Positions 1 to 64,000 of a stretch of DNA of 64,000 nt are shown here, piece after piece. The notes beneath the pieces are model-generated. The model made no database searches and was not told where the DNA came from. It saw nothing but the letters and a program-made list of their open reading frames with translations. Positions within the stretch are counted from its first letter, which is position 1, and every line of letters begins with the position of its first letter. A program made the translations under genes and the position numbers. This DNA is from a virus: IMG/VR virus record IMGVR_UViG_3300014565_000223. The stretch is one strand, 5' to 3'.

Positions 1-93
1 TAATAGAAATGGATATAATGCTGCAAAGAAATATGTCGAAGAAGCAGAGTTAATTATATTAAAGTAAATGAAACGATGATTTACTGACAGAAA

Positions 94-318
94 GTGAGGA
101 AAAATATTATGAAGACGAATACATTAATGCCTGTTATTAAAGCAATATTAAATGATGAAGAATTTTTATGTGGTGGAATTTTTACTAAAGAAAAACAATA
201 TGCGAAAAAATATGATTTGACAATGGAAGAAATAGGAAATATTCAGACCTGTTTATATTATGCATTACATATCAAAGATGAATGTTATAACGAGAGAATT
301 AATCATCTGTGTGATTGA
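94..318 (+). CDS. hypothetical protein (74 aa)
   Basis: ORF with upstream GAGGAAAAA; no recognisable motifs. Confidence 0.4.
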   Translation: MRKNIMKTNTLMPVIKAILNDEEFLCGGIFTKEKQYAKKYDLTMEEIGNIQTCLYYALHIKDECYNERINHLCD

Positions 319-332
319 GAGGTGGAAATTAA

Positions 333-551
333 ATGAAAATATATGTATTAGAAGAATACAACACAGGGCGCGTTGCTTGCATATCAGAAGATATTAACAT
401 GATAAGAAAGAAAATGTGTGACAAAACTTATTTTGATCCACAATATAATGATTACCCAATTTTAACAATCTGGGAAAATGGAGATAGCATTGAGAAAATA
501 GAAGGCGGTAATGTATTGAAGAAAATTGCAGAAGAAATTAACAAATTATAA
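333..551 (+). CDS. hypothetical protein (72 aa)
   Basis: ORF preceded by GAGAGGTGGAAATTAA RBS. Confidence 0.45.
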   Translation: MKIYVLEEYNTGRVACISEDINMIRKKMCDKTYFDPQYNDYPILTIWENGDSIEKIEGGNVLKKIAEEINKL

Positions 552-576
552 TATAAAAGAAGAATTGGAGGAAATT

Positions 577-738
577 ATGAGAAGTATTTCAAGTGCGATA
601 ATCAGTTTTGTAATTTTTTATATAGGGCTTTGTTTACCAAAAGATGAAAGAAAACAGTGTATGACTAGAGGATGTCTATTCTACTTATCATTTATAATGC
701 TGATAATAGCATTCACATTGATGATTTTAGGACTTTGA
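577..738 (+). CDS. small membrane protein (2 predicted TM helices)
   Basis: ATG at 577 with GGAGG RBS 8 nt upstream; hydrophobic stretches. Track start 526 overlaps the previous gene. Confidence 0.4.
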   Translation: MRSISSAIISFVIFYIGLCLPKDERKQCMTRGCLFYLSFIMLIIAFTLMILGL

Positions 739-774
739 TGAAATGATGATTTCAGATTGAGAAAGGTGAAATAT

Positions 775-1221
775 ATGGAATTTTATCCAACAAATGAATA
801 TAGAGAAGTTACTTTACAAGTAGGTCTTAATTCTGTCCAATTAGGAAATACAGATAAATTATTTTCTGATGGATTAGAAGAAGATGAATATATTTATTTT
901 GATGATAGTAAAGGATTTTGTTACGAAGATGGATGTGTTATTGGTGGAACTTATGATCAGACATTAAAAGTATTATATTCACAATGGGGATTTGATCATA
1001 AGTTTTATGTAAAAAGAACAGAGGCGAAAAAAATTAAATTGGAACTCACACAAGAAGAAATAAGTATTTTATCAAATGGATTGATTTGCTTAATTGATAA
1101 TGCTTACAAAGCAGAAAAATTAACATGTGAAACATCTATAATTAAAGCATTGGATGAATCAGTGAAAATATATCAGAAACTTAATCAGAAAATTTGTAAT
1201 TCAGTATCAAAAATGGAGTGA
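775..1221 (+). CDS. hypothetical protein
   Basis: ATG at 775 preceded by GAAAGGTGA. Track start 757 is TTG. Confidence 0.45.
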   Translation: MEFYPTNEYREVTLQVGLNSVQLGNTDKLFSDGLEEDEYIYFDDSKGFCYEDGCVIGGTYDQTLKVLYSQWGFDHKFYVKRTEAKKIKLELTQEEISILSNGLICLIDNAYKAEKLTCETSIIKALDESVKIYQKLNQKICNSVSKME

Positions 1222-1225
1222 TAAT

Positions 1226-1426
1226 ATGACACATTGTTGGTTATGCGGAGCAAGTGAAATTAAGTCACCTAATTCAAAATATACTTATTATGGCAAGATA
1301 TTAGGGAAAAGAGTACAGAAAACAATTCGAGTTTGTAATTGCTGCAGTGCTATGAGGGCTGATGAAGATATAAGAGAAGAAGTTGCGGAAATATTCGGAT
1401 GGGATTATAACGAGGAGGATGATTAG
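1226..1426 (+). CDS. small Zn-ribbon-like protein (CxxC...CNCC)
   Basis: ATG overlaps the previous stop; two Cys pairs. Confidence 0.4.
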   Translation: MTHCWLCGASEIKSPNSKYTYYGKILGKRVQKTIRVCNCCSAMRADEDIREEVAEIFGWDYNEEDD

Positions 1427-1502
1427 ATGTGGAAAACTGGATGTTTTGGAGTATATATAATGGAATTGAAAGACTGAATTTATTAAAATGGAGGTATGAT
1501 AT

Positions 1503-1724
1503 ATGGGACACGTTAATATTTTTAAAACAAAATCAAAAGAAGAATTAGTAAAATTGTATGGTGAATTTCTTAAAGTAGAAGAAACTGGATTTTTTGATCC
1601 TGAGACAGATTTGGGTGGAATCAGAGAAATTTACAGCTGTGATTTTGGAGCAAATACGACATGGATGTTGCAAATAGAATTAACTCATGCAATTTCTGAT
1701 TTGTGGTACGAAGAAAATAAATAA
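1503..1724 (+). CDS. hypothetical protein (73 aa)
   Basis: ORF with GGAGGTATGATAT upstream. Confidence 0.4.
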   Translation: MGHVNIFKTKSKEELVKLYGEFLKVEETGFFDPETDLGGIREIYSCDFGANTTWMLQIELTHAISDLWYEENK

Positions 1725-1750
1725 ATTTCGACTTTCATTTTGTGAGAAAG

Positions 1751-1948
1751 ATGGTGTTACAAATGGCAAAAGTAAAAGACACAGGGTATAGAATGATTAT
1801 AGAAAATCATGGTGGAAGATGGATGTTTGTTAATGATGATATTTATAGTTTTATGGAATGTTCAGGTTGTAAAGAGCAGGTTTTAATTAAAGATGTTGAA
1901 AAGTATTGTCCTAATTGCGGAGCAAAATTAGAAGGTGTGGGAGATTAA
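1751..1948 (+). CDS. small protein with C-terminal CxxC-x17-CxxC zinc ribbon
   Basis: ATG 1751 (track start 1742 is GTG); motifs CSGC and CPNCG. Confidence 0.4.
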   Translation: MVLQMAKVKDTGYRMIIENHGGRWMFVNDDIYSFMECSGCKEQVLIKDVEKYCPNCGAKLEGVGD

Positions 1949-2018
1949 TATGGAAAAATTAAAGCAAGGTGTGTGAATTTGGAATAACTGTCAATGATTT
2001 GTTGTGAGGAGAAATTTT

Positions 2019-2171
2019 ATGTATGATCGTAACGAAATCAAAGAAATAATTGACGAAATTGTGTTTCTGAAAAAATATACATTATTTGACAAGCAGGAAT
2101 ATGATGAAAAAGCAAAAGTTATAGAAGAATTAAAGTCGGATTTATACAATGCGTTTGGAATAGATGAATAA
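2019..2171 (+). CDS. small acidic protein (50 aa), not in ORF track (<60 aa)
   Basis: ATG 2019 with GAGGAG RBS at 2005-2010. Preferred over the antisense 1991..2188 ORF. Confidence 0.4.
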   Translation: MYDRNEIKEIIDEIVFLKKYTLFDKQEYDEKAKVIEELKSDLYNAFGIDE

Positions 2172-2297
2172 ACAACATATTGATTCATTAGATGACTTTA
2201 TGTATTGTGAGCAAAAAGAAATATGAAGAAAATTTTTCATTTATTATGATGAATTTTATGAACGGTAAATTATAAATTTTTGATTGGATGTGAAAAG

Positions 2298-2630
2298 ATG
2301 ATTAGAGTAACAGGAGAAAAACAGAAATCTGAAATTGCTTATGCAATTCAAAAATATAACAAATCTACTATTTATTCTTATGGTGACTTCTGTCCAAGTT
2401 ATCTGGATACTTATATGACGTATGATACAGAGTGCGATCCTATAAGTTTCTGTAAGTTTGTGATGGAAAATTTAGAAGAAAAAGTAAGAGATAACGAAGG
2501 ATTACCTATTCCAATGATTGTGATTTATACAAATTTAGATGATTTGGTTAAGATTACCGTCATTGAAAATTATATAAAAGAAATGGAAAATGAAAAATTA
2601 GTCGGAAATGTAGTATTTATGACACGATAA
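2298..2630 (+). CDS. hypothetical protein
   Basis: First in-frame ATG at 2298; track start 2280 is TTG. Confidence 0.4.
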   Translation: MIRVTGEKQKSEIAYAIQKYNKSTIYSYGDFCPSYLDTYMTYDTECDPISFCKFVMENLEEKVRDNEGLPIPMIVIYTNLDDLVKITVIENYIKEMENEKLVGNVVFMTR

Positions 2631-2664
2631 AAAAATTGCTTTCATTGTAAAGGATGTAAATAAT

Positions 2665-2892
2665 ATGACGTATGAAGAAACACAAAAAATCAAACATTTA
2701 CGAAAAGTGACTTCTGTTATGGTTGAGGAATCATCAAATGGAATTGAATGTACTAAAAATAGATTTGGAAACAGAACTATGGATGGCTGTAAAAATGTAA
2801 CTTTTGAAAAGATTGAGTTATCGAAAATTGACAATGATATTCATCATATAAGAAAAGAATATTATGGTAGAAATCTATGGGTAGTGTTATGA
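2665..2892 (+). CDS. hypothetical protein (75 aa)
   Basis: AAAGGATG RBS. Confidence 0.4.
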   Translation: MTYEETQKIKHLRKVTSVMVEESSNGIECTKNRFGNRTMDGCKNVTFEKIELSKIDNDIHHIRKEYYGRNLWVVL

Positions 2893-2921
2893 GATTGAAT
2901 TGCTTTTAAGGAGGTAAAAGT

Positions 2922-3155
2922 ATGAACAAGTATTCTTTAAGTATTAAATGGAAATTTAATGAGGAATTTGAATCATGGAACATGATTATTATATCTGACG
3001 ATAGTAAAGAACATGTTACAGAAGTAATTAAAAATTATCAGAAAACAAACAATGTGGAGTTTGAATCACCAGTAGACCTTATGGATGCTATTTGTGATGA
3101 ATACGGATGGCAGTGGGAAGATTTTTATTATGATATCGAGATTGTTTCGGATTAA
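2922..3155 (+). CDS. hypothetical protein (77 aa)
   Basis: Strong AAGGAGGT RBS. Confidence 0.5.
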   Translation: MNKYSLSIKWKFNEEFESWNMIIISDDSKEHVTEVIKNYQKTNNVEFESPVDLMDAICDEYGWQWEDFYYDIEIVSD

Positions 3156-3166
3156 GAAAGAATGAG

Positions 3167-3430
3167 GTGTATGTTATGGAACAATTGCTTAAATATGTAG
3201 AAGAATTGAATACAAACACTCCGGATGGTCAAATTGTTGATGCTGACACTATTTTAAAAGATATAATGGACGAGCAGGATTTTGAAATATCTGGTATGGC
3301 TCAAGACATATTCAATATTTATCATAAAAGTAGTGACAAACAAGCGGTAAAAGAAATGTTCTTTGAATTTACTGGTATGGAATTTGATCAGTATTTGATG
3401 AAATGTAGCAGAGAAATTACACGGAAATAA
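3167..3430 (+). CDS. hypothetical protein (87 aa)
   Basis: GAATGAGGTG RBS. Confidence 0.45.
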   Translation: MYVMEQLLKYVEELNTNTPDGQIVDADTILKDIMDEQDFEISGMAQDIFNIYHKSSDKQAVKEMFFEFTGMEFDQYLMKCSREITRK

Positions 3431-3454
3431 GATTTTTGATTTATAGAGGGACTA

Positions 3455-3487
3455 AAAAGAGGTAGCTAAGAGCTGCCTCTTTTTATT
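3455..3487 (+). terminator. rho-independent terminator
   Basis: AAGAGGTAGCT / AGCTGCCTCTT stem (one G.U pair), 3-nt loop, then TTTTTATT. Confidence 0.7.
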
Positions 3488-3534
3488 GCAAAAATATAAT
3501 ACGATAACAATATAATAACATAGGAGCTGATGAA

Positions 3535-4198
3535 ATGAAAGCAGTAAGAGAAAAATTTTTAACAGTAGTAGAGGCTGAAAAGGTAACTGGAGTTCATTAT
3601 ACTGTAAATCATTCAGGGAAAATGGAAGGAATGCAGAGTTTATCAACTAGCTGCTTGTGTAATGAATATTGCAAGAATCGATCAAGCAATTCTGAACTGG
3701 TGTGTTCACATTGTTATGCACAAAGACAAATGAAAAGGTATAAAAATTTGAATGCATGCCTGGAGCGAAATACAGAGATTTTAACTAGCAGAATATTAAA
3801 GGAAGCAGAGATTCCAATGATCAATGCTTCCTTTTTTAGATTCGAGAGTTTTGGTGATTTAATTAATGTTACACAAGTTATTAATTACTTTAATATTTGT
3901 AAGAGAAACAAGCATGTACACTTTGCTTTATGGACAAAAAATCCTTGGATTATCGAAGAAGCGTTAGAGACCAGCGAAAAAAAAGCCAAGTAACTTACAG
4001 ATTATATATAGTAGCCCTTGTATTAATGATCAAGCAGATCCTGGATATGATTTTATTGATAAGATCTTTACAGTATATGATAAAGATTATATCAACGCGC
4101 GCGATGTAAATATTAATTGTGGAGCAAAGAGTTGCCTTACATGCCATAAATGTTATGTAAAAAGTAAAATAAAATATATCAATGAAAAACTGAAATAA
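3535..4198 (+). pseudogene. Gp37/Gp68 (DUF5131)-like Cys-rich protein, split by a +1 frameshift at an A8 run (3977-3984)
   Basis: N-terminal CxCx3C and CSHCYAQRQ resemble the Gp37/Gp68 family. The ORF stops at 3993, but the +1 frame continues uninterrupted to 4198 with more Cys pairs (CGAKSCLTCHKC). Confidence 0.45.
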
Positions 4199-4258
4199 AA
4201 TTTAATTATACATGATTAATAAAATAAAATATTGAAAACGTAAAAGAGGAGTGGTATA

Positions 4259-4831
4259 ATGAAAACAGCAATTGGTTATAAGCTTTTTAGGGTGTCTAAA
4301 AAATATCCGGGGAAATTATTTCCTCTGTATGTAAATGCAAATACGAATATTCCAATTGGAGAATGGATTAGTGCAGAACCAGGAGAAAGATTAGAAAATG
4401 GAAAAGTAAAAAGTAAACTTGGGCCATTGAGATATCGTCCTGGCTTCCATATTAATGATGTAGCTCCGTATGTCTCACATATAGGGCAAAAGGTAAATGG
4501 CAAGATTACTTATATGCGGCCGGATACTGTATGGGCTATGGTTGAATATTGTATTGATCATGATTACTGTGAAGAAGCAGAAGCAAATGGGATTTCTGAA
4601 TCTGGAAAATTTAATTATATAAAAGCTGACTTAGATTATATTCCAAAACATGGATTTTACCGGTATAAAACGTCTCCTGTAATGACTGGAGAATGGATCA
4701 ATGCCGGAGAAATGAAAGTAATCAAGATATTAAGCGATCAGGAAGTCAAAGAAATTTGTGATTCATGTGGATCAGATTATTTACCTCGAAAAGAAACAAT
4801 TAATTTATCAGAATTTGGATTTGCAGCATAA
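4259..4831 (+). CDS. hypothetical protein (190 aa)
   Basis: AAAGAGGAG RBS. The motif TTTAATTATACA lies upstream at 4201. Confidence 0.5.
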   Translation: MKTAIGYKLFRVSKKYPGKLFPLYVNANTNIPIGEWISAEPGERLENGKVKSKLGPLRYRPGFHINDVAPYVSHIGQKVNGKITYMRPDTVWAMVEYCIDHDYCEEAEANGISESGKFNYIKADLDYIPKHGFYRYKTSPVMTGEWINAGEMKVIKILSDQEVKEICDSCGSDYLPRKETINLSEFGFAA

Positions 4832-4846
4832 GGAGGAAGTATTAAA

Positions 4847-5338
4847 ATGTCTAAAAAGAAACGAAGCACTATATCAAATTTTATATGCCCAGAATGTGGA
4901 CTTGAGTTCCCTATCCCAAGAAAAATTGGACAACAGAGAGAAAAGGGGCATATTAAAGATTTGTATTGTCCGATTTGTAATAAAATACAAAAATTTACAG
5001 AATATACATATAAGCAGTCTTATAAAACATTAGAAGGTGAAATAATAGAGGAAAAACCATTAACTGACTTTAAAATAATTATGGAGGATGGTCACTCAAA
5101 AGAAGAGACCATATCATATTTAAAAAATGGAGTTCTTGTTTTTGATAAAGAAGAATTTATTGAGAACTTTAATTCTTACATGATTGAATGGTGTTTTGAC
5201 AGAAGGCGAATTGAGAAATTGAAGAAGATGATAGATACAGGGGTTCCAATTCGTAATTGGGGAATAGTTACTAAAAATGGTAAAACTTATTATATTAGAT
5301 ATACTTGTTTAGAAAGGGGTAAGGTGATTTTAAAATGA
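4847..5338 (+). CDS. Zn-ribbon protein (CPECG...CPICN)
   Basis: AAGGAGGAAG RBS; two CPxC pairs. Confidence 0.5.
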   Translation: MSKKKRSTISNFICPECGLEFPIPRKIGQQREKGHIKDLYCPICNKIQKFTEYTYKQSYKTLEGEIIEEKPLTDFKIIMEDGHSKEETISYLKNGVLVFDKEEFIENFNSYMIEWCFDRRRIEKLKKMIDTGVPIRNWGIVTKNGKTYYIRYTCLERGKVILK

Positions 5339-6168
5339 GGTTAACAAAAGAAGAAGCCAGAGCATATAAGGGATATGCTCTAACTCCTAAGCAACTCATT
5401 GAGAAAGCAAAGAAATTTTATGATGATTTAACACCCGAAGAAAGAGATGAGGAATACATTGTCTATGGAAATAATATAAAATTTGAAAAAGTGGAGGTAG
5501 AAAGGCTTACTACTGGAGAATTTTATATGCGTTGTGTTAATGACATTGAAAAAAGATATGAAGAATTTAAAAATAGGGAACGTATTTACAATTCTTCAGC
5601 TGTAGCACCATATGATCCAAGATATAAAATGGATGATTTTACAGAATCAGAAAAAATGGTAAGTTTTCTATATTATTTAATGGACAATGGATTTTCTTTA
5701 GCAATATTATATCCTGAATATCCAATCGAAGTAATAGAAATGATTTTTTGGAGTATACCGGAAGTAAGAAAGACACCACAAGAAAGAGCAGCATCAAAAA
5801 TAACAGAAGAATATACTAAGTATATAAAACCAGGAGAAAAAAATGTCGGAGGAGCAGAACTTGTTAAAAGGAGAGCGAAAGCAAACCCACCACAGACTTC
5901 TTTGACTCCAGATGAAATTGCGAGTTTTGATCGTATGAGCGAAAAATGGCTAGTAAGATGGTGCAACTTTTCTACGAATTGGTTATGGGTAGCGCCATGT
6001 TTATTATTATGTATTGTGGTGAACAAAGGACTTATTTCAGCAATTGGATTACTTTTGTTTATGGGAATTGGAGAGTGGTATTCATGGAAAGTCAAGGAAT
6101 ATTGTAGTGTGATATTGCCATGGTATCAACAAGCTGGAATTATGTTAGAGAGGAGAATGAAGTTATGA
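5335..6168 (+). CDS. hypothetical protein with C-terminal transmembrane segments
   Basis: ATGA overlap with the previous gene; hydrophobic C-terminus. Confidence 0.5.
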   Translation: MRLTKEEARAYKGYALTPKQLIEKAKKFYDDLTPEERDEEYIVYGNNIKFEKVEVERLTTGEFYMRCVNDIEKRYEEFKNRERIYNSSAVAPYDPRYKMDDFTESEKMVSFLYYLMDNGFSLAILYPEYPIEVIEMIFWSIPEVRKTPQERAASKITEEYTKYIKPGEKNVGGAELVKRRAKANPPQTSLTPDEIASFDRMSEKWLVRWCNFSTNWLWVAPCLLLCIVVNKGLISAIGLLLFMGIGEWYSWKVKEYCSVILPWYQQAGIMLERRMKL

Positions 6169-7148
6169 ATGGAAGGTTGGAGCATGAATTAAAATTAAAT
6201 AAGAATGTTAAGAAAATTCTTAATGATATGCCACAATGCGTGAGTGATTTTTATATGAGTATTCAGGCTGTTCGCAGCCCGAATACTTGTTTAAATTATG
6301 TCAGAAAACTTCATCATTTCTTAGATTATATAGATGTAGAAGATATAAGCGAAATTGACGCAGATGATATCGCAAGGTATCTGGAGCATATTAAATACGT
6401 AAAAGATGGTAATGGTGAAATTAAAAAGTCGTCTGTGGCATATACTAAATTGGTATGTTGCACATTAAATAGGTTTTTTGATTTTTTGTATCGGAGAGGA
6501 GATATTGAAAGGAATCCGATGGACAATGTAAACCGGCCTATTAGAAAAGACTCGATTAAAAGAGTGTTTTTATCAATGGATGATTTAAATGGAATATTGG
6601 GTGCCGTAAAATATTCTTACATGCCAAAAGAATGGCATTCAAGAGATTATGCTATATTATATTTATTTATGGTTACCGGCATGAGAAAAACTGCATTAAG
6701 CGAAATTAACTTAAGTGATTTAAATTTTGAGACTCACAATTTGACTATTATCGACAAGCGAGATAAAGAACAGGTATATCAATTAAATGATGATTCCATA
6801 CGTGTATTAAGAGATTGGATCCTTGATCGAGATAAAATACTATATAATATGGGGATTAAAGAGGATGCTCTTTTTATATCAAAAAATGGAAAACGTATGG
6901 ATCCACAAACGATCTATTGTATGGTAGTCAAATATGCCGAGAAAGGAATTGGTAAACATGTGTCTCCGCATAAGTTAAGAGCTGCTTTTGCTTCATTATA
7001 TTATAAGGAGACAAAAGATATCGTTGCTACGAAAAATGCTGTAGGGCATGCGGATATACAGACAACCAGTATTTATACAGTTGAAGAAAATAACTCAAGA
7101 AAGGAAGCAACGGAGTTCATGTCGAAAAATTTATCATCAAAAATATAG
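6165..7148 (+). CDS. tyrosine site-specific recombinase / integrase (XerC/D-like)
   Basis: C-terminal HKLRAAFAS and GHADIQTTSIYT fit the R..HxxR..Y catalytic signature. ATG 6165 with GGAG RBS (track start 6120). Confidence 0.75.
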   Translation: MNGRLEHELKLNKNVKKILNDMPQCVSDFYMSIQAVRSPNTCLNYVRKLHHFLDYIDVEDISEIDADDIARYLEHIKYVKDGNGEIKKSSVAYTKLVCCTLNRFFDFLYRRGDIERNPMDNVNRPIRKDSIKRVFLSMDDLNGILGAVKYSYMPKEWHSRDYAILYLFMVTGMRKTALSEINLSDLNFETHNLTIIDKRDKEQVYQLNDDSIRVLRDWILDRDKILYNMGIKEDALFISKNGKRMDPQTIYCMVVKYAEKGIGKHVSPHKLRAAFASLYYKETKDIVATKNAVGHADIQTTSIYTVEENNSRKEATEFMSKNLSSKI

Positions 7149-7174
7149 ACAAAATTAACTTTGCGTGATATAAT
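7145..7174 (+). promoter_or_regulatory. sigma70-like promoter with extended -10 (TAGACA-18 nt-TGATATAAT)
   Basis: TGATATAAT at 7166-7174. Confidence 0.5.
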
Positions 7175-7186
7175 CTGAGGAAAGAG

Positions 7187-8467
7187 GTGAGAAAAATGAA
7201 TGTCGATAGAAGTATTTTAGAAGATTATTTATCCAAAAAGTTTTTTAATATCTTAATTAATAAGAGTGAAGAACTAGAAATTTACAATTATGCATATGAG
7301 AAATATAATTATCCAAAAGGCATTTTTTCAGATTTTCTATCTAGTAGAAAGAGTATTGAAGAAGCAAATGATTATACACTTTTTGTAATTGCAGATAGTA
7401 TTTTAAATGCCACTAAGAAAGATTATCGCAAAAAGTTATCTGACTTTTTTACAGACAGAGAAATAAGTAAATATAGTGGGATGCGATACGAAGAACCAAA
7501 TAAAATTGAATTCCCGTTAGTATTCAATATGATTCAGGTAAGCGATGATCAATGGATAGGATCTTTAAATGTAGATGCATTTTGCGCTCTGCAAGAATCA
7601 GGATTAATTAACTATAATCCTGTCACACAACGTGCTATGACTAAAGTAACACGAGATAATAATGAGCTATATCGTATTACATTGAATAAGAGTGCAGTAA
7701 AAGAAATTACGGCAGATATGTTGGAACATATTTATGTTCCGGATACAATCACTTTGAATATCCCGAAAGATGATATATACGCAGATTTTCATTATGATGA
7801 GCAATCACGTCAGCTTATTATTCATTCTTTAGAGGCATTTGATATAAACGATGGATATCATAGATATGTATCAATGTTCCAGGCCAGAAGTAAAAATCCA
7901 AATTTTAACTATCCAATGGAGCTGAGAATTACAAACTTTGACATTGATAAATCTCGCCGTATGATATATCAGTATGACCAGAAAACTAAAATGAGCAAAC
8001 AGTTAAGCGACACATATAACTCATATGCAGCTCAAAATAAAGTGGTCCAGCGTATTAATGAAAGCAGTATGTGTAATTTGCAAGGGAAAATAAAAATAGG
8101 TGGACTTATTGATTCAACAACCCTGGCAGAATGTATTAAGAGATTATATTTCAGTAAAAGGCAAAGTGATTCTCCTGAGCAACGAAAAGAAATCATTAGA
8201 GTATCAAAGGAATTTATCGAAGATCTTAATATGCTTACAGAAGAAGATGACAAGTATCTTGAAAAAGAATATTCAAAGAAAGAAATTATAATTCTTACGA
8301 TCTTGTTTCATTATTATGATGGAAAAAATAAAATATCAATGATAGAGAACTATAAGCGTTTTCTTATTGATGATGCGGAACGTGAGGAAAAAATAATATA
8401 TGATTTTTCGAGAAACTTTAATAGGATAAGGAAAAGATTAATTCCTTTTTTAGAGGAGAGAATGTAA
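7187..8467 (+). CDS. hypothetical protein with a DGxHR motif (DGYHRY), ParB-like / DndB-like
   Basis: FDINDGYHRY resembles the DGQHR / ParB-nuclease signature. Otherwise unrecognised. Confidence 0.3.
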   Translation: MRKMNVDRSILEDYLSKKFFNILINKSEELEIYNYAYEKYNYPKGIFSDFLSSRKSIEEANDYTLFVIADSILNATKKDYRKKLSDFFTDREISKYSGMRYEEPNKIEFPLVFNMIQVSDDQWIGSLNVDAFCALQESGLINYNPVTQRAMTKVTRDNNELYRITLNKSAVKEITADMLEHIYVPDTITLNIPKDDIYADFHYDEQSRQLIIHSLEAFDINDGYHRYVSMFQARSKNPNFNYPMELRITNFDIDKSRRMIYQYDQKTKMSKQLSDTYNSYAAQNKVVQRINESSMCNLQGKIKIGGLIDSTTLAECIKRLYFSKRQSDSPEQRKEIIRVSKEFIEDLNMLTEEDDKYLEKEYSKKEIIILTILFHYYDGKNKISMIENYKRFLIDDAEREEKIIYDFSRNFNRIRKRLIPFLEERM

Positions 8468-9379
8468 ATGTATAACGAAGATAGAAAACAAAGGTTTTAC
8501 GAATTTAAGTTAAAAACTGTTGCAAGCGTTACTCCTCTTGTGCCTAGATTTAAGAGAGTTGCGCCGTTTGAACATATGTATCAAAAGGATTTATGTGACT
8601 TTAATTTAAATGAGATTACAGAAATGTATAAGTTGTTCAAATTTACAACATTAGAGTCCATTATTGTAGTAAATAATACTCTTACACAATATACGGACTG
8701 GTGTGTTAATGAGAATTTAGTGTTAAATGGACAAAATATCTATGCAACTATCACACCTGATATGCTGGCAGCACTATTAAATAAGACATTGTTAAATCAT
8801 CAGATTGTATCAAGAGACACGATTTTAACATGGATCGAAGCATTAAAGAATCCTAGAGATCGATTCATGATTCTGAGCATTTTTGAATATGGCAAGTCTA
8901 AAGATTTTGAAGACACGATTAGAGCAAAACTTGATGATATCGACGTAGAAAATCATACAATGAAATTGTATTCCGGAAGAGTTGTAAATGTAAGTGAAGC
9001 ATTAATTTTAACTGCACAAAAGAGTAATATGACAATGGAATTAACATATCCATATGGAACTAAATCCAAACTCATGGATGATGGAACCATTATAAAAAGA
9101 TCTCATATTGTAAAAGATGATCCGCATTGTCTTGGAAGGCAAATGTATAATTCATTAGCAGCAGCATTGAAGTCTATAGATGTATCATATATGACTGCTG
9201 AAAAAATTAACATTTCCGGACAAATTCATATGACAAATGAATTAATCCGGAAGTATAATTCAAATAAAAACAAGATTTTATATGATGTTGAAACTCGGTC
9301 TATGATTGAACACCAATATGGAATTAAGATTAATAGACCTTCATATTTTCTTAAAAAATATGGTGACTATTTAATATAG
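8468..9379 (+). CDS. hypothetical protein (303 aa)
   Basis: TAAATG junction with the upstream gene. Confidence 0.5.
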   Translation: MYNEDRKQRFYEFKLKTVASVTPLVPRFKRVAPFEHMYQKDLCDFNLNEITEMYKLFKFTTLESIIVVNNTLTQYTDWCVNENLVLNGQNIYATITPDMLAALLNKTLLNHQIVSRDTILTWIEALKNPRDRFMILSIFEYGKSKDFEDTIRAKLDDIDVENHTMKLYSGRVVNVSEALILTAQKSNMTMELTYPYGTKSKLMDDGTIIKRSHIVKDDPHCLGRQMYNSLAAALKSIDVSYMTAEKINISGQIHMTNELIRKYNSNKNKILYDVETRSMIEHQYGIKINRPSYFLKKYGDYLI

Positions 9380-9452
9380 TCGCCATGTTTAAATAAAGTA
9401 ACAAGTTAAATTAACTTTCATTAAAATCAAATTTATTACGAGGAACAAAAAA

Positions 9453-9788
9453 ATGGTTAGAGAATTTGTAAAGAATGCAAGTAAAGTAGCTCAGAAAATC
9501 GATATTATGTTTGAAAAAGCAGCATATGACAATAAAACTGTTGCGGTACATTTCTCTGTAGGAGAAAAAGAATCTGCAATAATATCTCATATGCAGTTGA
9601 ATCCAGTTAATATTACAGTAAATGATAATATTATTACTTTTGAAGAGGGAACAGCAGAGCATTATATTGATATTTCTCAGTTTGATTCAGTCAAATGTGA
9701 TGACGAGTGCGTTAACGATATCGCGGATGCAACAATTGATATGATGTGTGATCATTGGTCAGTACATTTTGATATTTTGACGATTTAA
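9453..9788 (+). CDS. hypothetical protein (111 aa)
   Basis: ORF with RBS. Confidence 0.45.
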   Translation: MVREFVKNASKVAQKIDIMFEKAAYDNKTVAVHFSVGEKESAIISHMQLNPVNITVNDNIITFEEGTAEHYIDISQFDSVKCDDECVNDIADATIDMMCDHWSVHFDILTI

Positions 9789-9812
9789 TTATACATAATA
9801 CAGGAGGAAAAA

Positions 9813-11813
9813 ATGAACAAGATTGAAGAAATGAAAGCATTGGTTGAAAAACTTAATCAGTACCGAGATGCTTATTATAATAATGCAGAAAGTATTGTTA
9901 CGGATCATCAGTATGATGATCTGTGTGATCAGTTGGAAAAAATGGAAAAAGAAACAGGAGTTATTTTAAGTAATTCTCCAGTCCATAGTGTTGGATATGA
10001 AGTAAAAAGTAAATTAGAGAAAATTGAGCATTCACATTTAATGATGTCTCTTGATAAAACTAAAGATGTGAATATACTTCGAAAATTTATTGGTGATAAA
10101 GATTCTTTGCTAATGTGTAAGATGGATGGATTGACAATTCTTTTGACGTATGAAGATGGAGAGCTGATCCAGGCTGAAACTCGCGGAAACGGCGTCACAG
10201 GAGAAATTATTACTCACAATGCAAAGGCGTTCGAAAATATTCCTATGCATATTAATCAGAAAGGCCACGTTGAAATTGAAGGAGAAGCTATTATTACATA
10301 TACAGATTTTGAGAAAATTAATAATTTAATTAAACACGAAGAAGATAGATATAAGAACCCGCGAAATCTTGCTTCAGGATCAGTCAGACAGCTAGATAGT
10401 AAGATAGCAGCCAAACGTCATGTTCGTTTTATAGTATGGAAGGTACCTGCCGGTATGGATGAACTACCTTTAATGTCAGCAAGATTTGAAAAAGCAAGAG
10501 AACTTGGATTTGATATTGTACCCTATATTCGTGTATATAAAGAAAATCAGAATCTTGAAGAGCTTATTAATCTGTTAAAGGAAAAGGCAGCATACTTATC
10601 TTATCCAATTGATGGGCTTGTTGCTGCATATAATGATATCGCTTATGGATTATCACTTGGAGTCACAGATAAGTATCCACGTCATTCTCTGGCATACAAG
10701 TTCTATGATGATGAATTTGAGACAGTTTTGACTGATATTGAATGGACTATGGGTAAATCTGGACAATTAACGCCTACAGCAGTTTTTGAACCGGTCGATA
10801 TTGATGGAACATCTGTAAGCAGAGCGAGTCTACACAATGTGAGTATATTCAAAGGATTTTATCTCCATAAATATGATACCGTATCTGTGTATAAGGCAAA
10901 CCAGATAATTCCGCAGATTTCTCAAAACATAACAAGAGGTTATAATACCGGTGAAAAGTTTATAATTCCTAAAATATGTCCAATCTGTGGAGAACCAGTG
11001 TCTGTCGTAAAAGAGAACGATTCTGAAGTATTGATGTGCATGAATGCTGGATGCAAAGGCAAACTTTTGGGTGAGATGAATGCTTTTGTAGGGAAAAAGG
11101 CCCATGATATTAATGGATTATCTGAGGCCACATTGCAGCTATTGATTGATACTGGGCTTGTGACATCACCAATTGATCTGTATTATTTGAAGGATCATTC
11201 TACAGAATTGTCCAGATTACCTAGAATGGGAGCAAAGAAAATTGCGAATATTTTAGATTCTATTGAGTCTAGCAGGAATACTACCATAGAAAAATTTATT
11301 GTAGGATTAAATATTCCGTTAATTGGTGGTAGAGCTGCAAAGGATATTGCTAGATATGAAGAAATAAGAACCAGGGAATTAGGAATGCTATATCCATTTG
11401 AAACTTTTATTAAAGATGCTGCTTCTGATTTTAATTTTACCTGTATTGAAGGATTAGGGACGGAGCGAAATATTTCTATCCATAGATATTTTAAGGAAAA
11501 TTATGATTACGTTGTTGCTTTGGCAGAACAGTTCATATTTTCGAAACTTAATAATGATAAAATATCTTCTGAAAGCGATTCATTGTCCGGAAAGAAATTC
11601 TGTATCACTGGGAAGTTACATATTTTTGCTAACCGGGATGAACTTGTGGCGGATATAGAATCAAAAGGAGGGAAAGTTGTGTCCGGAGTTACAAAGGCAA
11701 CTGATTATCTAATTACCAATGATAAAAACAGTGGATCTAGTAAAAATAAGAAAGCTTCTGAGTTGAATATTCCTATTATCAGTGAAGAAGAATACAAAAA
11801 CAAATTAAATTAA
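9813..11813 (+). CDS. ligA: NAD+-dependent DNA ligase
   Basis: KMDGL adenylation motif, CPICGEP...C..C zinc finger, HhH region and C-terminal BRCT (GKKFCITGKL). N-terminus typical of LigA. Confidence 0.9.
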   Translation: MNKIEEMKALVEKLNQYRDAYYNNAESIVTDHQYDDLCDQLEKMEKETGVILSNSPVHSVGYEVKSKLEKIEHSHLMMSLDKTKDVNILRKFIGDKDSLLMCKMDGLTILLTYEDGELIQAETRGNGVTGEIITHNAKAFENIPMHINQKGHVEIEGEAIITYTDFEKINNLIKHEEDRYKNPRNLASGSVRQLDSKIAAKRHVRFIVWKVPAGMDELPLMSARFEKARELGFDIVPYIRVYKENQNLEELINLLKEKAAYLSYPIDGLVAAYNDIAYGLSLGVTDKYPRHSLAYKFYDDEFETVLTDIEWTMGKSGQLTPTAVFEPVDIDGTSVSRASLHNVSIFKGFYLHKYDTVSVYKANQIIPQISQNITRGYNTGEKFIIPKICPICGEPVSVVKENDSEVLMCMNAGCKGKLLGEMNAFVGKKAHDINGLSEATLQLLIDTGLVTSPIDLYYLKDHSTELSRLPRMGAKKIANILDSIESSRNTTIEKFIVGLNIPLIGGRAAKDIARYEEIRTRELGMLYPFETFIKDAASDFNFTCIEGLGTERNISIHRYFKENYDYVVALAEQFIFSKLNNDKISSESDSLSGKKFCITGKLHIFANRDELVADIESKGGKVVSGVTKATDYLITNDKNSGSSKNKKASELNIPIISEEEYKNKLN

Positions 11814-11822
11814 CTTTTACTA

Positions 11823-11851
11823 TTGACAAATGCAAATAATGGTGATATAGT
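11823..11851 (+). promoter_or_regulatory. sigma70-like promoter TTGACA-17-TATAGT
   Basis: Consensus -35, 17-nt spacer. Embedded in the repeat AAATTAAATTAACTTTTACTATTGACA. Confidence 0.6.
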
Positions 11852-11899
11852 TGACCTATCAAAACGAATTAGATTAACTCAATCAGAAAGGCATGAACA

Positions 11900-12532
11900 A
11901 TGATATGTTACTATTTAAAAGGAAAAAATGGAGAGTACATCGCAAGAGATCCAACAGGAAGAATCAAATTAGTATCTGATCTTGGTGATGCACTCTTGGT
12001 TCCTGAAATTGAAAAGAAAAAGATTAAGGCAATTCAAGCAAATAATATTCCAGACGTATTAAAAAAATTTGGACCATATGAAATTTGTGAAACCGATTAT
12101 AATGGAGTTGAAGCAATTACGACAGATGATATAGTTGGTGAAATTATCGGTAGTATAAATGAATTTTCAAGTAAGATGAATGAAATTACTGATTATTCAA
12201 AAGAACTTAATTCTATTATTTCATATACTGATTTACAAATTTCAGACATTTTGCATTATATTGAATTTCATAAGTTTTCTGCGGCAGAAGGATATAAATT
12301 ATGCAAAAAGTTGCAAGAGATTTGTGATAGACGAAGAGAAGCCAAAAATAAAATACAAATTATAAACACGATAAAACATCAATCGTGTGCAAGTGTTTTA
12401 TCTGGAAATGCTACTAAAATAATAGAAAAAATTGTACCAGATAAAAAATATACTCCAAGAGTATTTGATGAATTGTTCAAAAAGAATCAGTCACGAATAA
12501 GAAAAGAAAAATCAGTGAAAATAAAAATTTAA
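11900..12532 (+). CDS. hypothetical protein (210 aa)
   Basis: ORF. Confidence 0.45.
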   Translation: MICYYLKGKNGEYIARDPTGRIKLVSDLGDALLVPEIEKKKIKAIQANNIPDVLKKFGPYEICETDYNGVEAITTDDIVGEIIGSINEFSSKMNEITDYSKELNSIISYTDLQISDILHYIEFHKFSAAEGYKLCKKLQEICDRRREAKNKIQIINTIKHQSCASVLSGNATKIIEKIVPDKKYTPRVFDELFKKNQSRIRKEKSVKIKI

Positions 12533-12555
12533 TTAAACAATAAGGAGATAAAAAT

Positions 12556-14622
12556 ATGTTTAAAGATTTTGTAAAGGCAATCCAGAAAAATTTACAGCAG
12601 ATGTCTAAAGATTCTTCAAGATTATTCACAGTAAATGTGGATACCGAGGAGCTTTATAATTTATATCTGGATTCGTTTCCGGCAGGTACAAATGAAATTT
12701 ACAGAGAAAGAAGAGAATATGACTGTAGTTGCTGTAGACATTTTATCAGAGACGTTGGTAACGTTGTATCTATTAAAAATGGTGAGTTACATACCATTTG
12801 GGGAATTAATCCAGTATCAGATGATAAATATAATGTAGTCGCAGCTGCGCTTGATGCCTATGTAAAACAGAAAGCGGTATTAGGGGTATTCCTCAAAAAA
12901 GAGAAACGAATTGGTACTCCTGAAAATAGAGAAATGCTCCCGACAGGAAAAATTAATAAATACGAGCATTTCTTCGTAGATCTGCCAGAAATTTGTATCT
13001 TTAAGGAATGTTATGGACATACACTTGAAGGTGATTTAAGTCAATTCAGAGATGTCCGTAATGTATTTAAACGTTCTCTTGATGAAATTAGTAAAGAAGC
13101 TGTAGATACTGTACTTGAACTGATTGCTCAAAATTCTTTATATAAAGGTGCCGAATGGAAAAAGCAACTTACTGAATTTAAGAATTATCAGAAAGAATAT
13201 GGAAAGCTTACGGATGAACAGAAAGAACTTTGGATCTGGGAAAAGTCAATTGCTGCAGGTGCCGTTATCGGTAAGATTCGTAACCATAGTATTGGAACAT
13301 TGCTGGTAAATATTTCCGAAGGAATGGATCTTGACCTTGCCGTTAGAAAATATGAGCAGATTGTAGCCCCTGTAAATTATAAACGTCCAAAGGCAATTTT
13401 TACAAAGAAGATGCTTGAAGATGCAAAGAAGACTATTACAGAACTTGGTTATATGGATTCATTACAGAGAAGATTTGCTACCTTGGATGATATCACAGTG
13501 AACAATATACTTTTCTCTAATAAAGACGCAGCAAAGAGAATTACCGGCGCTATGGATTTGTTTGATGAAATGGAACAGGATGTTGCAATTGATCCAAAAC
13601 GATTCTCTAAGGTAGAGGAAATAAGTGCAGAAGATTTCATTAAGAATGTTCTGCCTGTAGCGAAAGAATTGGAAGTATATTTGGAGAATAAACATATTCA
13701 GAATATGGTATCTTTGATTGCTCCAGAAGTTGCTGATGCGAAAACAATGTTCAAATGGAACAATGGAATGTCTTGGGCGTATACCGGTAATATTACAGAT
13801 TCAGATATCAAAGAAAATGTAAAAGCTGCTGGTGGTTCAGTCACAGGCATTGTAAGATTTTCTATTCAATGGAATGATAAAGATGGAAAGGATAATTCTG
13901 ACCTTGATGCACATTGTATTGAACCAAAAGGTGGAGAGCATATTTATTTTGGTCACAAAAAAGCACGATCCGGTGGAGAATTGGATATTGATATTACTCA
14001 GCCAGTTGATCAGTGCTGGAATAGTAATGGAGTTGCCGTTGAAAATATTACATTTCCATCTAAAGAACGCATGATTCCTGGTACATATAAGTTTTTTGTA
14101 AATCAGTTCGCATACAGAGGATCTCAGGGATTTAAAGCCGAAATCGAAGTAAATGGAGAAATTCATTCTTATGAATATAATACTCCAGTACGTGGCGATG
14201 TAGATGTTGCAGAAGTAATTCTTGATCAGGCAGGTAATTTTAAAATTGTGGACAAACTTCCAGGAAATTGTTCTATGATCAGTAAAGATGTATGGGGAAT
14301 TAAAACTCTGCAGTTTACACCGGTATCTGTTGTATGCTACTCACCAAATTACTGGGATGAACAGAAGGGAATTGGTCATCAGCACTTATTCTTTATGCTG
14401 AAGGACTGCATCAATCCAGAAGAGCCGAATGGATATTATAATGAATTCTTGAAACCGGAACTTGAGCAGCACCGAAGAGTATTTGAAGCGCTTGGAGCAA
14501 AAGCACATGTAAAAGATGTTGATGATCAGCTTTCAGGAGTAGGATTTTCACTTACAAAGAGAAATGATCTAATTATTAAAGTAAAAGGCGCTACAGAGCG
14601 AGTATTAAAAATCAAATTCTAA
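12556..14622 (+). CDS. large hypothetical protein (688 aa) with N-terminal CSCCRHF motif
   Basis: AAGGAGATAAAAATATG RBS. Confidence 0.55.
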   Translation: MFKDFVKAIQKNLQQMSKDSSRLFTVNVDTEELYNLYLDSFPAGTNEIYRERREYDCSCCRHFIRDVGNVVSIKNGELHTIWGINPVSDDKYNVVAAALDAYVKQKAVLGVFLKKEKRIGTPENREMLPTGKINKYEHFFVDLPEICIFKECYGHTLEGDLSQFRDVRNVFKRSLDEISKEAVDTVLELIAQNSLYKGAEWKKQLTEFKNYQKEYGKLTDEQKELWIWEKSIAAGAVIGKIRNHSIGTLLVNISEGMDLDLAVRKYEQIVAPVNYKRPKAIFTKKMLEDAKKTITELGYMDSLQRRFATLDDITVNNILFSNKDAAKRITGAMDLFDEMEQDVAIDPKRFSKVEEISAEDFIKNVLPVAKELEVYLENKHIQNMVSLIAPEVADAKTMFKWNNGMSWAYTGNITDSDIKENVKAAGGSVTGIVRFSIQWNDKDGKDNSDLDAHCIEPKGGEHIYFGHKKARSGGELDIDITQPVDQCWNSNGVAVENITFPSKERMIPGTYKFFVNQFAYRGSQGFKAEIEVNGEIHSYEYNTPVRGDVDVAEVILDQAGNFKIVDKLPGNCSMISKDVWGIKTLQFTPVSVVCYSPNYWDEQKGIGHQHLFFMLKDCINPEEPNGYYNEFLKPELEQHRRVFEALGAKAHVKDVDDQLSGVGFSLTKRNDLIIKVKGATERVLKIKF

Positions 14623-14655
14623 TACAATTTAATTAAACAAAGAAGGGAGAAAGTT

Positions 14656-15150
14656 ATGAAATTTAAAGAAGCATTTGAAGAAATGAAATCTGGAATTCCA
14701 GTAAAACTTCCGTCATGGGCGGGTTATTGGTGGTGGGATGAAGAATCCCAGACAATCCTTATGTACACAAAAGATGGCGGCTGTCTGGATATAAGAGAAA
14801 CACAGAATGTGGAGTATACGCTTCAGAATATTCTTTCCGATGAGTGGGTTTATGCGGATAGTCGGAACTGTCCAATACTTGGTGGAGAAGCAACATTCTC
14901 ATTCGGAGAAGCGATTAAGTACCTGAAAAGAGGTATGAAAGTAGCGAGAAAAGGATGGAATGGAAAGAAACAGTACATTCAGCTTGCTACTGGGATTTCA
15001 TATAAGACTACTGACGACGAGATTGTAAATTGTGAGCATGATGCAATCGGAAATAAAGCCATCGCTTTTGTTGGAACATCTGGCGTACAGATGGGATGGC
15101 TTGCTACCCAGTCTGATATGCTCGCAGAAGACTGGATGTTTGTTAAATAA
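14656..15150 (+). CDS. DUF2829-like protein, tandem duplicated module
   Basis: MKFKEAFEEMKSG...WAGYWW and FGEAIKYLKRGMKVARKGWNGK both match the DUF2829 (Gp49-like) signature. Confidence 0.5.
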   Translation: MKFKEAFEEMKSGIPVKLPSWAGYWWWDEESQTILMYTKDGGCLDIRETQNVEYTLQNILSDEWVYADSRNCPILGGEATFSFGEAIKYLKRGMKVARKGWNGKKQYIQLATGISYKTTDDEIVNCEHDAIGNKAIAFVGTSGVQMGWLATQSDMLAEDWMFVK

Positions 15151-15177
15151 AATTATATGTATTGGAGGAATAAAAAC

Positions 15178-15558
15178 ATGGAACTTACAAAAATTTTTGA
15201 GGCGGCAACAAGATATAAATACAGATTCCCGTTCAAAGGAATGATTTCAGTAGAGGATTTATGGGATCTGAAATTGCAGGATTTGGATTCAGTATTTAAA
15301 CTGCTGAATAAAGAGAAAAAACAGAGTGATGAAGAAAGTCTGTTACAGGTTAAATCTGAAGCAGACCAGGCGCTGGAAAATAAAATTCAGATTGTAAAAT
15401 TCATCGTACAGGTAAAACAGGCAGAAACTGCAGAGAGATTAGCTGCAAAAGATAAGAAAGAGCGCAATCAGAAGATTATGAGAATCATTGAGAGAAAGCA
15501 GAACGAAGCTCTGGAAGGCAAGAGTCTTGAAGAACTGACAGCTATGTTAGAGGAGTAA
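15178..15558 (+). CDS. coiled-coil protein
   Basis: ATG 15178 with GGAGG RBS; charged heptad-like sequence. Confidence 0.5.
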   Translation: MELTKIFEAATRYKYRFPFKGMISVEDLWDLKLQDLDSVFKLLNKEKKQSDEESLLQVKSEADQALENKIQIVKFIVQVKQAETAERLAAKDKKERNQKIMRIIERKQNEALEGKSLEELTAMLEE

Positions 15559-15561
15559 TAT

Positions 15562-15735
15562 ATGGGAATACTCGGAGATATTGCGGCATTTCTGTTTATG
15601 GTGATTGTGATATTGATTTTACTACTAATTTTGTGTTTTATATGTGCTGCGGTATTAGCTGTAATTGTAGAAGCTATATACGAGGAAACCGGAAAATTAG
15701 AAGCTTTGTATAATATTTTACGTCATCTTCTTTAA
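15562..15735 (+). CDS. small single-pass membrane peptide (57 aa), C-terminal TGKLEALYNIL
   Basis: ATG 15562 directly after the upstream stop; hydrophobic core. Paralog of 15916..16107. Confidence 0.4.
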   Translation: MGILGDIAAFLFMVIVILILLLILCFICAAVLAVIVEAIYEETGKLEALYNILRHLL

Positions 15736-15739
15736 GGGA

Positions 15740-15919
15740 AATAAAATTCAGATTGTAAAATATATTGTTAAGTTTAAGCAGGAAGAGATTGAAGAGCGTC
15801 TTCAGGCAAAAGACAAAAAAGAATACAATCAGAAGCTGCTTGAACTGATCGAACGCAAACAGAATGAGGAGCTTGCCGGAAAGTCTATTGAGGAACTGCA
15901 GGCAATGCTTAAGGCATGA
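15740..15919 (+). pseudogene. start-less duplicated copy of the C-terminal ~60 aa of the 15178..15558 gene
   Basis: Reads NKIQIVKYIVKFKQEEIEERLQAKDKKEYNQKLLELIERKQNEELAGKSIEELQAMLKA, against ...NKIQIVKFIVQVKQAETAERLAAKDKKERNQKIMRIIERKQNEALEGKSLEELTAMLEE upstream. 23-nt identical core at 15378-15400 and 15739-15761. No in-frame ATG. Confidence 0.4.
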
Positions 15920-16107
15920 TGTTGATTACAGAATTGTTAAATATTACATTACTTACTGTGTACTTTGTATTGGTATCAATGGGAATATTAGTCTTTATAG
16001 TGTTTCTTACAACCTTTATGTACGCAGTAGTAATGATAATATATAGATTCACTGGAAAGCTGGGAAAGCTTTACAGAATACTAGAAGAAATAGAAAGGAA
16101 ATTTTAA
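15916..16107 (+). CDS. small membrane peptide (63 aa), C-terminal TGKLGKLYRIL
   Basis: ATGA overlap with the preceding frame; stop abuts the ATPase ATG. Paralog of 15562..15735. Confidence 0.45.
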   Translation: MMLITELLNITLLTVYFVLVSMGILVFIVFLTTFMYAVVMIIYRFTGKLGKLYRILEEIERKF

Positions 16108-18729
16108 ATGAAGAACGGCTTATCAAATGAACAGGTCGAAGAGAGTCGAAGATTACATGGAAGTAACAAGCTTCCTGAACCTGAATTGAAAAAATGGTAT
16201 CATTTTGCTAAGGAAGCATTAACTGAACCAATTACTATGATTCTAATAATAATTGCTTTATTCCAGTTAGTTTTAGGAGCTATGGGAGTAATGTCTCTTT
16301 CTGAACCTGTAATGATTATAGTAGTTTTAGCTATTGTTACTGAAATTGCTGTTAAGACAGGTCTAGGCATACAGAAATCTGCAGCAGAGTTAAGAGCAAA
16401 AACGGCAGTTAGATATTGTGATGTTGTCCGAGATGGAAGCGTACAGACAATTAATAAAGATGATCTGGTAGTAGGTGATTTAGTTCTATTGAGAACTGGA
16501 CAAGAGATTTTCGCAGATGGTTTTATTGTTGAAGGAGAAATTTCTGTTAATAATGCCGCTATCAATGGAGAGACAAAAGAATGTAGAAAAATTCCTAGTG
16601 CTAATTATAAACATGTTAAAACAACATCTACTGCTGCATATACGGATCAGTGTTCTCTCTTTGCAGGAACAGTTATTATGTCTGGTGAAGGAAAAATGAT
16701 TGTTACAGATGTTGGTGTTAATACAGTTAACGGTGATACTCTTGTCAAAATGCAGACTTTAGAGCCTCCTAAGACAGCTCTTGATATTGCTCTGGATCAT
16801 TTGTGTGATTTTATTTCAAAATGGGGAACAATTGCGGCAGCATTAGCATTTGTAATTATGACAATTGCAGGTATCTTAAATGCTGGAAGTTTAAGTCAGT
16901 ATTTCTCAGGAAACATTCTTGAAAATATTCAGAAAGTAGCACAGAATACCTCAAATGCATTAACAATTATTGTTGCGGCTGTACCGGAAGGTCTGCCACT
17001 CATTGTAAAACTTGTAACTAAACAGAATGTATCGACAATGGAAAAATTTAATATTCTTGCGAAGAATACTGGTAAAATTCCTGAATTGGCGTATGTTAAT
17101 TTAATTTGTACGGATAAGACAGGAACTCTCACAACAGGTGAAATGACTCCGGTAGCTATGATCAGTGGAGATTGTCATGATATTCTTAACGAGAAAAATG
17201 CGCTCAGACAAATGATTGATGTAAATATCTGTATGAATAATAGTGCAGTATTTGATTCCAATGGAAATATTACTGGTGGAAACTCTATTGACAGAGCAGT
17301 TCTTGGTATGATTACTCCAGAAGAAGTAAATGATATCAGCAATAGATTTAATATTAAAGAAAAACTTCCATTTAGCAGTAAAAATAAATATTCTTCTATT
17401 ACGTTAAACGATGAAGAAAATAATATTCTGAAATTTTATAAAGGTGCTCCAGAGAAAATCATTGCTAAATGTACACACATTGTTGATGCAGACGCACATT
17501 TAAGGGAATTTAAAGAAGAAGATAAAAATGAACTAAAATCATATATAAAAGGTATGACAGAAAAAGCAATGAGGTGTATTGCTTTAGCGGTATCAAATGA
17601 ATCAAATGATAGTGAATTGCCAGATATGGGATTGCTTGGTGTGATTGGTGTTGTGGATCCGGTTAGAAATGAGGTGCCAGAAGCTGTGAGTATAGCACAT
17701 AAAGCCGGTATACAAGTAATTGAAATCACCGGAGACTGCATGGAAACAGCAAAAGCAGTTGCAGCAGAAGCAGGTATTTATAAACCTGGAGATCTTGCAA
17801 TTACAAATGATGAATTTGAAGCAATAACAGATGAAAAAGCGAAAGAAATTATTCCGGATTTAAGAGTAATCTCCAGATGTTCACCAAATACAAAGCTTCG
17901 TCTTGTAACATTAGCACAAGAAATTGGAATGTCTGTTGCTATGACCGGTGACGGTGTAAATGATGCGCCTGCACTAAAGAAAGCAGATGTAGGCTTTGGA
18001 ATGCAGGATGGGTCTGATGTGGCAAAAGAAGCAGCAGATATTGTTTTGACAGACAATAATTTTGCAAGTGTGGTAAAGGCAGTCGAACTTGGTAGAACAT
18101 TTATGCATAACATTATGATGTTCCTTGAATTCCAGCTGCCTATCAATATTTCGTTGTTGATCTTAAGTATGGTATTTCCAATTATTTCTGGTGGCTCTGC
18201 TCTATTAGCAGCAGTTCAGATCCTTATTGTAAATATCATCATGGATTCACTTAACTCATTAAGCTTTGGTGGAGAACCGCCAAAAGAGGAATATATGAAT
18301 GAAGAACCTATCATGAAAGGATCCGGATTATTTATCCGTGGAGCGAAAGGGAGAATTGCATTAAGTTCAATTGTATTTATTGCTTTATTTGGTGTAATTA
18401 CATTTGGTCCAGTTGGAAATATGTTTGCAACAAAACTTTCGGCTATGACAGCGAGATTCGCTTTATTGTGTTTAATGGCAGTATTTAATGGATTCACTAT
18501 TAGAACAGATAGTATGAATCTTTTCAAAGGAATTAAAAATAACAAATTATTTGTGTATATCGCATTGGGTATTTTTGCAATGACTGTAGTTTTGTGTAAC
18601 TTTGTAGGAAATCTAGTACAGACAACTCCAATGGATGTTAAACAGTGGATTATAGTCTTAGTGACAGCATTTATGGTTGTGCCTGTAGATTGGATTAGAA
18701 AAGCAATTTGTAAGAAAGGAAGTAACTAA
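16108..18729 (+). CDS. P-type cation-transporting ATPase (type II, Ca2+-ATPase-like)
   Basis: DKTGTLT phosphorylation site, PEGLP in M4, TGDxxxTA, GDGVNDAPALKKADVG hinge. ~10 TM segments; 873 aa. Confidence 0.9.
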   Translation: MKNGLSNEQVEESRRLHGSNKLPEPELKKWYHFAKEALTEPITMILIIIALFQLVLGAMGVMSLSEPVMIIVVLAIVTEIAVKTGLGIQKSAAELRAKTAVRYCDVVRDGSVQTINKDDLVVGDLVLLRTGQEIFADGFIVEGEISVNNAAINGETKECRKIPSANYKHVKTTSTAAYTDQCSLFAGTVIMSGEGKMIVTDVGVNTVNGDTLVKMQTLEPPKTALDIALDHLCDFISKWGTIAAALAFVIMTIAGILNAGSLSQYFSGNILENIQKVAQNTSNALTIIVAAVPEGLPLIVKLVTKQNVSTMEKFNILAKNTGKIPELAYVNLICTDKTGTLTTGEMTPVAMISGDCHDILNEKNALRQMIDVNICMNNSAVFDSNGNITGGNSIDRAVLGMITPEEVNDISNRFNIKEKLPFSSKNKYSSITLNDEENNILKFYKGAPEKIIAKCTHIVDADAHLREFKEEDKNELKSYIKGMTEKAMRCIALAVSNESNDSELPDMGLLGVIGVVDPVRNEVPEAVSIAHKAGIQVIEITGDCMETAKAVAAEAGIYKPGDLAITNDEFEAITDEKAKEIIPDLRVISRCSPNTKLRLVTLAQEIGMSVAMTGDGVNDAPALKKADVGFGMQDGSDVAKEAADIVLTDNNFASVVKAVELGRTFMHNIMMFLEFQLPINISLLILSMVFPIISGGSALLAAVQILIVNIIMDSLNSLSFGGEPPKEEYMNEEPIMKGSGLFIRGAKGRIALSSIVFIALFGVITFGPVGNMFATKLSAMTARFALLCLMAVFNGFTIRTDSMNLFKGIKNNKLFVYIALGIFAMTVVLCNFVGNLVQTTPMDVKQWIIVLVTAFMVVPVDWIRKAICKKGSN

Positions 18730-18730
18730 A

Positions 18731-19498
18731 ATGGGATTTTTGGGAAAATTATTCGGAAAAAAAGATGAGGAAACAGCAGTAGAGTTATCTTCTGCTGTAA
18801 CTCAGCAACCTGTATATGAAGAAAAATTACAGACAATTGATATGTCTAAGCACAATGAAAATCTTGGCAAAGTACTTATTGATATGTCTAAGGGAAGCAA
18901 GATTGATATGACAAAACATACGGCTAGAGTAGCTCTTGCAATGGATTATTCAGGAAGTATGGATTGGCTGTATGATAATGGATCTGTACAGGAAACCATT
19001 TCTCGTTTGTTGCCTATTGCTCTAAGATTTGACGATAATGGAGAACTTGAGAGTTGGCTGTTCTCAAATGGAGCAGAGCGCTTAAAAGCTGCTAACGCTG
19101 ATAATTATAGTAGTTATGTTAAAAATGTTATGAAAAAAGCTCATATGTATATGGGTGGTACTAATTATGCTCCTGTATTGAAAGAAATGGTTACATATTA
19201 TAAAGATATCGAGCCAAGTGAGATTCCAGCATTTATCATCTTTATTACAGATGGTGAGAACAGTGATACTTTTGCCACCAATGCAGTTATTAAAGAGCTT
19301 TCAGAGTACAACATCTTCGTGCAGTTCATAGGAATTGGAGATGAAGATTTTGACTATTTAAAATCTCTTGATGGTATGAAAGGTAGAAAACATGACAACA
19401 CCGGTTTTACAGCAGTAAAAGACATGAATAAAATGTCTGATGAGCAGCTGTATACAGAGATTCTTCGTCAGTATAAAGATTGGCTCAATAAAAAATAA
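18731..19498 (+). CDS. von Willebrand factor A domain protein (TerY-like)
   Basis: MIDAS-like DYSGSM; sits beside a TerD-domain gene. Confidence 0.6.
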   Translation: MGFLGKLFGKKDEETAVELSSAVTQQPVYEEKLQTIDMSKHNENLGKVLIDMSKGSKIDMTKHTARVALAMDYSGSMDWLYDNGSVQETISRLLPIALRFDDNGELESWLFSNGAERLKAANADNYSSYVKNVMKKAHMYMGGTNYAPVLKEMVTYYKDIEPSEIPAFIIFITDGENSDTFATNAVIKELSEYNIFVQFIGIGDEDFDYLKSLDGMKGRKHDNTGFTAVKDMNKMSDEQLYTEILRQYKDWLNKK

Positions 19499-19557
19499 TT
19501 CTATACTGTAAATAATAAATTATATATAAATAACGTAAATTAAAGGAGATTAAGATT

Positions 19558-20196
19558 ATGGCAACAATTAATATGAGCAAAAAACAGAAAATCAGTATGA
19601 CAAAGGAAGATGGATCTGCAGTAAAGAATTTTTTTATTGGTGTGAACTGGGAGCAAAATAGATATGCCGGAGAAGCCGATATTGATTTTGACATCAATGG
19701 AATGCTTACTAATGGAGATCGGAAGGTGACATATCCGGGAGATTTGGTAAATTATAATACATATGGAGATGGATCTGCTTATCCGTGGATTGATTATTCC
19801 GGAGATAATCTCACTGGAAATGATTCTCAGGGCATGATGTTTAATGGAAAACATTACGATGAATATTTTATTGTCCACGCAGATCAGTTTCCGGAGAATA
19901 AAACAGACTTTACCATTTGTCTTACTATTTTTAGAGCGGTACAGCGCCTTCAGAATTTTGGTATGGTAAGTAATGCAACTATAATGATCTGTGATTATGA
20001 TAATCCAGACGGAGATAAGTACGAATATAATCTGTCTGAGAATGAGAATTTTGAAAATCTGAACGCTGTAGAGATGGGAAGGCTTTATAAATACGGAGAT
20101 GGATTTAAATTCCAGGCACTTGGATCAGGATATACCGGAGGAATGACAGAATTGTTTAAGAATTTCGGTCTTGACATTGATGAGGGAAGGGATTAA
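19558..20196 (+). CDS. TerD-domain protein
   Basis: ISMTKEDGSAVKNFFIGVNWE...DIDFDINGML matches the TerD/CAPAB signature (GLgWD...DLD). Confidence 0.6.
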   Translation: MATINMSKKQKISMTKEDGSAVKNFFIGVNWEQNRYAGEADIDFDINGMLTNGDRKVTYPGDLVNYNTYGDGSAYPWIDYSGDNLTGNDSQGMMFNGKHYDEYFIVHADQFPENKTDFTICLTIFRAVQRLQNFGMVSNATIMICDYDNPDGDKYEYNLSENENFENLNAVEMGRLYKYGDGFKFQALGSGYTGGMTELFKNFGLDIDEGRD

Positions 20197-20198
20197 TC

Positions 20199-20942
20199 AT
20201 GAAAATTACATTTGGAGCAGTATTATTAATTGCTATTATTGTTGCAGCGTTTTTCTTTTTCAGAAGTAAAACAGGGAAACGAGTAAAAACAAGAGCAACG
20301 GGTACAGCAACGGAGGCTATCATTAAAGATGCCTCCACCCCGGAAGGGGCAAAAGCTTATTATAACGAAGCTATTGATGCTAAAAAGGATCAGTATAATA
20401 AGGCAAATCAGATCTATACACAGATGCTTGGCAAGATCACTTCTTATGAGGAGCAGCTTCGAGCATTACAAAAAGAAAATATGCAGCTTAATTTAAACAT
20501 TAACGCTTGTATCGATAAAGGCGATGATGAAGGGGCTAAAGTATATTTGAAGAAACAGCAGGATGCAGAAGATAAGATTGCTGTTTTAAAAGATACACTT
20601 AAAGAACTTAGATCTAATGCAACCGCTCAAAAGGAAATGCTTGACAGTGCGCTTCAGGCGGTAAATGATCTTAAGTCTGAAAAGGATAAGGCAATTCTTA
20701 CTCTTGAAACGGCGCAGGTTACAAAATCCTTACAGGTTACTCCTGGCGCTTCAGACAAGGAAGAAGACAAAATGCTTGAAGTTGTTCGTGAAGGTATCAA
20801 AAAGCAAAAAGAAGCTGCAGACGGTACAAAGGCTGCATTTGATGCATCTGCAGATGTACAGCAGAAGCGCCTTGATAAGAAGATGAAAGACGAGGCCATT
20901 GATAAGAAACTGCAGGAGTTAAAAGCAAGGAAAGGAAAATAA
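20199..20942 (+). CDS. PspA/IM30-family protein with N-terminal TM helix
   Basis: N-terminal hydrophobic helix, then a long amphipathic coiled coil with PspA-like KGDDEGAKVYLKKQQDAEDKI. Confidence 0.55.
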   Translation: MKITFGAVLLIAIIVAAFFFFRSKTGKRVKTRATGTATEAIIKDASTPEGAKAYYNEAIDAKKDQYNKANQIYTQMLGKITSYEEQLRALQKENMQLNLNINACIDKGDDEGAKVYLKKQQDAEDKIAVLKDTLKELRSNATAQKEMLDSALQAVNDLKSEKDKAILTLETAQVTKSLQVTPGASDKEEDKMLEVVREGIKKQKEAADGTKAAFDASADVQQKRLDKKMKDEAIDKKLQELKARKGK

Positions 20943-20943
20943 A

Positions 20944-21036
20944 ATGGTCGCATTAAATATGGGAACATTTGTTGTATGCCTCGCGCTTGCCTTTCTGGCA
21001 GGTATTCTGGTTACAAAAATTAAATTAAAGAAATAA
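20944..21036 (+). CDS. 30-aa hydrophobic peptide (MVALNMGTFVVCLALAFLAGILVTKIKLKK)
   Basis: ATG 2 nt after the PspA-like stop; single TM. Not in track (<60 aa). Confidence 0.3.
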   Translation: MVALNMGTFVVCLALAFLAGILVTKIKLKK

Positions 21037-21048
21037 AGGAGAAAAATT

Positions 21049-21570
21049 ATGGGATTTACATTATTTGGAGAAAAATATAAATATGAAGTAGACAGTATTA
21101 ATATTGGGATTTTTTGTCCAGATGGGACATTATTAATAGTTTTAAAACTTAAAGATGGTACATATAAATCAATTGATGTTAATCTTGGAGCAGAAAAATA
21201 TAAGTCATTATGCAAAGAGAATAACATTACAAACAATGTGCCGGTTCTTGTTACACAAGAACATGTTAATAAATTAGATAAAGAAATAAAACCTAAGTAC
21301 AAATGGGGAGACTGGAAAGAAGGTTACACTTTTTTTATGGATCCATTTTCTCGTAGAGAAAAACTATTAGTATATAATGTTAGAACTAATGGTAAGAGAG
21401 TGCAGGTAGAATTCGACGGTGTAAAAGCTATGGCTTCTTGTAATATTGAAGCAGGAGATCAATTTGATTATAAGTTTGGTAGGGAACTGGCAGAGCGAAG
21501 ATTGATTGCGAAATTGATTGAGAAACGTGCAAATTCATATTATATAAGCAAAATCAACAAAACAAATTAA
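21049..21570 (+). CDS. hypothetical protein (173 aa)
   Basis: AAGGAGAAAAATTATG RBS. Confidence 0.5.
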   Translation: MGFTLFGEKYKYEVDSINIGIFCPDGTLLIVLKLKDGTYKSIDVNLGAEKYKSLCKENNITNNVPVLVTQEHVNKLDKEIKPKYKWGDWKEGYTFFMDPFSRREKLLVYNVRTNGKRVQVEFDGVKAMASCNIEAGDQFDYKFGRELAERRLIAKLIEKRANSYYISKINKTN

Positions 21571-21584
21571 ATTAACTTTGCATA

Positions 21585-21613
21585 TTGACAAACGAAACTT
21601 GATATGCTATACT
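21585..21613 (+). promoter_or_regulatory. sigma70-like promoter TTGACA-17-TATACT
   Basis: Consensus hexamers. Part of the repeat AAATTAAATTAACTTTGCATATTGACA, upstream of the tRNA. Confidence 0.6.
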
Positions 21614-21710
21614 AAATACATAGTCAAGGATGACAACAGCACAGAGGAGTGAAAGCTCCCTGTGCTAAATAAAAAGAAGAAAGAAATTTAATTATACAAA
21701 CAATGAATGT

Positions 21711-21795
21711 AGCGGTATGATGAAATTGGCTAGACATAATAGACTTTGACTCTATTGAGCAGTAGCTCGTGTGGGTTCGAATCCCACTACCGCCG
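21711..21795 (+). tRNA. tRNA, type II (long variable arm), anticodon UUG by manual fold; atypical
   Basis: T-arm GTGGG-TTCGAAT-CCCAC. Acceptor AGCGGTA/TACCGCC with an A1.C72 mismatch. 3-bp D-stem ATG/CAT. Anticodon stem ATAGA/TCTAT with loop CTTTGAC. Variable stem-loop GAGC-AGTA-GCTC. Confidence 0.6.
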
Positions 21796-21874
21796 TTTGG
21801 CAAGTATTTTATACAAATATACTCCAGCCGAATTGCAGAGAAATATAATTTAATTATACAAAAAGGAGATAAAA

Positions 21875-22993
21875 ATGAGTAAAATTATTAGTACAGGTTC
21901 CACTTTTAGAATCTACGGAGATGATCTTGTAACACATAATCAACTTCCGGCACAAATTTATTCTATCAGATGTTCACAGATGACAGGATTTTATTTAGAG
22001 AAACATGCTGATATTGAGATCAATGAAGATAAAATATACGGTGTGCACATGGAAAAAGTAAATAAAGTATTAAATGCTTTTCCAAATTTCAATAAAAATC
22101 TTGGCGTGATCTTATCTGGAGCCAAAGGAATTGGCAAATCTTTATTTTCTAAGATTCTTGCTGTAGAAGCTGTAAAAAAAGGATTACCAGTAATTATTGT
22201 TGATACATATATCCCTGGAATTGCTAATTTTATTGAAGAAATTGAACAGGAAGTATTAGTAATGTTTGATGAGTTTGATAAAACATTTGGTAATATTAAA
22301 GCTGCTGATGGTATGGCTAATCCACAAACAGAGCTGCTTACATTATTTGATGGATTAGCTCAAGGGAAAAAGTTATATGTTATTACTTGTAATAATCTTA
22401 ATACTCTGAGTGATTATTTGGTAAATAGACCTGGAAGATTTCATTATCATTTTAGATTTGATTATCCGACAGATTCTGAAATTACAGAATATATGAGAGA
22501 CAAGTTACACGAAGAATACTATGGCGAAATTAGTAAGGTAATTGCATTCTCTAAAAGAGTCAGCTTGAATTATGATTGTTTAAGAGCTATTGCATTTGAA
22601 CTTAATACAGGCTTACAATTTCAAGAAGCAATTAAAGATATGAATATCCTTCATATAAATAATACTGTTTATATAACTACTTTGTATACTAAAGATGGTA
22701 AAAAAGATACAGAAGAAAAAACTCTTGACTTGTTTGATAAGACTTCTAATCATAGTTTATATTTTACAATAGATGGAAAATGGTTCTATACAAAATTTTC
22801 TGGTGTTGATGTAAGATATGATTTTGACAGACACATTGATTTTGTTGATGGAAAAGATGTTGAAATTATTCCGGATGAAGACTATGCGGATCTTACAAAA
22901 GAAGAAAAGAAAAAATACGAAAATATTAAAATTGATCGTATCGTTTTTGCAAGAAAAGAAGAAAAGGGACTTCATTATAATCTTTCTGTATAA
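21875..22993 (+). CDS. AAA+ family ATPase
   Basis: Walker A GAKGIGKS, Walker B IIVDTY...FDEFD. Confidence 0.6.
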   Translation: MSKIISTGSTFRIYGDDLVTHNQLPAQIYSIRCSQMTGFYLEKHADIEINEDKIYGVHMEKVNKVLNAFPNFNKNLGVILSGAKGIGKSLFSKILAVEAVKKGLPVIIVDTYIPGIANFIEEIEQEVLVMFDEFDKTFGNIKAADGMANPQTELLTLFDGLAQGKKLYVITCNNLNTLSDYLVNRPGRFHYHFRFDYPTDSEITEYMRDKLHEEYYGEISKVIAFSKRVSLNYDCLRAIAFELNTGLQFQEAIKDMNILHINNTVYITTLYTKDGKKDTEEKTLDLFDKTSNHSLYFTIDGKWFYTKFSGVDVRYDFDRHIDFVDGKDVEIIPDEDYADLTKEEKKKYENIKIDRIVFARKEEKGLHYNLSV

Positions 22994-23160
22994 AAATTTA
23001 ATTAAACATTCCGATGAATAAAAACTTTAGATATGTGGAAGTTCGGTTATAAGCATGTGGCTTTCATTTTACTTTTTACCTCTTATAACTCGTTTGAAGC
23101 AGGTCTTACGAGTATAAATAAACTGTATAAGGGTAAGCCGGTAGTAACCTTATACAATAA

Positions 23161-23240
23161 GCGGATATGACGGAACTGGCAGACGTAGAAGGCTCAAACC
23201 CTTCGGAGAAATCGTGTGGGTTCGAATCCCACTATCCGTA
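23161..23240 (+). tRNA. tRNA-Leu (anticodon CAA), type II
   Basis: Acceptor GCGGATA/TATCCGT (G1.U72). D-arm ACG-11 nt loop with GG-CGT. Anticodon stem GAAGG/CCTTC, loop CTCAAAC. T-arm GTGGG-TTCGAAT-CCCAC. Confidence 0.75.
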
Positions 23241-23592
23241 TTCGGACTATTCTTACGGATTTACTTGATGGCCTAAATAGTAATGAGGAGAAATAAGTCC
23301 GAGAGGTTAACCTGTATATTATATAGCGTCTATAGGACATTAAAGAAGATTGAAAAGTTGGTGGAATACTGGAACCCAGTGATGAGGAAGCTGCGAATGT
23401 GTTGGTTGTATGGTTTGGACGCATTGAAAGGAAACATTTATATAGATGTGCTTTGTGCTAATGAGGTTGTGAGTTGGCGTTGGAGGATGATCTGGTAGCA
23501 GATGTGTAATTAGTTATGAAGCAAAAAAGTAATTGAGTCAGCGAGGTAGAGGTGAGTGATGGGGCAACGGAATGGTGACGACTGTTCGTGTA

Positions 23593-23622
23593 GCTGATGC
23601 GATTGCATAAGCAAGTTTTTTT
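23593..23622 (+). terminator. terminator-like hairpin followed by T7
   Basis: GCTGATGC-gatt-GCATAAGC (one mismatch), then AAGTTTTTTT. Confidence 0.45.
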
Positions 23623-23675
23623 ACAGATATTGTTACATTTCTATATTGTGGGTGTAATTATAACGCCCACTACAT

Positions 23676-23749
23676 GGAAACTTAGCTCAGTTGGTTAGAG
23701 CAACCGGCTCATAACCGGTCGGTCCTGGGTTCGAGTCCCAGAGTTTCCA
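23676..23749 (+). tRNA. tRNA-Met or Ile2 (anticodon CAT), elongator-like
   Basis: Acceptor GGAAACT/AGTTTCC. D-arm GCTC-AGTTGGTTA-GAGC. Anticodon stem ACCGG/CCGGT, loop CTCATAA. T-arm CTGGG-TTCGAGT-CCCAG. G1-C72 paired. Confidence 0.85.
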
Positions 23750-23833
23750 TTAAAAGAAAAATGAAAGGAGAGATATAAAATTCTTATAAATAATCCCGTA
23801 AAAATAATAATTTAAAATAAAGGAGATTAAATT

Positions 23834-24613
23834 ATGGCTATCGTTGGTGCAATCTTAGGTGATATTGCAGGTTCACAATATGAATTTGGTAGACCAATTG
23901 ATTTAGATTGGAAGAATTGTAAGTTATTTACTGATAGATGTTATTTTACAGATGATACTGTAATGACACTTGCTGCTAAATTAGCAATTATTAATAATAA
24001 ATCTTTCTCAGATTCATATAGAGAATGGGGAAGAAAATATCCAAATGCAGGATATGGAAATAATTTTGAAACGTGGTTAAGATACGATGATGAAACTGCA
24101 TATGGAAGTTGCGGTAATGGATCTGCAATGAGATGTTCTTATATTGGAGAACATTTTAATACAGAAAAAGAAGTTATCGAATGGGCTACAAAGTCTGCTG
24201 AGTGTACACATAATCATCCAGAAGGAATTAAAGGGGCGGTTGCAACGGCAATGTGCATTTATATGGCAAGAACAGGTGTTACAAAAGCAGAAATCTATGA
24301 ATATGTGAAGAAATACTATCCAAAAGATGATTACAAATATAGTGTTGAATATAAAATTGAAGACTATAGAAAGACATATCAGTGGAATGAAATTTGTCAA
24401 GGAAGTGTACCTGTTGCAATAAGATGTTTTCTGGAAAGTGATGATTATGAAAGTTTCTTGCGAAATGTATTCTCATTAAAGTGTGATATGGATACGTTAT
24501 GTGCTATAGGTGGTGGAATTGCGGAAGAATTTTATCACGGAACTGGATTAGACAATGATTACTTACTTGGACATTACCTGAATAGACAATTGTACAGGAT
24601 TGTAGAAATGTGA
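23834..24613 (+). CDS. ADP-ribosylglycohydrolase (DraG/ARH family)
   Basis: N-terminal GAILGDIAGSQYEFG plus YFTDDTVMTLA, typical of ADP-ribosyl-[protein] hydrolases. Confidence 0.75.
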   Translation: MAIVGAILGDIAGSQYEFGRPIDLDWKNCKLFTDRCYFTDDTVMTLAAKLAIINNKSFSDSYREWGRKYPNAGYGNNFETWLRYDDETAYGSCGNGSAMRCSYIGEHFNTEKEVIEWATKSAECTHNHPEGIKGAVATAMCIYMARTGVTKAEIYEYVKKYYPKDDYKYSVEYKIEDYRKTYQWNEICQGSVPVAIRCFLESDDYESFLRNVFSLKCDMDTLCAIGGGIAEEFYHGTGLDNDYLLGHYLNRQLYRIVEM

Positions 24614-24621
24614 GGTTAGAT

Positions 24622-24807
24622 ATGAAATCTTATATAGGATCATTATTGATAGGAATACTATTATCATTAATTTTTACAATTGGTATGTCTTTTTCAAGAC
24701 TCGATATTCTTGATGATAGAAAGAGACTTGTTTTGGCTATCGGTGATTTTATTATTATGTGTATATTATTTTCGTTGTTTATTACGGGAATGTTTTTAAT
24801 AGGATAA
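24622..24807 (+). CDS. small membrane protein (2 TM)
   Basis: ATG 24622 with GAGGTTAG RBS (track start 24610 is GTG); hydrophobic. Confidence 0.4.
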   Translation: MKSYIGSLLIGILLSLIFTIGMSFSRLDILDDRKRLVLAIGDFIIMCILFSLFITGMFLIG

Positions 24808-24847
24808 TAAGTGATTTGATAGAATGTGAGATTCGAGAGGTGACAAA

Positions 24848-25162
24848 ATGAAAGTTAAGAAACTATTAATTGGATTGCTTGTATCAGGATTGGCACTTTC
24901 GTTTATTGGATGTGGTGACAAAGTTATAAATGATAAAGATGAAAAAGTTCAGTCATTCGGTCAATTTATTGGAATTAAGAAAACAAGAATCGAACTATAT
25001 GGTGTGCATATACTCAGTCAATATTTTGTATATGATAAAACCACTAAAATTGTATATGTAGTACAAAGTTCAGACCGCTATAGTGGCATTACACCATATT
25101 ACGTATTAGATGAAAATGGCAAACCAGAAATCGCAATCTATGGAGAAAATTATAATGGATAA
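24848..25162 (+). CDS. putative lipoprotein
   Basis: Signal peptide with lipobox LSFIGC; GAGAGGTGACAAAATG RBS. Confidence 0.5.
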   Translation: MKVKKLLIGLLVSGLALSFIGCGDKVINDKDEKVQSFGQFIGIKKTRIELYGVHILSQYFVYDKTTKIVYVVQSSDRYSGITPYYVLDENGKPEIAIYGENYNG

Positions 25163-25233
25163 GGAGAAAGAATAAGTACACATAATTCTGTTGTGACTGC
25201 AGTACGACAGGTCATGCATGTAAAAAAAAAAGA

Positions 25234-25303
25234 TGACATATAGTCTAACGGAAAGAACGTGGCTTTTTAAGCTGAAATATTGGTTCGAATCCAATTGTGT
25301 CAT
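25234..25303 (+). tRNA. tRNA-like element (possible tRNA-Lys UUU or degenerate tRNA)
   Basis: Clean T-arm ATTGG-TTCGAAT-CCAAT and acceptor TGACATA/TGTGTCA (one G.U), but only a weak anticodon stem (2 G-C plus 2 G.U) around loop TTTTTAA. Preceded by an A10 run. Confidence 0.35.
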
Positions 25304-25380
25304 ATTTGTAATGATGTCGCGCGGATCATTACAGAAGAAAATAGTAACTACTGAAATGTATATTTAAGGAGGCAGTAAAC

Positions 25381-25734
25381 ATGACAAAATATGATTTATG
25401 TACGGGTGATATCGTTCTTTCTACAAAGGGAAGCTACGGTATTGTGCTAATCGGAACTAATGGAGATGATCAAATCAAATGGTACAGTAATAATAAAGGA
25501 CAGGTTATTAACAGATTTAGATCTTTTTCTATGATTAACGAAGATCTTACATTTAAATATGATTTAGGTAATCGTATTATTAAGGTATGGAGAACGAAAG
25601 ACAAACATTATCTTGGTGATAAAGCAATTACAGAATATAATGCAGCAGAATGTCATGGATTTGAATGCATCTATGAAGAGTTAATTAAGGAAGTACTATG
25701 GCTGAAGTTGAAGAAAAGTTTGGCTGCAAAGTAA
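25381..25734 (+). CDS. hypothetical protein (117 aa)
   Basis: AAGGAGGCAGTAAACATG RBS. Confidence 0.5.
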   Translation: MTKYDLCTGDIVLSTKGSYGIVLIGTNGDDQIKWYSNNKGQVINRFRSFSMINEDLTFKYDLGNRIIKVWRTKDKHYLGDKAITEYNAAECHGFECIYEELIKEVLWLKLKKSLAAK

Positions 25735-25886
25735 AAATTGTAAAGTAATAAAATTTAATTATACAGGCACGTATAAATGAGGAATAGGAAATAATATTTG
25801 AAGCACTATCTTAAAAGATCAGTGCATAGATGTCAGTGTGACAATAAACTGCAAAGTTATTCCACTTCGGAAAGCGAGGTGAAATA

Positions 25887-26807
25887 ATGGAGCAGAAGAA
25901 ATTTATGGATATTCAACGTCTGAAAGAAGGATATGCAGATGGATTTGTACCGGGTGACTTAATTGTTATCCAGGAAAAATTTGATGGATCTAATGCAGCA
26001 GCTAGATATGATGCAGAGACTGGCAAAATGGTAGCTTTTTCCAGAAGACATACGTTGAATCAGAACAATACATTAAATGGTTTTTATAATTATGTGCAGG
26101 AGTTAAATCCTGAAGATTATAAAGACGTTCCGGACTATGTAATATTTGGAGAATGGTCTGGAGCAAGAAATGCGATTATTTATTATCCAGAAAATACTAA
26201 GAAATGGTACGTATTTGATATTTATGATGTAAGGGAAGAAAAATATCTTCCTCAGTCAGAAGTAAAGGCATTTGCAGAAACGCATGGACTTACATATATC
26301 AATACATTTTATGTTGGACCATTTATTAGTTGGGAACATGTGCAAAGCTTTATGGATCATCCGGGGTATGGAGAGATTCAGGAAGGAATTGTAATTAAAA
26401 ATCAAACAAGATTAAACGATCCGAATAGCAGATTACCATTTGTAGTGAAAATCGTTGGAGATAAATTTCATGAAGTTGCAAAAATGAATCATGTTAAAAA
26501 GATTCAGGATCCGCAAAAGTTGCAAGAACGAACAGAAGCACAGGAACTTGTAAAATCTGTCGTGACGCGGCGTAGAGTTGAAAAAGAGTTATATAAAATG
26601 CGTGATGAAGGAATCATCCCAACAGAGTGGTGTGAACAGGATATGAAAACTGTTGCAAGGAATCTTCCAAACAGAATTTATACAGATTGTGTAAAAGAAG
26701 AACCGGAAGTAGTTCGAGCAGCAGGACAATATTTTGGAAAATTCTGTTCCGTTATTTCGATGAATTACGCACGAGAGATTATTCTCGGTCCGACTGGAGC
26801 AAAGTAA
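25887..26807 (+). CDS. ATP-dependent RNA ligase (Rnl2-like) or small nucleic-acid ligase
   Basis: Covalent nucleotidyltransferase motifs: I KFDGSN (lysine motif), IV EGIVIK, V FVVKIVGDKF. Size and layout fit Rnl2. Confidence 0.55.
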   Translation: MEQKKFMDIQRLKEGYADGFVPGDLIVIQEKFDGSNAAARYDAETGKMVAFSRRHTLNQNNTLNGFYNYVQELNPEDYKDVPDYVIFGEWSGARNAIIYYPENTKKWYVFDIYDVREEKYLPQSEVKAFAETHGLTYINTFYVGPFISWEHVQSFMDHPGYGEIQEGIVIKNQTRLNDPNSRLPFVVKIVGDKFHEVAKMNHVKKIQDPQKLQERTEAQELVKSVVTRRRVEKELYKMRDEGIIPTEWCEQDMKTVARNLPNRIYTDCVKEEPEVVRAAGQYFGKFCSVISMNYAREIILGPTGAK

Positions 26808-26825
26808 GGCGAAAGGAGGACACGA

Positions 26826-27041
26826 ATGGTGGCAACAGCATTTAGTAGATTATGTACTTCTTGTAAAAAAAGATTTGCATACAAACAAACAGACGCCATC
26901 TTTGATGAGAATGGATATGGATATTCAACCAAGCTTGTGAAATGCAAACATTGTGGGCGATTAAATGTGATTCGATATTTTGAAGATGACTCGATGAAAT
27001 TAAACAATGATAGAAAATATTATGATTATGACATGGTATAG
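26826..27041 (+). CDS. small zinc-ribbon protein (CTSC...CKHCG)
   Basis: Two Cys pairs; GAAAGGAGGACACGAATG RBS. Confidence 0.45.
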   Translation: MVATAFSRLCTSCKKRFAYKQTDAIFDENGYGYSTKLVKCKHCGRLNVIRYFEDDSMKLNNDRKYYDYDMV

Positions 27042-27060
27042 AATAGGAGAATAATAAATA

Positions 27061-28278
27061 ATGGCAAAACAGAAAGAAAAAAAACCGTTAGATAAAAAAG
27101 GCTGGGTTCAGACATTTGAATTGATTGGAAAGGCATGTATTAAAGATTACACATTCAAAATTGATGAACATTCTAAGAAAAGTGACTGGATTTACAATTC
27201 TATTAACCTGAATGTTGACTGCGGCGATAAATACGGAAAAGTTGGCTGCGAATTAATGGGTGGTTATGGAGCTGGCAGAAACAATGTTATTTATGTTCAT
27301 GGCAAAGATGAGAATGGTGGAGATGATTTTGATAACAGATACCAGATTGATTTTGATGATCGATTTGACGAGGATATTCTAAAAGATATCGGAGATCTTT
27401 GCTTTATCAAAATTGGTATTGAGAAGGATACAAAAGGTGAAGTTGTTATCAATAAATTCTTACATGCATATGATGCAATTAAATATCTGTCTGAAGCATT
27501 GCAGGATGGTATGGAGATTAAGGTAAGAGGGCAGTTAAAATATACTGTATATGACAAACATATACAAGTAAGAAAAGAAATTAACAGTATTTATCTTCCA
27601 AGAGAGAAAGAATTGAATACTTATGAAGCAGCATTTACTCAGTCGATGCTTCTTGACAAGTATTCAATCGGAAAAGCAGATAAAGATAAATGTGCGTTCC
27701 CGATAACGGCATACATTCTGGAGAAATTCAAAGAATATAATGGTAATGACTTGACTGAAGGTGGCGCTGTAAAAGGCGGAAAGTTTGTACCTTTGAGAAA
27801 GACATTTGAATATGTTTATGATCCGGAAGATGAAAAATCTATTGAACGCGCAGGAAAACTTTTCAAAGTTAAGAAAAACGTGACATTGATTACTTGTCAA
27901 GGAGTATTTGTTGAAGGCGGTGCAGTGATCCAGACAACTGAAGACGATTTACCAGATGATATTAAAGAACTGGTAGAAATGGGAGCTTACAGTTTGGAAG
28001 AAGCATTAGCACTTTGTACAGAAAATGCTAGTAAAGAACGCAGGATGTTACTTACTAGACCAGTTATTAAGTTAGTTGGAGAAGACGGATCTAAGATTCC
28101 ACAGATTCAGAAATTCGATTCTATGTATTCAGAAGATGATCTTGTATTAGATTATCTGATTGAAGCAGATGATGACGAAGAAGTGGATGAAGTAGAAGAA
28201 GATTCAGAAACTGATACAACGGATCAGGATGAAGAAATTGATTATGATTCAATGTTAGATTCGCTGCTTGATGATTAA
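27061..28278 (+). CDS. hypothetical protein with strongly acidic C-terminal tail (SSB-like or recombination mediator?)
   Basis: C-terminus DDDEEVDEVEEDSETDTTDQDEEIDYDSMLDSLLDD recalls SSB/gp2.5 acidic tails. Upstream of a RecA-fold ATPase. Confidence 0.35.
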   Translation: MAKQKEKKPLDKKGWVQTFELIGKACIKDYTFKIDEHSKKSDWIYNSINLNVDCGDKYGKVGCELMGGYGAGRNNVIYVHGKDENGGDDFDNRYQIDFDDRFDEDILKDIGDLCFIKIGIEKDTKGEVVINKFLHAYDAIKYLSEALQDGMEIKVRGQLKYTVYDKHIQVRKEINSIYLPREKELNTYEAAFTQSMLLDKYSIGKADKDKCAFPITAYILEKFKEYNGNDLTEGGAVKGGKFVPLRKTFEYVYDPEDEKSIERAGKLFKVKKNVTLITCQGVFVEGGAVIQTTEDDLPDDIKELVEMGAYSLEEALALCTENASKERRMLLTRPVIKLVGEDGSKIPQIQKFDSMYSEDDLVLDYLIEADDDEEVDEVEEDSETDTTDQDEEIDYDSMLDSLLDD

Positions 28279-28323
28279 CTATAATAATTAAATTATACAA
28301 AGTACAGAAAGGAAACAAATACT

Positions 28324-29472
28324 ATGGGATACGGAAAAAAGAATACAATTAAAATTGATCCTTTATCATATAATATTGGACTTATTGGGGAAAGTGGTAT
28401 CGGAAAAACAACAATTATTAAAGAGATGTGCGAGAAACTTGTAGGTGAAGATGGATATCGTTTTCTTGAGTGTGGTAAAGAAGATGGCGCTGACGGTATT
28501 AATGGAATCAACTATTTGAATTGTCCGGAATGGTCAATGGATTATGATGAAGAAACAAACAGTATTGGATTTGAAGATTTTGTGGATGATGTCGTTGAGA
28601 ATAAATCCACAGAATATCCTGATCTAAAGACAGTTGTTATTGATACATATGATCAGCTTGTAGAAATTGCAAAGCCAGAAGTTATTCGTATGCATAATGC
28701 GGAGAATCCTGAGAAACCGGTAAAATCTATTAAAGCAGCTTTTGGTGGTTATATGGCCGGAGAGGATAAGGCAACAGAAATTGTTCTGAATAAGTTATGG
28801 GAACTGAAATCGGTTGGTGTTCATTTCATTATTATTGGACACGTTAAGCAGCGTACACAAGACGATGTAACAACAGGACAGACATATACTTCTCTAACAA
28901 CTAATATGTCAATGAGAGATTTTAATGCAATTAAAACAAAATTACATTTTCTTGGTGTTGCTTCTATTGATAGAGAAATCGTGCAGGAAAAGACTGGCAA
29001 GACTAAAAAGGAAGGTAAAAAAGATGTAGATATTATGAAAGGTGTAATTACAAGCGAAAGCCGTAAAATTACATTCCGTGATGATTCTTATTCTATCGAT
29101 TCTAAATCAAGATTTGCTGACATTGTTCCGGAAATTGAATTTAGTTCAGATGCATTAATCAAGGCTCTTACAGATGCTATCAAAGCCGAAGCATCTAAAG
29201 GGAGTAAATCTGTTGATGAATTAAAGAAAGAACAGGATTCAGCTGCAGAAAAAAGAGCTGAAAAGATTGCGGAAGCTGAGGCAGAAGCTAAAATACAGAA
29301 AGAACTTAGTGAAATCACAGAAAAGATTAAGGCGTTCTGTATTGCTAATAAAGGTAAAACAGCAAAATTAAAACCACTTGTAGCTGCAGCTAAAGAAATG
29401 GGTTATGACAATCCGATGAAAGTAACAAATATTGATGACGCAAAAAAGATTCTTGAACTTACTGTTGCGTAA
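28324..29472 (+). CDS. RecA-fold P-loop ATPase (Sak4-like / AAA family)
   Basis: Walker A GESGIGKTT, Walker B VVIDTYD. Confidence 0.5.
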   Translation: MGYGKKNTIKIDPLSYNIGLIGESGIGKTTIIKEMCEKLVGEDGYRFLECGKEDGADGINGINYLNCPEWSMDYDEETNSIGFEDFVDDVVENKSTEYPDLKTVVIDTYDQLVEIAKPEVIRMHNAENPEKPVKSIKAAFGGYMAGEDKATEIVLNKLWELKSVGVHFIIIGHVKQRTQDDVTTGQTYTSLTTNMSMRDFNAIKTKLHFLGVASIDREIVQEKTGKTKKEGKKDVDIMKGVITSESRKITFRDDSYSIDSKSRFADIVPEIEFSSDALIKALTDAIKAEASKGSKSVDELKKEQDSAAEKRAEKIAEAEAEAKIQKELSEITEKIKAFCIANKGKTAKLKPLVAAAKEMGYDNPMKVTNIDDAKKILELTVA

Positions 29473-29482
29473 ATAAATATTG

Positions 29483-29510
29483 ATCCCAGGGCTTTTGCCT
29501 TGGGATTTCT
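29483..29510 (+). terminator. rho-independent terminator candidate
   Basis: 9-bp stem ATCCCAGGG / CCTTGGGAT with loop CTTTTG, then TTCT. Confidence 0.5.
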
Positions 29511-29523
29511 AAGGAGAATAACA

Positions 29524-29994
29524 TTGAGTAAGGAAAATAAAAAGGACACAACTGGTTGGAAAAATGAAGACTTCTTACAAATGTGTAATTGGGTTGAAAG
29601 AGAATTGATGGGGTATTCTGGGACGCAGCGTTTGCATAAGAACGCATGTCTAAGATTGCAGGGGCTAAGAAAAGGACAAAGTATGGCAAATAATTCTCAT
29701 GAAATGTATGGAGAATATCCTATTGATGTTATTTTTAATACTTTTAAAGCGAACAAATATGTCATTTTAAAAGCAATAAAAGGGAAAACATTTAACAGCG
29801 AAGATCAGAAAATGGCTTACATTTGTGCTATTGTAAGCAGTCGAATTAATGATATGTACACCAGAATGAAAAATGCAAAGAAAAGCGAAGAGAAATCTGA
29901 AAAGATTGATATAGGAGCGCAAAATAGTGAAGCCGCTAAATATCAACGTCAGACGGAAGAGGTCGTAAATTCTACATTCGAGGGGATTTGGTAA
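29524..29994 (+). CDS. hypothetical protein
   Basis: Start uncertain: TTG 29524 after the AAGGAGAAT RBS, or an ATG further downstream. Track start 29500 lies inside the terminator hairpin. Confidence 0.35.
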   Translation: MSKENKKDTTGWKNEDFLQMCNWVERELMGYSGTQRLHKNACLRLQGLRKGQSMANNSHEMYGEYPIDVIFNTFKANKYVILKAIKGKTFNSEDQKMAYICAIVSSRINDMYTRMKNAKKSEEKSEKIDIGAQNSEAAKYQRQTEEVVNSTFEGIW

Positions 29995-31518
29995 TTGACA
30001 TCTATCACTACTAAGACGAAAGATCGCAGTAGTGCGAAAACAATGTCCCCTTTTGAAAAGGAATGTATTGAGACTATTAAAAAGGTAAATGAATATAAGT
30101 TAATTGCAGAAGCAAATGCAGTATCTTCTATTTACAAGAACCCGGATTTAGTCAGAGACACTTCTTTGAAACTGGAAGATATAACAAATAATGCTTGGAG
30201 AGTATATTTTTCAATTGCGAACGATATCATCAATGTAGAACAAAAAAATACATTAGATGAAATTACAATCAATATGTATCTATCGAAACATTCAAAATTA
30301 AGTAAGAAATACGATGAATATGGTGGATATGGGAAGATTGAAAGTTCATTTACATACATCGAAGAGGCTAATTTCGATTCTTATGTGAATGAGGTAAAAA
30401 AGTGGAATGCTGTAATGAAATTAGCCCGAATGGGCTTTCCTGTAAAAGAAAAGTTAAGTAAATATGTCGATGCTAAAGCTGAAGATATATATAACGAACT
30501 TGAGGCACTTTTGAATCACACATTTATTAATGTGGAATCTGAAGTTAAAACTTATAATGCCTGCGACGGATTATTTGATTTGATTGATAAATTAAATGCT
30601 GGAAGTCAGGTAGGAATGCCACTTAAACATTGTGATATTTTGAACAGAGAAATTGGCGGCATTAATTTTAATGGAAACATTTATGGTCTAGGTGCCAATT
30701 CAGGTGTTGGAAAATCAACAACAGCAATCAACTATTTAATGCCTTCAGTGTTAGAACATAATGAAAAAATGGTCATTATGATTAATGAAGAAGATCAGGA
30801 CAAAGTAAAGAAAGAGTTACTTGTCTGGGTTGCAAATAATTTATATAGTGCTGGACTACATAAATATATTTTACGTGATGGCCATTTTAGTAAAGATGTT
30901 TTAGATAAGCTTCGTAAGGCAGCAAAATATCTTGAAGAGTTAAAAGAACGCAGAAATATTACAATCGTTCCTTTTGAAAAATATACCGTCAAAGCAGCAA
31001 TCAAAGTAATAAAAAAATACTCTAGCATGGGAGTAAGGCTATTTGTTCTGGATACATTAAAAGAATCATCTGATTCAAGAGACACAGAAACATGGAAATC
31101 TATGGAACGAGATATGGTTGATCTTTACGATGTTGTGAAACCAGCTGCTAAAAATGTAGCATTATTTGTTACATATCAGTTAGGGAAAGCTTCAGTAAAG
31201 ATGAGGTATCTTACAAATAATGAAATTGGACAAGCAAAGAATATATTGGATGTATTTAGTGTGAATTTAATGATGCGTAAACCATTTGAAGATGAGTTTC
31301 CTGGTGGTTCACATGAGATTAAAGCTTATAAGTTGGCTGGGAAAAATAATTCCTCAAAGATTCCATATCATTTGGATCCGGATAAACATTATATGATCAC
31401 ATTTATTACTAAAAATAGATTTGGGGCTACAGACCAATTCCAGATAATCTCAGAGTATGATTTGAGTACAAATATGCACAAAGATGTTGCTATTTGTAAT
31501 ATAGCACAAGATTTTTAA
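29995..31518 (+). CDS. replicative DNA helicase (DnaB / gp4-like)
   Basis: C-terminal RecA-like domain: Walker A GANSGVGKST, Walker B LFVLDTL. N-terminal helical domain. The start codon is TTG. Confidence 0.7.
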   Translation: MTSITTKTKDRSSAKTMSPFEKECIETIKKVNEYKLIAEANAVSSIYKNPDLVRDTSLKLEDITNNAWRVYFSIANDIINVEQKNTLDEITINMYLSKHSKLSKKYDEYGGYGKIESSFTYIEEANFDSYVNEVKKWNAVMKLARMGFPVKEKLSKYVDAKAEDIYNELEALLNHTFINVESEVKTYNACDGLFDLIDKLNAGSQVGMPLKHCDILNREIGGINFNGNIYGLGANSGVGKSTTAINYLMPSVLEHNEKMVIMINEEDQDKVKKELLVWVANNLYSAGLHKYILRDGHFSKDVLDKLRKAAKYLEELKERRNITIVPFEKYTVKAAIKVIKKYSSMGVRLFVLDTLKESSDSRDTETWKSMERDMVDLYDVVKPAAKNVALFVTYQLGKASVKMRYLTNNEIGQAKNILDVFSVNLMMRKPFEDEFPGGSHEIKAYKLAGKNNSSKIPYHLDPDKHYMITFITKNRFGATDQFQIISEYDLSTNMHKDVAICNIAQDF

Positions 31519-31531
31519 GCGGAGAGTAAAT

Positions 31532-32611
31532 ATGACTGCATTAGAGATTAAGGAATACATTCAAAAAAATGGAAAAATACCTTATGTTTTAGAAAGCATT
31601 GGGTGTAGCAATATAGTATATCATGATAACAAGGATTATTATAGCTGCTCTAATGCGGTGGGTGGTGACTGTAACAATCCAGCCGCCATCAATATAAGAA
31701 ATAATAAATATCTGAATTATCGAAATTATACCAGAGGAGTTGAATATGACGATGGTGAGGATTTAATTTCTTTAGTTCAGTATAATAAAAATATTGATTT
31801 TGCAAATGCAATGAAATATCTTCATAAACTTTTAGGATTGAAAAATTTATACAAAGGAAAAGAGGAGAAGAAAAAGCCGGATGATTCCTGGTTCGTGTTC
31901 TCAAGATTTGTGGTTAAGCGTAGGAAATGTATCGTAAATGACTTTGATCCTATGAGTGAAGATATTTTAAATGATTTTGTTCCATATATTCATATTGATT
32001 TATTTCGCGAAGGGATTGTAAAACGAACAATTAAAAAATTTGGACTTGGATATTCGTATAGATGGAGGAGAACAATATTTCCAATTAGATATTGGCTAGA
32101 TGGAACTCTGATGGGATATAATGCCAGAAGTTCCATCGAAAATTGTTCTGAATTTGGAATATCAAAGTACTTTATAACACCTGGGATGCGAAAAGAAATT
32201 AATATATATGGATTGTGGGAAAATTATAAAGATATTCAGAAAGCAGGATATATTGTTATATTCGAGGCCGAGAAATCTGTTCTTAAAAGAGATAGCAGAA
32301 TGGATCCAACCGGCGGTGCAATTGAAGGCCATGTACTTTCAGATGAGCAGGTGCGAATTATACTTGGTACCGGAGTAGAAGAAGTTATTATCGCGATGGA
32401 TAATGATGTTCCAATAGAAGAGGTCTGGAATATGTGTGAGAAGTTTTACGGATTACGTAAAGTCAGCTACATTCGTGATAAATGGAAACTGCTTGGCCCA
32501 AAGGACTCACCTGCAGATGCGCCAAATAAAATATACAATTTTCTGTTTAAATGGAGAATTCCTTATGATGAAAGTAAACACAGAGAATATTTAAAGAGTT
32601 TGAAAAAATAG
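31532..32611 (+). CDS. DNA primase (TOPRIM domain)
   Basis: TOPRIM Glu IVIFEAEKS and DxD IAMDNDVP; N-terminal Cys cluster. Confidence 0.6.
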   Translation: MTALEIKEYIQKNGKIPYVLESIGCSNIVYHDNKDYYSCSNAVGGDCNNPAAINIRNNKYLNYRNYTRGVEYDDGEDLISLVQYNKNIDFANAMKYLHKLLGLKNLYKGKEEKKKPDDSWFVFSRFVVKRRKCIVNDFDPMSEDILNDFVPYIHIDLFREGIVKRTIKKFGLGYSYRWRRTIFPIRYWLDGTLMGYNARSSIENCSEFGISKYFITPGMRKEINIYGLWENYKDIQKAGYIVIFEAEKSVLKRDSRMDPTGGAIEGHVLSDEQVRIILGTGVEEVIIAMDNDVPIEEVWNMCEKFYGLRKVSYIRDKWKLLGPKDSPADAPNKIYNFLFKWRIPYDESKHREYLKSLKK

Positions 32612-33793
32612 TTGAGATTAAGCTATGAAGAACTGCAGAAGATGTGCGAGGCACTTGGAGTCGATAGACTCAATTCATGGAGCCGTGTAAACTGCGTACA
32701 CAATGGTCTCTATGAGTATTTTTTGAAGTATGTATTACATAAAAAAGAGGATCGTGATGATTCTATTTATAAAGTAACTGGCGGTATTAGTCATGATATT
32801 ATAGAGCGATTTTATACTGAAGAATTAGCTTATGAAAAAATGGCTGAAGAGTTTGATGAAGGATGGATGATGGCATTTGATATTGCTGATCTAAAATTTG
32901 TTCGTGGAGATGGTGCCAGAAACAATAGTATTGCAACTAAGTATTATTATGATTTGAAAAATTTCTTTGAGACACACGAGAAGATTACTGATCATATTGA
33001 TATTGAAAAGTTTGTAACCGTAAAAGTTGGTGATGAATATTACCAGGGGTATATTGACGCTCTGGTGACAGATGAAAATGGTAATTATACTATATTAGAT
33101 TGGAAGACAAGCAGCATATATAAGGGAGATAAAGCGAAAAATGAATGTGGGCAGTTGGTAATGTACTCTTTGGCTTTACATCAGATGGGAATTCCGTTTG
33201 AAAAAATCAAAATTGCATGGAATTTCCTTAAATATCAGTGTGTAACTGTTCAATCTAAAAAAGGTGTAAAGAAAGTAAGAGAAATCGAACGCTTTGAGCT
33301 TGGGGAGAAGCTACAGGCAAATGCAAAGATGTGGTTAAAAGAATTCGGATATGAAGAAAACATGTTGGAGTATCTGGATAAATTAGCTCAAACAAATGAT
33401 ATTACCTGTCTTCCACCGGAAGTACAGGAGAAATATGAATTGCATGATTGTTATGTATATGTTGACTTGACTCCGGAGTTGATTCAGTATTGGGAAAATT
33501 TTATTATCAATACTATGAAAATGATTCGTGATAAAGAAGCTACATATGCGGAACTAAAGGCAGCAGGAAAATATGATGAAGCAGATAAACTTTGGTGGGA
33601 AGATGAAGAGAGTCTAAAAAAGCAAAGTTATTATCTTACGAATTTGTGTGGTTATTCCACTAAACTTTATAAACCGTTAAAAGCTTATCTTGATGCTCAA
33701 GATGCAAAGAAAAATGGAGATATTTTGGGTACGAAAAATAAGCAGGATGAAGAATACGACATTGACAATTTAGATTGGCTTAACGATTTATAA
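32612..33793 (+). CDS. PD-(D/E)XK family nuclease (RecB/Cas4-like fold)
   Basis: GYIDAL...ILDWKTS fits the D-x(n)-(D/E)xK motif. The start codon is TTG. Confidence 0.55.
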   Translation: MRLSYEELQKMCEALGVDRLNSWSRVNCVHNGLYEYFLKYVLHKKEDRDDSIYKVTGGISHDIIERFYTEELAYEKMAEEFDEGWMMAFDIADLKFVRGDGARNNSIATKYYYDLKNFFETHEKITDHIDIEKFVTVKVGDEYYQGYIDALVTDENGNYTILDWKTSSIYKGDKAKNECGQLVMYSLALHQMGIPFEKIKIAWNFLKYQCVTVQSKKGVKKVREIERFELGEKLQANAKMWLKEFGYEENMLEYLDKLAQTNDITCLPPEVQEKYELHDCYVYVDLTPELIQYWENFIINTMKMIRDKEATYAELKAAGKYDEADKLWWEDEESLKKQSYYLTNLCGYSTKLYKPLKAYLDAQDAKKNGDILGTKNKQDEEYDIDNLDWLNDL

Positions 33794-33802
33794 GGAGATA
33801 AA

Positions 33803-36800
33803 ATGGGACAGTATACTATTTATCATTGCCACTCAAACCGTTCTCTTCTTGATAGTTGTACTGGTTATAAAGAATATGCAGACCGTGTATCGGAGCTAGG
33901 GTATAAAGCCTTAGCTCTGACGGAACATGGTAATGCCTACAATTGGGTTGAAAAAAAGATGTATATCAATTCAAAAGGATTAAAATACATACACGGAGTT
34001 GAGTGTTATTTAACAGCTTCACTAGGAGAGAAGGTAAGGGACAATTATCATACAATTCTTTTGGCTAAGAACTATGAAGGTGTAAAAGAAATCAATCTTT
34101 TGATTGATAAATCTACACAACCGGATCATAGATATTATAAACCACGTATTACATTTGAAGAATTTTTTAATATTTCAGATAATGTAATCAAGATTTCTGC
34201 TTGTTTGGCATCACCTTTGAATAAATACCCAAAGGATGTCCAAAAGCAAATAGCGGAAAAGTCTGCAGTATTAAAGCAGGAACTGGCAAATAAAGTAGCT
34301 GAACTTGAAAAGCAAAAAAGTGATCAAAAAGCCATGATAAAGTGGTTCAAACAGTTTGATGACTTTGAAGAAGAGGAGTTACCGTGGGTAATAAACGGAT
34401 GTATTCCGGGGGATTCATATTTGCATTATATCGAAGCTCAAATTGATAAGTTGAAGCAATATTATGATAATCTGCTTGAAGAAGTTCAGCTTATGAATGT
34501 GACAGCGAGAGAGACTTTTTATAAGTTACTGGAAACATATGATTACTATGAAATTCAGCCGCATGATTTTCCAGAGCAGAAACGATATAACGAATTTTTA
34601 TATGCTGCATCAAAACAAACAGGGAAACCTTTAATCGCCGGAACAGATACACATAGCATTGATTATTATAAAGCTGAATGCAGAAGCATTTTACAGAAAG
34701 CAAAACGTATCGAATATGCTGATGAAGATAAATTTGATCTGACATTAAAGACTTACGAAGAGTTGGTTGAAATGTTTCGTGTTCAGAATTGCGATATTCC
34801 ATTTGATGTGATTCTGCAAGCAATAGAAAATACAAATGTGATGGCCGATTCTGTTACTGATTTCAAACTTGATACTTCTGTAAAATATCCAAAATTATAC
34901 GATAATGAAGAGGAAGTATTAAAGAAAAGAATTTTTGATAAATTGCATGAGAAAATTGATGCAGGAATTATCAAAAAGAAAAAAATTCCAGAATACGTGA
35001 AGCGTATCAAAGAGGAAATGCGTGTATTTAAAAAGATTAATATGATTGGATTTATGCTCTTTATGTCCGAACTGGTATGTTGGTGTTGGGAAAATGGTAT
35101 ACCAGTTGGGCCATGTAGAGGATCTGTAGGTGGTTCTACTGTTGCATACATAACAGATATCATTGATGTTGATCCAGTTATATGGAATACAATTTTCTCA
35201 CGATTTGCAAATGAAGATCGTGAAGAGGTTGGAGATATTGATCTTGATATTTCACCAGATCAGCGAGAATTAGTTTACAATCACATCATTGAGTCATTTG
35301 GATATGATAAGACAGCATATATTCTTGCTATCGGAACTGTGTCTGATAAAGGCACTATTGATGAAATCGGGCGCGCTTTAGATATTCCACTTGATGAGGT
35401 TGCACATATTAAGGAAATGTATAGTGCCTATAAAGATACAATTGAATCAACCGGAAAAAGAATTAAAGAAATCGAAGATATGATTCATTTCGATGAAATT
35501 AAACAGGCAGATAAAGAATCAGAATATTATGGCCTACGTCGTGATTATGAAAATAAAATAACTGAGCGTGACAAGGCTATAAAGCAAATGAATGATCTGA
35601 AAGATAATCAGTACAGGAAATTGTTCTATTATTTTGATGGAATTAATGGCACTCCGGTTTCTCAGTCAATTCATCCGGCAGGCATTGTAGTTTCTCCGGT
35701 AACACTTCCAGACAACTATGGAACGTTTTGGAATGATGGAAAACGTATTATGTGTATTAATATGGAAGAAATTCATGACGGAGCCGGTCTTGTTAAATAC
35801 GATTTACTTGGCCTAAAGAATCTGGAAATTATTCGAAAGTGCTATGAATATGCCGGACTTCCATATCCAAAATCACATCAGATTAACTGGAATGATAAGA
35901 AGGTATGGAATGATATTGTTCTTTGTCCTGCTGGTGTATTTCAGTTCGAATCGCCATACGCATATGAAATGCTCAAGAATTACGGCCCACAATGTATCAA
36001 CGATTTATCAATGATAAATGCGTCACTAAGACCATCTGGGGCTTCATATCGAGATAGGCTGCTGGCAGGTGAGACAAATAAAAATCCATCACCACTTATT
36101 GATGAATTGCTGAAAGATAATAGAGGATTTCTTATTTTTCAGGAGGACACCATTAAGTTTCTTCAAAATATATGCGGGTTAAGTGGGTCTGCTGCTGATA
36201 ACGTTCGACGAGCAATCGGACGTAAACAGATGGATCGACTGCAGAAAGCTTTGCCTGATATTTTGAATGGGTATTGTAAAATGTCTTCTCAGCCAAGAGA
36301 AATAGCAGAGAAGGAAGCAAGGGCGTTCTTACAGATTATTGAGGATAGTGCAAATTATCAATTTGGGTATAACCATTCAACAGGATATTCTATGATTGGT
36401 TATATGTGTGCATTCTGCCGGTATTATTATCCAGAAGAATTTATCGCTGCATATCTAAACTGTGCAAACAATACAGACGATATTCTGATGGGGACTGAAT
36501 TGGCGAAGATAAAGAACATTGAAATAAAAAATATCAAGTTCCGAAAATCCGGTGCCGAATATACCGTAGATAAAGCGAATCATGCATTATATAAGGGTAT
36601 TGCATCAATTAAATTCTGTAATGCTCAAATAGCAGATGATCTTCTTGAATTAGCAACGAATCGATATAACAATTTTACAGAAGTTCTGGCAGATGTAAAT
36701 ACAAAAACATCTGTAAATTCCAGACAGCTAACGATTCTTATTGGATTAAATTATTTCGAGGAGTTTGGAAAAAATCAGTATTTGATGCAAGTATCCGAGA

Positions 36801-37312
36801 TCTACGACAAATTTGCTTTATGTAAGATTATCAGTAAAAAAAAGATGGAAAGTCTTGGCTTGACAGAGTATCTGATGAAGAAATATGCCGGGAAAGAGAC
36901 TGCTTCTCAATATAGGGATTTGGATAATACAGGGCTTATAGCTGAGTTATCTAGTCGTTTAGAAAATAAAGCAATGTCTGTCATTGATCAGGTAAAATTC
37001 GAAAAGGAATATCTTCAGTATGTTGTATATGTAAATCCAAAAGTAAATCAATGTTTTTACGTCGTGACAGATTATAAAACATTCAAGGAAGTCAGAAAAC
37101 CATATTGTGTATTACATAATATTAAAACCGGAGAGGATGTAAAAGCAAGAGTAACCAGTATAAAAGTATATCAGGATAATCCATTTGGTGAATTTTCTAT
37201 TTTGAAAGTTCCACACTTTACAAAGAAAAAGAAGAAAAAATGTGTGAATGGAACATGGCAGGAAACAGATGAACTTGAAAATATACTTGATGAATATGAA
37301 GTAATTAAATAG
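33803..37312 (+). CDS. dnaE: DNA polymerase III alpha subunit (DnaE-type, N-terminal PHP domain)
   Basis: N-terminal PHP (HCHSNRSLLDS, LTEHGN), palm-region GDIDLD, HhH and OB regions. 1169 aa; TAAGGAGATAAAATG RBS. Confidence 0.85.
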   Translation: MGQYTIYHCHSNRSLLDSCTGYKEYADRVSELGYKALALTEHGNAYNWVEKKMYINSKGLKYIHGVECYLTASLGEKVRDNYHTILLAKNYEGVKEINLLIDKSTQPDHRYYKPRITFEEFFNISDNVIKISACLASPLNKYPKDVQKQIAEKSAVLKQELANKVAELEKQKSDQKAMIKWFKQFDDFEEEELPWVINGCIPGDSYLHYIEAQIDKLKQYYDNLLEEVQLMNVTARETFYKLLETYDYYEIQPHDFPEQKRYNEFLYAASKQTGKPLIAGTDTHSIDYYKAECRSILQKAKRIEYADEDKFDLTLKTYEELVEMFRVQNCDIPFDVILQAIENTNVMADSVTDFKLDTSVKYPKLYDNEEEVLKKRIFDKLHEKIDAGIIKKKKIPEYVKRIKEEMRVFKKINMIGFMLFMSELVCWCWENGIPVGPCRGSVGGSTVAYITDIIDVDPVIWNTIFSRFANEDREEVGDIDLDISPDQRELVYNHIIESFGYDKTAYILAIGTVSDKGTIDEIGRALDIPLDEVAHIKEMYSAYKDTIESTGKRIKEIEDMIHFDEIKQADKESEYYGLRRDYENKITERDKAIKQMNDLKDNQYRKLFYYFDGINGTPVSQSIHPAGIVVSPVTLPDNYGTFWNDGKRIMCINMEEIHDGAGLVKYDLLGLKNLEIIRKCYEYAGLPYPKSHQINWNDKKVWNDIVLCPAGVFQFESPYAYEMLKNYGPQCINDLSMINASLRPSGASYRDRLLAGETNKNPSPLIDELLKDNRGFLIFQEDTIKFLQNICGLSGSAADNVRRAIGRKQMDRLQKALPDILNGYCKMSSQPREIAEKEARAFLQIIEDSANYQFGYNHSTGYSMIGYMCAFCRYYYPEEFIAAYLNCANNTDDILMGTELAKIKNIEIKNIKFRKSGAEYTVDKANHALYKGIASIKFCNAQIADDLLELATNRYNNFTEVLADVNTKTSVNSRQLTILIGLNYFEEFGKNQYLMQVSEIYDKFALCKIISKKKMESLGLTEYLMKKYAGKETASQYRDLDNTGLIAELSSRLENKAMSVIDQVKFEKEYLQYVVYVNPKVNQCFYVVTDYKTFKEVRKPYCVLHNIKTGEDVKARVTSIKVYQDNPFGEFSILKVPHFTKKKKKKCVNGTWQETDELENILDEYEVIK

Positions 37313-37320
37313 GTGTGAAT

Positions 37321-39618
37321 ATGAGTAAAAAAGAAGTGAAATTTAATTGTAAAATCGTAAAGTGTATGTATAATTCGGAGAATTACAAGATTTATGCTAC
37401 AGATGTAGATAAAAAAGAGTTCCCCAATATTAAACATAACAAATATGATAATGTCACCATTTATGGAGATGTACATAATTTAGTAGTTTCACAGTCGTAT
37501 GAAATTACGGCTGTGGAACAGCTCGATAAATATGGTTTTGGATATGATATTGTAAATGTGAGAATGGATAAGCCTAAAAATGAAGAAGAAGTTTATATGT
37601 TCTTAAGAGAAATTTTAACTGAGAACCAGGCAGGAGTACTTTGGCAGCATTATCCAGATATTATTGATATTGTGTTAAGGGGAGAAGCTGACACTGTTGA
37701 TCTTGATAAATTAAAAGGTATCGGAGAAAAAACATTTGAAACTATTAAAACAAAAATAGTTGAGAATTATTGTATCTATGATTTAGTAATTGAATTTGGT
37801 GGAATTCTCACAATGTCAATGTTAAAGAAATTATATGATGAATTTAAATCAATCCATAAAATGAAACAAGAATTAAGGAAGCAACCATATAAATCTTTGA
37901 CAAAAATATCTGGGGTAGGTTTTATTAAGGCAGATAGTATTCTCTTAGAATTGCAGAGACTCGGCAAGATCAATTTTCCGTTTGAATTAAAATCATCTGC
38001 GCAAAGATGTGCAGCATGTATGGAATATTATTTGGAAGAGAATCAAAAAGAGGGAAATACTAAAATGGATCTCCGCGATCTCAGAAAACAGGTTGTAAGA
38101 CTTGTTCCTGCTTGTTCATCACATTATGTTGAATGTTTAAAGGATCCAGATATTTATTATAACAAAGATACTTTTGAAGTATCTTTAAAAGCCACACATG
38201 ATACTGAAACTGCTATAGCTGCTATATTATTTGTAGCAAACTTAAAACCTAAAATATGGGATTTTGACTGGAAGAGTTATCAGACGTCGGGAGAGTATCA
38301 TTTAACTGACGAACAAACCAGTGCATTGGAATGTATATGTAACAATAATATTATGATACTGAATGGTTTTGCAGGATCAGGTAAAAGTGCCACTTCCGCA
38401 ATGATCATTAAAATGTTGGAGGATAACAATATTTCATATACTTTAATGGCTCCAACAGGACGCGCTGCAAAAGTGTTGAGTGATTATACCGGTAAGCCAG
38501 CGGCTACAATTCATCGTGGCTTAGGTTATATGCCGAAGAATAGGTGGGGATATGATAGTGAATGCAAACTCCCATTTGATGTTGTTCTTGTAGATGAATT
38601 CTCTATGACAGATATATTTCTGTTCTTACATTTGTGTGACGCAATTGATTTTAGCAGAACGAAACTTATTGTTGTAGGTGATTCAGCGCAGCTTCCATCT
38701 GTTGGACCGGGAAATCTACTTTATGATGTGATCAATTCATTTGTTATACCTACAGTGACTTTGAATCAAATTTTCAGGTATGCTGAGGGTGGGTTAATGA
38801 AAGTTGCTACTGATGTTAGAAATATGAAACCATATTTATATGATTTGAGTAATGGTATGGTAAAATTTGGCAAGGATTATACTTTTATTAATGCTAATAA
38901 TGAACAAGCAGTAAAATGTGCAATTGGATTATATCAGAAGCTTCTTTCTCAATATGTTCCTGAAGATATTCTTGTTCTATCTGCTTTCAATAAAGGTGAT
39001 TGTGGTACTATTGCAATTAATAATGCAGTCCAGAAAATTGCTAATCCAAACTATGGATCAGAAAAATGTATCAAATCTGGAGATACGACATATTACGTGG
39101 GTGATATAGTAATTCAGATCAAAAATAATTATGAAGCAGAAGTAGATATGGGGGATATGGAAATAGAAAATGCTTCTCAAAATGATGAACCTTCTATAGA
39201 TAAAACATTTATTCCTAATGGTATGTTAGGAAAGATTATTGATATTTATGACGAAATTGTTCCATATACAAATGAACATAAGACAGGCGCTATTATTGAT
39301 TTTGATGGTGTCAGAGTAAAATATGAAAAATCAGAAATGTCAATGTTGCTGCTTGGATATGCAATTTCTATTCATAAAAGCCAAGGAGGAAGTGCTAAGG
39401 TGACGATTACACTTACACCATCTTGTCATGCTTATATGATGAATTCTAATTTATTATATGTGGCATTAACACGTACAAAAGAAAAATGCTTTCATATTGG
39501 AGATAAAGACACTGTAAACAGATCCATTAAAAAGAAAGAGAATTTTAAGAGGAACACTTTTTTATTAGATATATTAAAGAAGTTAAAAATTAAATTAAAC
39601 AAAAAGGAGAGCAAATGA
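37321..39618 (+). CDS. RecD-like / SF1 5'-3' DNA helicase
   Basis: Walker A GFAGSGKS, Walker B VLVDEFSM, C-terminal SF1 motifs (SIHKSQGGS). ATG 37321 (track start 37315 is GTG). Confidence 0.8.
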   Translation: MSKKEVKFNCKIVKCMYNSENYKIYATDVDKKEFPNIKHNKYDNVTIYGDVHNLVVSQSYEITAVEQLDKYGFGYDIVNVRMDKPKNEEEVYMFLREILTENQAGVLWQHYPDIIDIVLRGEADTVDLDKLKGIGEKTFETIKTKIVENYCIYDLVIEFGGILTMSMLKKLYDEFKSIHKMKQELRKQPYKSLTKISGVGFIKADSILLELQRLGKINFPFELKSSAQRCAACMEYYLEENQKEGNTKMDLRDLRKQVVRLVPACSSHYVECLKDPDIYYNKDTFEVSLKATHDTETAIAAILFVANLKPKIWDFDWKSYQTSGEYHLTDEQTSALECICNNNIMILNGFAGSGKSATSAMIIKMLEDNNISYTLMAPTGRAAKVLSDYTGKPAATIHRGLGYMPKNRWGYDSECKLPFDVVLVDEFSMTDIFLFLHLCDAIDFSRTKLIVVGDSAQLPSVGPGNLLYDVINSFVIPTVTLNQIFRYAEGGLMKVATDVRNMKPYLYDLSNGMVKFGKDYTFINANNEQAVKCAIGLYQKLLSQYVPEDILVLSAFNKGDCGTIAINNAVQKIANPNYGSEKCIKSGDTTYYVGDIVIQIKNNYEAEVDMGDMEIENASQNDEPSIDKTFIPNGMLGKIIDIYDEIVPYTNEHKTGAIIDFDGVRVKYEKSEMSMLLLGYAISIHKSQGGSAKVTITLTPSCHAYMMNSNLLYVALTRTKEKCFHIGDKDTVNRSIKKKENFKRNTFLLDILKKLKIKLNKKESK

Positions 39619-40388
39619 AGTCAGAATTATTTAAAAACGAATTAAAAACAATTACTTCAGATGATATTCGTGATTTTGCAAAAGTTGTTTTGGACGATGC
39701 CCCAGACTATTTTTTCAAAGTTGCGGCAAGTTCTACAGGTAAATATCACCCGGCATACGCGCTGGGTGATGGCGGTTTAATGCGTCATACAAAAGCAGTA
39801 TTAAGGATTTACAATTATATCATCGGATTAGAACAGTACCAGAATCAGTTTGATGAGAGATGGATAGATCTTGGACGTGTTGCTTGTTTGGCACATGATA
39901 TTCAAAAGTCTGGTACTGCAGAAATATATGAAGAAAAGGCAAAGGATGGAAAAAAGGTGTTTACTGTATTTAATCATCCGTTGTTGGCAGCAGAATATAT
40001 TCGTAATTATAAAGGATTATATCTCGAAGATGATGAACTTGAGATTATTGCTGATGCTGTTTCGTCTCATATGGGACAATGGAACACAAGTGATAGAGAA
40101 AGTATTGTATTACCAAAGCCAAAATCACAGTTAGGGAAAATTGTACATGTAGCAGATTATTTGGCTTCCAGAAAAGACATTGATATTTCTTTTAAAGATG
40201 ATACTGATGCATATGATTTACCGGATATTGAGACATACAAATGTCCATACAAAAAGCATAAGGATGAATTACTGACAGATGTTGCAAAGACAGATCCTGA
40301 GTATCTGGAGTGGCTACATGAAAATGTTAATATGAGAGAACCTATGAAAACATTCGTAAATGAACTTTTAAAAAATAAAACAAATTAA
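39615..40388 (+). CDS. HD-domain phosphohydrolase
   Basis: H...HD metal-binding signature (KYHPAY...LAHDIQK). Confidence 0.65.
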   Translation: MKSELFKNELKTITSDDIRDFAKVVLDDAPDYFFKVAASSTGKYHPAYALGDGGLMRHTKAVLRIYNYIIGLEQYQNQFDERWIDLGRVACLAHDIQKSGTAEIYEEKAKDGKKVFTVFNHPLLAAEYIRNYKGLYLEDDELEIIADAVSSHMGQWNTSDRESIVLPKPKSQLGKIVHVADYLASRKDIDISFKDDTDAYDLPDIETYKCPYKKHKDELLTDVAKTDPEYLEWLHENVNMREPMKTFVNELLKNKTN

Positions 40389-40402
40389 ATTAACTTTTAC
40401 TA

Positions 40403-40431
40403 TTGACATCAGAAACCTATAGTGCTATTAT
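40403..40431 (+). promoter_or_regulatory. sigma70-like promoter TTGACA-17-TATTAT
   Basis: Consensus -35. Within the repeat CAAATTAAATTAACTTTTACTATTGACA. Confidence 0.55.
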
Positions 40432-40479
40432 AATGGCACAGGGAAAACAAATTAAATTAACTCAAGGAGATATGTAGAC

Positions 40480-41232
40480 ATGAAAGTAACCCTTACAGAA
40501 ATGCACTCAATAAGAGATGCAATCAGAACAATGTACATGAGCAAAAGAACATGGAATATGGAGATAGAGCAGCAGCTCAAAGAAATGGTAGATTATTGCA
40601 CAGATCGTTATGGAAGGCCATTAGATCTGCCAGAGGATGATGAATTAAAAATTAAATTCGACAAAGAAGTAGCAAAACTTCTTAAATGGGGACAAAAGCA
40701 TATCACAATGCTGCGATTTGAAGATATTTCAGTTGTTGTAGAAGGTCTTCATAGAGGAGCAACCGACGATCTTGACTCCCACGCAAAGAGAATGGATAAC
40801 AGAATTATTCGTAGCAGTACAAGGCTTGCAGATTACCATGAAGGAGAAGTTTCTGAATGGTACGAAGATAAAATTATCACATGGGATGAAGTATTAAAAT
40901 ATCTTGGTACGAAAATTCCTGGTGAGATTAGTTATTATGGTGATACTTATGTAAGGTCAAATAATGGTTTCATTAAAAAAGGATTAGAAAATAATAAAGA
41001 TGTAAAACGTGGTTTATATCCACTGGCAATTCCCATGAATTTTACTTTCAAAATAAATATTACTGAATTAGCGCATATTTATGTTGAGAGAGGATCAAAA
41101 GATGGTGGCGCTCATGGAACAGCTGCACCGGAGCTTCAGATCATGATTGAAGATTTAATTAATCAGATTGAGTCTTGGTATCCGGGAATTAATAGAGAAT
41201 TACTTTTAAAGATTGCGAGTAATAATGTATGA
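40480..41232 (+). CDS. hypothetical protein; weak ThyX-like motifs (LDSHAKR, RIIRSSTR)
   Basis: Sits among nucleotide-metabolism genes. The Arg/Ser/His pieces recall flavin-dependent thymidylate synthase but in non-canonical order. Confidence 0.3.
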   Translation: MKVTLTEMHSIRDAIRTMYMSKRTWNMEIEQQLKEMVDYCTDRYGRPLDLPEDDELKIKFDKEVAKLLKWGQKHITMLRFEDISVVVEGLHRGATDDLDSHAKRMDNRIIRSSTRLADYHEGEVSEWYEDKIITWDEVLKYLGTKIPGEISYYGDTYVRSNNGFIKKGLENNKDVKRGLYPLAIPMNFTFKINITELAHIYVERGSKDGGAHGTAAPELQIMIEDLINQIESWYPGINRELLLKIASNNV

Positions 41233-41459
41233 ATGTATATTTTGCAAACGGAACTAATATTGTAGTTGGATGCGATAATGAAAAAGATAGTTATTATTTT
41301 TGCCAGAAAGATGGTAATGAGTGCTGCAAGAAAGATACTTGCAAAAGATTTCTTGATTCAGATGGCAATGTAAGCACAAGACTTTTTAAGATTATGTGTA
41401 ATGATGAAAATCATCACATCTTATATATACCGGAAAGGAATGAAACAAATAATGCATAA
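41229..41459 (+). CDS. small Cys-rich protein (76 aa)
   Basis: Seven Cys; ATGA overlap with the upstream gene. Confidence 0.35.
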   Translation: MNVYFANGTNIVVGCDNEKDSYYFCQKDGNECCKKDTCKRFLDSDGNVSTRLFKIMCNDENHHILYIPERNETNNA

Positions 41460-42024
41460 AAAGTTAGTATTTTTATTTATTGGAAGAACCGCTTCTGGTA
41501 AATCATCGCTTGCAAGATATATATGCGAGACATTAGGACTTCGACAGGTAAAAAGCATTACAACAAGACTGCCGCGCAAAGATGAAATAACAGGATATGA
41601 AGATCATTACTTTGTATCTGAGAGTGAATTCGATGAAATTAAATTTAAAGAAGGCTTTGTAGCGTATACTGAAATTAACGGAATTAAATATGGCACTACA
41701 TATAATGAAATTGTGAACTCAGATATTTATGTAATTGATCCGAACGGAGCAAAGTATTTGAAAGAACATTGCAAAGATGAATTTAAATTTATCGAGATTT
41801 ATTTTTCTTCACCATTTGAATTAGCAAAAGACAGGTTCCTTAAAAGAGATGGATCAGAAGAAGAATTTTACTCCAGATATAACAGTGAAGATGAACAATT
41901 CACTAAATATGAAGAAGCTGAAGGGTATGACCACTTATTTGTGAATGATATGAGCTTTTCGAAAGCTTCAGAAGCATTACGTGACTTACTTAAGAGTGAA
42001 ATGGAAAAGGAGAAATCGTTATGA
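41440..42024 (+). CDS. (deoxy)nucleoside monophosphate kinase (P-loop kinase)
   Basis: P-loop GRTASGKSS. ATG 41440 with GGAAAGGA RBS (track start 41401). Confidence 0.55.
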   Translation: MKQIMHKKLVFLFIGRTASGKSSLARYICETLGLRQVKSITTRLPRKDEITGYEDHYFVSESEFDEIKFKEGFVAYTEINGIKYGTTYNEIVNSDIYVIDPNGAKYLKEHCKDEFKFIEIYFSSPFELAKDRFLKRDGSEEEFYSRYNSEDEQFTKYEEAEGYDHLFVNDMSFSKASEALRDLLKSEMEKEKSL

Positions 42025-44198
42025 ATGTAGTTAAAAAGGATTTAACAGTTGAACCTTTTGACGATCAGAAAATTGTTGATGCTGTAAATAAGTCAGCATC
42101 ACGAGTAATGGTCGAGTTAACAAATGATGATTATAAAAGAATCATAGATCTTGTTTGGGACGAGCTTATTGCTGATGATATAGATGAAAATACCACATGT
42201 ACAGTAGAAGAATTACATAATGCAGTAGAATCCGCATTGGATGAATTTAATCCAAAGATTGCAAAATCTTATAAAGATTATCGTAATTATAAGAAAGAAT
42301 TTGTTCATATGATGGATGACGTTTTCACCAAGAGTCAGGCTATCCGCTATATTGGTGATAAGAGTAATGCCAATACAGACAGTGCGCTTGTAGCTACAAA
42401 GCGAAGCCTGATCTTTAATGAACTGAACAAAAACTTGTATAGAAAATTCTTCATGACAAGAGATGAATTACAGGCATGCAAGGACGGATATATTTATATT
42501 CATGATCAGTCTGCCAGACTTGATACTATTAACTGTTGCTTATTTAGAGTTGGAGAAGTTATGAAAGGCGGATTCGAAATGGGAAATGTCTGGTATAACG
42601 AACCAAATTCTCTTGATACTGCGTTTGATGTTATGGGTGATATTATCCTGAGCACTGCTGCACAGCAGTATGGCGGATTCACAGTACCGGAAGTAGACAA
42701 GATTTTGGAACCATATGCAGAAAAAAGTTATCAGAAATATTATAAAGAATTTTTGGAAATCTTTTATTCTGATATTGATGGTGTATATATTGATGTGCTT
42801 TCAACATCTGAATATAAAATTGCAGAAAAAGCATGTGAATATGCAACTGAAAAAGTTAAAAGAGATTTTGAACAGGGATGGCAAGGAATTGAGTATAAGT
42901 TAAATACCGTAGGATCATCAAGAGGCGATTATCCATTTGTAACAATGACATTCGGTCTCTCAACCACAAAATTTGGTAAAATGGCTTCTATTACATTCTT
43001 AAATGTTCATAAAGAAGGCCAAGGTAAAGCCGGTAATAAGAAACCTGTGTTATTCCCCAAATTGGTATTTTTATATGATGAGAAGTTACATGGACCAGGA
43101 AAGGTTAATGAAGATGTATTTAATGCAGGTATTGAATGTAGTATGAAGACAATGTATCCAGACTGGTTATCTCTAACAGGTGAAGGATATGTACCAAGTA
43201 TGTACAAAAAATATGGTACGGTTGTTAGTCCAATGGGGTGTCGCGCATTCTTAAGTCCTTGGTATGAAAAAGGTGGAATAGAACCGGAGGATGAGAACGA
43301 TAAAGCAATTTTTGAAGGACGTTTCAATCTTGGTGTTGTAAGCCTTCATCTTCCAATGATTTTGGCAAAAGCGCAGCGTGAAAGTAGAGATTTCTATGAA
43401 GTATTGGATTATTATCTTGAGATGATACGTAGCATTCATAAGAGAACATATGACTATATTGGTGAAATGAAAGCTAGTACGAATCCATTGGCATATTGTG
43501 AAGGTGGCTTCCTTAATGGTTATTTAAAACCAGATGAAAAAATACGTTCAATTCTTAAACCTATGACTTTATCATTTGGAATTACTGCTTTGAATGAATT
43601 GCAGGAACTTTATAATAAGAAGTCATTAGTTGAGGATGGTAAGTTTGCTGTAGATGTAATGAAATACATTAATAAAAAGATTACTCAATTTAAACATGAG
43701 GACGGATTATTATATGCGATTTATGGAACACCAGCAGAGAGTTTATGTGGACTGCAGGTGGAACAGTTCCGTAAGATGTATGGCATTGTGAAAGGAGTTT
43801 CTGATAGAGAATATGTAAGCAATAGTTTCCACTGCCATGTAACTGAAGATATTACACCAATTCAGAAACAAGATCTGGAAAATAGATTTTGGAATCTGTT
43901 TAATGGCGGCAAAATCCAGTATGTACGTTATCCGATCAATTACAATCGTGAAGCTGTTGTTACTTTAATCAGAAGAGCAATGAAGATGGGATATTACGAA
44001 GGTGTCAATTTGGCGTTATCTTATTGTGAACATTGTGGCTATGAAGAATTAAATATGGATATGTGTCCTAAATGTGGCAGCGAAGACATTACAAAGATAG
44101 ATCGCATGAACGGATATATTGGTTATACTCGTGTTCACGGTGATACAAGATATAATAAAGCGAAAATGGCTGAAATTGCAGAGAGGAGATCGATGTAA
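42021..44198 (+). CDS. nrdD: anaerobic ribonucleoside-triphosphate reductase (class III)
   Basis: N-terminal ATP-cone-like region; C-terminal Zn site CEHCGY...CPKCGS; glycyl-radical-like RMNGYIGY, then a conserved basic tail. 725 aa. Confidence 0.85.
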   Translation: MNVVKKDLTVEPFDDQKIVDAVNKSASRVMVELTNDDYKRIIDLVWDELIADDIDENTTCTVEELHNAVESALDEFNPKIAKSYKDYRNYKKEFVHMMDDVFTKSQAIRYIGDKSNANTDSALVATKRSLIFNELNKNLYRKFFMTRDELQACKDGYIYIHDQSARLDTINCCLFRVGEVMKGGFEMGNVWYNEPNSLDTAFDVMGDIILSTAAQQYGGFTVPEVDKILEPYAEKSYQKYYKEFLEIFYSDIDGVYIDVLSTSEYKIAEKACEYATEKVKRDFEQGWQGIEYKLNTVGSSRGDYPFVTMTFGLSTTKFGKMASITFLNVHKEGQGKAGNKKPVLFPKLVFLYDEKLHGPGKVNEDVFNAGIECSMKTMYPDWLSLTGEGYVPSMYKKYGTVVSPMGCRAFLSPWYEKGGIEPEDENDKAIFEGRFNLGVVSLHLPMILAKAQRESRDFYEVLDYYLEMIRSIHKRTYDYIGEMKASTNPLAYCEGGFLNGYLKPDEKIRSILKPMTLSFGITALNELQELYNKKSLVEDGKFAVDVMKYINKKITQFKHEDGLLYAIYGTPAESLCGLQVEQFRKMYGIVKGVSDREYVSNSFHCHVTEDITPIQKQDLENRFWNLFNGGKIQYVRYPINYNREAVVTLIRRAMKMGYYEGVNLALSYCEHCGYEELNMDMCPKCGSEDITKIDRMNGYIGYTRVHGDTRYNKAKMAEIAERRSM

Positions 44199-44835
44199 TA
44201 TAACAAAAGATTTTCGAGAATATATTGGACGAGAATATACTACTAACGAAGGATATAAAATTACCATTTTAGATTATATTGGAAGACATGAAATTTTAAT
44301 AAAATTTAATGATAATCCAGATGTTACTATTTGGACAACTTTACAAAATATCAAAAATGGTCAGATAAAAAATCCATATAAAAGGTCTGTATATAATATA
44401 GGATATTATGGAGTTGGTAATTATACCGCTAGAAATAATAATATAAAAACAGAAGAATATATCAAATGGATTAGCATGTTTGTTCGTTGTTATGATGATA
44501 AATATCATGAAAGACAACCCTCATATATAGGATGTACTGTAGCAGAACCATTTCAAAATTTTCAAATTTTTGCTGAATGGTATAACCATAATATATATGA
44601 ATGTAATTATCCATTAGAACTTGATAAAGATTTCTTATATGAAGGTAATAAAATATATTCGCCTGCAACGTGCTGTTTTCTACCTAAAGAAATAAATACT
44701 GCAATTAATTATAAAAGACATGATGTTGAATATATGCAAAAATTATATTTGAAATATAAAATGGAATTACCTTATAGACTACGTATGGAATTATATTATG
44801 TTTCTCATCCTAAAGAAATTAAGAAAGCGAGTTAA
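44119..44835 (+). CDS. freestanding ORF inserted between nrdD and nrdG, possibly homing-endonuclease-like
   Basis: 640-nt insertion between genes that are usually adjacent. Overlaps the nrdD 3' end in another frame; no obvious ATG or RBS (TTG/GTG candidates only). YIGREYTTNEGYKITILDYIG reminiscent of phage HNH-type endonuclease N-termini. Confidence 0.3.
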   Translation: MVILVFTVIQDIIKRKWLKLQRGDRCNITKDFREYIGREYTTNEGYKITILDYIGRHEILIKFNDNPDVTIWTTLQNIKNGQIKNPYKRSVYNIGYYGVGNYTARNNNIKTEEYIKWISMFVRCYDDKYHERQPSYIGCTVAEPFQNFQIFAEWYNHNIYECNYPLELDKDFLYEGNKIYSPATCCFLPKEINTAINYKRHDVEYMQKLYLKYKMELPYRLRMELYYVSHPKEIKKAS

Positions 44836-44841
44836 AATGTA

Positions 44842-45357
44842 ATGAATTATCACGATATTAAACATGACGACATGAACAATGGGCCAGGATTAAGAGTCAC
44901 CCTTTTTGTTTCCGGTTGTGATCATTATTGCAATGGCTGTCAAAACCCGGAAACATGGGACACCAAATCTGGAATTCCATTTGATAATACAGCAATAGAA
45001 GAGATTTTTAAACAGCTTGATAATGATTATATTTCTGGGATTACTTTTTCCGGCGGAGATCCGCTAAATGCAAACAACAGAGTTGAAGTTTGTAGTTTAA
45101 TTCATCAGATTCGATTGAAATATGGTAAAAGTAAATCTATTTGGATTTATACCGGATATACTTGGGAGGAAATTGTAAATACTTTAACACCCGTATTATT
45201 AGGAGTCGATGTTCTTATTGATGGTATGTTTGACAAAGATCTTGCAGATGTAAATTATCATTGGGCTGGATCGACTAATCAAAGAGTAATTGATGTACAG
45301 AGATCGCTTGAAGAGAAAAAGGTTATTCTGTATAAAGATAATATTGGCAATGATTGA
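44842..45357 (+). CDS. nrdG: anaerobic RNR activating protein (radical SAM)
   Basis: CDHYCNGC CxxxCxxC cluster, GGDPL motif; 171 aa. Confidence 0.8.
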   Translation: MNYHDIKHDDMNNGPGLRVTLFVSGCDHYCNGCQNPETWDTKSGIPFDNTAIEEIFKQLDNDYISGITFSGGDPLNANNRVEVCSLIHQIRLKYGKSKSIWIYTGYTWEEIVNTLTPVLLGVDVLIDGMFDKDLADVNYHWAGSTNQRVIDVQRSLEEKKVILYKDNIGND

Positions 45358-45425
45358 TAAGCTATTATAGCTTTGATATAAAAATTTAATTAAACAAAAC
45401 ACAGAGAAAAAGGAGAACTAAAAAC

Positions 45426-46406
45426 ATGGCAGAAATTACAATGAAATCAACAAAGGCAGAAATTATGGAAGCGTATAAGGCAGCAGTGGAGAAACTTGAT
45501 ACAAGAGACCGAATGATTGATGATCCTGCAAAAGAAGCAGCGAAGGCTAAAAAGGTAGAAGTTATCGAATCTGCAGATAAAACAGCTAAAGAAGATATTT
45601 TTAATCCGGAGATTATCAAGAAGTACAATGATCTTACAGAAGCAATTACAATGAAGCAGATTGAACTGGATGATCTTTATGGAATTGAAGCAAAAGCCAA
45701 TGCTATGGCAGCTATGATCAATGCTTATAAAGAGAAAAATGAAGAGTTAAAAGAGGCTCAGGCAGCGAAAGAAGCAGAGATTGAAGCTGAATTAGGAGAG
45801 AAAAAAGACACACTGAGAGCTGAAATTGAGTCGCTGAAGCAGCAGAAACAGGAAATTATTGATTCTATCAATGCAGAAGCTAAAGCAAGAGAAAATGAAA
45901 TTAAATTAACTCGTAGTCGTGAGGAAGATGAATACACCTATAATCTGAAACGCAGTCGTAAAGCTGAAAATGATAAATGGGAAGATGAGAAAGCTGCTAG
46001 AGAAAAGATTTTGGAACTTAGAGAAACAGCGGCTCTTGAGAAAGAAACAGAACTGAATGCAAAAGCTGATCATGTAAAGGAATTAGAAGCAAAAGTAGAA
46101 GAGATTCCGACATTGATTGCAGCAGCAACAGAGGAAGGTATTAAAAAAGGTAAAGCCGATGCTGATAAATCAAATGCTTTTGAAGTTAGAGCACTTAAGA
46201 AAGATGCTGAATATCAGAAACAGCTTCTGGAAGATAAAAATGAAAGACTTGCAGAGGATCTGGCTAATGCGAGAGCAGAAAAAGTTGAATTACAGCAGAA
46301 ACTTGACGATGCATATGCTCAGATGAGAGAACTTGCTGCTAAGACTGTAGAATCTACCGGTGGAGTTAAAATTCTGAACGGACAGACTCAGCAGAATAAT
46401 AAATGA
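45426..46406 (+). CDS. long coiled-coil protein (326 aa), Lys/Glu/Ala-rich
   Basis: GAAAAAGGAGAACTAAAAACATG RBS; heptad character throughout. Confidence 0.5.
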   Translation: MAEITMKSTKAEIMEAYKAAVEKLDTRDRMIDDPAKEAAKAKKVEVIESADKTAKEDIFNPEIIKKYNDLTEAITMKQIELDDLYGIEAKANAMAAMINAYKEKNEELKEAQAAKEAEIEAELGEKKDTLRAEIESLKQQKQEIIDSINAEAKARENEIKLTRSREEDEYTYNLKRSRKAENDKWEDEKAAREKILELRETAALEKETELNAKADHVKELEAKVEEIPTLIAAATEEGIKKGKADADKSNAFEVRALKKDAEYQKQLLEDKNERLAEDLANARAEKVELQQKLDDAYAQMRELAAKTVESTGGVKILNGQTQQNNK

Positions 46407-46420
46407 TAATTTAATTATAC

Positions 46421-46445
46421 GGTATGCGTGAGAAAACGCATACCG
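46421..46445. other. 9-bp perfect hairpin GGTATGCGT-GAGAAAA-ACGCATACC without U-tract
   Basis: Sits immediately after an AATTTAATTATAC motif. Confidence 0.4.
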
Positions 46446-46461
46446 TAGCAAGGAGAATTAT

Positions 46462-46623
46462 ATGAATCCGGTATTTATATTTTTGGTATTAGTTGGAGCA
46501 GTAATTTTATGGTTTCTATTATCTGCACTGTTTTATCCATTTGGGAGATTCTTACATAGAATCTGGAAAGATGCAGCAGATGAAATAAATAGAGAAGATC
46601 AAAACAAGGAGAAAAAAGATTAA
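46462..46623 (+). CDS. small membrane protein (53 aa), NfeD-like partner of the SPFH gene?
   Basis: AAGGAGAATTATATG RBS; TAATG overlap with the SPFH gene. Confidence 0.4.
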   Translation: MNPVFIFLVLVGAVILWFLLSALFYPFGRFLHRIWKDAADEINREDQNKEKKD

Positions 46624-47585
46624 TGAAAAAAGGATTTTTAGGTAGTATTGGATTAGCAGTGATTATTGTAGCAGGATTAATTTGTGTAGCAAAGTGTACG
46701 GTAAGAGTACCTGCCGGTTACGTGGCGGTACAATATGAGATGAATGGAGGAATTTCTGATGATACGCTTACTCAGGGATGGCATTTAGTTTCTCCAACGA
46801 TCAAAACATCTTTATATTCAGTGGGTATCGAGCAGTCATATCTTACATCTGAAGATAAGGGTGATTCTCCAAAGGATGAAAGCTTTAAAACTCCTACTGC
46901 AGATGGTAAGCAACTTCTTGTAGATCTTGAGTTTTCATATAAATTTGATCAGGAACATGTTGCTGATGTATTTACAAGATTTAAAGGTCAGTCCGGAGAA
47001 AGTGTAAAAAATACTTTCATTAAACCTAAAATGAAAGCATGGACACAGGAAGTGACTGCTAAGTATCCAGTAACAGATGTATTTGGTGATAAACGTCAAG
47101 AACTGAACGAGGCTCTTGACACATATCTGAAAAAGAAATTTGAGCCATATGGAATTATCATTGACACTGTAAACTTTACTTCAATTTCTACAGATGATGA
47201 AACTCAAGCAGCTATTCAGAAGAAAGTAAATGCACAGCAGGAACTGGAACTTGCAAATATTGAAGCCAAGACTGCAAAAGTACAGGCAGATAAAGATAAA
47301 GAAGTTGCTCTTATTGCAGCTGAACAGGATAAAGAGAAAGCTGCTATTGAAGCTGAACAGGCAAAAATCACTGCGGAAGGTAAGGCGGAAGCTACAAAAA
47401 TTAAAGCGGATGCTGAAGCAGAAGCAAATAAAAAGATCGCTGAGTCACTTACTCCAGAACTTATTGAGAAACAGAAGATTGATAAGTGGAATGGTGATGT
47501 GCCGAAGGTACAAGGTGGAAATGCTGCAACAATTGTTGATGCAGGTGATTTAACATCAGGAACAGCAAGTGTAAAAGGAGAATAA
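46623..47585 (+). CDS. SPFH / band-7 (prohibitin/flotillin-like) domain protein
   Basis: N-terminal TM, then an SPFH-like core and a long Ala/Glu/Lys coiled-coil tail (EAEQAKITAEGKAEA), typical of flotillin/HflK-like proteins. Confidence 0.6.
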   Translation: MKKGFLGSIGLAVIIVAGLICVAKCTVRVPAGYVAVQYEMNGGISDDTLTQGWHLVSPTIKTSLYSVGIEQSYLTSEDKGDSPKDESFKTPTADGKQLLVDLEFSYKFDQEHVADVFTRFKGQSGESVKNTFIKPKMKAWTQEVTAKYPVTDVFGDKRQELNEALDTYLKKKFEPYGIIIDTVNFTSISTDDETQAAIQKKVNAQQELELANIEAKTAKVQADKDKEVALIAAEQDKEKAAIEAEQAKITAEGKAEATKIKADAEAEANKKIAESLTPELIEKQKIDKWNGDVPKVQGGNAATIVDAGDLTSGTASVKGE

Positions 47586-47586
47586 T

Positions 47587-47760
47587 ATGAGGGGAATGTT
47601 ACTTATTATTATGTCATTATTGGCATTAGCTTTCAGTTGGATCGTAACATGTGGAATTATAAAATTAATCACATTATGTTTCGGGGTCGCTTTCAGCTGG
47701 TTGATTGCTACAGGAATTTGGCTTGTAATCTTATTACTGAAATCAGTATTTGGGAAATAA
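47587..47760 (+). CDS. small 2-TM membrane peptide (57 aa)
   Basis: ATG 2 nt after the SPFH stop. Internal duplication (LAFSW / VAFSW). Confidence 0.35.
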   Translation: MRGMLLIIMSLLALAFSWIVTCGIIKLITLCFGVAFSWLIATGIWLVILLLKSVFGK

Positions 47761-47763
47761 ACT

Positions 47764-48390
47764 ATGATTAGATGGAAAATAGAAAAATTTATTGTTGGCG
47801 ATTATGTAAAATTAACCAATCTCCCTCAAGGTTACGAACGCCTTGAGGGAACTGAGGGAATCATCACGAACATTAATTGCGAATTATATACAGTACATAA
47901 TTCTGATTCTATGATTTTTGAAGTAGAAAAACAATATTTGACGCATTTATATAAATCAGAAGAGGAGAATGGACAAATGGCAAAATTAACAGGATATTAT
48001 GCAGTAGCAGTAATTGAAGAAGTAACTTGTTGTTGTAAGAAAGACTATTATTATGCAGTCTTTGACGATGGCAATACATATAAAGCCGGAGACCAGGTTT
48101 TAGTAAGTGGTTGTAATAAAGATGTTCTGACAATTAAAGAAATTTTAACTGTGTCGGAAGCAGAAGCAAAATGCACCAAGAATATTACTGCAGAAATTAT
48201 CTGTAGAGTTGATACATCTGCATATGACCAGCGTGTTGAAAATAGAAAGAAAGCTGAGAAGCTTAAAAAAGATATGGATGCAGTTATTAAGCAGATGGAT
48301 GTAACAAAGAAATATGAAATGTATGCGGCTGAGAATCCGGAGTTAGCGGCCTTACTTGATCAGTATAAAGAACTTGGAGGAAACATTTGA
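47764..48390 (+). CDS. hypothetical protein (208 aa)
   Basis: ORF. Confidence 0.45.
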   Translation: MIRWKIEKFIVGDYVKLTNLPQGYERLEGTEGIITNINCELYTVHNSDSMIFEVEKQYLTHLYKSEEENGQMAKLTGYYAVAVIEEVTCCCKKDYYYAVFDDGNTYKAGDQVLVSGCNKDVLTIKEILTVSEAEAKCTKNITAEIICRVDTSAYDQRVENRKKAEKLKKDMDAVIKQMDVTKKYEMYAAENPELAALLDQYKELGGNI

Positions 48391-48641
48391 TGAGTAATCA
48401 TCGTAATCTTATTGATGTAATTGATAAAATTATAGCAATCACTCCAGAATCTGAAACAAAGTTTCTTTATGATTTAGAAGAATGTAGAAAAAAAATATGG
48501 TACCTCCCACCAGAACTTCTTGAAAATTATTGGATAAATGTATTTGATATATTATATTGCAATGTTTTTGATGAAAATTTCTTTGATAAGGATTCATGGA
48601 TGGAAGATGTACGTAAAGTTTGGATAGGAGAACATTTATGA
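48387..48641 (+). CDS. hypothetical protein (84 aa)
   Basis: ATGA overlaps on both sides. Confidence 0.4.
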   Translation: MMSNHRNLIDVIDKIIAITPESETKFLYDLEECRKKIWYLPPELLENYWINVFDILYCNVFDENFFDKDSWMEDVRKVWIGEHL

Positions 48642-49375
48642 TCTGGGTAACCGGAGATACGCATGGGGATTGGATCCATAGAGTTAATATGGATTCTTTT
48701 CCCGAACAGCGTGAGATGTCAAAGGACGATTATGTGATAATTCTTGGAGATTTTGGGATATGGAGAGATTCACCGCAGCAAAGGTGGTATCTGAATTGGC
48801 TTGAAGAGAAGCATTTCACAACACTCTTTATTGACGGAAATCATGAGAATTACGATATATTAGATTCTTATCCGGTAGAAGAATGGCATGGTGGTAAGGT
48901 GCATTTTATTAAACCATCGATAATTCATCTTATGAGAGGACAGGTATTTGATATAGACGGATTAAAATTCATTACCTTTGGAGGGGCTTCAAGTCATGAT
49001 ATTTCAGATGGAGTATTAGAGATTGACGATCCAAGAGTAAAGGAATGGAGAGATGATCCAGATAAAATGTACCGAATCAATCATATTTCATGGTGGGAAC
49101 GAGAAATGCCAAATCAAGAAGAGATGGATGAGGGTATAAAGAATCTGGCAGAACATAATAATAAGGTAGATTTTATCTTAACACATTGTACAGCTTCTTC
49201 TACAGCAGCATTATTATCACATGGACTATATAAGCCGGATAAGTTAACAAATTATCTGGAAGAAATAAGGCGCAATGTTGATTATAAGCGTTGGTTGTGT
49301 GGGCATTACCACGACAATAAAGCAATAACAATAAAAGATATAGTTATATATGAACAGATTGTGAGGATCGCATAA
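48638..49375 (+). CDS. calcineurin-like metallophosphoesterase
   Basis: GDTHGD, GDFG and GNHE motifs. ATG 48638 with AGGAG RBS. Confidence 0.7.
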   Translation: MIWVTGDTHGDWIHRVNMDSFPEQREMSKDDYVIILGDFGIWRDSPQQRWYLNWLEEKHFTTLFIDGNHENYDILDSYPVEEWHGGKVHFIKPSIIHLMRGQVFDIDGLKFITFGGASSHDISDGVLEIDDPRVKEWRDDPDKMYRINHISWWEREMPNQEEMDEGIKNLAEHNNKVDFILTHCTASSTAALLSHGLYKPDKLTNYLEEIRRNVDYKRWLCGHYHDNKAITIKDIVIYEQIVRIA

Positions 49376-49833
49376 TGGTAGATATATCAGAACTTACAGA
49401 AAGTGTTAAGGGTTACATTGAAGGATTGCAAGCTGTATTACAAAGAAAATATCAAATTTCAGAAGAGAAGGCTTTAAATATGATTACTTCTTCTTATATT
49501 ATGGATTCTCTTATAGATTACCCAGAAGAGACGTTACATGATGATATTGAAGCACATGCAGATAATATATATGAAGACCAAGTATCAAAAACAGAACGGT
49601 TATTGTTAGAGGCCGGATACGAGGGAACGATATTTTTTACAAATCCATCTTATGAAGATGCATTTCTTGGTATTTCTTCTGATGATAGAGCAATATATGA
49701 TTACGAAAAAATGGTTGAATCTTTAGTTAACCATGAGGATATGACAGAAGATGAAGCTAGAGAATTTATAGATTACAATGCGACGTTCTATATTGAAGGT
49801 GGACCAATTATTTTGTATAGACTGGAGGAATAG
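49375..49833 (+). CDS. acidic hypothetical protein (152 aa)
   Basis: ORF. Confidence 0.45.
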   Translation: MVDISELTESVKGYIEGLQAVLQRKYQISEEKALNMITSSYIMDSLIDYPEETLHDDIEAHADNIYEDQVSKTERLLLEAGYEGTIFFTNPSYEDAFLGISSDDRAIYDYEKMVESLVNHEDMTEDEAREFIDYNATFYIEGGPIILYRLEE

Positions 49834-49835
49834 TA

Positions 49836-50192
49836 ATGCCGGAACGTAACAGAGGGTATTTGAGAAAGCAAAGACTACGAAATATTGAACGTAGAAAAAA
49901 ATTAATAAGTCAACGAGAACTTATGTATCATGGATATAAAACTTTGAACGATCCTGATTTTAAAGAGGGGATGTTACATAAAGGACACAGTGGACGACTT
50001 GGCATGGGTGGAACTGCAGTAAAAACTAATACTCGTAAAGGACATGCTTCATATCGACATAAAGGTGCTTATGGTCAAGCTGATAATTATTCAAGACATG
50101 ATAAGCAGCAAGTTGAAGATGGAGCACAGCAAATTAAAGAATGGGAGAACGAAGATGGAAGAAGAGAAAAAGAAGGTTCTGATTGTAGTTGA
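49836..50192 (+). CDS. small basic protein (118 aa)
   Basis: Arg/Lys-rich N-terminus. Confidence 0.4.
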   Translation: MPERNRGYLRKQRLRNIERRKKLISQRELMYHGYKTLNDPDFKEGMLHKGHSGRLGMGGTAVKTNTRKGHASYRHKGAYGQADNYSRHDKQQVEDGAQQIKEWENEDGRREKEGSDCS

Positions 50193-50706
50193 TGTACAGA
50201 ATGATTTTGTAACCGGTTCACTTGGTACGCCGGAAGCCCAAGCTATTATTCCGAATGTAAAAGAGAAATTTGATGAATATAAGAATAATAAGAACTATGT
50301 AATTCTTACAAAGGATACTCATCATTCAGATTACGCAGATACTTCAGAGGGCAGAAAACTTCCTGAACATTGTATGTATGGTACTAAAGGTTGGGAAATT
50401 GTTGATGAACTTGATTATAAAAATCTCGATAGTTTTATGGTATGTTGTAAATCTACTTTTGGATTTGATGACTGGAATTGGGAAGAAATATTTAATACTA
50501 CAGATGGTTCTTTATTAGATATTGAAATTATTGGCATATGCACAGATATCTGTGTTATTACGAACGCTCTTTTGATTAAAACTTATTATCCAGAGGCAAA
50601 AATCACAGTTGATGCGTCATGTTGTGCCGGAACTACACCGGAGAAGCATAAAGCAGCACTTGATGTCATGGAAAGCTGTCAAATTAATGTGATAAATAAA
50701 AATTAA
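50155..50706 (+). CDS. isochorismatase-family hydrolase, nicotinamidase (PncA)-like
   Basis: LIVVDVQNDF N-terminal signature; catalytic Cys context IGICTDICV. ATG 50155. Confidence 0.65.
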   Translation: MEEEKKKVLIVVDVQNDFVTGSLGTPEAQAIIPNVKEKFDEYKNNKNYVILTKDTHHSDYADTSEGRKLPEHCMYGTKGWEIVDELDYKNLDSFMVCCKSTFGFDDWNWEEIFNTTDGSLLDIEIIGICTDICVITNALLIKTYYPEAKITVDASCCAGTTPEKHKAALDVMESCQINVINKN

Positions 50707-50714
50707 ATTAAACA

Positions 50715-51347
50715 ATGGAGGAAATCAAAATGATGAACAATTTTATGAATGGAATGTTTGGAAAAATCGGTAGTGGAATGTGCAAGTTATCCATGAGCGG
50801 TAATATTGCGGTAAAAACTTCTAATGGATATAAGAGTTACAATGTTAAATCCGGCAAGCTCACAAACTGTGGCAATTTCGTGTTTCCTGGAGTAGATGAA
50901 AACTTTTTCTTCGTCATTCCTACAAATAAGGTAACTAAAGGAGATATTATCCTTGTAAATGGCAAACCTAAGTGCGTCATCGAAGCAGATAAAACAAAGA
51001 TCACTGTAATCAATTATGAAGATTCTACAGTTGAAACAATTCTGCCGGAGCGCCATGTATTTATGGGAAATACTTATTTCTATGGAAAAATTGTATCTAT
51101 GTTCGGAAGTAATCTTGGAAAAGATAAGAATAGTGCAAATAAAATCTTTAAATATATGATGATGTCCCAGATGATGAATGGAGCGGCCGGTACCGGAACT
51201 GGAACAGACAGTAATCCAATGAGTGCTATGATGCCATTTATGATGATGAATGGTGGTATTGGTGATGTATTTGACGGTATGTTTGATTTTAGCATGGATG
51301 ATACAGACACAGAAGATAGTGAAGATGATTTAGAGGAGGATGAATAA
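50715..51347 (+). CDS. Met/Gly-rich protein with acidic C-terminal tail
   Basis: ATGGAGGAAATCAAAATG RBS. Confidence 0.45.
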   Translation: MEEIKMMNNFMNGMFGKIGSGMCKLSMSGNIAVKTSNGYKSYNVKSGKLTNCGNFVFPGVDENFFFVIPTNKVTKGDIILVNGKPKCVIEADKTKITVINYEDSTVETILPERHVFMGNTYFYGKIVSMFGSNLGKDKNSANKIFKYMMMSQMMNGAAGTGTGTDSNPMSAMMPFMMMNGGIGDVFDGMFDFSMDDTDTEDSEDDLEEDE

Positions 51348-51349
51348 TT

Positions 51350-52249
51350 ATGGGAAGCGGAAGTTGGGATACTAGAAGTTTTGTAAGTTATTCAACATCA
51401 AAAGGATATGGCACTGATTCACGAGGAGTAGTTACAGGAAGTTATTCTAATCAGGAAATGTTTAAAGCAAAAAATATTGATGCAGCACTCGATCCTAAAG
51501 GTGTTATTAGAGAATGTTGTGATAATGAAGAGCATCCGAATACTTTACCAGTCATTTTAGCTTTGGATGTCACAGGATCTATGGGACAGACCGCAGTAGA
51601 AATTGCAAAAAGACTTAATGAAATCATGACAAAATTATATGGTCAGATTAAAGATGTAGAATTTATGATTATGGGTATTGGTGATTTAGCATATGATAAT
51701 TATCCAATTCAGGCATCACAGTTTGAATCCGATATTAGAATTGCGGAGCAGCTTGATAAAATCTATTTTGAATTTGGCGGCGGAGGTAATTGTTTCGAGT
51801 CATATACTGCTGCTTGGTATTTTGGATCTCGTCATACAAAACTTGATTGTTGGAATAGGGGTAAAAAAGGCGTAATTATCACAATTGGGGACGAACGTCT
51901 TAATCCGTACTTACCAGTATCAGGACGACGCTCTGGATTAGGAATTACAACTGGCGATACGCTTCAGGCCGATGTAGAAACTAAAGATTTATATATGGAA
52001 ACATCTGAGAAATTTGATATTTATCACATTAATGTAAATCATCGTGATGGATATGACCAGAGAGGAATAGTTGAGTCTTTTTCAGAGTATCTTGATGATA
52101 ATCATTTTAGGACCATTAATCGTCTTGATGATATTGCAGATGAAATTGTAAAGATTGTAGTTGCGGCTGCAGAAAATAATGAACCTGTAGTAGTCTCATC
52201 CACTGTAATTTCTGCAGAGACAGATGAATCAGGAGCTATTGTTTGGTAA
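51350..52249 (+). CDS. von Willebrand factor A domain protein
   Basis: MIDAS motif LDVTGSMG. Confidence 0.6.
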   Translation: MGSGSWDTRSFVSYSTSKGYGTDSRGVVTGSYSNQEMFKAKNIDAALDPKGVIRECCDNEEHPNTLPVILALDVTGSMGQTAVEIAKRLNEIMTKLYGQIKDVEFMIMGIGDLAYDNYPIQASQFESDIRIAEQLDKIYFEFGGGGNCFESYTAAWYFGSRHTKLDCWNRGKKGVIITIGDERLNPYLPVSGRRSGLGITTGDTLQADVETKDLYMETSEKFDIYHINVNHRDGYDQRGIVESFSEYLDDNHFRTINRLDDIADEIVKIVVAAAENNEPVVVSSTVISAETDESGAIVW

Positions 52250-52261
52250 GGAGAATAACTT

Positions 52262-53371
52262 ATGAAAGATATAAAAATTGTCATCGGAGCAAACTTTGGT
52301 GACGAGGGCAAGGGTAAATTAACAGATTATTATACTAAAAATGCAGATAACTGTATCGTTGTGTGTTCAAATGGCGGTGCTCAAAGAGGACACACAGTAT
52401 TAAAATCAGACGGAACCCGGCATGTCTTTCATCATTTCGGCTCTGGAACATTAAACGGAGCAGATACTTATTTACCGGAGGATTTTATTTTAAATCCTCT
52501 GGTATTTAGGGAAGAATGGGAAGAGTTGAAGAAATTAGGATGGGAACCTTATGTGTACGTTCATGAACAATGTATGATTACGAATCCTCTTGATATGATG
52601 GCAAATCAAATTATTGAGCGAAGTCGCGGTAATAATAAACACGGAAGTTGTGGAATGGGTATTTATAATACCATTCAACGATATAAAAAGCATATTGATT
52701 CATATTCATTATCATGGACATATTATATGAACATGTTCAAAAACATGGGAATTACGTTATCTGAGCAGGAAGAAGAATTATTTCATCCCGTAAAAAATCC
52801 TGGGCTTCGAGACCATTACAATGAAGATCTTGATTTTATGATGTCTCATGTACATGTTGTAAATAATATTCAATTACTACTTAATGGATACGACACCATT
52901 GTGTTTGAAAATGGTCAGGGGCTTCTTTTGGATCAAAATAATACTGAATATTACCCACATCTTACACCATCAAATACTGGTATTAAGAATCCTGCCAGAA
53001 TTATAAAGGCTATAAGATGGACTGATGAAATTAATATAGAAGCTTGTTATGTGACACGTACATATATGACGCGGCATGGAGCCGGTGCGTTCCCAACTGA
53101 ATGTAATAAGGAAGAGATTAATCCGGACATCAAAGATTTAACCAATGTTCCAAATCCACATCAGGATACTTTGAGATATGGGAAGTTAAATGTGGAAGAA
53201 TTACATGAAAGATGTCAAGCAGACATAAAAACCTCTGGAATCCCATGTCGGAAGACATTGGCTATGACTCATATGAATGAATATTGCGAGTCTAATATAT
53301 CTCTTTATGAAATACATAAAATATTCAAAGATAACTGGAAATTAAAATTGTTTGAACGTGAGGAGAACTAA
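52262..53371 (+). CDS. adenylosuccinate synthetase-like protein, short form (PurA/PurZ family)
   Basis: N-terminal P-loop GANFGDEGKGKLTDYY matches the PurA signature GxQWGDEGKGK. At 369 aa it is shorter than bacterial PurA (~430), like archaeal PurA / phage PurZ. Confidence 0.6.
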   Translation: MKDIKIVIGANFGDEGKGKLTDYYTKNADNCIVVCSNGGAQRGHTVLKSDGTRHVFHHFGSGTLNGADTYLPEDFILNPLVFREEWEELKKLGWEPYVYVHEQCMITNPLDMMANQIIERSRGNNKHGSCGMGIYNTIQRYKKHIDSYSLSWTYYMNMFKNMGITLSEQEEELFHPVKNPGLRDHYNEDLDFMMSHVHVVNNIQLLLNGYDTIVFENGQGLLLDQNNTEYYPHLTPSNTGIKNPARIIKAIRWTDEINIEACYVTRTYMTRHGAGAFPTECNKEEINPDIKDLTNVPNPHQDTLRYGKLNVEELHERCQADIKTSGIPCRKTLAMTHMNEYCESNISLYEIHKIFKDNWKLKLFEREEN

Positions 53372-54169
53372 ATGATTAAATTAAACGACGTAGAAATCAA
53401 ACTTGATAAATATCCGGATGGAACATTCTTATTTAAGGATATTCCTCCTATTGGACCAAAAAACCTTATTGAATGGTTTTTTGAGTCAATGGAAGAAATG
53501 TCAGCAATTATTTATCTTACTCAATATTGTAAAGATCAGGGTACTGAAATTTATTTAGATATGCCATATATTCCTGATGCACGTATGGATAGAGTAAAAA
53601 AAAGAAAAGAAATCTTTACACTGAAATATTTTGCTCAAATTATTAACTTGTTGAATTTTAAACAGGTAGAAGTTTTAGATCCTCACTCTGATGTATCTGC
53701 CGCATTATTTAATAAAGTACATGTAGGAACCCCGAATCGAATGATTGAAACTGCTGTCAAGAAGATTGCTAGTAATAATCTCATGATGTTTTATCCAGAT
53801 GCGGGATCTATGAAAAGATATTCTTCAGCAGTACATCTTCCATATGCTTTCGGTATTAAGAATAGAGATTGGAAAACTGGAGAGATTAAAGGCTTAGATT
53901 TATCAGGTGAAATTGATCAGTTACCAGGTAAAGATATCCTTATTGTAGATGATATTTGTAGCAGAGGTGGTACTTTTTATTATAGTGCTAAAAAGCTGAA
54001 AGAGGCCGGTGTAGGTAAGATTTATCTTTATGTAACTCATTGTGAAAACACTATTTATGAAGGAGAACTTCTGAAAAATAATGGATTAATTGAGAAGATT
54101 TATACGACAGATACGATTTTGACAAATCTGGAAAGTCCTAAGATTGAATTGGTTGAGAGGTTTAGATAA
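53372..54169 (+). CDS. ribose-phosphate pyrophosphokinase-like protein (PRPP synthetase / Adps-like)
   Basis: PRPP-binding loop ILIVDDICSRGGT. 265 aa, shorter than canonical Prs. Confidence 0.6.
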   Translation: MIKLNDVEIKLDKYPDGTFLFKDIPPIGPKNLIEWFFESMEEMSAIIYLTQYCKDQGTEIYLDMPYIPDARMDRVKKRKEIFTLKYFAQIINLLNFKQVEVLDPHSDVSAALFNKVHVGTPNRMIETAVKKIASNNLMMFYPDAGSMKRYSSAVHLPYAFGIKNRDWKTGEIKGLDLSGEIDQLPGKDILIVDDICSRGGTFYYSAKKLKEAGVGKIYLYVTHCENTIYEGELLKNNGLIEKIYTTDTILTNLESPKIELVERFR

Positions 54170-54217
54170 GGAGGAATATTATGAAACAAATTATTATTCC
54201 TTTAGGGTGGTGAGAAA

Positions 54218-54688
54218 ATGAAAGAAATTTTAGGAAATAATCTTGAACAATTCTTTTTTGTATTATTAGATTTATTAGATTACCAAAAAGAATGTGGAGC
54301 GATATGCACATACAAGAGTAATAGATATGAAGTTTGGTTAATGTATGATGAAACATTTAATAGGATCTCAGATATGTCAGAAGAAGAATTTGTTAAATTC
54401 GCAGGTGAAGATGCTTGGTGGAGAAGTAGCAATGGTAGTGTATTATATTCACTTGATAAAGGAGAAATAACAATTAATCATAAGAAAATGATTGGATGGA
54501 TTAGAAAACCTGGGGATGAAGAAATATCAACAGATATTGAATATTCATCATTAACAGAATATTTATGTGAATTTATTGGGGCTTCTACACCTCATAATGT
54601 TGTTGCTTGTGCAATGGATTTGGGTAAATTTAATCATTTGACAATGGGTAGATTGTTTAAAAAATATGAACCAGTGGAGGATGAATGA
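54218..54688 (+). CDS. hypothetical protein (156 aa)
   Basis: GGGTGGTGAGAAAATG RBS. Confidence 0.45.
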   Translation: MKEILGNNLEQFFFVLLDLLDYQKECGAICTYKSNRYEVWLMYDETFNRISDMSEEEFVKFAGEDAWWRSSNGSVLYSLDKGEITINHKKMIGWIRKPGDEEISTDIEYSSLTEYLCEFIGASTPHNVVACAMDLGKFNHLTMGRLFKKYEPVEDE

Positions 54689-54983
54689 AGAAATGATGTT
54701 TACAGTTTGTAATGTTCCAAAGTTTTTAGAGGAACAGATGAATAAAATGAAAGACACTATTACGAGTGATATGAATGAAGATAATCTTAAAGGTTATGAG
54801 TATGCAGTTGAAACTATGTTAAGTATTATTAGACAGACAATTCATGCTGCCGAGATGGATGATGAAATTCTTGTGCATAGCGATAAGATTGCTGATGAGA
54901 ACGATATTGAAGAGTTTGATTTACATGATTTGTTAGGACTTTATGGTTGTAGAGTTGTGGCACAGAAAGAATTTGAAGAATAA
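54681..54983 (+). CDS. hypothetical acidic protein
   Basis: ATG 54681 with GTGGAGG RBS. Confidence 0.4.
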   Translation: MNEEMMFTVCNVPKFLEEQMNKMKDTITSDMNEDNLKGYEYAVETMLSIIRQTIHAAEMDDEILVHSDKIADENDIEEFDLHDLLGLYGCRVVAQKEFEE

Positions 54984-55061
54984 TACATGCAAAAAAGCAA
55001 TCTTTTTTCGGAGAATCAATGTGAAATATGAAAGAATGCAAGAGGAATGGAGAAATAGTAT

Positions 55062-55403
55062 ATGAAAGCACAGATTTGCGAAACGTGTGTACATAAACAT
55101 GATAGATGTTATTGCAGTCCGAATAGTACATGTGATAAGTATAAGAAAATTCAAATGGTAGAAAAGAAATCATGGGAAGAATTTAAGAATAACGGATTTC
55201 TCTGGTGGATTAATATGATTTTACATACATTCGGATGGGCGATTTGTGTAGATATCGAAGAAGACGGATCAGTTTCAAATGCTTATCCTGCCAGAGTAAA
55301 ATTCAGAGGATTTGCAGAGAAGAATAATACAGATGGTTATATTAAAGTCAGTCAATATTTGAAAGACAATGTGGACGAGCTTGTAAAAGAAGCGAATGAT
55401 TAA
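55062..55403 (+). CDS. Cys-rich protein (CETCVHKHDRCYCSPNSTC) with TM segment
   Basis: ORF. Confidence 0.4.
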   Translation: MKAQICETCVHKHDRCYCSPNSTCDKYKKIQMVEKKSWEEFKNNGFLWWINMILHTFGWAICVDIEEDGSVSNAYPARVKFRGFAEKNNTDGYIKVSQYLKDNVDELVKEAND

Positions 55404-55412
55404 GGAGGAGTT

Positions 55413-56888
55413 ATGAATAATACTTTAGCAATTTTACTTTCAGATACATATAAACAAATTCATAATAAAATCTATCCAAAAGGATTAACAAAACTTGTTT
55501 CCTACTGGACTCCACGACGATCAATGCTTAAGAATCAGAACAAAATGGTATTCTTTGGTCTACAGGCATTTATTGAAGAATATCTGATTGATTATTTTAA
55601 TAAAAACTTTTTTGAATTAACAGCAGCAGAAGTTGAGCATACATATAAATACAGTATGGATATACAGTTAGGAAATAGTTATGACCTAGAGCCTATTATA
55701 AAACTTCATAAATTAGGCTATCTTCCAATTCGGATTCGTGCTATTCCGGAAGGAACATTGGTACCAATGGGTATTCCATGTATTGAAATTACAAATACAC
55801 ATCCAGATTTTGCTTGGGTAGTACAGTGGATCGAATGTATCCTGCAGGTTGAACTCTGGAAACCATGTGCTCATGCAACAATTGGTCATATGTATAGAGA
55901 ACTTGCAAATGACTACTATAAAATGACCTGTGATGACTTTTTAAGACCTGAAATGGCCTGCTCAGACTTTGGTATGAGAGGAATGTCTTGTATGGAAGAG
56001 GCCGTGAGATGCTCGTCTGCTTGGTTATTATCATTTGATAAGACAAGCACAATTCCTGCTATTGATTATATAGATACATATTATGATGCTTGCTGTTGGA
56101 CTGAAAGAATCGGAATTGGTGCTGTATCAACAGAACATTCAGTTATGGCTTCAAATTATGCAGTAGACGGTGATGAAATCACATTTGTAAAAAGACTACT
56201 TACGGAACTATATCCTAATGCATCTTTTAGTATGGTATCTGACACTTATGATTACTGGAACATGATTGATAATATTCTTCCGGCTTGTAAAAAAGAAATC
56301 ATGCAGCATAATGGCAAACTTCTGGTCCGTCCAGATTCCGGAGATATGGTAGAAATTGCTGTAGAGACAATTGAAAAGCTTTGGAATACATTCGGCGGAA
56401 CAGTAAATAGCAAAGGATATAAAGTACTTGATTCTCACATTGGAATTATCTATGGAGACGGATGTACTCTTAATAATGTAAAGCAGGTATGGGAAGAACT
56501 GAAGAAAAAAGGATTTGCTGCAAACAATATCGTATTCGGAGTCGGAGCATTTTGCTTCTCAGCAGTTATAGAACCTGATGGATACATGGTTGTTGTAACT
56601 AGAGATATGTTTGGCATTGCTATGAAAGCTACATATGGAATCGTCAACGGTGAACCAATTATGATTTATAAAGATCCCAAAACCGATACGAGTCATTTGA
56701 AAAAATCTCATAAAGGGTGTTGTTGTATATATTACGATGACAATGGAGAATTACAGTGTGAAGACGGGTATAATGATGTATTTCGTGACGGAGCGTTAAG
56801 TACCGTATTTGTAGATGGGAAAGCTTGCAATAAAGAAACATTTGAAGACATTAGAGAAAGATTAAACGGAGGAAACAAAGATGAGTAA
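55413..56888 (+). CDS. nicotinamide phosphoribosyltransferase family (Nampt / NadV; could be the Namat variant)
   Basis: Collinear with Nampt: DTYK (DSYK), FFGLQ, IRAIPEGTLVP...WIECILQ, DFGMRG, SDTYD, VRPDSGD, NSKGYKVL...YGDG. Confidence 0.85.
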   Translation: MNNTLAILLSDTYKQIHNKIYPKGLTKLVSYWTPRRSMLKNQNKMVFFGLQAFIEEYLIDYFNKNFFELTAAEVEHTYKYSMDIQLGNSYDLEPIIKLHKLGYLPIRIRAIPEGTLVPMGIPCIEITNTHPDFAWVVQWIECILQVELWKPCAHATIGHMYRELANDYYKMTCDDFLRPEMACSDFGMRGMSCMEEAVRCSSAWLLSFDKTSTIPAIDYIDTYYDACCWTERIGIGAVSTEHSVMASNYAVDGDEITFVKRLLTELYPNASFSMVSDTYDYWNMIDNILPACKKEIMQHNGKLLVRPDSGDMVEIAVETIEKLWNTFGGTVNSKGYKVLDSHIGIIYGDGCTLNNVKQVWEELKKKGFAANNIVFGVGAFCFSAVIEPDGYMVVVTRDMFGIAMKATYGIVNGEPIMIYKDPKTDTSHLKKSHKGCCCIYYDDNGELQCEDGYNDVFRDGALSTVFVDGKACNKETFEDIRERLNGGNKDE

Positions 56889-57354
56889 AATTACAGATTA
56901 TTTATTAAAAGATGATGTAATTGTAGTAATGGATGTGGACGGTGTGCTTGCTCCATATGAATTTTCAGAACTGAGTCACAGTATGACTGATGATGAATGG
57001 GATAGACTTGTAGCTTCCGGTGAGAATCCGTATAAAGATGTACGTCCGATTAAATTAATGCAAGAGTTTATTCAGAAGAAAGGTATTGATAAAGTATATA
57101 CCTGTTCAAAGAGTCCTTTCAGTGAGATCCCCGGCAAAAGAGCTTTTATCAAAGATAATTACGGCCTTCCGGATGATAATATCTATTTTACTTTAGAAAA
57201 GACAGAAAAACTTACTGTGCTTCAGACGCTGCAACAAAAGCTTGGGCTTAAGCCGTCTCAGATTGCAATTGTAGAGGATACAGTAAAAACTTTGGATTAT
57301 ATTCGTGCACATAGTGATTTTGTAACTGTACACGTTTCATCATTTATGGAGTAA
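56881..57354 (+). CDS. HAD-superfamily 5'(3')-deoxyribonucleotidase-like (NT5C family)
   Basis: N-terminal VVMDVDGVLAPYEF matches the NT5C DMDGVLADFE motif. Confidence 0.5.
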   Translation: MSKITDYLLKDDVIVVMDVDGVLAPYEFSELSHSMTDDEWDRLVASGENPYKDVRPIKLMQEFIQKKGIDKVYTCSKSPFSEIPGKRAFIKDNYGLPDDNIYFTLEKTEKLTVLQTLQQKLGLKPSQIAIVEDTVKTLDYIRAHSDFVTVHVSSFME

Positions 57355-57369
57355 AGAGGAGTAAAGAGA

Positions 57370-57909
57370 ATGAATTTACAAAGTATTAGTAGATATATAA
57401 GTCTTATATTAAGACATAAGCCTGAAGTTATTGGTATTACTATAGATGAACATGGTTGGGCGAATGTAGAAGAACTGATTCAGGGTATCGCTAAAAACAA
57501 TCCCGGATTCAACAAAGAATTTTTAGAGGAAATTGTACGGACTGACAATAAGCAGCGATATTCTTTCAATGATGACAAGACATTGATCAGAGCGAATCAG
57601 GGACATTCAATTCCGGTAGATGTAGAACTGGAAGAGAAAGAGCCACCTAAAATTCTTTATCATGGAACTGGCGAGAAATATATAGCGTCTATTGATCAGA
57701 ATGGACTGATTCCTAAAAGTCGTTTATATGTTCATTTGTCAAAAGATGTTGAAACCGCCAAAGCTGTCGGCAAGAGACATGGTAAAGAAGTTGTTTATTC
57801 TATCAATAGTGAACAGATGTACAAAGATGGATACAAATTTTACTTATCTAAAAATGGAGTTTGGCTGACTAAAAGGGTTCCAGTGAAATATTTAATGAAG
57901 GAGGTATAA
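57370..57909 (+). CDS. RNA 2'-phosphotransferase Tpt1/KptA family
   Basis: N-terminal [13 protein letters not shown] signature of Tpt1; HGT and R-rich catalytic region; 179 aa. Confidence 0.7.
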
Positions 57910-57911
57910 AA

Positions 57912-58319
57912 ATGAGTAGTACATATTTTACGGATTCAGTTTCAGATCTTTGTCAGGGGATTGTTGATAAAGCAGATACTTATGAAAAACGAATTAAATA
58001 CTTAGAAGAAGAAAACAAGAAGCTCAAAGATGAGCATTATAAAGATTCTGAAATGCAGAGAATGGAAGCAGAATTGAAAAAAGCGAAAGAGGATCTGTAT
58101 AGAGGATTTCCAATTTCAGAAAAAGAACAAGAGAAAATCAGAGAGTGGGAATTAAAACATGATGCTGAGAAACATGGTTTGAAAACTATGGAACAGAGAG
58201 CAATGGGACATGGTTGCATAGGCGGCTCTCTTACATGGTGCTTTACACCAACATCAATCGGAACTATTGGAGAAGTGATTTGCTCCTGTGGTGAGAAGTT
58301 TACATTTCAGGATTTATAG
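57912..58319 (+). CDS. coiled-coil protein with C-terminal Cys cluster
   Basis: ORF; HGCIGG...CSCGE. Confidence 0.4.
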   Translation: MSSTYFTDSVSDLCQGIVDKADTYEKRIKYLEEENKKLKDEHYKDSEMQRMEAELKKAKEDLYRGFPISEKEQEKIREWELKHDAEKHGLKTMEQRAMGHGCIGGSLTWCFTPTSIGTIGEVICSCGEKFTFQDL

Positions 58320-58329
58320 GAAAAGATTT

Positions 58330-58830
58330 ATGATTAAAATTATTGAAGGTAATATCGTTAATGCAAAGACAGATTTTATAATTCATCAGGTTAACTGCCA
58401 AGGAGAAATGAACACTGGAGTTGCTAAAGCATTAAGAGATTATGATGAAGGTATTTATAAACACTATAGAAAGTTTTGTGAATTTTGTAAGTTCGAGTCG
58501 GAAAAACTACTCGGAACGTGTGATACATATTTCTTGAAAGATAGATGTCAAATTGTATTGTCTTTATTCGCACAAAATAAATATGGATATGATGGTAAAC
58601 AGTATACAGATCTTGAAGCTTTTAGAGAAGGTTTAAGATATATTTCGCAACATTTTGGAGTATGGTGTGAAATAAATGGACCAGAGGGAAAAGATCTTCG
58701 TAGAATCTCAGTAGCGCTTCCGTATAAGATTGGTTGTGGAAGAGGGGGAGCAGACTGGGAAATGGTTTATAAAATCATTGAAGAGGAACTTAAAGATTAT
58801 GATGTGGAATTATGGAGGCTGGATGAATGA
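58330..58830 (+). CDS. macro domain protein (ADP-ribose / Appr-1''-p processing)
   Basis: IIHQVNCQGEMNTGVAKAL matches the macro-domain N-terminal motif. ATG 58330. Confidence 0.6.
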   Translation: MIKIIEGNIVNAKTDFIIHQVNCQGEMNTGVAKALRDYDEGIYKHYRKFCEFCKFESEKLLGTCDTYFLKDRCQIVLSLFAQNKYGYDGKQYTDLEAFREGLRYISQHFGVWCEINGPEGKDLRRISVALPYKIGCGRGGADWEMVYKIIEEELKDYDVELWRLDE

Positions 58831-59252
58831 GCGAGGCGATGAATATTATTATAGCCGGTTCACGAGATTTTGATGATTATCGTTTGCTTAAGAAAACTGT
58901 GTCAGATTATATCGAAGAGAATCAAGTTAATAACACTCAGCAAATTAGAGTTATCAGTGGTGGTGCAAAAGGTGCAGATAGGCTTGGTGAATGTTATGCG
59001 TTTGATAATGGTTACTCCGTTATAAGATTTCAAGCGTTATGGGGAGTTTATGGAAAGTCTGCTGGCCCTAGACGTAATAATGAAATGGCAAAATTTGCAT
59101 CAGAATCAGGCTCTGGTACGTTGATCGCATTTTGGGATGGTGAATCGCGAGGTACAAAAAATATGATTGATACTGCAAGAAGATATGGATTACATGTAAT
59201 TGTAGTTGAATATGAAAAAGATTCGGAGGAATTAAATGAACAGAAAAGATAA
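58827..59252 (+). CDS. SLOG-superfamily protein (DUF2493 / Smf-DprA-LOG like)
   Basis: Rossmann-like AGSRDF, GGAKGADRLGE and WDGESRGT motifs. Confidence 0.45.
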   Translation: MSEAMNIIIAGSRDFDDYRLLKKTVSDYIEENQVNNTQQIRVISGGAKGADRLGECYAFDNGYSVIRFQALWGVYGKSAGPRRNNEMAKFASESGSGTLIAFWDGESRGTKNMIDTARRYGLHVIVVEYEKDSEELNEQKR

Positions 59253-59520
59253 TACATTAGAAGGAATAGGTGCGTTTACAGTAATCATCCTTGCGATTTT
59301 CACTCTTGTTATTAGTCCGGCATTATCATTTATGTTTGCTTACATAGGTGGATGTATACTGAAATTTTTTGTAGGGGACGCATTGGTTAATGGATTAAAT
59401 ATCATATTTAATACAACTAGATTTACGAAACCAATGATCCCTGTTATTTGTGCAACAATTGCAACAATTGGTAAATATTTTAAAACAACAGTCGATATGT
59501 CAAGACATAAAGGACAGTAG
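59236..59520 (+). CDS. small membrane protein (94 aa)
   Basis: Two hydrophobic helices. Confidence 0.4.
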   Translation: MNRKDNTLEGIGAFTVIILAIFTLVISPALSFMFAYIGGCILKFFVGDALVNGLNIIFNTTRFTKPMIPVICATIATIGKYFKTTVDMSRHKGQ

Positions 59521-59574
59521 GAGTTACATATAAATTCTTATGAAAGTAAGAAAGGAACTGCAGGAGGAATCAAA

Positions 59575-59934
59575 ATGAAAAAGGTAACTACTATATTAAT
59601 TCTTCTGCTTATCAGTGCATTTATGTTGACTGGTTGCGCTAAATGTATTGATAAGAAAGAAGAAAGTGTAAAAGTCAAAATTGTTAATGAATACTATAAA
59701 CCGAAAGAAACTCGTTTCATAGGTATAATTAATCATGTTCCACAATTTCGGACAGATTATGCCGAGTATGAAATTACGGTAGACTATAACGGAGTGGAAT
59801 ATTCACTTAGTGATGAAAGTACATATCGTAAATATCATGGAAGAATAGGACAAACAGTGTCTGCCGTATTGATTACAAAGACATATGATAATGGCAATGT
59901 TAAACAATATATTAATTGTTTAGGAGGATTATAA
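59575..59934 (+). CDS. putative lipoprotein
   Basis: Signal peptide plus lipobox LTGC; GGAGGAATCAAAATG RBS. Confidence 0.5.
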   Translation: MKKVTTILILLLISAFMLTGCAKCIDKKEESVKVKIVNEYYKPKETRFIGIINHVPQFRTDYAEYEITVDYNGVEYSLSDESTYRKYHGRIGQTVSAVLITKTYDNGNVKQYINCLGGL

Positions 59935-59935
59935 G

Positions 59936-60697
59936 ATGAAATATTACGATGGATATTTTAAAGAACTCAAGAATGAAATTGTACAGTGGATCAGAGACTG
60001 GTTCGATCAGAATGGTCCCGGCTGCAATGCAATTGTAGGAATCTCTGGTGGAAAAGATTCTTCTGTAGTAGCAGCGCTTTGTGCAGAAGCTCTTGGAAAA
60101 GATCGTGTAATTGGTGTACTGATGCCACAGGGTCAGCAGAAAGATATTTATGCTGCGTATAAGCTTTGTGAATTTCTTGATATTAAATCATACGAAATCA
60201 ACATTGGCGACACAGTTCGAAGTGTATTGTCAAGACTCGAAAGCTCAGGAATCGAGATCAGCGAACAGACAAAAATAAATCTTCCGGCACGTATTAGAAT
60301 GTCTACATTATATGCTGTCTCTCAGTCTTGTAATGGAAGAGTAGCAAATACATGTAATCTTTCAGAATCATATGTCGGTTATGAAACCAGGTATGGTGAT
60401 TCGGCAGGGGATTTTAGTCCGTTAGGAAAATTAACTGTATATGAAGTTAAAAAACTTGGATATGAATTATTGCTTCCTACAGAACTTATTGAAAAGATTC
60501 CAATTGATGGATTATGTGGAAAGACAGATGAGGACAATTTAGGATTCCCATATGAAGTTCTGGACAGATATCTTCGTACAGGAGAGATTGACGATCTGGC
60601 TGTAAAAGCTAAGATTGATTTAATGCATAAACGATGTCTCTTCAAATCAGAGAAGATTCCGGTATTTAATCCTGAATTAAAAGTGGAGGCAGAATAA
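59936..60697 (+). CDS. nadE: NH3-dependent NAD+ synthetase
   Basis: PP-loop GISGGKDSS; 253 aa. Confidence 0.8.
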   Translation: MKYYDGYFKELKNEIVQWIRDWFDQNGPGCNAIVGISGGKDSSVVAALCAEALGKDRVIGVLMPQGQQKDIYAAYKLCEFLDIKSYEINIGDTVRSVLSRLESSGIEISEQTKINLPARIRMSTLYAVSQSCNGRVANTCNLSESYVGYETRYGDSAGDFSPLGKLTVYEVKKLGYELLLPTELIEKIPIDGLCGKTDEDNLGFPYEVLDRYLRTGEIDDLAVKAKIDLMHKRCLFKSEKIPVFNPELKVEAE

Positions 60698-60957
60698 TGG
60701 AGAACATATTTATATCATTCTTGTTAATCGAAATTCTTTTCACAACAATTTTAATAATTAATTGTGCAATTGATGAATTATTACCAATAAAAGAATATAA
60801 AAAGTGGTCCCAAAATAAAAATTGGTTCGGTAAGATATATATATTTCTTACAGTTATATTTACTATTCCTGCAGCAATTATTATATATATCGCTTTTTCC
60901 ATTGTGTTCTTAGTAACATTTATTTATACACTTGGAATTAAAGAGGAGAAGAAATAA
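60697..60957 (+). CDS. small membrane protein (86 aa)
   Basis: Two TM helices. Confidence 0.4.
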   Translation: MENIFISFLLIEILFTTILIINCAIDELLPIKEYKKWSQNKNWFGKIYIFLTVIFTIPAAIIIYIAFSIVFLVTFIYTLGIKEEKK

Positions 60958-60958
60958 C

Positions 60959-61507
60959 ATGAAACCATATGATGTTGGGCTTGTTTGTGGGCGTTTTCAA
61001 ACGTTCCACAAAGGCCATGAAAAACTTATTGATACTGGTTTGTTGATTTGTGATCGGATGCTCATTCTTGTTGGTAGTGCTCAAGAATGCGGGACAGAAC
61101 GTAATCCTTTGAATGTCAATACTAGAATCAAGATGATACGTGAAGTGTATGGTGATAATCCGAATATTATGATTTATGCATTATCAGACCTTACTGATGA
61201 AAATGATATCACACCAGATTGGGGTAGATATCTTCTTCAAAATGCAGATCGATATATTTATAAAAATCCAGATGTAATGATTTATGGTAATGATGATAGC
61301 CGGAGTGGATGGTTCGACAAGAAAGATTTAAAGAACACAACCGAATTAATAATTAATCGTGAAGAATTACCCATCTCTGGGACCATGTTGAGAGCACTTA
61401 TGATACAGGATAAACGGCGAGAATGGATGACTTTTGTTAATCCTAAGTTACATAAAATGTATGATGAAATTCGTAGTGAACTTATGGAAAGCATAAAGGA
61501 GAATTAA
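60959..61507 (+). CDS. nicotinamide/nicotinate mononucleotide adenylyltransferase (archaeal/NadM-type NMNAT)
   Basis: VGLVCGRFQTFHKGHEKLI, the (H/T)xGH nucleotidyltransferase motif. ATG 60959 after AAGAGGAGAAGAAATAAC. Confidence 0.75.
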   Translation: MKPYDVGLVCGRFQTFHKGHEKLIDTGLLICDRMLILVGSAQECGTERNPLNVNTRIKMIREVYGDNPNIMIYALSDLTDENDITPDWGRYLLQNADRYIYKNPDVMIYGNDDSRSGWFDKKDLKNTTELIINREELPISGTMLRALMIQDKRREWMTFVNPKLHKMYDEIRSELMESIKEN

Positions 61508-61545
61508 AATTATGATAAAAACATTAAAGGAATTATATTAAATTA

Positions 61546-61788
61546 ATGGAGGAAGCAGATATGACACCAGGAAGGCCGCAACAATTGCCTTACGTATCAC
61601 CACCAGATAAAAAAACGTCTCAGGAAAAATCCGGTAGTAACATTGTTGTTGAATGGATGTCTGAAATAAAAGAGCTTGCGAAAAATGGATATGAGATATC
61701 TAGCGTAAATGCTTGTATGAAGGATGAAAAATTTCAAAGAATTATTGGTATCTGTGATGCAGTAATTATGGTATTGAAGGAGAATTAG
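61546..61788 (+). CDS. hypothetical protein (80 aa)
   Basis: AATGGAGGAAGCAGATATG RBS. Confidence 0.4.
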   Translation: MEEADMTPGRPQQLPYVSPPDKKTSQEKSGSNIVVEWMSEIKELAKNGYEISSVNACMKDEKFQRIIGICDAVIMVLKEN

Positions 61789-61791
61789 GAT

Positions 61792-61911
61792 ATGGAATTT
61801 GCAAAAGCAGCAGCATGGATTTCAACTGCATTAGCAGTAATTGTAGGCATTGAAGTCACGCATTCAGCATGGTGCTTATGGGCGTTTTTGTTACCATTGT
61901 TAATGAGTTAA
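61792..61911 (+). CDS. 39-aa hydrophobic peptide
   Basis: Strong AGGAGAATTAGGATATG RBS. Not in track (<60 aa). Confidence 0.35.
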   Translation: MEFAKAAAWISTALAVIVGIEVTHSAWCLWAFLLPLLMS

Positions 61912-61929
61912 AGGGAGTAAAAAACTAAA

Positions 61930-62136
61930 ATGAATTGTCTCAATTGTGATTATTATAGAGAAAATTATTTATTTAACTGTTGTGAGTTAACGCAAGAGGA
62001 ATGCTTCTTTATAAAGACAAAAAAGCATCCATGTTACTATATTAATGATGATTATACTTTTAAAGAAGATGTTCCGTTCTTTGGATTTAAGAAAGGAACT
62101 GATTCTAAAGAGGTTTTTAAATGGCAAAATATCTAA
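61930..62136 (+). CDS. small Cys-rich protein (CLNCDYY...CC...C)
   Basis: AAGGGAGTAAAAAACTAAAATG RBS. Confidence 0.4.
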   Translation: MNCLNCDYYRENYLFNCCELTQEECFFIKTKKHPCYYINDDYTFKEDVPFFGFKKGTDSKEVFKWQNI

Positions 62137-62813
62137 TGAAATATAAAGGTACTTACAGACTAAAAGCTGCAATAGATCAAAGTACCAATGATTATCCCAG
62201 AGATGATTCTGGAGGAATAGATCCAAGCTTTGATGATATTTATATTAAGTGTTATGGTGGTGCTCAAATATATCATTATGGTTTTTCTACTCTTGTAGCT
62301 TATATCCCATCTATAGGAAGAGGACACAATATTTTAAAAGCTATAGCTAATGATATTGGGTTACCGGAATATGAAACTTATGAAGAATTATATAAGGCAC
62401 TTGAAGATGAAGGAACTGTACGAAGTATCATGGAAAACGACAAAGAAATAGAGTTTAAGTTCCATGCTCGTAAGTTAGAATACATAGCACTTTTTCTTAA
62501 ACCTGCGATTGCAGGAGCTGATATTAGTCCTTTCTCGACTAAGAACTTACCCAAATGTAATTACCCTATTCCTGAGGAAGATTTAGCAGAATACAACGCT
62601 ATTTTGGATTCTATGGACAGTAAGGATTACTTGTTAGTCTCTAGGGTAACCGATGCTTTTTTGACCAATAAACTTCAAAAAAGTAAGCAGTATAGGACAA
62701 TTGATTTGAAAAAAGATATGAAGAAAAAATGTTTAAAAACTAAAGAATATATCCATTCATTAGGCGAATGGAATGAATATATTGAATATTTAAAAAAGGA
62801 GATTTGTAAATGA
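62121..62813 (+). CDS. hypothetical protein (230 aa)
   Basis: ORF. Confidence 0.5.
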   Translation: MAKYLMKYKGTYRLKAAIDQSTNDYPRDDSGGIDPSFDDIYIKCYGGAQIYHYGFSTLVAYIPSIGRGHNILKAIANDIGLPEYETYEELYKALEDEGTVRSIMENDKEIEFKFHARKLEYIALFLKPAIAGADISPFSTKNLPKCNYPIPEEDLAEYNAILDSMDSKDYLLVSRVTDAFLTNKLQKSKQYRTIDLKKDMKKKCLKTKEYIHSLGEWNEYIEYLKKEICK

Positions 62814-63346
62814 AAAGAATAGCAAAGTTTGAAAAAGTGAGCTTAGAAGAATTCATGAAAGATTGGTGTGATACATTCGAATTAGACGCCTCTGATGCTG
62901 ACACGAGACGTGAAATAGAAGGCATTTATGGTAGTATTGAACTTCCTAAAAGAGCAACAGTAGGAAGTGCCGGTTATGACTTCTTCACACCGCTTACACT
63001 TAATATGAAACCAGGTGAAACAGTAAAAGTGCCAACTGGAATTAGATGTAAGATTGATGAAGGATGGGTACTGAAATGCTATCCAAGAAGCGGCCTTGGA
63101 TTCAAATACCGTCTGCAGCTTGATAATACAGTAGGTATCATCGACAGTGATTACTATGATTCTGATAATGAAGGTCATATCTTTATTAAAGTTACTAATG
63201 ATAGTAAAAGACCATGGAAAACTCTTAATGTACTTCGCGGAGAAGGATTCGCTCAGGGTATTTTTGTTGAATATGGTATTACTATTGATGATGAAGCAAC
63301 AGGCATAAGAAATGGCGGATTTGGAAGTACAACAGAGAATAAATAG
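62810..63346 (+). CDS. dut: dUTP diphosphatase
   Basis: dUTPase motifs GSAGYDF, GIIDSDYY and RNGGFGSTT. Confidence 0.85.
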   Translation: MKRIAKFEKVSLEEFMKDWCDTFELDASDADTRREIEGIYGSIELPKRATVGSAGYDFFTPLTLNMKPGETVKVPTGIRCKIDEGWVLKCYPRSGLGFKYRLQLDNTVGIIDSDYYDSDNEGHIFIKVTNDSKRPWKTLNVLRGEGFAQGIFVEYGITIDDEATGIRNGGFGSTTENK

Positions 63347-63355
63347 GAGGGTTTT

Positions 63356-63661
63356 ATGTGGATCAGAAGTCAAAATCAAGAAAATTATTTAGATGCATCT
63401 GGAAAGACATTTTCTATATATAATGGAAATCAGATTCGTATGAAATATGCAAATAGTTCTGTATTACTTGGAGAATATTCTTCTTCTAAAAAAGCACATA
63501 ATGTATTGAATAAATTAAGAAAACAAAATGATAAATGGCATTCTATGAATGTATTTTATTCAAGTAATAATATGGGTTTAACTATTTCATCTATGAATAA
63601 TGTACTTGCTGCACTAGAAGAAACCAATACATTTGAAATGCCACAGGATGAAGACGTGTAA
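63356..63661 (+). CDS. hypothetical protein (101 aa)
   Basis: AGGAGGGTTTTATG RBS. Confidence 0.45.
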   Translation: MWIRSQNQENYLDASGKTFSIYNGNQIRMKYANSSVLLGEYSSSKKAHNVLNKLRKQNDKWHSMNVFYSSNNMGLTISSMNNVLAALEETNTFEMPQDEDV

Positions 63662-63663
63662 CT

Positions 63664-63843
63664 ATGCTTACAACAGACAAAGAAAAGGCTATATGCGAAA
63701 AATATAGCGCATATGATAAAAATAATCGTGTCCATTGTAATGAGTGTCCACTTATTAAAGGGGATCCTGCTCAACATGACTTCCGGTGCAAAGCGAATAG
63801 TCATTATAATAGACACACTCGTGAATGGGAATATGATGATTAA
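63664..63843 (+). CDS. small Cys/His-rich protein (59 aa)
   Basis: ATG 63664 overlapping the upstream stop; motifs CNECP and CKANSH. Not in track (<60 aa). Confidence 0.35.
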   Translation: MLTTDKEKAICEKYSAYDKNNRVHCNECPLIKGDPAQHDFRCKANSHYNRHTREWEYDD

Positions 63844-63853
63844 AAGTAAAAAA

Positions 63854-63887
63854 AGAGGCACTCCGTATATGGTTAGTGCCTCTTTAA
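63854..63887 (+). terminator. terminator-like 9-bp hairpin AGAGGCACT...AGTGCCTCT followed by TTTAAAG
   Basis: Perfect stem with weak U-tract. The flanks are A-rich upstream and T-rich downstream, so possibly bidirectional. Confidence 0.45.
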
Positions 63888-64000
63888 AGAAAAATGTGTA
63901 TGGTTATATGTATGAATGCTATACATCAAATACAACCATGCATAGTATATCATTTTATTTGATAAAAAGAAAGGATAACTATGAAAATTCGACTAAATAA

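Follow-up and report, generated by a model that had tools for sequence, protein, structure and literature searches.

Results

The window analysed here, a 64-kb stretch of DNA (64,000 nucleotides) from an IMG/VR virus record (IMGVR_UViG_3300014565_000223), carries at 18731-21036 a cassette of four closely spaced ORFs on the + strand, a real feature whose genes all lie where a preliminary description had placed them. They encode, in order, a vWA protein, a TerD-domain protein, a membrane-anchored PspA-like protein and a 30-aa micropeptide. Every ORF has a GGAG/AGGA-type ribosome-binding site (Shine-Dalgarno), and the intergenic gaps are 1-2 nt, with the exception of the 59 nt between the vWA and TerD genes. 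Sequence comparison indicates that the functional unit exceeds these four genes, and that a predicted Ca2+-ATPase gene immediately upstream (16108-18729) also belongs to it. A promoter and terminator scan revealed no usable operon boundary within the cassette, where promoter-like sites are as numerous as in shuffled sequence; the sole strong promoter-like site (21585-21613) lies downstream, ahead of a tRNA. The vWA-TerD spacer is variable, with no conserved promoter and nothing kept except the ribosome-binding site.

The phage is large, SPbeta-like and belongs to human-gut Clostridia (Lachnospiraceae/Oscillospiraceae). It is SPbeta-like, and relatives are embedded in large contigs from assemblies of Lachnospiraceae isolates, which makes a temperate lifestyle probable. 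When 16108-21570 was compared by megablast with 50,697 phage records, nothing matched, so that no cultured close relative is among them. The cassette is surrounded in the window by replication and nucleotide-metabolism genes, and counter-defence genes (Tad2-like at 14656, and NAMPT) lie nearby. PADLOC defence models matched none of the cassette genes, nor the SPFH gene, the 51350 protein, an AAA protein or a 688-aa protein.

The upstream gene (16108..18729, + strand) encodes an 873-aa P-type ATPase, noted before as a cation pump. It barely passes the curated cut-off of the PMCA-type (P2B) Ca2+-ATPase model TIGR01517 (3.9e-153; 511.7 bits against 507.05), and is by this measure a PMCA-type Ca2+ pump of predicted ion specificity. 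The DKTGT, KGAPE, TGD, GDGxND, M4 PEGL and M6 NxxMD motifs are kept in 11 phage copies, and the A-domain TGES motif deviates to NGE(T/S). NCBIfam models gave no match for the vWA, TerD, PspA or SPFH proteins. In every lineage examined the ATPase gene lies directly 5' of the TerD genes or, in one of two cassette variants (variant A, below), of the vWA gene; the block has no more constant partner and no larger gene. As this most constant member also passes a calcium-pump cut-off, the unifying theme of the cassette would be Ca2+ rather than generic membrane stress.

A small membrane protein of 63 aa (15916..16107, + strand) is encoded against the ATPase start codon, its stop 1 nt ahead of the ATG, and is peripheral to the core cassette. 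Its residues 1-46 are hydrophobic, and it is a paralogue of the product of 15562-15735, with which it has the C-terminal motif TGKLxxLYxIL in common. It is 90-100% conserved in five close relatives; in distant lineages the ATPase is not preceded by it. We regard it as a candidate pump partner.

The vWA protein (18731..19498, + strand; 255 aa) had been called TerY-like. The vWA assignment holds, with a match to the Pfam vWA-TerF-like family PF10138 at 7e-59 (199.8 bits; cut-off 29.4) and weaker matches to Copine (1.1e-10) and VWA (2e-8). The TerY identity does not, as the model of the TerF C-terminal vWA is better by ~50 orders of magnitude in E-value; the protein is of the TerF C-terminal, copine-like type. 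TerY-type vWA proteins are reportedly found as a rule with TerY-associated phosphatase or kinase genes, and in the ORF scan covering 12556 to 22993 no PP2C or kinase family matched. The MIDAS is intact: 7 alleles share DxSxS (DYSGS), T (GGTNYAP) and D (ITDGEN) without change. A conserved amphipathic segment, MG(F/L)(L/F)GKLFGKK, forms the N-terminus and is followed by a variable linker.

The TerD-domain protein (19558..20196, + strand; 212 aa) matches PF02342 at 4.3e-33 (114.8 bits; cut-off 25.3) and, over its full length, the solved Klebsiella TerD 2KXT (1.3e-19) and the PDB entry 3IBZ (1.5e-18), as its earlier assignment had it. TerD binds Ca2+ (KP-TerD, PDB 2KXT), reportedly through the motifs DxD and GDN(R/L)TG(E/A)GDGDDE. 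The phage protein is divergent: it retains DxD (D-F-D) and GDNLTG (S-G-D-N-L-T-G), and in all variant-A alleles NDSQGMMFNGKHYDE, 8 aa longer, stands in place of the acidic GxGDGDDE loop. Lacking the canonical acidic Ca2+ loop, variant-A TerD may not bind Ca2+; the TerD genes of cassettes with three TerD genes retain that loop. Judged by domain content, the vWA protein and the adjacent TerD correspond to a TerF that is split and reversed in order. TerF has TerD ahead of its vWA domain, much as copines have a Ca2+-binding C2 beta-sandwich there.

The next gene (20199..20942, + strand; 247 aa) had been described as PspA/IM30-like, with its own N-terminal transmembrane (TM) helix. By itself the protein matches PF04012 at 1.6e-5 (25.1 bits), below the gathering cut-off of 33.9, and 44 of 68 diverse members of its family match the same model at E<=0.01 (best 1.1e-10). 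A PDB search with close homologues only (alignment A1) gave coiled-coil noise from haemagglutinin and placed Vipp1 at E ~0.7, and the diverse 68-sequence alignment A2 was needed to reveal the relationship: the best four matches of its profile are Vipp1/PspA, at 2.9e-7 to 5.6e-7, and coiled-coil noise (tropomyosin) begins at 1.8e-4. Query positions 47-205 of the family profile align to Vipp1 27-186 in consistent register. An AF2 model (pLDDT 73 overall, >90 at residues 60-160) points the same way, the top 13 PDB matches in Foldseek all being Vipp1/PspA (E 5e-4, probability 1.00), with TM-scores of 0.76-0.78 and an rmsd of 1.8-3.2 Å against the hairpin fragments 4whe and 6zvs.

The modelled helices (5-22, 48-106, 110-179, 189-224 and 231-244) give a plan of a TM helix (1-22), a basic linker and then helices alpha1 to alpha5. 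Residues 1-26 form a strongly hydrophobic TM segment (Kyte-Doolittle 2.85), bearing out the membrane anchor; the amphipathic helix alpha0 is not present, and homology starts at about profile position 27-28. Family profile and predicted fold thus support a membrane-anchored PspA/IM30 protein of the ESCRT-III superfamily. The anchor had been called unusual, and it is indeed rare, but PspA/Snf7 proteins with a TM segment have already been noted in bacteria (Ravi et al., 2024; PMC11237479).

The TM-PspA family comprises 155 representatives at 50% clustering; the contig profile search for relatives used a narrower alignment (A4). Distant members, at 25-30% identity, adjoin a BPD_transp_1 permease and an OmpA-domain protein, and neither Ter genes nor the ATPase are among their called neighbours. 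Genes of ~180 aa upstream of these distant members were considered as divergent TerD and gave only coiled-coil noise. Kinship of TM-PspA with TelA was likewise rejected (hhalign probability 0.4%).

The last gene (20944..21036, + strand) encodes a strongly hydrophobic, single-TM micropeptide of 30 aa; its start lies 2 nt past the PspA stop, with AGGA as ribosome-binding site. Since its N-terminus, M(I/V)(V/A)LN(I/V/M)G(V/T)F, recurs right after the PspA stop in lineages whose PspA is only 34-44% identical, we take the micropeptide, proposed before from a single sequence, to be a real gene, probably translationally coupled to the PspA gene. A homologue lies directly 3' of PspA in the window group and in lineages L038/39, L042, L043, L044 and L046, with a dN/dS of 0.30-0.44. 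No credible Pfam match was found for the micropeptide, and none to PspB, PspC or LiaI.

Synteny of the ATPase with cassette genes holds throughout the related lineages examined, at identities as low as 33-47%. Two gene orders occur: ATPase, vWA, TerD and TM-PspA (variant A), and ATPase, three TerD genes and TM-PspA (variant B). Variant A is found in relatives of the window at identities of 46-72% for the ATPase, 50-100% for TerD and 58-100% for PspA, and is retained at 44% PspA identity in L038. Variant B (L032 and L044-46; PspA identity 33-38%) comes from one Logan metagenome contig and from MAG contigs that bear the labels Eubacteriales, Clostridiales and Treponema. The ATPase/TerD/PspA order is thereby retained in at least 6 separate lineages with differing flanking genes, which is more than chance would give. 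The ATPase, vWA, TerD and PspA genes have dN/dS values of 0.06-0.32, and the substitution patterns indicate purifying selection on all cassette genes. This conserved synteny strengthens the earlier idea of one membrane-directed module.

ATPase and TerD are adjacent in two unannotated contigs of fecal origin as well, with non-phage-like gene content (L003 and L055). Together with L056, these human-fecal 'Bacteriophage sp.' records were used only as probable cellular comparators; L003 carries a Ter operon, and L055 and L056 show high-GC-looking ORFs. A 'DCDAS' TerD paralogue of variant B resembles one in L003.

The alleles reassort as two blocks, ATPase with vWA and TerD with PspA, and deeply diverged alleles swap within genomes otherwise 95-100% identical. 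Natural knock-outs occur as well: an IS interrupts the ATPase of L022, and a deletion in L027 removes most of the ATPase, the vWA gene and most of TerD, with PspA retained. The cassette is therefore dispensable, not essential. It is nonetheless very common in human-gut metagenomes: one PspA sequence occurs unchanged on at least 1000 contigs, and several protein clusters from homologue searches hold hundreds to >1000 member sequences.

Two further loci in the window had been linked to the cassette. The SPFH/band-7 gene at 46623 is confirmed (Band_7, 1.2e-24), so that the TerD, PspA and SPFH assignments have all survived profile or fold tests. The classic NfeD-SPFH arrangement proposed for it (46462-47760) finds no such backing, as the flanking TM ORFs of 53 and 57 aa have no credible Pfam match, NfeD (PF01957) included, at E<=1 and look too short for an OB-fold domain. 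The locus lies 26 kb from the cassette, and we found no firm evidence linking the two. The protein at 51350-52249, described as a second vWA, has no Pfam vWA match at E<=1 and none in the PDB by sequence; its AF2 model (pLDDT 67) matches the SpaC vWA, the integrin alphaM I-domain, collagen VI and vWF A3 at 1e-4 to 2e-3, and it has a MIDAS-like DVTGS motif (DxTGS). One NCBI homologue of this protein is named 'VWA domain-containing protein'.

Discussion

We favour the view, at a probability of about 0.5, that this conserved accessory cassette is a Ca2+-linked membrane-integrity or exclusion module of large SPbeta-like phages of gut Clostridia; its most likely site of action is the host cell membrane. 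Every product would sit in or on the host cytoplasmic membrane, with calcium as the common theme. The PMCA-type pump would export Ca2+ and so set or reset its cytoplasmic or near-membrane level, and the TerD beta-sandwich and MIDAS vWA, as a 'split TerF', could form a sub-membrane sensor or scaffold responsive to Ca2+ or another metal, tethered through the amphipathic N-terminal helix of the vWA protein. PspA, LiaH and Vipp1 seal and stabilise membranes, and a polymer of the TM-anchored PspA, with the 30-aa peptide as partner, may be the effector that stabilises or reseals the bilayer. An infected or lysogenic cell would then stay energised and impermeable when its membrane is breached by superinfecting phages, membrane-targeting abortive-infection effectors, bacteriocins or the entry and exit of the phage itself. 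The roles suggested in the preliminary description were stabilisation of the membrane during a long infection, control of lysis timing and countering of abortive infection; because the phage is SPbeta-like and has relatives inside large isolate contigs, roles in the lysogen (exclusion, host protection) are at least as likely.

Several observations pull against a membrane-integrity module. The free reassortment of two allele blocks argues against tight co-adaptation of its halves, and PspA, a coiled coil of the kind that attracts spurious matches, falls below the Pfam cut-off when taken alone. The loss of the canonical acidic Ca2+ loop from variant-A TerD, the natural knock-outs, the lack of a PADLOC match, the distant TM-PspA genes that lie apart from Ter genes and ATPase, and the separate operons of Jug phages (below) weigh on the same side.

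A second, less likely reading makes the cassette a shortened Ter stress/defence system of the prophage against superinfecting phages or other mobile elements. TerD and vWA would form a sub-membrane barrier, PspA would block DNA entry or puncture, and the pump would tune ions for injection; the parts overlap those of the membrane-integrity module, and the purpose differs, being conflict rather than maintenance. Such a role for Ter genes has been proposed in jumbo phages (Iyer et al., 2021; PMC7824862), and the swapping of diverged alleles between near-identical genomes is typical of conflict loci. A dispensable cassette, a probably temperate phage and counter-defence genes close by would suit it too. 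On the other hand, TerB, TerC, TelA and the Ter-specific phosphoribosyltransferases are missing from the cassette, though other phages carry TerC, and no PADLOC model matches it. Moreover, the low dN/dS values show no sign of positive selection, and neither TerD nor PspA has a known exclusion phenotype.

A bolder, and to us doubtful, version of the membrane-integrity module is a self-contained, phage-carried machine for Ca2+-gated membrane repair, argued by analogy. A breach would admit Ca2+, which TerD and the copine-like vWA would sense at the inner leaflet; these would trigger the TM-anchored ESCRT-III homologue to polymerise together with its micropeptide, or determine where it does so, and the pump would afterwards clear the Ca2+. 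We know of no bacterial PspA with demonstrated Ca2+ dependence. If true, the wound repair that Ca2+ triggers through ESCRT-III in eukaryotes would have a counterpart in prokaryotes or viruses, and TerD, long known as 'tellurite resistance' and obscure in function, would gain a job as a Ca2+ sensor for PspA.

It seems improbable that calcium take-over is the whole story, with the pump lowering host Ca2+ in favour of replication, TerD and vWA acting as Ca2+ buffers or regulators, and PspA and the peptide merely easing the insertion or tolerance of a 10-TM pump made in excess. The ATPase does exceed the other genes in size and constancy, and membrane-protein overload does induce PspA in bacteria. 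However, TerD and PspA travel as a unit regardless of the ATPase allele, and the L027 deletion keeps PspA when most of the ATPase, the vWA gene and most of TerD are gone. The Jug phage report advances Ca2+ manipulation as its own hypothesis, and also places a terD and pspA-like operon apart from the ATPase (PMC12880540).

That there is no functional unit at all, only independently useful host-captured genes held together by shared ancestry in compact phage genomes, is quite improbable. Unrelated genes do pack tightly in phages, one capture event may underlie all examined lineages and the sub-blocks recombine independently, yet the order is kept at 33-47% protein identity, with dS saturated (>1.2) and both flanks replaced. 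Two architectural variants share the same ATPase/TerD/PspA logic, and parts of it recur elsewhere, TerD-ATPase adjacency in the non-phage-like contigs and TerD-PspA adjacency in Bacteroides Jug phages. A lysis-timing device, in which TM-PspA and the peptide are antiholin-like regulators and Ca2+ export modulates lysis, is very improbable: lysis cassettes do typically include small TM peptides and membrane-active proteins, but this one is dispensable and lies among replication and nucleotide-metabolism genes, with no endolysin or holin family match in the flanking ORFs scanned.

The membrane-integrity reading bears on two older questions: the biochemical role of TerD, which is widespread in bacteria and phages, and the recruitment to damaged membrane of PspA/Vipp1, only recently recognised as ESCRT-III proteins. 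The recurrent combination of Ca2+ pump, TerD and TM-PspA suggests a testable hypothesis, that Ca2+ is the damage signal and TerD the adaptor. As relatives are present in cultured Lachnospiraceae assemblies, genetic tests are possible.

Comparison with known systems

TerD and a TerF-type vWA also occur in Ter clusters (terZABCDEF of IncHI2 plasmids and Klebsiella; yceCDEFGH of B. subtilis). The three TerD genes of variant B likewise recall the multiple TerD genes of such clusters. The cassette differs in having no TerB, TerC, TelA or Ter-type PRTases, in having PspA in the place beside TerD, and in counting a Ca2+-ATPase as an integral member. Its vWA-TerD pair equals TerF, in which TerD is fused to a C-terminal vWA, in content and in its intact MIDAS, but consists of two genes with the vWA first, gives the vWA its own N-terminal amphipathic segment and has a remodelled Ca2+ loop in TerD; the vWA also matches the Copine model of the eukaryotic copines (C2-C2-vWA). 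Ter genes (TerD, TerC, TerF, TelA) have been reported in jumbo phages with a proposed exclusion-type role (Iyer et al., 2021; PMC7824862); Herelleviridae phages have Ter genes too, and the phages LysYB1 and YungSlug carry TerD-TerD-TerC.

The cassette PspA has the helical-hairpin fold of PspA/LiaH/Vipp1 (IM30), with profile homology over alpha1-alpha5, but a true TM helix and basic linker replace alpha0. The micropeptide recalls the small TM proteins alongside Psp and Lia systems (PspB/PspC, LiaI), whereas the PspF and LiaRS regulators of PspABC and LiaIH have no counterpart. Bacterial TM-PspA/Snf7 operons contain ABC-transporter and PBPB-OmpA genes (Ravi et al., 2024; PMC11237479), matching the BPD_transp_1 and OmpA neighbours of our distant family members; the cassette lacks these genes and is instead phage-borne and Ter/Ca-linked. 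In the main text of that survey of PSP contexts the terms TerD, vWA, P-type and calcium are absent. Eukaryotic Ca2+-triggered ESCRT-III repair (ALG-2, annexins, sorcin; PMC7618577) has a similar parts list, namely Ca2+-binding sensors, an ESCRT-III-family polymer and a PMCA pump restoring low Ca2+; the likeness is pure analogy, as TerD and vWA are unrelated in fold to EF-hands or annexins and the cassette has no Vps4-like ATPase.

The Jug phages (Sci Adv 2026; PMC12880540) have genomes of 360-402 kb and infect Bacteroides/Phocaeicola. In the human gut their Ca-ATPase is transcribed at a high level; it is co-transcribed with a small gene just upstream, the position that our 63-aa gene also occupies, and terD adjoins a pspA-like gene in one operon. 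The same paper describes Ca2+-ATPases, Bacteroidaceae- or Bacillota-like, from 81 further huge gut phages and 4 smaller ones. The parts have recently been reported in other gut jumbo phages, and we found no report linking them into one cassette: in Jug phages ATPase and terD-pspA are separate operons, which the paper does not connect, and vWA, TM anchor and micropeptide go unmentioned there, whereas the SPbeta-like phage has all of these contiguously. The present analysis thereby extends the 2026 report of phage Ca2+-ATPases to their linkage partners in Bacillota phages.

A conserved cassette of membrane-associated genes

Throughout the 12.5-23 kb region of the window, genes run on the plus strand. 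Here, a gene for a small membrane protein (15916-16107, 63 aa) abuts an ATPase gene (16108-18729, 873 aa), which lies directly upstream of a vWA gene (18731-19498, 255 aa), the two being separated by 1 nt. Genes for TerD (19558-20196, 212 aa), a PspA-like protein (20199-20942, 247 aa) and a transmembrane (TM) peptide (20944-21036, 30 aa) follow. The last four ORFs, proposed as a membrane module in the preliminary description, are real: each has a GGAG/AGGA ribosome-binding site on its 5' side, and they are spaced by 1-2 nt, save for a 59-nt gap ahead of terD.

The same gene block recurs on many contigs of gut origin, 100-260 kb in length (IMG/VR, Logan, ENA and GTDB contigs). Variant A, which includes the window, has the order ATPase, vWA, TerD and TM-anchored PspA, sometimes then the peptide, and its lineages range down to 46% identity in the ATPase, 50% in TerD and 44% in PspA. 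Variant B has an ATPase, three canonical TerD genes and a TM-anchored PspA (33-38% identical), again sometimes with the peptide; it comes from a Logan metagenome contig (L032) and from MAG contigs labelled Eubacteriales, Clostridiales and Treponema (L044-L046). As flanking genes vary between cassette-bearing lineages, it is the block itself, and not its neighbourhood, that is conserved. The conserved unit is larger than the four genes originally described, with the pump included. Across the four large cassette genes, dN/dS is 0.06-0.32, with dS saturated. ATPase and TerD genes are likewise neighbours in L003 and L055, unannotated fecal contigs that we take to be cellular; the gene content of L003 is that of a Ter operon and is not phage-like. 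No PspA-like gene was found on these two short contigs.

Several features border the block. A DUF2828/DUF7788 protein, weakly vWA-like (VWA_2, 9e-4; L032 1260-2864, L038 944-2488), is encoded directly 5' of the ATPase gene in contigs L032 and L033 and 1.4 kb upstream of it in L038; it could be one more vWA-type cassette partner. In the window, 15157-16107 is a tandem duplication: g15157 and a 57-aa TM protein (15562-15735) are followed by a second, partial copy, in which what remains of the g15157 C-terminus (15736-15915) lacks a start and has a stop that overlaps the start of 15916-16107, the 63-aa TM paralogue. Both TM proteins end in TGKLxxLYxIL. A 164-aa protein encoded 1 kb upstream of the cassette (14656-15150) carries a Tad2-like (Thoeris anti-defence 2) domain (PF11195, 1.4e-23) and is missing in some close relatives (L018, L028). 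On the other side, ARAGORN identifies a tRNA-Gln(UUG) (21710-21796; Rfam tRNA, 49 bits), whose length of 87 nt is unusual among glutamine tRNAs, which are shorter. No sigma-70-like promoter in the region is stronger than the one just 5' of it (21585-21613; TTGACA-17-TATACT plus an extended TG).

A calcium-type pump, a TerF-type vWA protein and TerD

The ATPase has all five P2-type Pfam domains and narrowly passes TIGR01517, the NCBI equivalog for PMCA-type calcium pumps (511.7 bits; cut-off 507.05). Eleven phage copies conserve DKTGT, KGAPE, TGD, GDGxND, the glutamate of the M4 PEGL motif and the M6 N...D pair; in the A-domain, all 11 have NGE(T/S) in place of TGES. The vWA protein had been thought TerY-like. 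It belongs instead with the C-terminal vWA domain of TerF (PF10138, 7e-59), Copine being a secondary match, and its MIDAS residues are invariant. Its N-terminus has a conserved MG(F/L)(L/F)GKLFGKK segment, which would form an amphipathic helix.

As had been proposed, the 212-aa protein is a TerD (PF02342, 4e-33; the solved Klebsiella TerD matches at 1.3e-19). The TerDs of variant A form a subtype of their own, which keeps DxD and GDNLTG but has a segment 8 aa longer in place of the acidic GxGDGDDE loop. Those of variant B are canonical; among them is a 'DCDAS' paralogue resembling that in the Ter operon of L003. One metagenomic gene call, P0279 (438 aa), joins vWA and TerD domains in a single protein, its vWA part being 99% identical; it represents either an artefact of read-through or a natural re-fusion with vWA ahead of TerD.

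A TM-anchored member of the PspA/ESCRT-III superfamily

Taken alone, the 247-aa protein scores only 25 bits against PspA_IM30, below the 33.9 cut-off, and a profile of its close homologues returned only noise against the PDB. An exhaustive HMMER search recovered 155 representatives of a family of ~245-aa proteins; in most of them the alignment runs from the hydrophobic N-terminal segment onward. PF04012 was matched individually by 44 of 68 diverse members (best 1e-10), and the four best PDB matches of a profile built from these 68 were Vipp1/PspA (3-6e-7), residues 47-205 aligning with Vipp1 27-186. An AF2 model (pLDDT 73, >90 through the hairpin) gave Vipp1/PspA structures as the top 13 Foldseek matches, followed by archaeal CdvB and CHMP2A/3. 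On the strength of the family matches, the profile and the model, we accept the protein as a member of the PspA/ESCRT-III superfamily, which bears out the initial call of a TM-anchored PspA/IM30 despite the sub-threshold Pfam score of the protein itself. TelA, which adjoins the TerD genes upstream in L003, was considered as a relative and is unrelated.

In place of the amphipathic helix alpha0, the protein has a TM helix (residues 1-22/26) followed by a basic linker. Such an arrangement is rare, though it has a precedent: TM-bearing PspA/Snf7 homologues have been described in operons with ABC-transporter and OmpA genes (Ravi et al., 2024; PMC11237479), a context matched exactly by the most distant members of the present family. 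In these relatives (L047-L049 and L036-L037; 25-30% identity), a BPD_transp_1 permease-like gene, a gene for a 175-186-aa coiled-coil protein and the TM-anchored PspA occur in this conserved order, with genes for an OmpA-domain protein and then a Band_7 protein of 650 aa after them in L049.

The 30-aa peptide is a single TM helix. Its homologues start with M(I/V)(V/A)LN(I/V/M)G(V/T)F, a few bases from the PspA stop, and are present in the window group and in L038/39, L042, L043, L044 and L046, even where PspA identity is only 34-44%. It is a real, conserved micropeptide gene.

Cassette alleles are exchanged, and the cassette is accessory

When the window is compared with genomes otherwise 95-100% identical to it, identity falls sharply at gene boundaries within 16200-21300 (L017, L006, L028 and L010). 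It drops to 63-82% across the ATPase and vWA genes in L017 and L006 (16200-19500), to 61-77% across the TerD and PspA genes in L028 (19500-21000), and in L010 only over the ATPase N-domain (17100-17900). All alleles are under purifying selection. These boundary-limited drops argue that old, functional alleles reassort as two sub-blocks, which suggests two functional pairs, pump with vWA and TerD with PspA, at a locus that may be under balancing or conflict-type selection. There are also natural knock-outs: in L022 (2705-4297) the ATPase gene is interrupted by an insertion sequence, whose minus-strand transposase ORF encodes 474 aa, and in L027 a deletion (~7830) has taken out the C-terminal part of the ATPase, the intervening vWA gene and the N-terminal part of TerD, so that ATPase residue ~245 is fused to the end of TerD. 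The cassette is thus accessory.

The phage and its other membrane locus

The window covers the arm of a large phage that serves replication and nucleotide metabolism: a DnaE-type polymerase, helicases, primase, NrdD, NAD-ligase and NAMPT all have strong PHROG matches. The nearest relatives of the polymerase are in Clostridioides phages LIBA6276 and LIBA2945 (45%) and in large (143-169 kb) Bacillus phages (37%), the latter of which we take to be SPbeta-like. The cassette is present on a 499-kb scaffold of Ruminococcus sp. AM36-2AA (QTYB01000001.1, 328-345 kb), with a 99.6% identical PspA, and homologues of window 51350-53371 lie on a 1.96-Mb contig of Mediterraneibacter sp. NSJ-55 (JACOPF010000001.1, 856-877 kb). 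Homologous proteins are also named from Blautia faecis. Given relatives inside large isolate-assembly contigs and the SPbeta-like polymerase kinship, the element is probably a very large temperate phage of Lachnospiraceae, and the cassette could therefore act in the lysogen.

An NfeD-SPFH arrangement had been proposed at 46623; the SPFH gene stands, but its tightly coupled 53-aa and 57-aa TM ORFs are not NfeD. Directly upstream of this trio, 45426-46406 encodes a 326-aa coiled-coil protein homologous to the 324-aa coiled-coil product of the gene after PspA in L045 (9071-10045), a weak hint from homology that the two membrane loci may be related. The supposed second vWA protein at 51350 is vWA-like at the level of fold only. 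In every case, a short adenylosuccinate-synthetase-like gene (132 bits to PF00709; only 44.7 bits to the PurZ model against a cut-off of 300) comes after the gene for this 299-aa protein. This pair (51350-53371) is kept in the Mediterraneibacter contig (L054 10001-12092). It lies within an NAD/nucleotide-salvage cluster (50044-57354) with isochorismatase/nicotinamidase-like (50044), PRPP-synthetase-like (53372) and NAMPT (55413; phrog_448, 5e-170) genes, which resembles phage NAD+-reconstitution counter-defence pathways.

Discussion

All cassette products either are integral to the membrane or plausibly lie close to it, the residues of the pump and of the MIDAS are intact, and the genes are syntenic, selected and dispensable. 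The membrane module first proposed holds as a gene observation; its interpretation is partly supported and can be sharpened to a cassette centred on calcium, of which the pump is a member. In such a model, the pump would export Ca2+, TerD and the copine-like vWA protein would act as a split, reversed TerF, forming a Ca2+/metal-responsive sub-membrane adaptor, and the anchored PspA polymer and the peptide would stabilise or reseal the membrane. The main caveats are the remodelled Ca2+ loop of variant-A TerD, the free reassortment of the two halves, and the separate operons for the pump and TerD/PspA in the 'Jug' gut jumbo phages; in the window they are contiguous.

A Ter-type exclusion system is the foremost rival: Ter genes are known in jumbo phages, with superinfection exclusion proposed (Iyer et al., 2021; PMC7824862). 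A pure Ca2+ take-over, with PspA as helper, is less likely. That the genes form no functional unit, which would fit the reassortment of the sub-blocks but not the conserved gene order, is less likely still. Lysis timing comes last.

Calcium-translocating P-type ATPases were reported as new to phages in the Jug phages in 2026, and also in further gut phages, 81 of them huge and 4 smaller (Science Advances; PMC12880540); that study draws no link between the pump and TerD/PspA, nor does it mention a vWA protein, a TM anchor or a micropeptide. The main text of the PSP context survey has none of TerD, vWA, P-type or calcium (PMC11237479), and in the literature that could be searched we found no report of a conserved cassette of pump, TerD and PspA. 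The components are thus already known, as are some pairings, and the cassette is a variant of the known kinds Ter, Psp and PMCA. It makes a link between Ca2+, TerD and bacterial ESCRT-III open to test in culturable organisms, and the proposed mechanism would mirror eukaryotic Ca2+-triggered ESCRT-III repair in logic, though not in ancestry.

Follow-up and report, generated by a model that had tools for sequence, protein, structure and literature searches.

The window analysed here, a 64-kb stretch of DNA (64,000 nucleotides) from a gut phage, raises the question of what a tRNA does when its body belongs to one group of tRNAs and its anticodon to another. According to the textbook, long variable arms are found only in tRNAs for Leu, Ser, Tyr (in bacteria) and Sec, and to our knowledge no cellular tRNA-Gln has a Leu-type core with a long extra arm. 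The original prediction, made from the letters of the window, described just such a molecule, with class II architecture, a 3-bp D stem, the Gln anticodon UUG and a mismatched 1-72 pair. It considered that this might be a recoding, misreading or decoy tRNA or one that resists host anticodon nucleases, or that the fold might be off by a register.

Fold and anticodon of the long tRNA

We examined the fold with independent tools. ARAGORN called a tRNA-Gln(ttg) at 21710-21796 on the + strand, and the Rfam tRNA family RF00005 matched 21711-21795 with 49.1 bits, against a gathering score of 29, over the full model (positions 1-71), the alignment marking 1-72 as a non-canonical pair. The predicted architecture, D stem, anticodon and mismatch were thus borne out by both, and the ARAGORN drawing and the Infernal alignment gave one and the same register, which was the one originally proposed, not a shifted one. 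The molecule, hereafter the long tRNA, and its diagnostic parts are as follows.

21711..21795, + strand: long tRNA, 85 nt, no encoded CCA; Leu-type class II body with a Gln anticodon loop
21746..21748, + strand: anticodon UUG (ARAGORN, Rfam), reading CAA, and CAG depending on U34 modification
21757..21768, + strand: variable arm, a 4-bp stem GAGC/GCUC with an AGUA loop, inside the 15-nt variable region

The anticodon loop, CUUUGAC, has 7 nt; the D stem has 3 bp (AUG/CAU) and the T stem 5 bp; the top of the acceptor stem consists of the A1.C72 mismatch, G2-C71, C3-G70 and G73. ARAGORN also drew an eighth acceptor pair, U(-1).G73, which is optional and would make an 8-bp acceptor stem possible. 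The universal features of tRNAs are all intact (U8, A14, G18G19, U33, the T loop GGUUCGAAUCC and a 7/5 acceptor-T stack). The variable region, which at 15 nt exceeds 10 nt and forms a stem-loop of 4 bp with a loop of 4 nt, and the 3-bp D stem place the molecule in class II, just as its cloverleaf, its conserved D- and T-loop nucleotides and its score above gathering place it in RF00005. The fold is supported by covariation in eight Leu-bodied tRNA(UUG) homologues, in which 19 of the 25 consensus pairs, those of the variable arm included, show compensatory changes, and RNAalifold agrees on the fold. The variable-arm stem occurs among homologues as GAGC/GCUC, GGA/UCC, GUUC/GAAC and GCCU/AGGC. 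As a single sequence, the long tRNA has an MFE z-score of -1.68, which is not significant alone; weak single-sequence significance is usual for tRNAs. The concurrence of ARAGORN, Infernal and RNAalifold rules out another fold register or a false-positive tRNA. No RNA family other than tRNA was returned by Rfam at or near the site at gathering or E-value thresholds, and the 64-kb window has no second tRNA-Gln.

Several special classes were considered and rejected. An allo-tRNA (8/4 or 9/3) and a tRNA-Sec (8/5, 6-bp D stem, UCA) were ruled out by the 5-bp T stem, the 3-bp D stem and the UUG anticodon. A stop-codon suppressor or an alternative code was ruled out by the same anticodon and by 54 ORFs of at least 150 aa, which tile the + strand under table 11; TAA, TGA and TAG are all used as stops in the window. 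The recoding role suggested originally was not upheld, since the anticodon is a sense anticodon and the ORFs are intact under code 11.

The original prediction had also called the combination abnormal, which held for cells: at least 3 such tRNAs were present among the 120 pattern matches listed (one genome per species), all 3 of them in phage-like tRNA clusters. Among the viral pattern matches listed, from scans that depend on an exact T-loop string, long-armed forms made up 54 of 118 loci for UUG, 52 of 120 for UUU, 27 of 119 for UUC, 7 of 120 for GAA and 0 of 119 for UGC. We had entertained the idea that long arms are specific to the xm5s2U34 tRNAs for Gln, Lys and Glu, which are the classic anticodon-nuclease targets; it was withdrawn, as the shares of bystander tRNAs of at least 80 nt in the same loci run opposite (3-6% for Gln, Glu and Lys; 10-17% for Asn, Cys, Ile, Trp and Thr). 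Judged from these sequence counts, the combination of a long arm with a class I anticodon turns up repeatedly in viral contigs and seldom in cellular genomes. We found no description of a long-armed tRNA-Gln, or of long-armed phage tRNAs of class I isotypes, in the full-text literature, and long-armed tRNAs of class I isotypes are absent from a 2020 review of non-canonical tRNAs.

Leu-type body and Gln-type acceptor end

Isotype HMMs with the anticodon masked assigned the long tRNA 45.6 bits for Leu, 23.2 for Ser, 17.5 for Tyr and 15.9 for Gln. The Leu score is higher than that of a genuine neighbouring tRNA-Leu(CAA), 40.6 bits, and the Gln score compares with 41.9 bits for the canonical tRNA-Gln allele described below. 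In the phage database, it is a crAss-like tRNA-Leu that matches the long tRNA best. All three of the D, variable and T arms of the long tRNA resemble those of tRNA-Leu, and the core elements of tRNA-Leu are present (A15/U48, the G18G19 placement and the long arm).

23161..23240, + strand: tRNA-Leu(CAA), sharing an identical 23-nt T-arm segment with the long tRNA

Because of this shared segment and an identity of 70%, as opposed to 57% with the canonical Gln allele, a tRNA-Leu(CAA) of this kind is likely to have been the donor of the Leu-type core.

The acceptor end, by its sequence, is Gln-type, not Leu-type, and is without the A73 that LeuRS needs. For bacterial Leu identity, A73 is crucial, and the anticodon and the variable arm are both dispensable (PMC9976931). 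None of 238 phage tRNA-Leu has G73, and 200 of them combine G1:C/U72 with A73; the long tRNA, which matches tRNA-Leu in its core, has G73 in place of A73 and UUG in place of a Leu anticodon. The bacterial Gln identity set comprises G73, U1-A72, G2-C71, G3-C70, G10 and U34 U35 G36 A37 U38 (PMC9976931). From this set the long tRNA has U34 U35 G36, A37, G73 and G2-C71. U1-A72 is replaced by A1.C72, likewise a weak or open pair; C3-G70, A10 and C38 stand in place of G3-C70, G10 and U38, C38 being found in the canonical tRNA-Gln allele as well; and the class I body is absent. An identical top (A1.C72, G2-C71, C3-G70, G73) is carried by a class I tRNA(UUG) in the syntenic slot of a sister lineage, which was found in a Ruminococcus isolate assembly and whose tRNA scores 37-42 bits on the Gln profile. 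U1:A72 is present in 30 of 36 unique long-armed tRNA(UUG), and long-armed Lys and Glu tRNAs have acceptor ends that mirror those of their own canonical isotypes.

We also considered Ser identity, the core of which is a long variable arm with G73 (PMC7609411); in some systems, exchanging A73 for G73 can turn a Leu identity into a Ser identity (PMC9976931). The long tRNA has G73 and the long arm, lacks G1-C72 and C11-G24 (A1.C72 and U11-A24 instead), and reaches a Ser score about half its Leu score.

Allelic exchange and the endonuclease gene

The surroundings of the long tRNA contain the following features, the ATPase gene having been used as the synteny anchor to find relatives.

21585..21613, + strand: promoter-like site of sigma-70 type, TTGACA-17 nt-TATACT, with a TG extension
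21637..21666, + strand: leader hairpin, CAGCACAGAGGAG-UGAAAG-CUCCCUGUGCU, between promoter and tRNA
21685..21700, + strand: 16-nt motif AATTTAATTATACAAA, copy 1, ending 10 nt before the tRNA
21797..21853, + strand: remnant of an HNH ORF, of which a TTG start and about 14 codons (MASILYKYTPAELQ) are left
21847..21862, + strand: 16-nt motif AATTTAATTATACAAA, copy 2, 13 nt upstream of the ATPase start codon
21875..22993, + strand: AAA-type ATPase gene (phrog_2376), immediately downstream of the tRNA

Among phages whose ATPase is 93-99% identical, the same promoter-leader slot holds the long tRNA at 15 loci and a canonical 73-nt tRNA-Gln(UUG) at 3 (L122, L130 and L138). Promoter, hairpin and leader are identical up to the tRNA boundary in both alleles, as is the anticodon loop CUUUGAC. 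The exchange recurs in a lineage with a 59% identical ATPase, where locus L140 has an 85-nt homologue and L141 and L142 have a canonical tRNA-Gln in that place; there the exchange junction falls inside the acceptor stem, and the L140 homologue bears the resident Gln acceptor stem, UGGGGU, with U1-A72. Over the 15 loci, 1 of the 85 tRNA columns varies, whereas the neighbouring ATPase gene has 51 variable columns in 621. Leader and 3' flank are as conserved as the tRNA itself, and this conservation is only modest evidence of selection because the close relatives are so similar overall. The tRNA of one locus, L128, has a 1-nt deletion in the T loop. A search of the annotated phage database for near-identical DNA gave one partial match only, to an unannotated 176-kb human-gut phage, with the tRNA outside the matched part.

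The claim that the tRNA is driven by its own consensus promoter at 21585 stood in part. The promoter-like site is there, is the best in 20000-26500 with 11 of 12 matches, and is kept in all aligned relatives, in long-tRNA and canonical alleles alike; it is not private, as it would also serve the downstream ATPase gene. No terminator-like site was seen between the tRNA and the ATPase gene at 21875, and therefore the two are probably on one transcript. The leader hairpin, which folds at -22.3 kcal/mol, occurs once in the window and is near-invariant in both alleles, has no Rfam match; it may be a processing or stability element. The 16-nt direct repeat that flanks the tRNA was ruled out as a target-site duplication, since the window, with up to 2 mismatches allowed, contains the motif 13 times where 0.74 copies would be expected, and most of these copies precede a start codon by 13-45 nt.

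In L134 and L140 the long tRNA is followed immediately on its 3' side by an HNH endonuclease gene; the two genes share 66% identity (E 2e-110), and the L134 ORF is about 690 bp. An HH..N..CxxCH motif is visible in both translations; Pfam HNH is matched weakly, at 18-20 bits where the cut-off is 21.4. The window is identical to L134 through ...GAATTGCAGA, and its homology to the intact genes stops near 21840, at the deletion junction. The HNH ORFs are missing from the canonical-allele loci, and the long tRNA is unchanged in 13 loci and the window after deletion of the HNH gene. Many phage tRNA clusters contain a related HNH gene no more than about 20 nt from a tRNA, and the pair of long tRNA and HNH gene stands in place of canonical tRNA-Gln genes at two different genomic positions. 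An endonuclease ORF beside a marker, presence/absence polymorphism in close relatives and sharp junctions are what characterizes a homing cassette, and all of these are seen here. The best reading is that the long tRNA travels in a homing-type cassette that replaces canonical tRNA-Gln genes, with a putative HNH activity and a target deduced from the positions of the junctions. The original prediction had mentioned neither a Leu origin of the body nor a homing-endonuclease cassette, and had not noted that the promoter is shared with the downstream gene.

Function of the long tRNA and known systems

On balance, we consider it probable that the long tRNA is a phage elongator tRNA on a tRNA-Leu-type class II core, which decodes CAA and probably CAG, most likely carries Gln, and has been spread by homing. 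A working, if oddly built, tRNA-Gln is more likely than a recoding device because the gene swaps its slot with an ordinary tRNA-Gln and is linked to a homing endonuclease. Charging would be by the host GlnRS. GlnRS is a class I enzyme that reads the anticodon and the opened 1-72 pair, and the variable region faces the solvent in the known complex. The HNH enzyme would cut the canonical tRNA-Gln genes of co-infecting phages, and repair would copy in the endonuclease gene plus the Leu-type core, which would escape cutting as its sequence is too different; the odd body would be a cleavage-immune yet functionally equivalent allele. In the window, the endonuclease gene would later have been deleted and the tRNA retained. 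Transcription from the sigma-70-like promoter would put the tRNA in the 5' part of the ATPase mRNA; RNase P and a 3' processing enzyme would then release it, and the host would add CCA.

Some observations bear on how well such a tRNA would work. The E. coli GlnRS determinants G10, G3-C70 and U38 are missing from the long tRNA, which counts against a Gln reading. In a host without GlnRS, the large Leu-type D loop could make it a poor substrate for the non-discriminating GluRS and GatCAB. A selfish cassette could spread even a poorly working tRNA.

In a variant that we regard as tentative and somewhat unlikely, the class II tRNA is charged with Gln by GlnRS or by GluRS/GatCAB, and its architecture was selected for invisibility to a nuclease directed at tRNA-Gln. 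What is evaded would be DNA cleavage by the HNH enzyme of the cassette itself, RNA cleavage by a host defence, or both, and the long tRNA would exemplify long-armed tRNAs of class I identity, a group enriched in viruses and for the most part not yet described.

That the Leu-type core and the extra arm hide a Gln decoder or mimic from a host tRNA-Gln nuclease, or soak the nuclease up, the cassette being only the vehicle, seems improbable to us. Neighbours of the long tRNA are further odd tRNAs (Leu, Met and Lys), an RNA ligase gene (25887-26807) and an ADP-ribosylglycohydrolase gene, a grouping that resembles tRNA-repair or counter-defence islands, and the preponderance of long-armed class I-anticodon tRNAs in viruses (54/118, against 3/120 in cells, among the pattern matches listed) would suit this role. 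However, we know of no tRNA-Gln-specific nuclease in this host; the canonical allele, present at 3 of 18 informative loci, serves sister phages well; the classic nuclease targets show no excess of long arms once sampling bias is removed; and the two alleles have the same anticodon loop, which is where cleavage usually occurs. Besides the RNA ligase and the ADP-ribosylglycohydrolase, the 16-41 kb region of the window encodes a replication module; no phage aaRS or tRNA-modifying enzyme was seen there near the tRNAs.

We give little credence to a mistranslating tRNA, charged by LeuRS or SerRS without reading of the anticodon and inserting Leu or Ser at CAA and CAG across the proteome, whether deliberately or as a tolerated error. 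Allo-tRNAs, nematode nev-tRNAs and the Candida tRNA-Ser(CAG) are parallels. The Leu-like body, with Ser second in score, and the tertiary elements A15/U48 and G18G19 are what such a tRNA might show; SerRS recognises a long arm with G73 in some systems (PMC7609411; PMC9976931), allo-tRNAs with non-Ser anticodons are charged by their identity elements and not by the anticodon (PMC5389517), and CAA is under-used, at 36% of Gln codons in a genome of 33% GC. Against this, the determinant crucial to LeuRS is replaced by the G73 that no phage tRNA-Leu examined has; G1-C72 and C11-G24 of tRNA-Ser are absent and the arm is Leu-sized; the acceptor top equals that of the sister lineage's class I tRNA-Gln; the L140 homologue has a resident Gln acceptor stem; and the long and canonical alleles replace each other behind the same strong promoter. 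The window contains 163 CAA and 284 CAG among 16,669 codons, so that systematic misreading would strike the phage's own proteins at 447 Gln codons. The misreading or decoy tRNA of the original prediction thus gave way before a Gln-type acceptor end and a gene that is allelic to a canonical tRNA-Gln(UUG) in the same slot, and we consider either role unlikely.

Equally doubtful is that the long tRNA has little or no function, being a tRNA-like chimera that rode in with a selfish HNH cassette, at the cost of a good tRNA-Gln gene, and is now decaying: the coupling to the endonuclease gene, the 1-72 mismatch, the T-loop deletion in L128 and the low overall divergence, which weakens the conservation argument, would fit, but the universal tRNA features are intact, the helices are kept by compensatory changes across lineages sharing 59% ATPase identity, the tRNA has outlasted the HNH gene unchanged in 13 loci and the window, its A1.C72/G73 top recurs in a separate class I tRNA-Gln, and it is the sole tRNA-Gln of the window.

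If the Gln identity is true, a synthetase that never meets a long arm in cells tolerates one, and a tRNA isotype has changed naturally across the class boundary; charging with Leu or Ser would make the long tRNA a mistranslation device encoded by a phage, an even greater surprise. Near-isogenic phages that differ in having the long or the canonical allele downstream of one shared promoter are a natural control, and charging, decoding and fitness effects are therefore directly testable. The coupling to an HNH gene suggests a general route by which selfish nucleases drive the structural diversification of phage tRNAs.

The closest known counterpart of the long tRNA is its own alternative allele. 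The canonical tRNA-Gln(UUG) of L122, L130 and L138 shares with it the CUUUGAC loop, G73, G2-C71, a weak first pair, promoter, leader, slot and presumably the decoding job; it is a class I tRNA of 73 nt with a 4-5-nt variable loop, the D arm UCGCCAAGCGGUAAGGCA, U1-A72 and G10, whereas in the long tRNA the D arm is of Leu type, the variable region measures 15 nt and includes a 4-bp stem, and A1.C72 and A10 are found. With bacterial tRNA-Leu (the neighbouring Leu(CAA) and a crAss-like tRNA-Leu(UAA)), it shares the D arm UGAUGAAAUUGGCUAGACAU, the variable-arm geometry and the T arm, and differs in having UUG instead of a Leu anticodon, G73 instead of A73, and a mismatched first pair. Recruitment or remolding of tRNA genes, in which an anticodon change shifts a tRNA to another alloacceptor group, is known from E. 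coli tRNA-Arg to Thr and from mitochondrial tRNA-Leu genes. As there, changes in anticodon and acceptor have apparently given a tRNA of one isotype the decoding role, and probably the amino acid, of another; unlike there, the class II to class I boundary is crossed with the long arm kept, and recombination with resident tRNA-Gln acceptor stems is apparently involved besides point mutation.

Allo-tRNAs (Mukai et al., PMC5389517), some of which occur in phages, and nev-tRNAs, class II-like molecules with a charging identity at odds with the anticodon, likewise combine a long variable arm with the anticodon of a class I amino acid. Allo-tRNAs have 8/4 or 9/3 acceptor/T stems and Ser or Ala identity elements, and are thought to mistranslate or suppress (PMC5389517), whereas the long tRNA has a 7/5 layout (8/5 if U-1.G73 pairs) and an acceptor end that fits the isotype of its anticodon. 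The putative cassette resembles the free-standing homing endonuclease SegB of T4 (PMC2330249, PMC13096335), whose gene also lies beside tRNAs, shows presence/absence polymorphism and has flanking tRNA markers that are co-converted. SegB is a GIY-YIG enzyme, whereas the protein here is a putative HNH protein with a C-terminal helix-turn-helix, and the co-converted marker would be a structurally different allele of the same tRNA function.

Fold, body and acceptor end of the long tRNA

ARAGORN found four tRNAs in the window, one of them a tRNA-Gln(ttg) at 21710–21796, which the Rfam tRNA model placed at 21711–21795 (49.1 bits; gathering score 29) while flagging pair 1-72 as non-canonical. In the ARAGORN drawing, the acceptor stem has an A.C mismatch atop six Watson-Crick pairs, and U(-1) and G73 may form a further pair on top of the mismatch; the D stem is 3 bp, the anticodon stem 5–6 bp with the loop CUUUGAC, the variable arm a 4-bp stem with an AGUA loop, and the T stem a normal 5 bp with the loop UUCGAAU. 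Because this register is the one proposed in the original prediction, the fold described there was correct. No CCA is encoded by the gene (21711–21795).

To assign the body we used isotype profiles with the anticodon masked, built from 3,651 ARAGORN tRNA calls over all fetched loci. The long tRNA scored 45.6 bits as Leu, 23.2 as Ser, 17.5 as Tyr and 15.9 as Gln; for reference, the genuine neighbouring tRNA-Leu(CAA) scored 40.6 bits on the Leu profile, and a canonical allele, the 73-nt class-I tRNA-Gln(UUG) of sister phages, 41.9 bits on the Gln profile. Compared with the Leu(CAA) gene, located 1.4 kb downstream, the long tRNA shows 70% identity and an unchanged 23-nt T-arm segment; with the canonical allele, identity is 57%. 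By these scores and identities, the core is Leu-type. The best BLAST match among annotated phages was a crAss-like phage tRNA-Leu(UAA) (75.7% identity), whose phage (L001, crAss-like cr273_1) encodes a tmRNA (860–1229) beside a tRNA-Met and that tRNA-Leu.

23161–23240, + strand: tRNA-Leu(CAA), only 80 nt, with G1.U72 and A73

The variable region of this tRNA-Leu is ~11 nt with a stem of at most 2 bp (GA-GAAA-UC), so the arm is reduced in the Leu tRNA of this phage and full in its Gln tRNA.

The long tRNA and the canonical tRNA-Gln(UUG) of sister phages have one and the same anticodon loop, CUUUGAC, and the discriminator base of the long tRNA is G73. In published identity sets (PMC9976931), A73 is what bacterial LeuRS relies on, regardless of anticodon and arm; the bacterial Gln set consists of the anticodon loop together with G73, U1-A72, G2-C71, G3-C70 and G10. 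G73 occurred in none of 238 phage tRNA-Leu from the sampled loci, the Gln-specific U1:A72 was present in 30 of 36 unique long-armed tRNA(UUG) of viral contigs, and long-armed tRNA(UUU) and tRNA(UUC) had acceptor ends matching those of canonical tRNA-Lys and tRNA-Glu. Across this survey, the acceptor end thus follows the anticodon rather than the arm. The A1.C72 of the long tRNA departs from the U1:A72 pattern, and the following class-I tRNA(UUG) genes of a sister lineage, at the syntenic position upstream of the ATPase gene, bear on it.

L140, 5895–5967: class-I tRNA(UUG)
L141, 5895: class-I tRNA(UUG)
L142, 1216: class-I tRNA(UUG)

The first and third have exactly the top of the long tRNA (A1.C72, G2-C71, C3-G70, G73), and the L141 gene has A1.A72 in place of A1.C72, with G73; all score 37–42 bits on the Gln profile. 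The mismatch is thus part of a Gln-type acceptor end that recurs among these phages, and not damage. GlnRS opens the first acceptor pair and will also aminoacylate tRNAs whose 1-72 pair is weak or mismatched, provided that they carry U35. Each of these three phages has two different tRNA(UUG) genes, and the L140 class-I copy has an extra U5.U68 mismatch.

Long arms among phage tRNAs and the genomic setting

Scanning viral contigs for CTTTGA, 20–30 nt and GGTTCGAATCC gave at least 118 loci; among the matches listed, 54 of 118 held an ARAGORN tRNA(ttg) of 82–92 nt, some with Gln-type bodies and an inserted arm, others with Leu-like D arms. The variable regions form hairpins of at least 3 bp in 34 of 36 unique cases, compared with 39% of shuffles. 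With one genome per prokaryotic species, the same pattern yielded three such tRNAs among the 120 matches listed, all within phage-like tRNA clusters; class-II architecture with a Gln anticodon is indeed the abnormal combination that the original prediction called it. Bystander tRNAs in tRNA-rich viral contigs were at least 80 nt long in ~1–17% of every class-I isotype (Gln 3.4%), and 36% of tRNA-Leu across phage loci were shorter than 80 nt, which points to variable-arm length being plastic in phage tRNAs generally. In the literature, including a review of non-canonical tRNAs (PMC7609411), we found no description of such plasticity. A long-arm bias toward Gln, Lys and Glu, suggested by scans with other anticodon loops, was not upheld by the unbiased bystander count. 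Many 82–94-nt Lys (UUU) and Glu (UUC) tRNAs with hairpin-forming variable regions occur in viral loci L201–L439 (e.g. L209–L280), some of the long Lys (UUU) tRNAs having Tyr/Ser-like D arms (CCCGAGCGG) and U73.

The window (33% GC) is an all-plus-strand part of a large phage, with products including a DnaE-type polymerase, a RecD-like helicase, TerD/vWA proteins and an RNA ligase.

16108–20942, + strand: P-type cation ATPase (873 aa), vWA-TerF-like, TerD-domain and PspA/IM30-like cluster, directly upstream of the tRNA block
23834–24613, + strand: ADP-ribosylglycohydrolase
25234–25303, + strand: weak tRNA(UUU), 43.2 bits
25887–26807, + strand: Rnl-type RNA ligase (phrog_548)

The ADP-ribosylglycohydrolase and RNA ligase genes are interleaved with the four tRNA genes, an arrangement reminiscent of tRNA-repair or counter-defence modules. 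The anticodon stem of the tRNA(UUU) is poor, with G.U and G.A pairs; its acceptor stem may reach 8 bp, its variable loop is short, and its masked-anticodon isotype is ambiguous (Arg 22.9, Cys 20.7, Gln 20.3). In the corresponding region of close relatives, the tRNA calls are instead Cys(aca) or Cys(gca). A 16-nt motif, AATTTAATTATACAAA, has 13 matches in the window (at most two mismatches) against 0.74 expected (+ strand; 4199, 4608, 9782, 12526, 14626, 21685, 21847, 25752, 28286, 39588, 45383 and others). The copies lie nearly always on the coding strand, 13–45 nt upstream of start codons, one ending 10 nt before the long tRNA; the motif looks like a phage-specific promoter or 5′-UTR element. 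In the 51 long ORFs, Gln codons are 64% CAG and 36% CAA, in a genome otherwise favouring A-ending codons (AAA 71%, GAA 76%); UUG, the sole phage tRNA-Gln anticodon, pairs best with the less frequent CAA.

Allelic exchange, constraint and charging

We fetched 80 related viral loci, anchored on the AAA ATPase gene just downstream of the long tRNA. Among 19 loci with a 91–99% identical ATPase, 15 hold the long tRNA and three the canonical 73-nt tRNA-Gln(UUG), and one lacks the upstream region. Thirteen of the 15 are identical to the window's copy, one has two D-loop substitutions, and one (L128 5837–5922; GGTCGAATCC) lacks 1 nt of the T loop; this copy is either inactivated or mis-sequenced. When both alleles are aligned, the promoter, leader hairpin and leader are identical to within a few bases of the tRNA, and a common ATPase ribosome-binding site follows. 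L140, from a second lineage whose ATPase is 59% identical, has an 85-nt homologue with the same anticodon and T arms; its slot is another one, occupied in L141 and L142 by canonical tRNA-Gln. Flank identity extends to tRNA nucleotide 6–7, so that L140 carries the resident Gln acceptor stem (UGGGGU..., U1-A72, G73) on its Leu-type core. This tRNA and its neighbours also occur in a Ruminococcus sp. AM36-2AA assembly, which suggests a clostridial host, consistent with the sigma-70-like promoter and strong Shine-Dalgarno sequences. A 140-kb viral contig (ATPase 52% identical to the window's) has, within a 27-tRNA cluster, a 90-nt long-armed tRNA with a CUA (amber-suppressor) anticodon (L144 11106–11195).

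Across the 15 close loci, variable columns number 1/85 in the tRNA, 8/150 in the promoter and leader, 2/79 in the 3′ flank and 51/621 in the ATPase gene, modest evidence of constraint because the whole cassette is young. Compensatory changes make a stronger argument: RNAalifold, given eight Leu-bodied tRNA(UUG) homologues from different phages, recovered the five-helix cloverleaf with such changes in 19 of 25 pairs.

We consider it fairly probable that the long tRNA functions as a Gln decoder built on a tRNA-Leu scaffold, and favour this over the rivals. On this reading, the promoter at 21585 would drive the tRNA and the ATPase mRNA together, host enzymes would process the tRNA and add its CCA, and the Gln system of the host would charge it; we infer the Gln identity. 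The original prediction had suggested recoding, a decoy or misreading; none found support, and misreading sits poorly with the exchange for a canonical tRNA-Gln allele. Escape from a tRNA-directed defence is plausible, given the RNA ligase and other odd tRNAs nearby. Charging with Ser keeps some probability, since a long arm and G73 are central to Ser identity in some systems (PMC7609411); against it, G1-C72 and C11-G24 are missing, the variable arm is Leu-type, the gene swaps with a canonical tRNA-Gln allele, and the phage itself uses 447 Gln codons in the window. Leu charging is opposed by the loss of A73. A dead hitch-hiker is unlikely because the universal nucleotides are intact and evolution has been compensatory. 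The Gln decoder thus favoured would combine structure and identity in a way surprising to a tRNA specialist and open to direct test.

An adjacent HNH gene and proposed homing

In both L134 and L140, the ORF lying directly 3′ of the long tRNA encodes an HH..N..CxxCH motif plus a helix-turn-helix at the C terminus; the two ORFs are 66% identical (E 2e-110), with a weak Pfam HNH match (18–20 bits). The ORF is absent from the canonical-allele loci compared. In the window, the 3′ flank (21797 to ~21840) consists of its initial 14 codons, followed by a deletion. Many phage tRNA clusters contain related HNH genes no more than about 20 nt away from a tRNA gene, in some cases another long tRNA(UUG) gene. 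The tRNA–HNH pair has taken the place of canonical tRNA-Gln genes at two separate positions, and the junctions fall at the tRNA or within it. From these replacements and junctions, we infer that the HNH enzyme may target canonical tRNA-Gln genes, the Leu-type core being a putative cleavage-immune replacement. Overall, the long tRNA is apparently a phage tRNA-Gln of class-II architecture that arose by remodelling of a tRNA-Leu and was spread by a homing cassette. A free-standing homing endonuclease in a tRNA region has been shown for T4 SegB (PMC2330249; PMC13096335), and the long tRNA and its HNH ORF display the same free-standing-homing pattern, here read from the genes.

Follow-up and report, generated by a model that had tools for sequence, protein, structure and literature searches.

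DraG and ARH1, two characterised members of the ADP-ribosylglycohydrolase (ARH) family, are arginine-specific. ARH3 (ADPRS/ADPRHL2) is a vertebrate hydrolase of ADP-ribosylserine, poly(ADP-ribose) and O-acetyl-ADP-ribose, the last of these activities being described in PMC9503650. Human ARH3 and bacterial SCO5809, an ARH3-like hydrolase of Streptomyces coelicolor, also strip ADP-ribose that Tpt1/KptA and PARP14 have attached to the 5′- and 3′-phosphate ends of RNA, as does TARG1, and ARH3 additionally acts on ADP-ribosylated DNA phosphate ends; guanine-linked ADP-ribose on RNA is not removed by the ARH-like enzymes tested so far, and a physiological role of ADP-ribose-capped RNA ends in bacteria is not established, these ends having been described as products that may arise in error (PMC11833690).

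Phages are known to carry orphan erasers of ADP-ribose. The NADAR protein AdfN (T4 gp30.3) and DarG-like macrodomains act in counter-defence (PMC11825919) and set a precedent for the general logic, but their folds are unrelated to ARH and their substrate is base-linked ADP-ribose on DNA. Viral ARG/ARH genes with the same family annotation as the gene described here have been catalogued (phrog_6572, the ART-ARG pair of Aeromonas phage Aeh1, and giant-virus ARGs), and ARGs occur in ~5% of jumbo phages (Iyer et al., PMC9503650). According to that 2022 survey, direct evidence for the substrates of phage ARGs is lacking, and it describes no link between ARG and RNA repair; the literature that we searched held no later characterisation of a phage PF03747 protein.

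Here, we analysed a 64-kb stretch of phage DNA (hereafter, the window) from a genome of ~156–177 kb and found that it carries a gene whose product is, with high confidence, predicted to be an ARH-fold ADP-ribosylhydrolase that is competent for catalysis and depends on Mg2+/Mn2+, with ARH3 as its closest characterised relative, borne on a small, horizontally exchanged accessory cassette of large Firmicute-type gut phages (Table 1).

Table 1. Features of the ARH locus and of the window, in order of position.
Feature	Position	Strand	Details
Integrase-family genes	6120-7148 and 8468-9379
tRNA-Gln(TTG)	21710..21796	+	Unusually long, 85-87 nt; ARAGORN + Rfam
AAA ATPase	21875..22993	+	PF00004 E=3e-9; phrog_2376 E=4e-112
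tRNA-Leu(CAA)	23161..23240	+	ARAGORN + Rfam
tRNA-Met(CAT)	23675..23750	+	ARAGORN + Rfam; end 84 nt 5′ of ARH
ARH cassette leader	23781..23833	+	blastn boundary; contains AAAGGAG ribosome-binding site
ARH3-like ADP-ribosylglycohydrolase gene	23834..24613	+	ORF, ATG start, 259 aa, pI 5.1
E17 codon	23882..23884	+	Aligns to catalytic/metal-site Glu41 (E41) of human ARH3 (HMMER, 2foz/6g1p)
T39-D40-D41 codons (FTDDT), first metal-binding motif	23948..23956	+	Align to ARH3 T76-D77-D78
S92-C93-G94-N95-G96 codons (GSCGNGSAMR)	24107..24121	+	Align to ARH3 ADP-ribose-binding loop GSYGNGGAMR
H126-N-H128-P-E130 codons (THNHPEG), ARH-family 'TH' motif region	24209..24223	+	Align to ARH3 THASSLG
D218-M-D220-T221 codons (CDMDT), second metal-binding motif	24485..24496	+	Align to ARH3 D314-x-D316-T317
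Small two-helix membrane protein, 61-65 aa	24610..24807	+	Start overlaps or abuts ARH stop
Small lipoprotein, lipobox LSFIGC	24848..25162	+	Translation; weak DUF6440 match
tRNA-Lys(TTT)	25233..25304	+	ARAGORN + Rfam; 620 nt 3′ of ARH
RNA ligase, motif I EKFDGS	25887..26807	+	PF09414; 1.3 kb 3′ of ARH
KptA/Tpt1 RNA 2′-phosphotransferase	57370..57909	+	PF01885; phrog_5470 E=2e-84

The ARH protein and its relatives

The first-pass annotation, made from the letters alone, had called the gene a DraG/ARH-type ADP-ribosylglycohydrolase, and the family call was borne out, by matches well above chance. Specifically, the protein matched Pfam ADP_ribosyl_GH (PF03747) over residues 2–230 of 259 (E=2e-28; 100.2 bits, at a gathering cut-off of 26.2 bits), PHROG family phrog_6572 'ADP-ribosylglycohydrolase' (E=1.6e-44) and, by phmmer, the crystal structures of ARH3 (E=3e-12, or 4e-23 with a family profile). 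An AlphaFold (AF2) model of high confidence (mean pLDDT 92.1, pTM 0.92) contained 15 helices and no strands, and Foldseek placed it with ARH3 and DraG (probability 1.00, TM 0.72–0.76). As judged from these matches and the model, the 259-aa product is a bona fide ARH-fold family member and the gene is intact; the start codon is preceded, at a distance of 8 nt, by AAAGGAG, which reads as a canonical strong Shine-Dalgarno sequence. The gene is under purifying selection (dN/dS = 0.07–0.15). As an enzyme, phage ARH does not stand out from the rest of its known family.

The DraG half of the label fared less well. Family-profile scores against solved structures were 78–85 bits for ARH3, 47 for Lmo0067, 44 for MJ1187, 26 for ARH1 and 23 for DraG, indicating that ARH3 is by sequence by far the nearest solved relative, and the DraG equivalog (TIGR02662) was rejected at 33 bits versus a cut-off of 337 bits. 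Thus, membership in the ARH fold and family stood, whereas likeness to DraG did not. DraG and ARH1 have the Pfam family and the fold in common with phage ARH (TM 0.76 for DraG 2woe), but their sequence relation to it is weak, and the window lacks a DraT/nitrogenase context, neither DraT nor nif genes being found in the 64 kb. ARH3 has in common with it the Glu, T-D-D, G-N-G and D-x-D-T motifs as well as the all-helical fold; however, identity is merely ~20–26%, the phage protein is ~90 residues shorter (259 versus ~347–363 aa), and strong sequence alignment is limited to its residues 2–155 and the C-terminal motif. The two differ in provenance as well, ARH3 being a vertebrate enzyme and phage ARH being of bacterial and phage origin. 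SCO5809 has the activity that is proposed below for phage ARH; it is not phage-borne, and an RNA-repair gene context has not been reported for it. Tri1 structures were absent from the PDB sequence matches, with a single sequence as with a profile.

As the refutation test of its call, the first-pass annotation had singled out an alignment of the di-metal Asp/Thr residues, and T39-D40-D41, D218-x-D220-T221 and E17 were all found to be present and aligned with ARH3 (Table 1). Among 24 homologues with 62–93% identity to the window ARH, E17, D40, D41, D218, D220 and T221 were invariant (24/24) and T39 was kept in at least 90%. The same 24 also displayed no variation at S92, G94, N95, G96, H126, H128 and E130, the last three belonging to the region of the conserved 'TH' motif described for the family (PMC9503650). 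With every metal-binding and catalytic position intact and invariant, it is scarcely credible that phage ARH has lost catalysis and serves as an ARH-fold binder or sponge. The family does include pseudo-enzymes, such as ARH2 and the jellyfish crystallins, which lend that reading its precedent.

A mobile cassette in a gut phage

The placement of ARH between tRNA genes, as claimed in the first pass, was confirmed: tRNA-Met lies upstream and tRNA-Lys downstream, with all four ARAGORN tRNAs supported by Rfam. The AAA ATPase and the lipoprotein that it had listed as neighbours were likewise recovered, by PF00004 and phrog_2376 matches and by an N-terminal LSFIGC lipobox, respectively; the ATPase is linked with ARH only in the present phage type. 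ARH is a discrete, horizontally mobile cassette, with 91–93% nucleotide identity between phages whose flanks are unrelated. By blastn, homology to such phages starts sharply at position 23781, and the longest shared version stops at 25178, with the lipoprotein gene as its distal end; some copies of the cassette also carry the small membrane protein next to ARH. By megablast against GenBank phages, queries of 6 and 24 kb taken from the window matched only the ARH cassette in MT835469.1, and the replication region had no match.

The cassette is widespread. Identical ARH copies occur on IMG/VR viral contigs of 145–177 kb, the exact protein was found in 254 blocks of a metagenome collection, and relatives are present on 528 IMG/VR contigs and in at least 591 GTDB bacterial species; the source phage is common in the human gut. 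A phage origin of the locus is supported by the IMG/VR copies, by PHROG matches, which most ARH neighbours have, and by the phage-type replication module carried in the flanks (AAA_24, SPbeta YorH, a DnaB-like protein and PolIII-alpha). The 259-aa subfamily is thus common in uncultured material, yet it is absent from reference viral structure sets: matches in BFVD had at most 20% identity, and none belonged to this subfamily.

The phage is probably temperate, as suggested by its integrase-family genes and by a related contig (L102) at whose end Xis/integrase gives way to bacterial genes. This raises a further reading, namely that ARH expressed from the prophage protects the lysogen from ADP-ribosylating toxins that rival bacteria deliver, as a Tri1-like orphan immunity gene. 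The cassette's company, one small membrane protein and one lipoprotein, is typical of morons, and smaller temperate phages (L015-L017) carry homologues in their early or lysogeny regions, both of which favour such a role. Still, ARH is co-oriented with and embedded among tRNA, RNA-ligase and replication genes, and it has no recognisable terminator of its own, the sole nearby 'terminator' being the T-arm of tRNA-Met. Promoter-like sites near the gene showed no excess over the shuffled expectation (35 versus 30.4 ± 6.1). A toxin partner is absent and Tri1 was not among the sequence matches, and we regard lysogen protection as quite improbable.

Another possibility raised in the first pass was that ARH regulates the phage's own Alt/ModA-like modification of proteins. 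This suggestion found no support in the 64 kb analysed, a part of the ~156–177-kb genome: the genes annotated there include neither a T4 Alt/ModA-type nor any other protein ADP-ribosyltransferase, and KptA/Tpt1, 33 kb from ARH, is the one ART-superfamily gene found; no ART adjoins ARH in the manner of the DraT-DraG and Tre1-Tri1 pairs or of Aeh1, in which an ART is located beside the ARG. In the lineage L050-L062 (ARH 57% identical), a writer does accompany two erasers, with an NAD-ligase, a TARG1-like Macro domain and a WGR+PARP catalytic domain (H-Y-E) positioned 4–6 kb upstream of ARH. This arrangement favours an eraser that reverses or regulates modification by a phage-encoded Alt/ModA-like or PARP-like transferase, but by tblastn neither the window nor another lineage had a match to that PARP, and for the present phage such a function appears quite improbable.

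The window also contains an NAD-salvage block (KptA/Tpt1 with NAMPT-family, PRPS-like, NMNAT-like and NadE genes) ~25–37 kb from ARH. KptA co-occurs with ARH on four IMG/VR contigs of the present phage type (in both match lists), and the closest ARH copies are also found in phages with no close KptA among the matches listed. Furthermore, a Tad2-like anti-Thoeris gene is located 9 kb upstream of ARH, so the ARH region harbours anti-defence genes, and since the phage carries Tad2-like, PRPS-like, NAMPT-family, NMNAT-like and NadE genes, its hosts probably deploy NAD-based immunity. In poly(ADP-ribose), ARH3 cleaves the 1″-2′ bond between riboses, chemically the same linkage as in 2′cADPR. Taken together with these genes, that chemistry is in favour of an ARH that cleaves the ribose-ribose O-glycosidic bond of 2′cADPR/3′cADPR (Thoeris/TIR) or an ADPR-histidine conjugate, whereby defence would be silenced and ADP-ribose supplied for NAD+ reconstitution. 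A precedent of a different fold exists in the phage RyDEP glycosidases, which cleave such signals and feed NAD+ synthesis, but the same preprint knows of no ARH-fold enzyme that does so, and none has been reported (bioRxiv 10.64898/2026.05.28.727677). Soluble derivatives are, moreover, considered unlikely targets of phage ARGs (Iyer et al., PMC9503650). The salvage block is not adjacent to ARH, and linkage to Tad2 within 10 kb, although it does recur, is limited to 2 of 36 lineages; overall, we consider hydrolysis of immune signals unlikely.

Neighbourhoods of related genes and a possible role at RNA ends

We grouped ARH loci (79 IMG/VR loci plus metagenome loci) at 90% identity into 36 lineages and found that the commonest neighbours of phage ARH are tRNA-end repair genes, i.e., those for CCA-adding enzyme, RlaP, Thg1, PNK and RNA ligases. 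The neighbour families present in the most lineages were the CCA-adding enzyme (13), RlaP (12), which repairs damaged tRNA 3′ ends (PMC12776372), and a 318-aa partner (10), with PNK in 6. The 318-aa protein, located between RlaP and CCA, had no Pfam, PHROG or PDB match. Repair genes lay within 10 kb of ARH in 13/36 lineages and in none of the other 23; they were often its immediate neighbours, in varied order (RlaP-x-CCA-ARH, ARH-RlaP-x-CCA, RlaP-ARH-CCA, Thg1-ARH and CCA-Metallophos-x-ARH). Other neighbours included NAD-dependent DNA ligase, WGR-PARP with macrodomain, DNA methylases and Tad2. The general association of ARH is with tRNA-repair and NAD/ADP-ribose enzymes and not with tRNA genes; location in a tRNA island was rejected as a family-wide trait, with a tRNA gene within 3 kb of ARH in only 3 of the 36 lineages.

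Based on this gene context, we tentatively propose, as the favoured reading though with limited confidence, that ARH removes ADP-ribose from the phosphate ends of damaged tRNA, i.e., that it may be an 'end-healing' eraser in a network of NAD/ADP-ribose and RNA-repair enzymes, with the RNA ligase of the window as its putative functional partner. Under this proposal, the 5′- or 3′-phosphate of a damaged tRNA or other RNA would be capped with ADP-ribose by a side reaction of phage KptA/Tpt1 or of the sirtuins or PARP-like enzymes of relatives, or by a host ADP-ribosyltransferase, and the cap would block ligation and end repair. With E17, two metals coordinated by T39/D40/D41 and D218/D220/T221 would activate water for cleavage of the ribose C1″-O-phosphate bond. 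The end so freed would again be fit for ligation or extension, by RNA ligase here and, in relatives, by the CCA-adding enzyme, RlaP and Thg1. The free ADP-ribose released could then be recycled by the NAD+ salvage genes of the phage.

Several observations touch on RNA-end uncapping from either side. The four tRNA genes around ARH, the RNA ligase 1.3 kb downstream and the presence of KptA/Tpt1 in the NAD-salvage block are in its favour, as are the repair genes beside ARH in related phages, the exchange of ARH for other ADP-ribose genes at one slot (see below) and the activity of ARH3, SCO5809 and TARG1 on such ends. Against it, the association is one-sided, and accessory genes in any case tend to lie together in a genome; the ARH loci are not phylogenetically independent, many belonging to a single broad group of gut phages of ~150 kb; KptA lies 33 kb from ARH, and the 64-kb window has no RlaP/CCA/Thg1 module. 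The 23 lineages with other neighbours, the stand-alone bacterial homologues and the protein-directed activity of most characterised ARH enzymes weigh in the same direction.

The association was also examined from the side of the repair module. In 77 independently fetched RlaP-module loci, the region after CCA contained a TARG1-like macrodomain in 10, a SIR2 sirtuin in 5 and ARH in 1, and no locus had two of the three. Since ARH was found within 8 kb in only 1/77 of these loci, it is an optional add-on to the RlaP module. The TARG1-like macrodomain and SIR2 occupy the same slot after RlaP-x-CCA as ARH, and in the loci sampled they and ARH exclude one another, but they differ from it in fold, the sirtuin is a transferase or deacylase and not an eraser, and the window has neither. 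The sirtuins found at this slot in relatives, the presence of KptA in the genome and the activity of ARH3 on O-acetyl-ADP-ribose (PMC9503650) would suit an enzyme of small-molecule housekeeping that hydrolyses O-acetyl-ADP-ribose, alpha-NAD+ or ADP-ribose-phosphate by-products of sirtuin or KptA in place of macromolecules. However, because ARH and SIR2 were never found in one locus, ARH is not the clean-up partner of the sirtuin there, and such a function leaves the frequent exchange of the cassette unexplained; we judge this role to be very unlikely.

Bacterial homologues, by comparison, stand alone: among 80 loci, the leading recurrent neighbours were Macro-domain (6), NrtR (5) and vWA (4) genes and not RNA-repair genes. 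No conserved transferase partner emerged, as no ART was among the annotated recurrent neighbour families of the 80 bacterial and 79 viral loci. The proximity of Macro domains and NrtR-type ADPR sensors favours counter-defence at the level of proteins, the main suggestion of the first pass, in which ARH would free phage or host proteins of ADP-ribose added by a host-encoded ADP-ribosyltransferase (a defence system or a toxin) and so restore their function during infection. Further points on this side are that nearly all characterised ARH members (DraG, ARH1, ARH3 and Tri1) are protein-directed (PMC9503650), that phage ARG domains are predicted to prefer macromolecular conjugates (Iyer et al., PMC9503650), that a mobile accessory cassette under purifying selection is typical of counter-defence genes, and that the Tad2-like gene lies upstream. 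Conversely, a cognate transferase or target is not identifiable, the neighbourhoods indicate no particular protein target, and PADLOC returned no match for ARH or its neighbours. The likeness to ARH3 speaks against arginine-linked substrates, though not against serine-linked or other O-linked ones. On balance, protein counter-defence is possible but somewhat unlikely.

If ARH does unblock ADP-ribose-capped RNA ends, this would give a biological meaning to the ADP-ribosylation of RNA phosphate ends, so far mostly an in-vitro observation; ADP-ribose capping would then be a physiologically relevant lesion or host weapon in bacteria, and a new enzyme class would join phage tRNA repair. In a broader and more speculative form of the proposal, for which we see some but limited likelihood, phage ARH3-like hydrolases and their TARG1-like macrodomain analogues would constitute an unrecognised viral step of RNA repair and counter-defence that uncaps ends for ligases, the CCA-adding enzyme, RlaP and Thg1; its radical variant would make ARH the second fold, after RyDEP, to hydrolyse 2′/3′cADPR signals. 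Should ARH instead reverse a host transferase or destroy cyclic-ADPR signals, it would represent a new enzymatic anti-defence. The protein is small, soluble and readily assayable, with clear active-site mutants.

Two further observations concern more distant relatives. In one distant lineage (L087), ARH, a PF09414 RNA ligase and PNK are all located inside 4.4 kb. Lastly, 83 longer homologues mostly carry unannotated extensions, and the few domains fused to them (DUF6508, SseB, HD_4, Macro, DUF1810, OGFr_N and ARPP-1) fit ADP-ribose biology but pinpoint no substrate.

Structural family and catalytic residues of the phage ARH

The first-pass annotation had placed the ARH gene between tRNA genes, in an island shared with an AAA ATPase and a lipoprotein, and this arrangement was confirmed by ORF calling, ARAGORN and Rfam. 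The ARH ORF (259 codons, ATG start) has a consensus Shine-Dalgarno sequence, AAAGGAG, 8 nt upstream, and both tRNA searches agreed on all four tRNA genes of the island (tRNA-Leu and tRNA-Gln farther upstream of ARH, tRNA-Met and tRNA-Lys on either side). The window is AT-rich (~33% GC), with essentially all genes on the (+) strand. The tRNA-Gln(TTG) gene exceeds the usual length of class I tRNAs, possibly because of an extra arm or insertion, and is still recognized by Rfam.

Features of the window and of the loci (L handles) fetched for comparison
Feature	Position	Details
Phage_integrase	6120-7148	
DndB-like gene	7187-8467	between two tyrosine-recombinase-type genes
MrpR-like N-terminal core-binding domain gene	8468-9379	
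NAD-dependent DNA ligase	9813-11813	upstream of ARH
688-aa protein	12556-14622	DUF8224, phrog_1735; upstream of Tad2-like gene
Tad2-like (Thoeris anti-defence 2) protein	14656-15150	PF11195, E=1.4e-23
Swappable cargo cassette	16108-20942	between Tad2 gene and conserved 173-aa gene
tRNA-Gln(TTG)	21710-21796	85-87 nt; ARAGORN; Rfam 49 bits
AAA ATPase	21875-22993	
tRNA-Met	23675-23750	ends 84 nt before ARH
ARH	23834-24613 (+)	259 codons
Small lipoprotein	24848-25162	lipobox LSFIGC
tRNA-Lys	25233-25304	begins 620 nt after ARH
RNA ligase	25887-26807	PF09414; downstream of ARH, before replication module
NrdD	42021-44198	anaerobic ribonucleotide reductase
Radical-SAM activase	44842-45357	
Calcineurin-like phosphoesterase	48620-49375	NAD block
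Isochorismatase/PncA-like	50044-50706	NAD block
Adenylosuccinate synthase	52262-53371	NAD block
PRPS-like	53372-54169	NAD block
NAMPT-family	55413-56888	NAD block
KptA/Tpt1 RNA 2'-phosphotransferase	57370-57909	NAD block; phrog_5470, E=2e-84
SLOG (YAcAr) protein	58827-59252	NAD block
NadE	59936-60697	NAD block
NMNAT-like cytidylyltransferase	60932-61507	NAD block
~318-aa protein	L006:5677-6633	
DHH/DHHA1 phosphoesterase	L225:10293-11216	
TARG1-like macrodomain	L278:5121-5582	PF01661
SIR2 sirtuin	L241:11629-12369	PF02146, E=3e-56
Ligase, Macro, WGR+PARP row	L050:3786-7424	macrodomain at 5781-6200
ARH of the same lineage	L050:10001-10777	
Phage end of related contig	L102:18801-21476	
Alternative cargo	L098:1583-7094; L099:2859-7102	
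Clostridial Macro, vWA, ARH row	L145:5222-7789	also L154, L186, L197

The family call was likewise upheld by Pfam ADP_ribosyl_GH (100 bits; cut-off, 26), by PHROG 6572, "ADP-ribosylglycohydrolase" (E=1.6e-44), and by an all-helical AlphaFold2 model built from 24 homologues (pLDDT 92; pTM 0.92), for which Foldseek returned the ARH fold with a probability of 1.0 and TM scores of 0.72-0.76 against ARH3 and DraG. The family profile scored 78-85 bits against solved structures of ARH3, compared with 47 for Lmo0067, 44 for MJ1187, 26 for ARH1 and 23 for DraG, so that among solved structures ARH3 is the nearest by far. Since ARH3 is ~90 residues longer than the phage protein, with only ~20-26% identity between the two, we refer to the latter as "ARH3-like" rather than as an ARH3 orthologue. 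A DraG identity was rejected (equivalog model, 33 bits against a cut-off of 337).

In the ARH family, a binuclear metal centre activates water at C1''. HMMER alignment to ARH3 crystal sequences paired E17 with human E41, T39-D40-D41 with T76-D77-D78, D218-M-D220-T221 with D314-x-D316-T317, and GSCGNGSAMR with the ADP-ribose loop GSYGNGGAMR. Among 24 aligned homologues (identity down to 62%), E17, D40, D41, S92, G94, N95, G96, H126, H128, E130, D218, D220 and T221 were invariant, and T39 was kept in at least 90%. The metal ligands, which the first-pass annotation had singled out for checking, thus all align and are conserved, and its call is not refuted. With a dN/dS of 0.07-0.15 against diverged copies, ARH is very probably an active ADP-ribosyl hydrolase, as predicted from its sequence; a pseudo-enzyme is exceedingly improbable.

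Exchange and distribution of the ARH gene

We compared the window by blastn with L001 (MT835469.1), L002, L022, L026 and L027, phage loci whose flanks show no detectable similarity to it. Homology (91-93% nucleotide identity) begins sharply at 23781, 53 nt 5' of the ARH start codon, and stops at 24620-24675 where only ARH is shared, or at 25178 where the membrane-protein and lipoprotein genes are shared too. Because matching cassettes lie within unrelated flanks, ARH copies with at least 93% protein identity occupy at least three distinct neighbourhoods, which indicates recent exchange of the cassette among co-circulating phages, typical of accessory or conflict genes. The identical protein was found in 254 blocks of a metagenome collection and in IMG/VR viral contigs; the window comes from an uncultured phage of about 156-177 kb that is very common in the human gut, and no GenBank phage is close to it except in the ARH cassette.

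A second exchangeable segment carries a P-type cation ATPase, vWA-TerF, TerD and a PspA-like protein in the window and in L100, and an ABC transporter permease, ATPase and OmpA-domain protein in otherwise near-identical phages, some of which also have a GIY-YIG endonuclease there. The window also has a DndB-like gene and two integrase-family genes, all upstream of ARH. In a related contig (L102), bacterial genes of the NADH-dehydrogenase type come after the Xis and integrase genes of the phage end, which points to a temperate phage. A temperate lifestyle would suit a role for ARH as prophage-expressed immunity against interbacterial ART toxins, a reading we nevertheless regard as very unlikely.

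When 1.84 billion cluster representatives were scanned in full, 5,932 relatives passed E<=1e-3, of which 1,170 passed E<=1e-30. A protein of similar length, 41-70% identical to ARH, is encoded in at least 591 GTDB species spread over many phyla. The bacterial homologues are mostly stand-alone genes in variable contexts. Among the matches listed, five loci had NrtR-type Nudix regulators nearby, and no conserved transferase partner was found beside the bacterial homologues. Apart from those five loci, several Clostridia carry a Macro-domain gene (~330 aa) and then a vWA gene (~225 aa) directly upstream of a 259-aa ARH homologue, and fusions to DUF1810, OGFr_N, DUF6508 and other domains were seen. 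These partners and fusions fit ADP-ribose processing, yet point to no substrate, and they agree with the "ARG-centric" systems of Iyer et al., who found ARG genes in about 5% of jumbo phages (PMC9503650). The gene as such belongs to a known family, already catalogued in phages (phrog_6572; jumbo phages). Reference viral structure sets contained no close relative (BFVD matches, <=20% identity), and the searched literature contained no biochemical characterization of any phage PF03747 protein.

Association of ARH with tRNA-end repair genes

To describe the neighbours of ARH, 79 IMG/VR loci and the listed metagenome loci were dereplicated at 90% ARH identity to 36 lineages, which are not mutually independent; loci from the large collections (up to 80 per search) lean toward close relatives of the query. 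Using our own ORF calls and BLAST single-linkage clustering, we found, among the matches listed, a CCA-adding enzyme in 13/36 lineages, the nucleotidyltransferase RlaP (PF10127) in 12, DNA methyltransferases in 11, a 318-aa protein (always between RlaP and CCA) in 10, and a polynucleotide-kinase-like protein (PNK) in 6. Direct adjacency took the orders RlaP-318-CCA-ARH, ARH-RlaP-318-CCA, RlaP-ARH-CCA, Thg1-ARH, CCA-Metallophos-x-ARH and PNK-sigma-ARH, the last with a T4-type Rnl1 just upstream. In L087, a distant lineage (ARH identity, 47%), ARH, a PF09414 RNA ligase and PNK fall within 4.4 kb. Repair of tRNA 3' and 5' ends is the established task of the CCA-adding enzyme and of enzymes like Thg1. 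RlaP was recently shown to extend damaged tRNA 3' ends by one or two nucleotides (PMC12776372). Given these roles, the recurring company of ARH is tRNA-end repair. A tRNA gene itself lay within 3 kb of ARH in only 3/36 lineages.

In a reciprocal sample of 77 new loci drawn by RlaP profile, all from similar-sized phages, ARH lay within 8 kb in only 1 of the loci listed and is therefore not a core part of the RlaP module. ARH was within 10 kb of the module in 36% of cases, against a rough expectation of about 13% for random placement in a ~150-kb genome, an enrichment that is no more than suggestive because accessory genes cluster and the loci are not independent.

In phages lacking ARH (L237-L284 among them), the slot after CCA variably contains a DHH/DHHA1 phosphoesterase (35 members across all clustered loci), a calcineurin-like phosphoesterase, a TARG1-like macrodomain (10 loci listed) and a SIR2 sirtuin (5 loci listed); ARH, Macro and SIR2 did not co-occur in any single locus of the sample. 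This alternation of ADP-ribose enzymes is the strongest contextual argument tying ADP-ribose chemistry to tRNA repair. It also agrees with Iyer et al., who predicted a part in NAD-dependent RNA repair for the sirtuins and KptA of phages; their survey drew no link between the ARG domain and RNA repair (PMC9503650). The searched literature gave no account of this alternation, or of the present 259-aa subfamily recurring beside tRNA-end repair modules. The ~318-aa protein, present between RlaP and CCA in 60/77 RlaP loci, has many invariant residues (e.g., F-S-I-D-M-x-K-A-N-F and S-K-Y-x-R-Q-V), had no sequence match in Pfam, PHROG or PDB, and is probably an uncharacterized tRNA-repair component.

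Candidate substrates and the NAD genes of the window

Lu et al. (NAR 2025; PMC11833690) showed that ADP-ribose placed on 5'- and 3'-phosphate RNA ends, by PARP14 or by a homologue of KptA/Tpt1, is taken off again by human ARH3, by SCO5809 (a bacterial ARH-like enzyme), by TARG1 and by macrodomains of the MacroD type. The ARH enzymes had no activity on RhsP2-type 2'-O-ADP-ribosyl RNA or on guanine-linked ADP-ribose. From the activity on phosphate ends and the gene contexts, we propose that phage ARH is an end-healing enzyme, with the substrate inferred and the catalytic mechanism taken from family knowledge. Where the ends of broken tRNA or other RNA are capped with ADP-ribose through a phosphate, ARH would hydrolyse the cap. 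Such caps could arise as dead-end products of the KptA that the phage itself encodes (in relatives, of a sirtuin or PARP) or, alternatively, as lesions from host transferases. RNA ligase, CCA-adding enzyme, RlaP and Thg1 could then finish repair, and the released ADP-ribose could feed phage NAD+ salvage or reconstitution.

The genes at about 48.6-61.5 kb (48620-61507) look like such an NAD+ pathway: the PRPS-like and NAMPT-family pair resembles NARP1 Adps/Namat, and the NMNAT-like gene resembles NARP2. Elsewhere, ARH adjoins NAD-dependent DNA ligase in three lineages and a SLOG protein in two (among the matches listed). We consider it likely that ARH works inside a phage NAD/ADP-ribose conflict-and-repair network, and only tentatively that its specific role is to uncap the phosphate ends of RNA.

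The default reading for the family, and the one that the first-pass annotation supposed, is that ARH undoes the ADP-ribosylation of proteins by a transferase of the host or of a competitor; these data offered no specific support for it, and we judge it rather unlikely. The Tad2-like gene implies that hosts use TIR/Thoeris-type signalling immunity, and a hydrolase of 2'/3'cADPR or of related TIR signals would fit this gene together with the NAD-rebuilding genes. An ARH3-like enzyme that splits ribose-ribose glycosidic bonds could plausibly carry out this chemistry, and RyDEP offers a precedent (bioRxiv 10.64898/2026.05.28.727677), but no ARH is known for it and the linkage is weak, making this distinctly improbable. 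A small-molecule clean-up function seems still less credible.

An eraser role for a phage-encoded writer is plausible in a PARP-carrying lineage, whose ligase, TARG1-like Macro and WGR+PARP genes form a block 4-6 kb away from ARH; this lineage thus has a eukaryote-like PARP writer and two erasers on a phage. Within the 64-kb window, however, Pfam annotations among other searches revealed no Alt/ModA-like gene, PARP, macrodomain or sirtuin, and KptA was the sole ART-superfamily gene found in this part of the 156-177-kb genome, so that such a role for the window's ARH has little probability. The WGR+PARP protein of this gut-phage lineage (L050; row also in L051-L062) has 404 aa and an apparent H-Y-E triad, and ARH follows its gene by about 4 kb. 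NrdD and its activase, with a guanylate kinase and a dUTPase elsewhere in the window, are consistent with an anaerobic Firmicute host.
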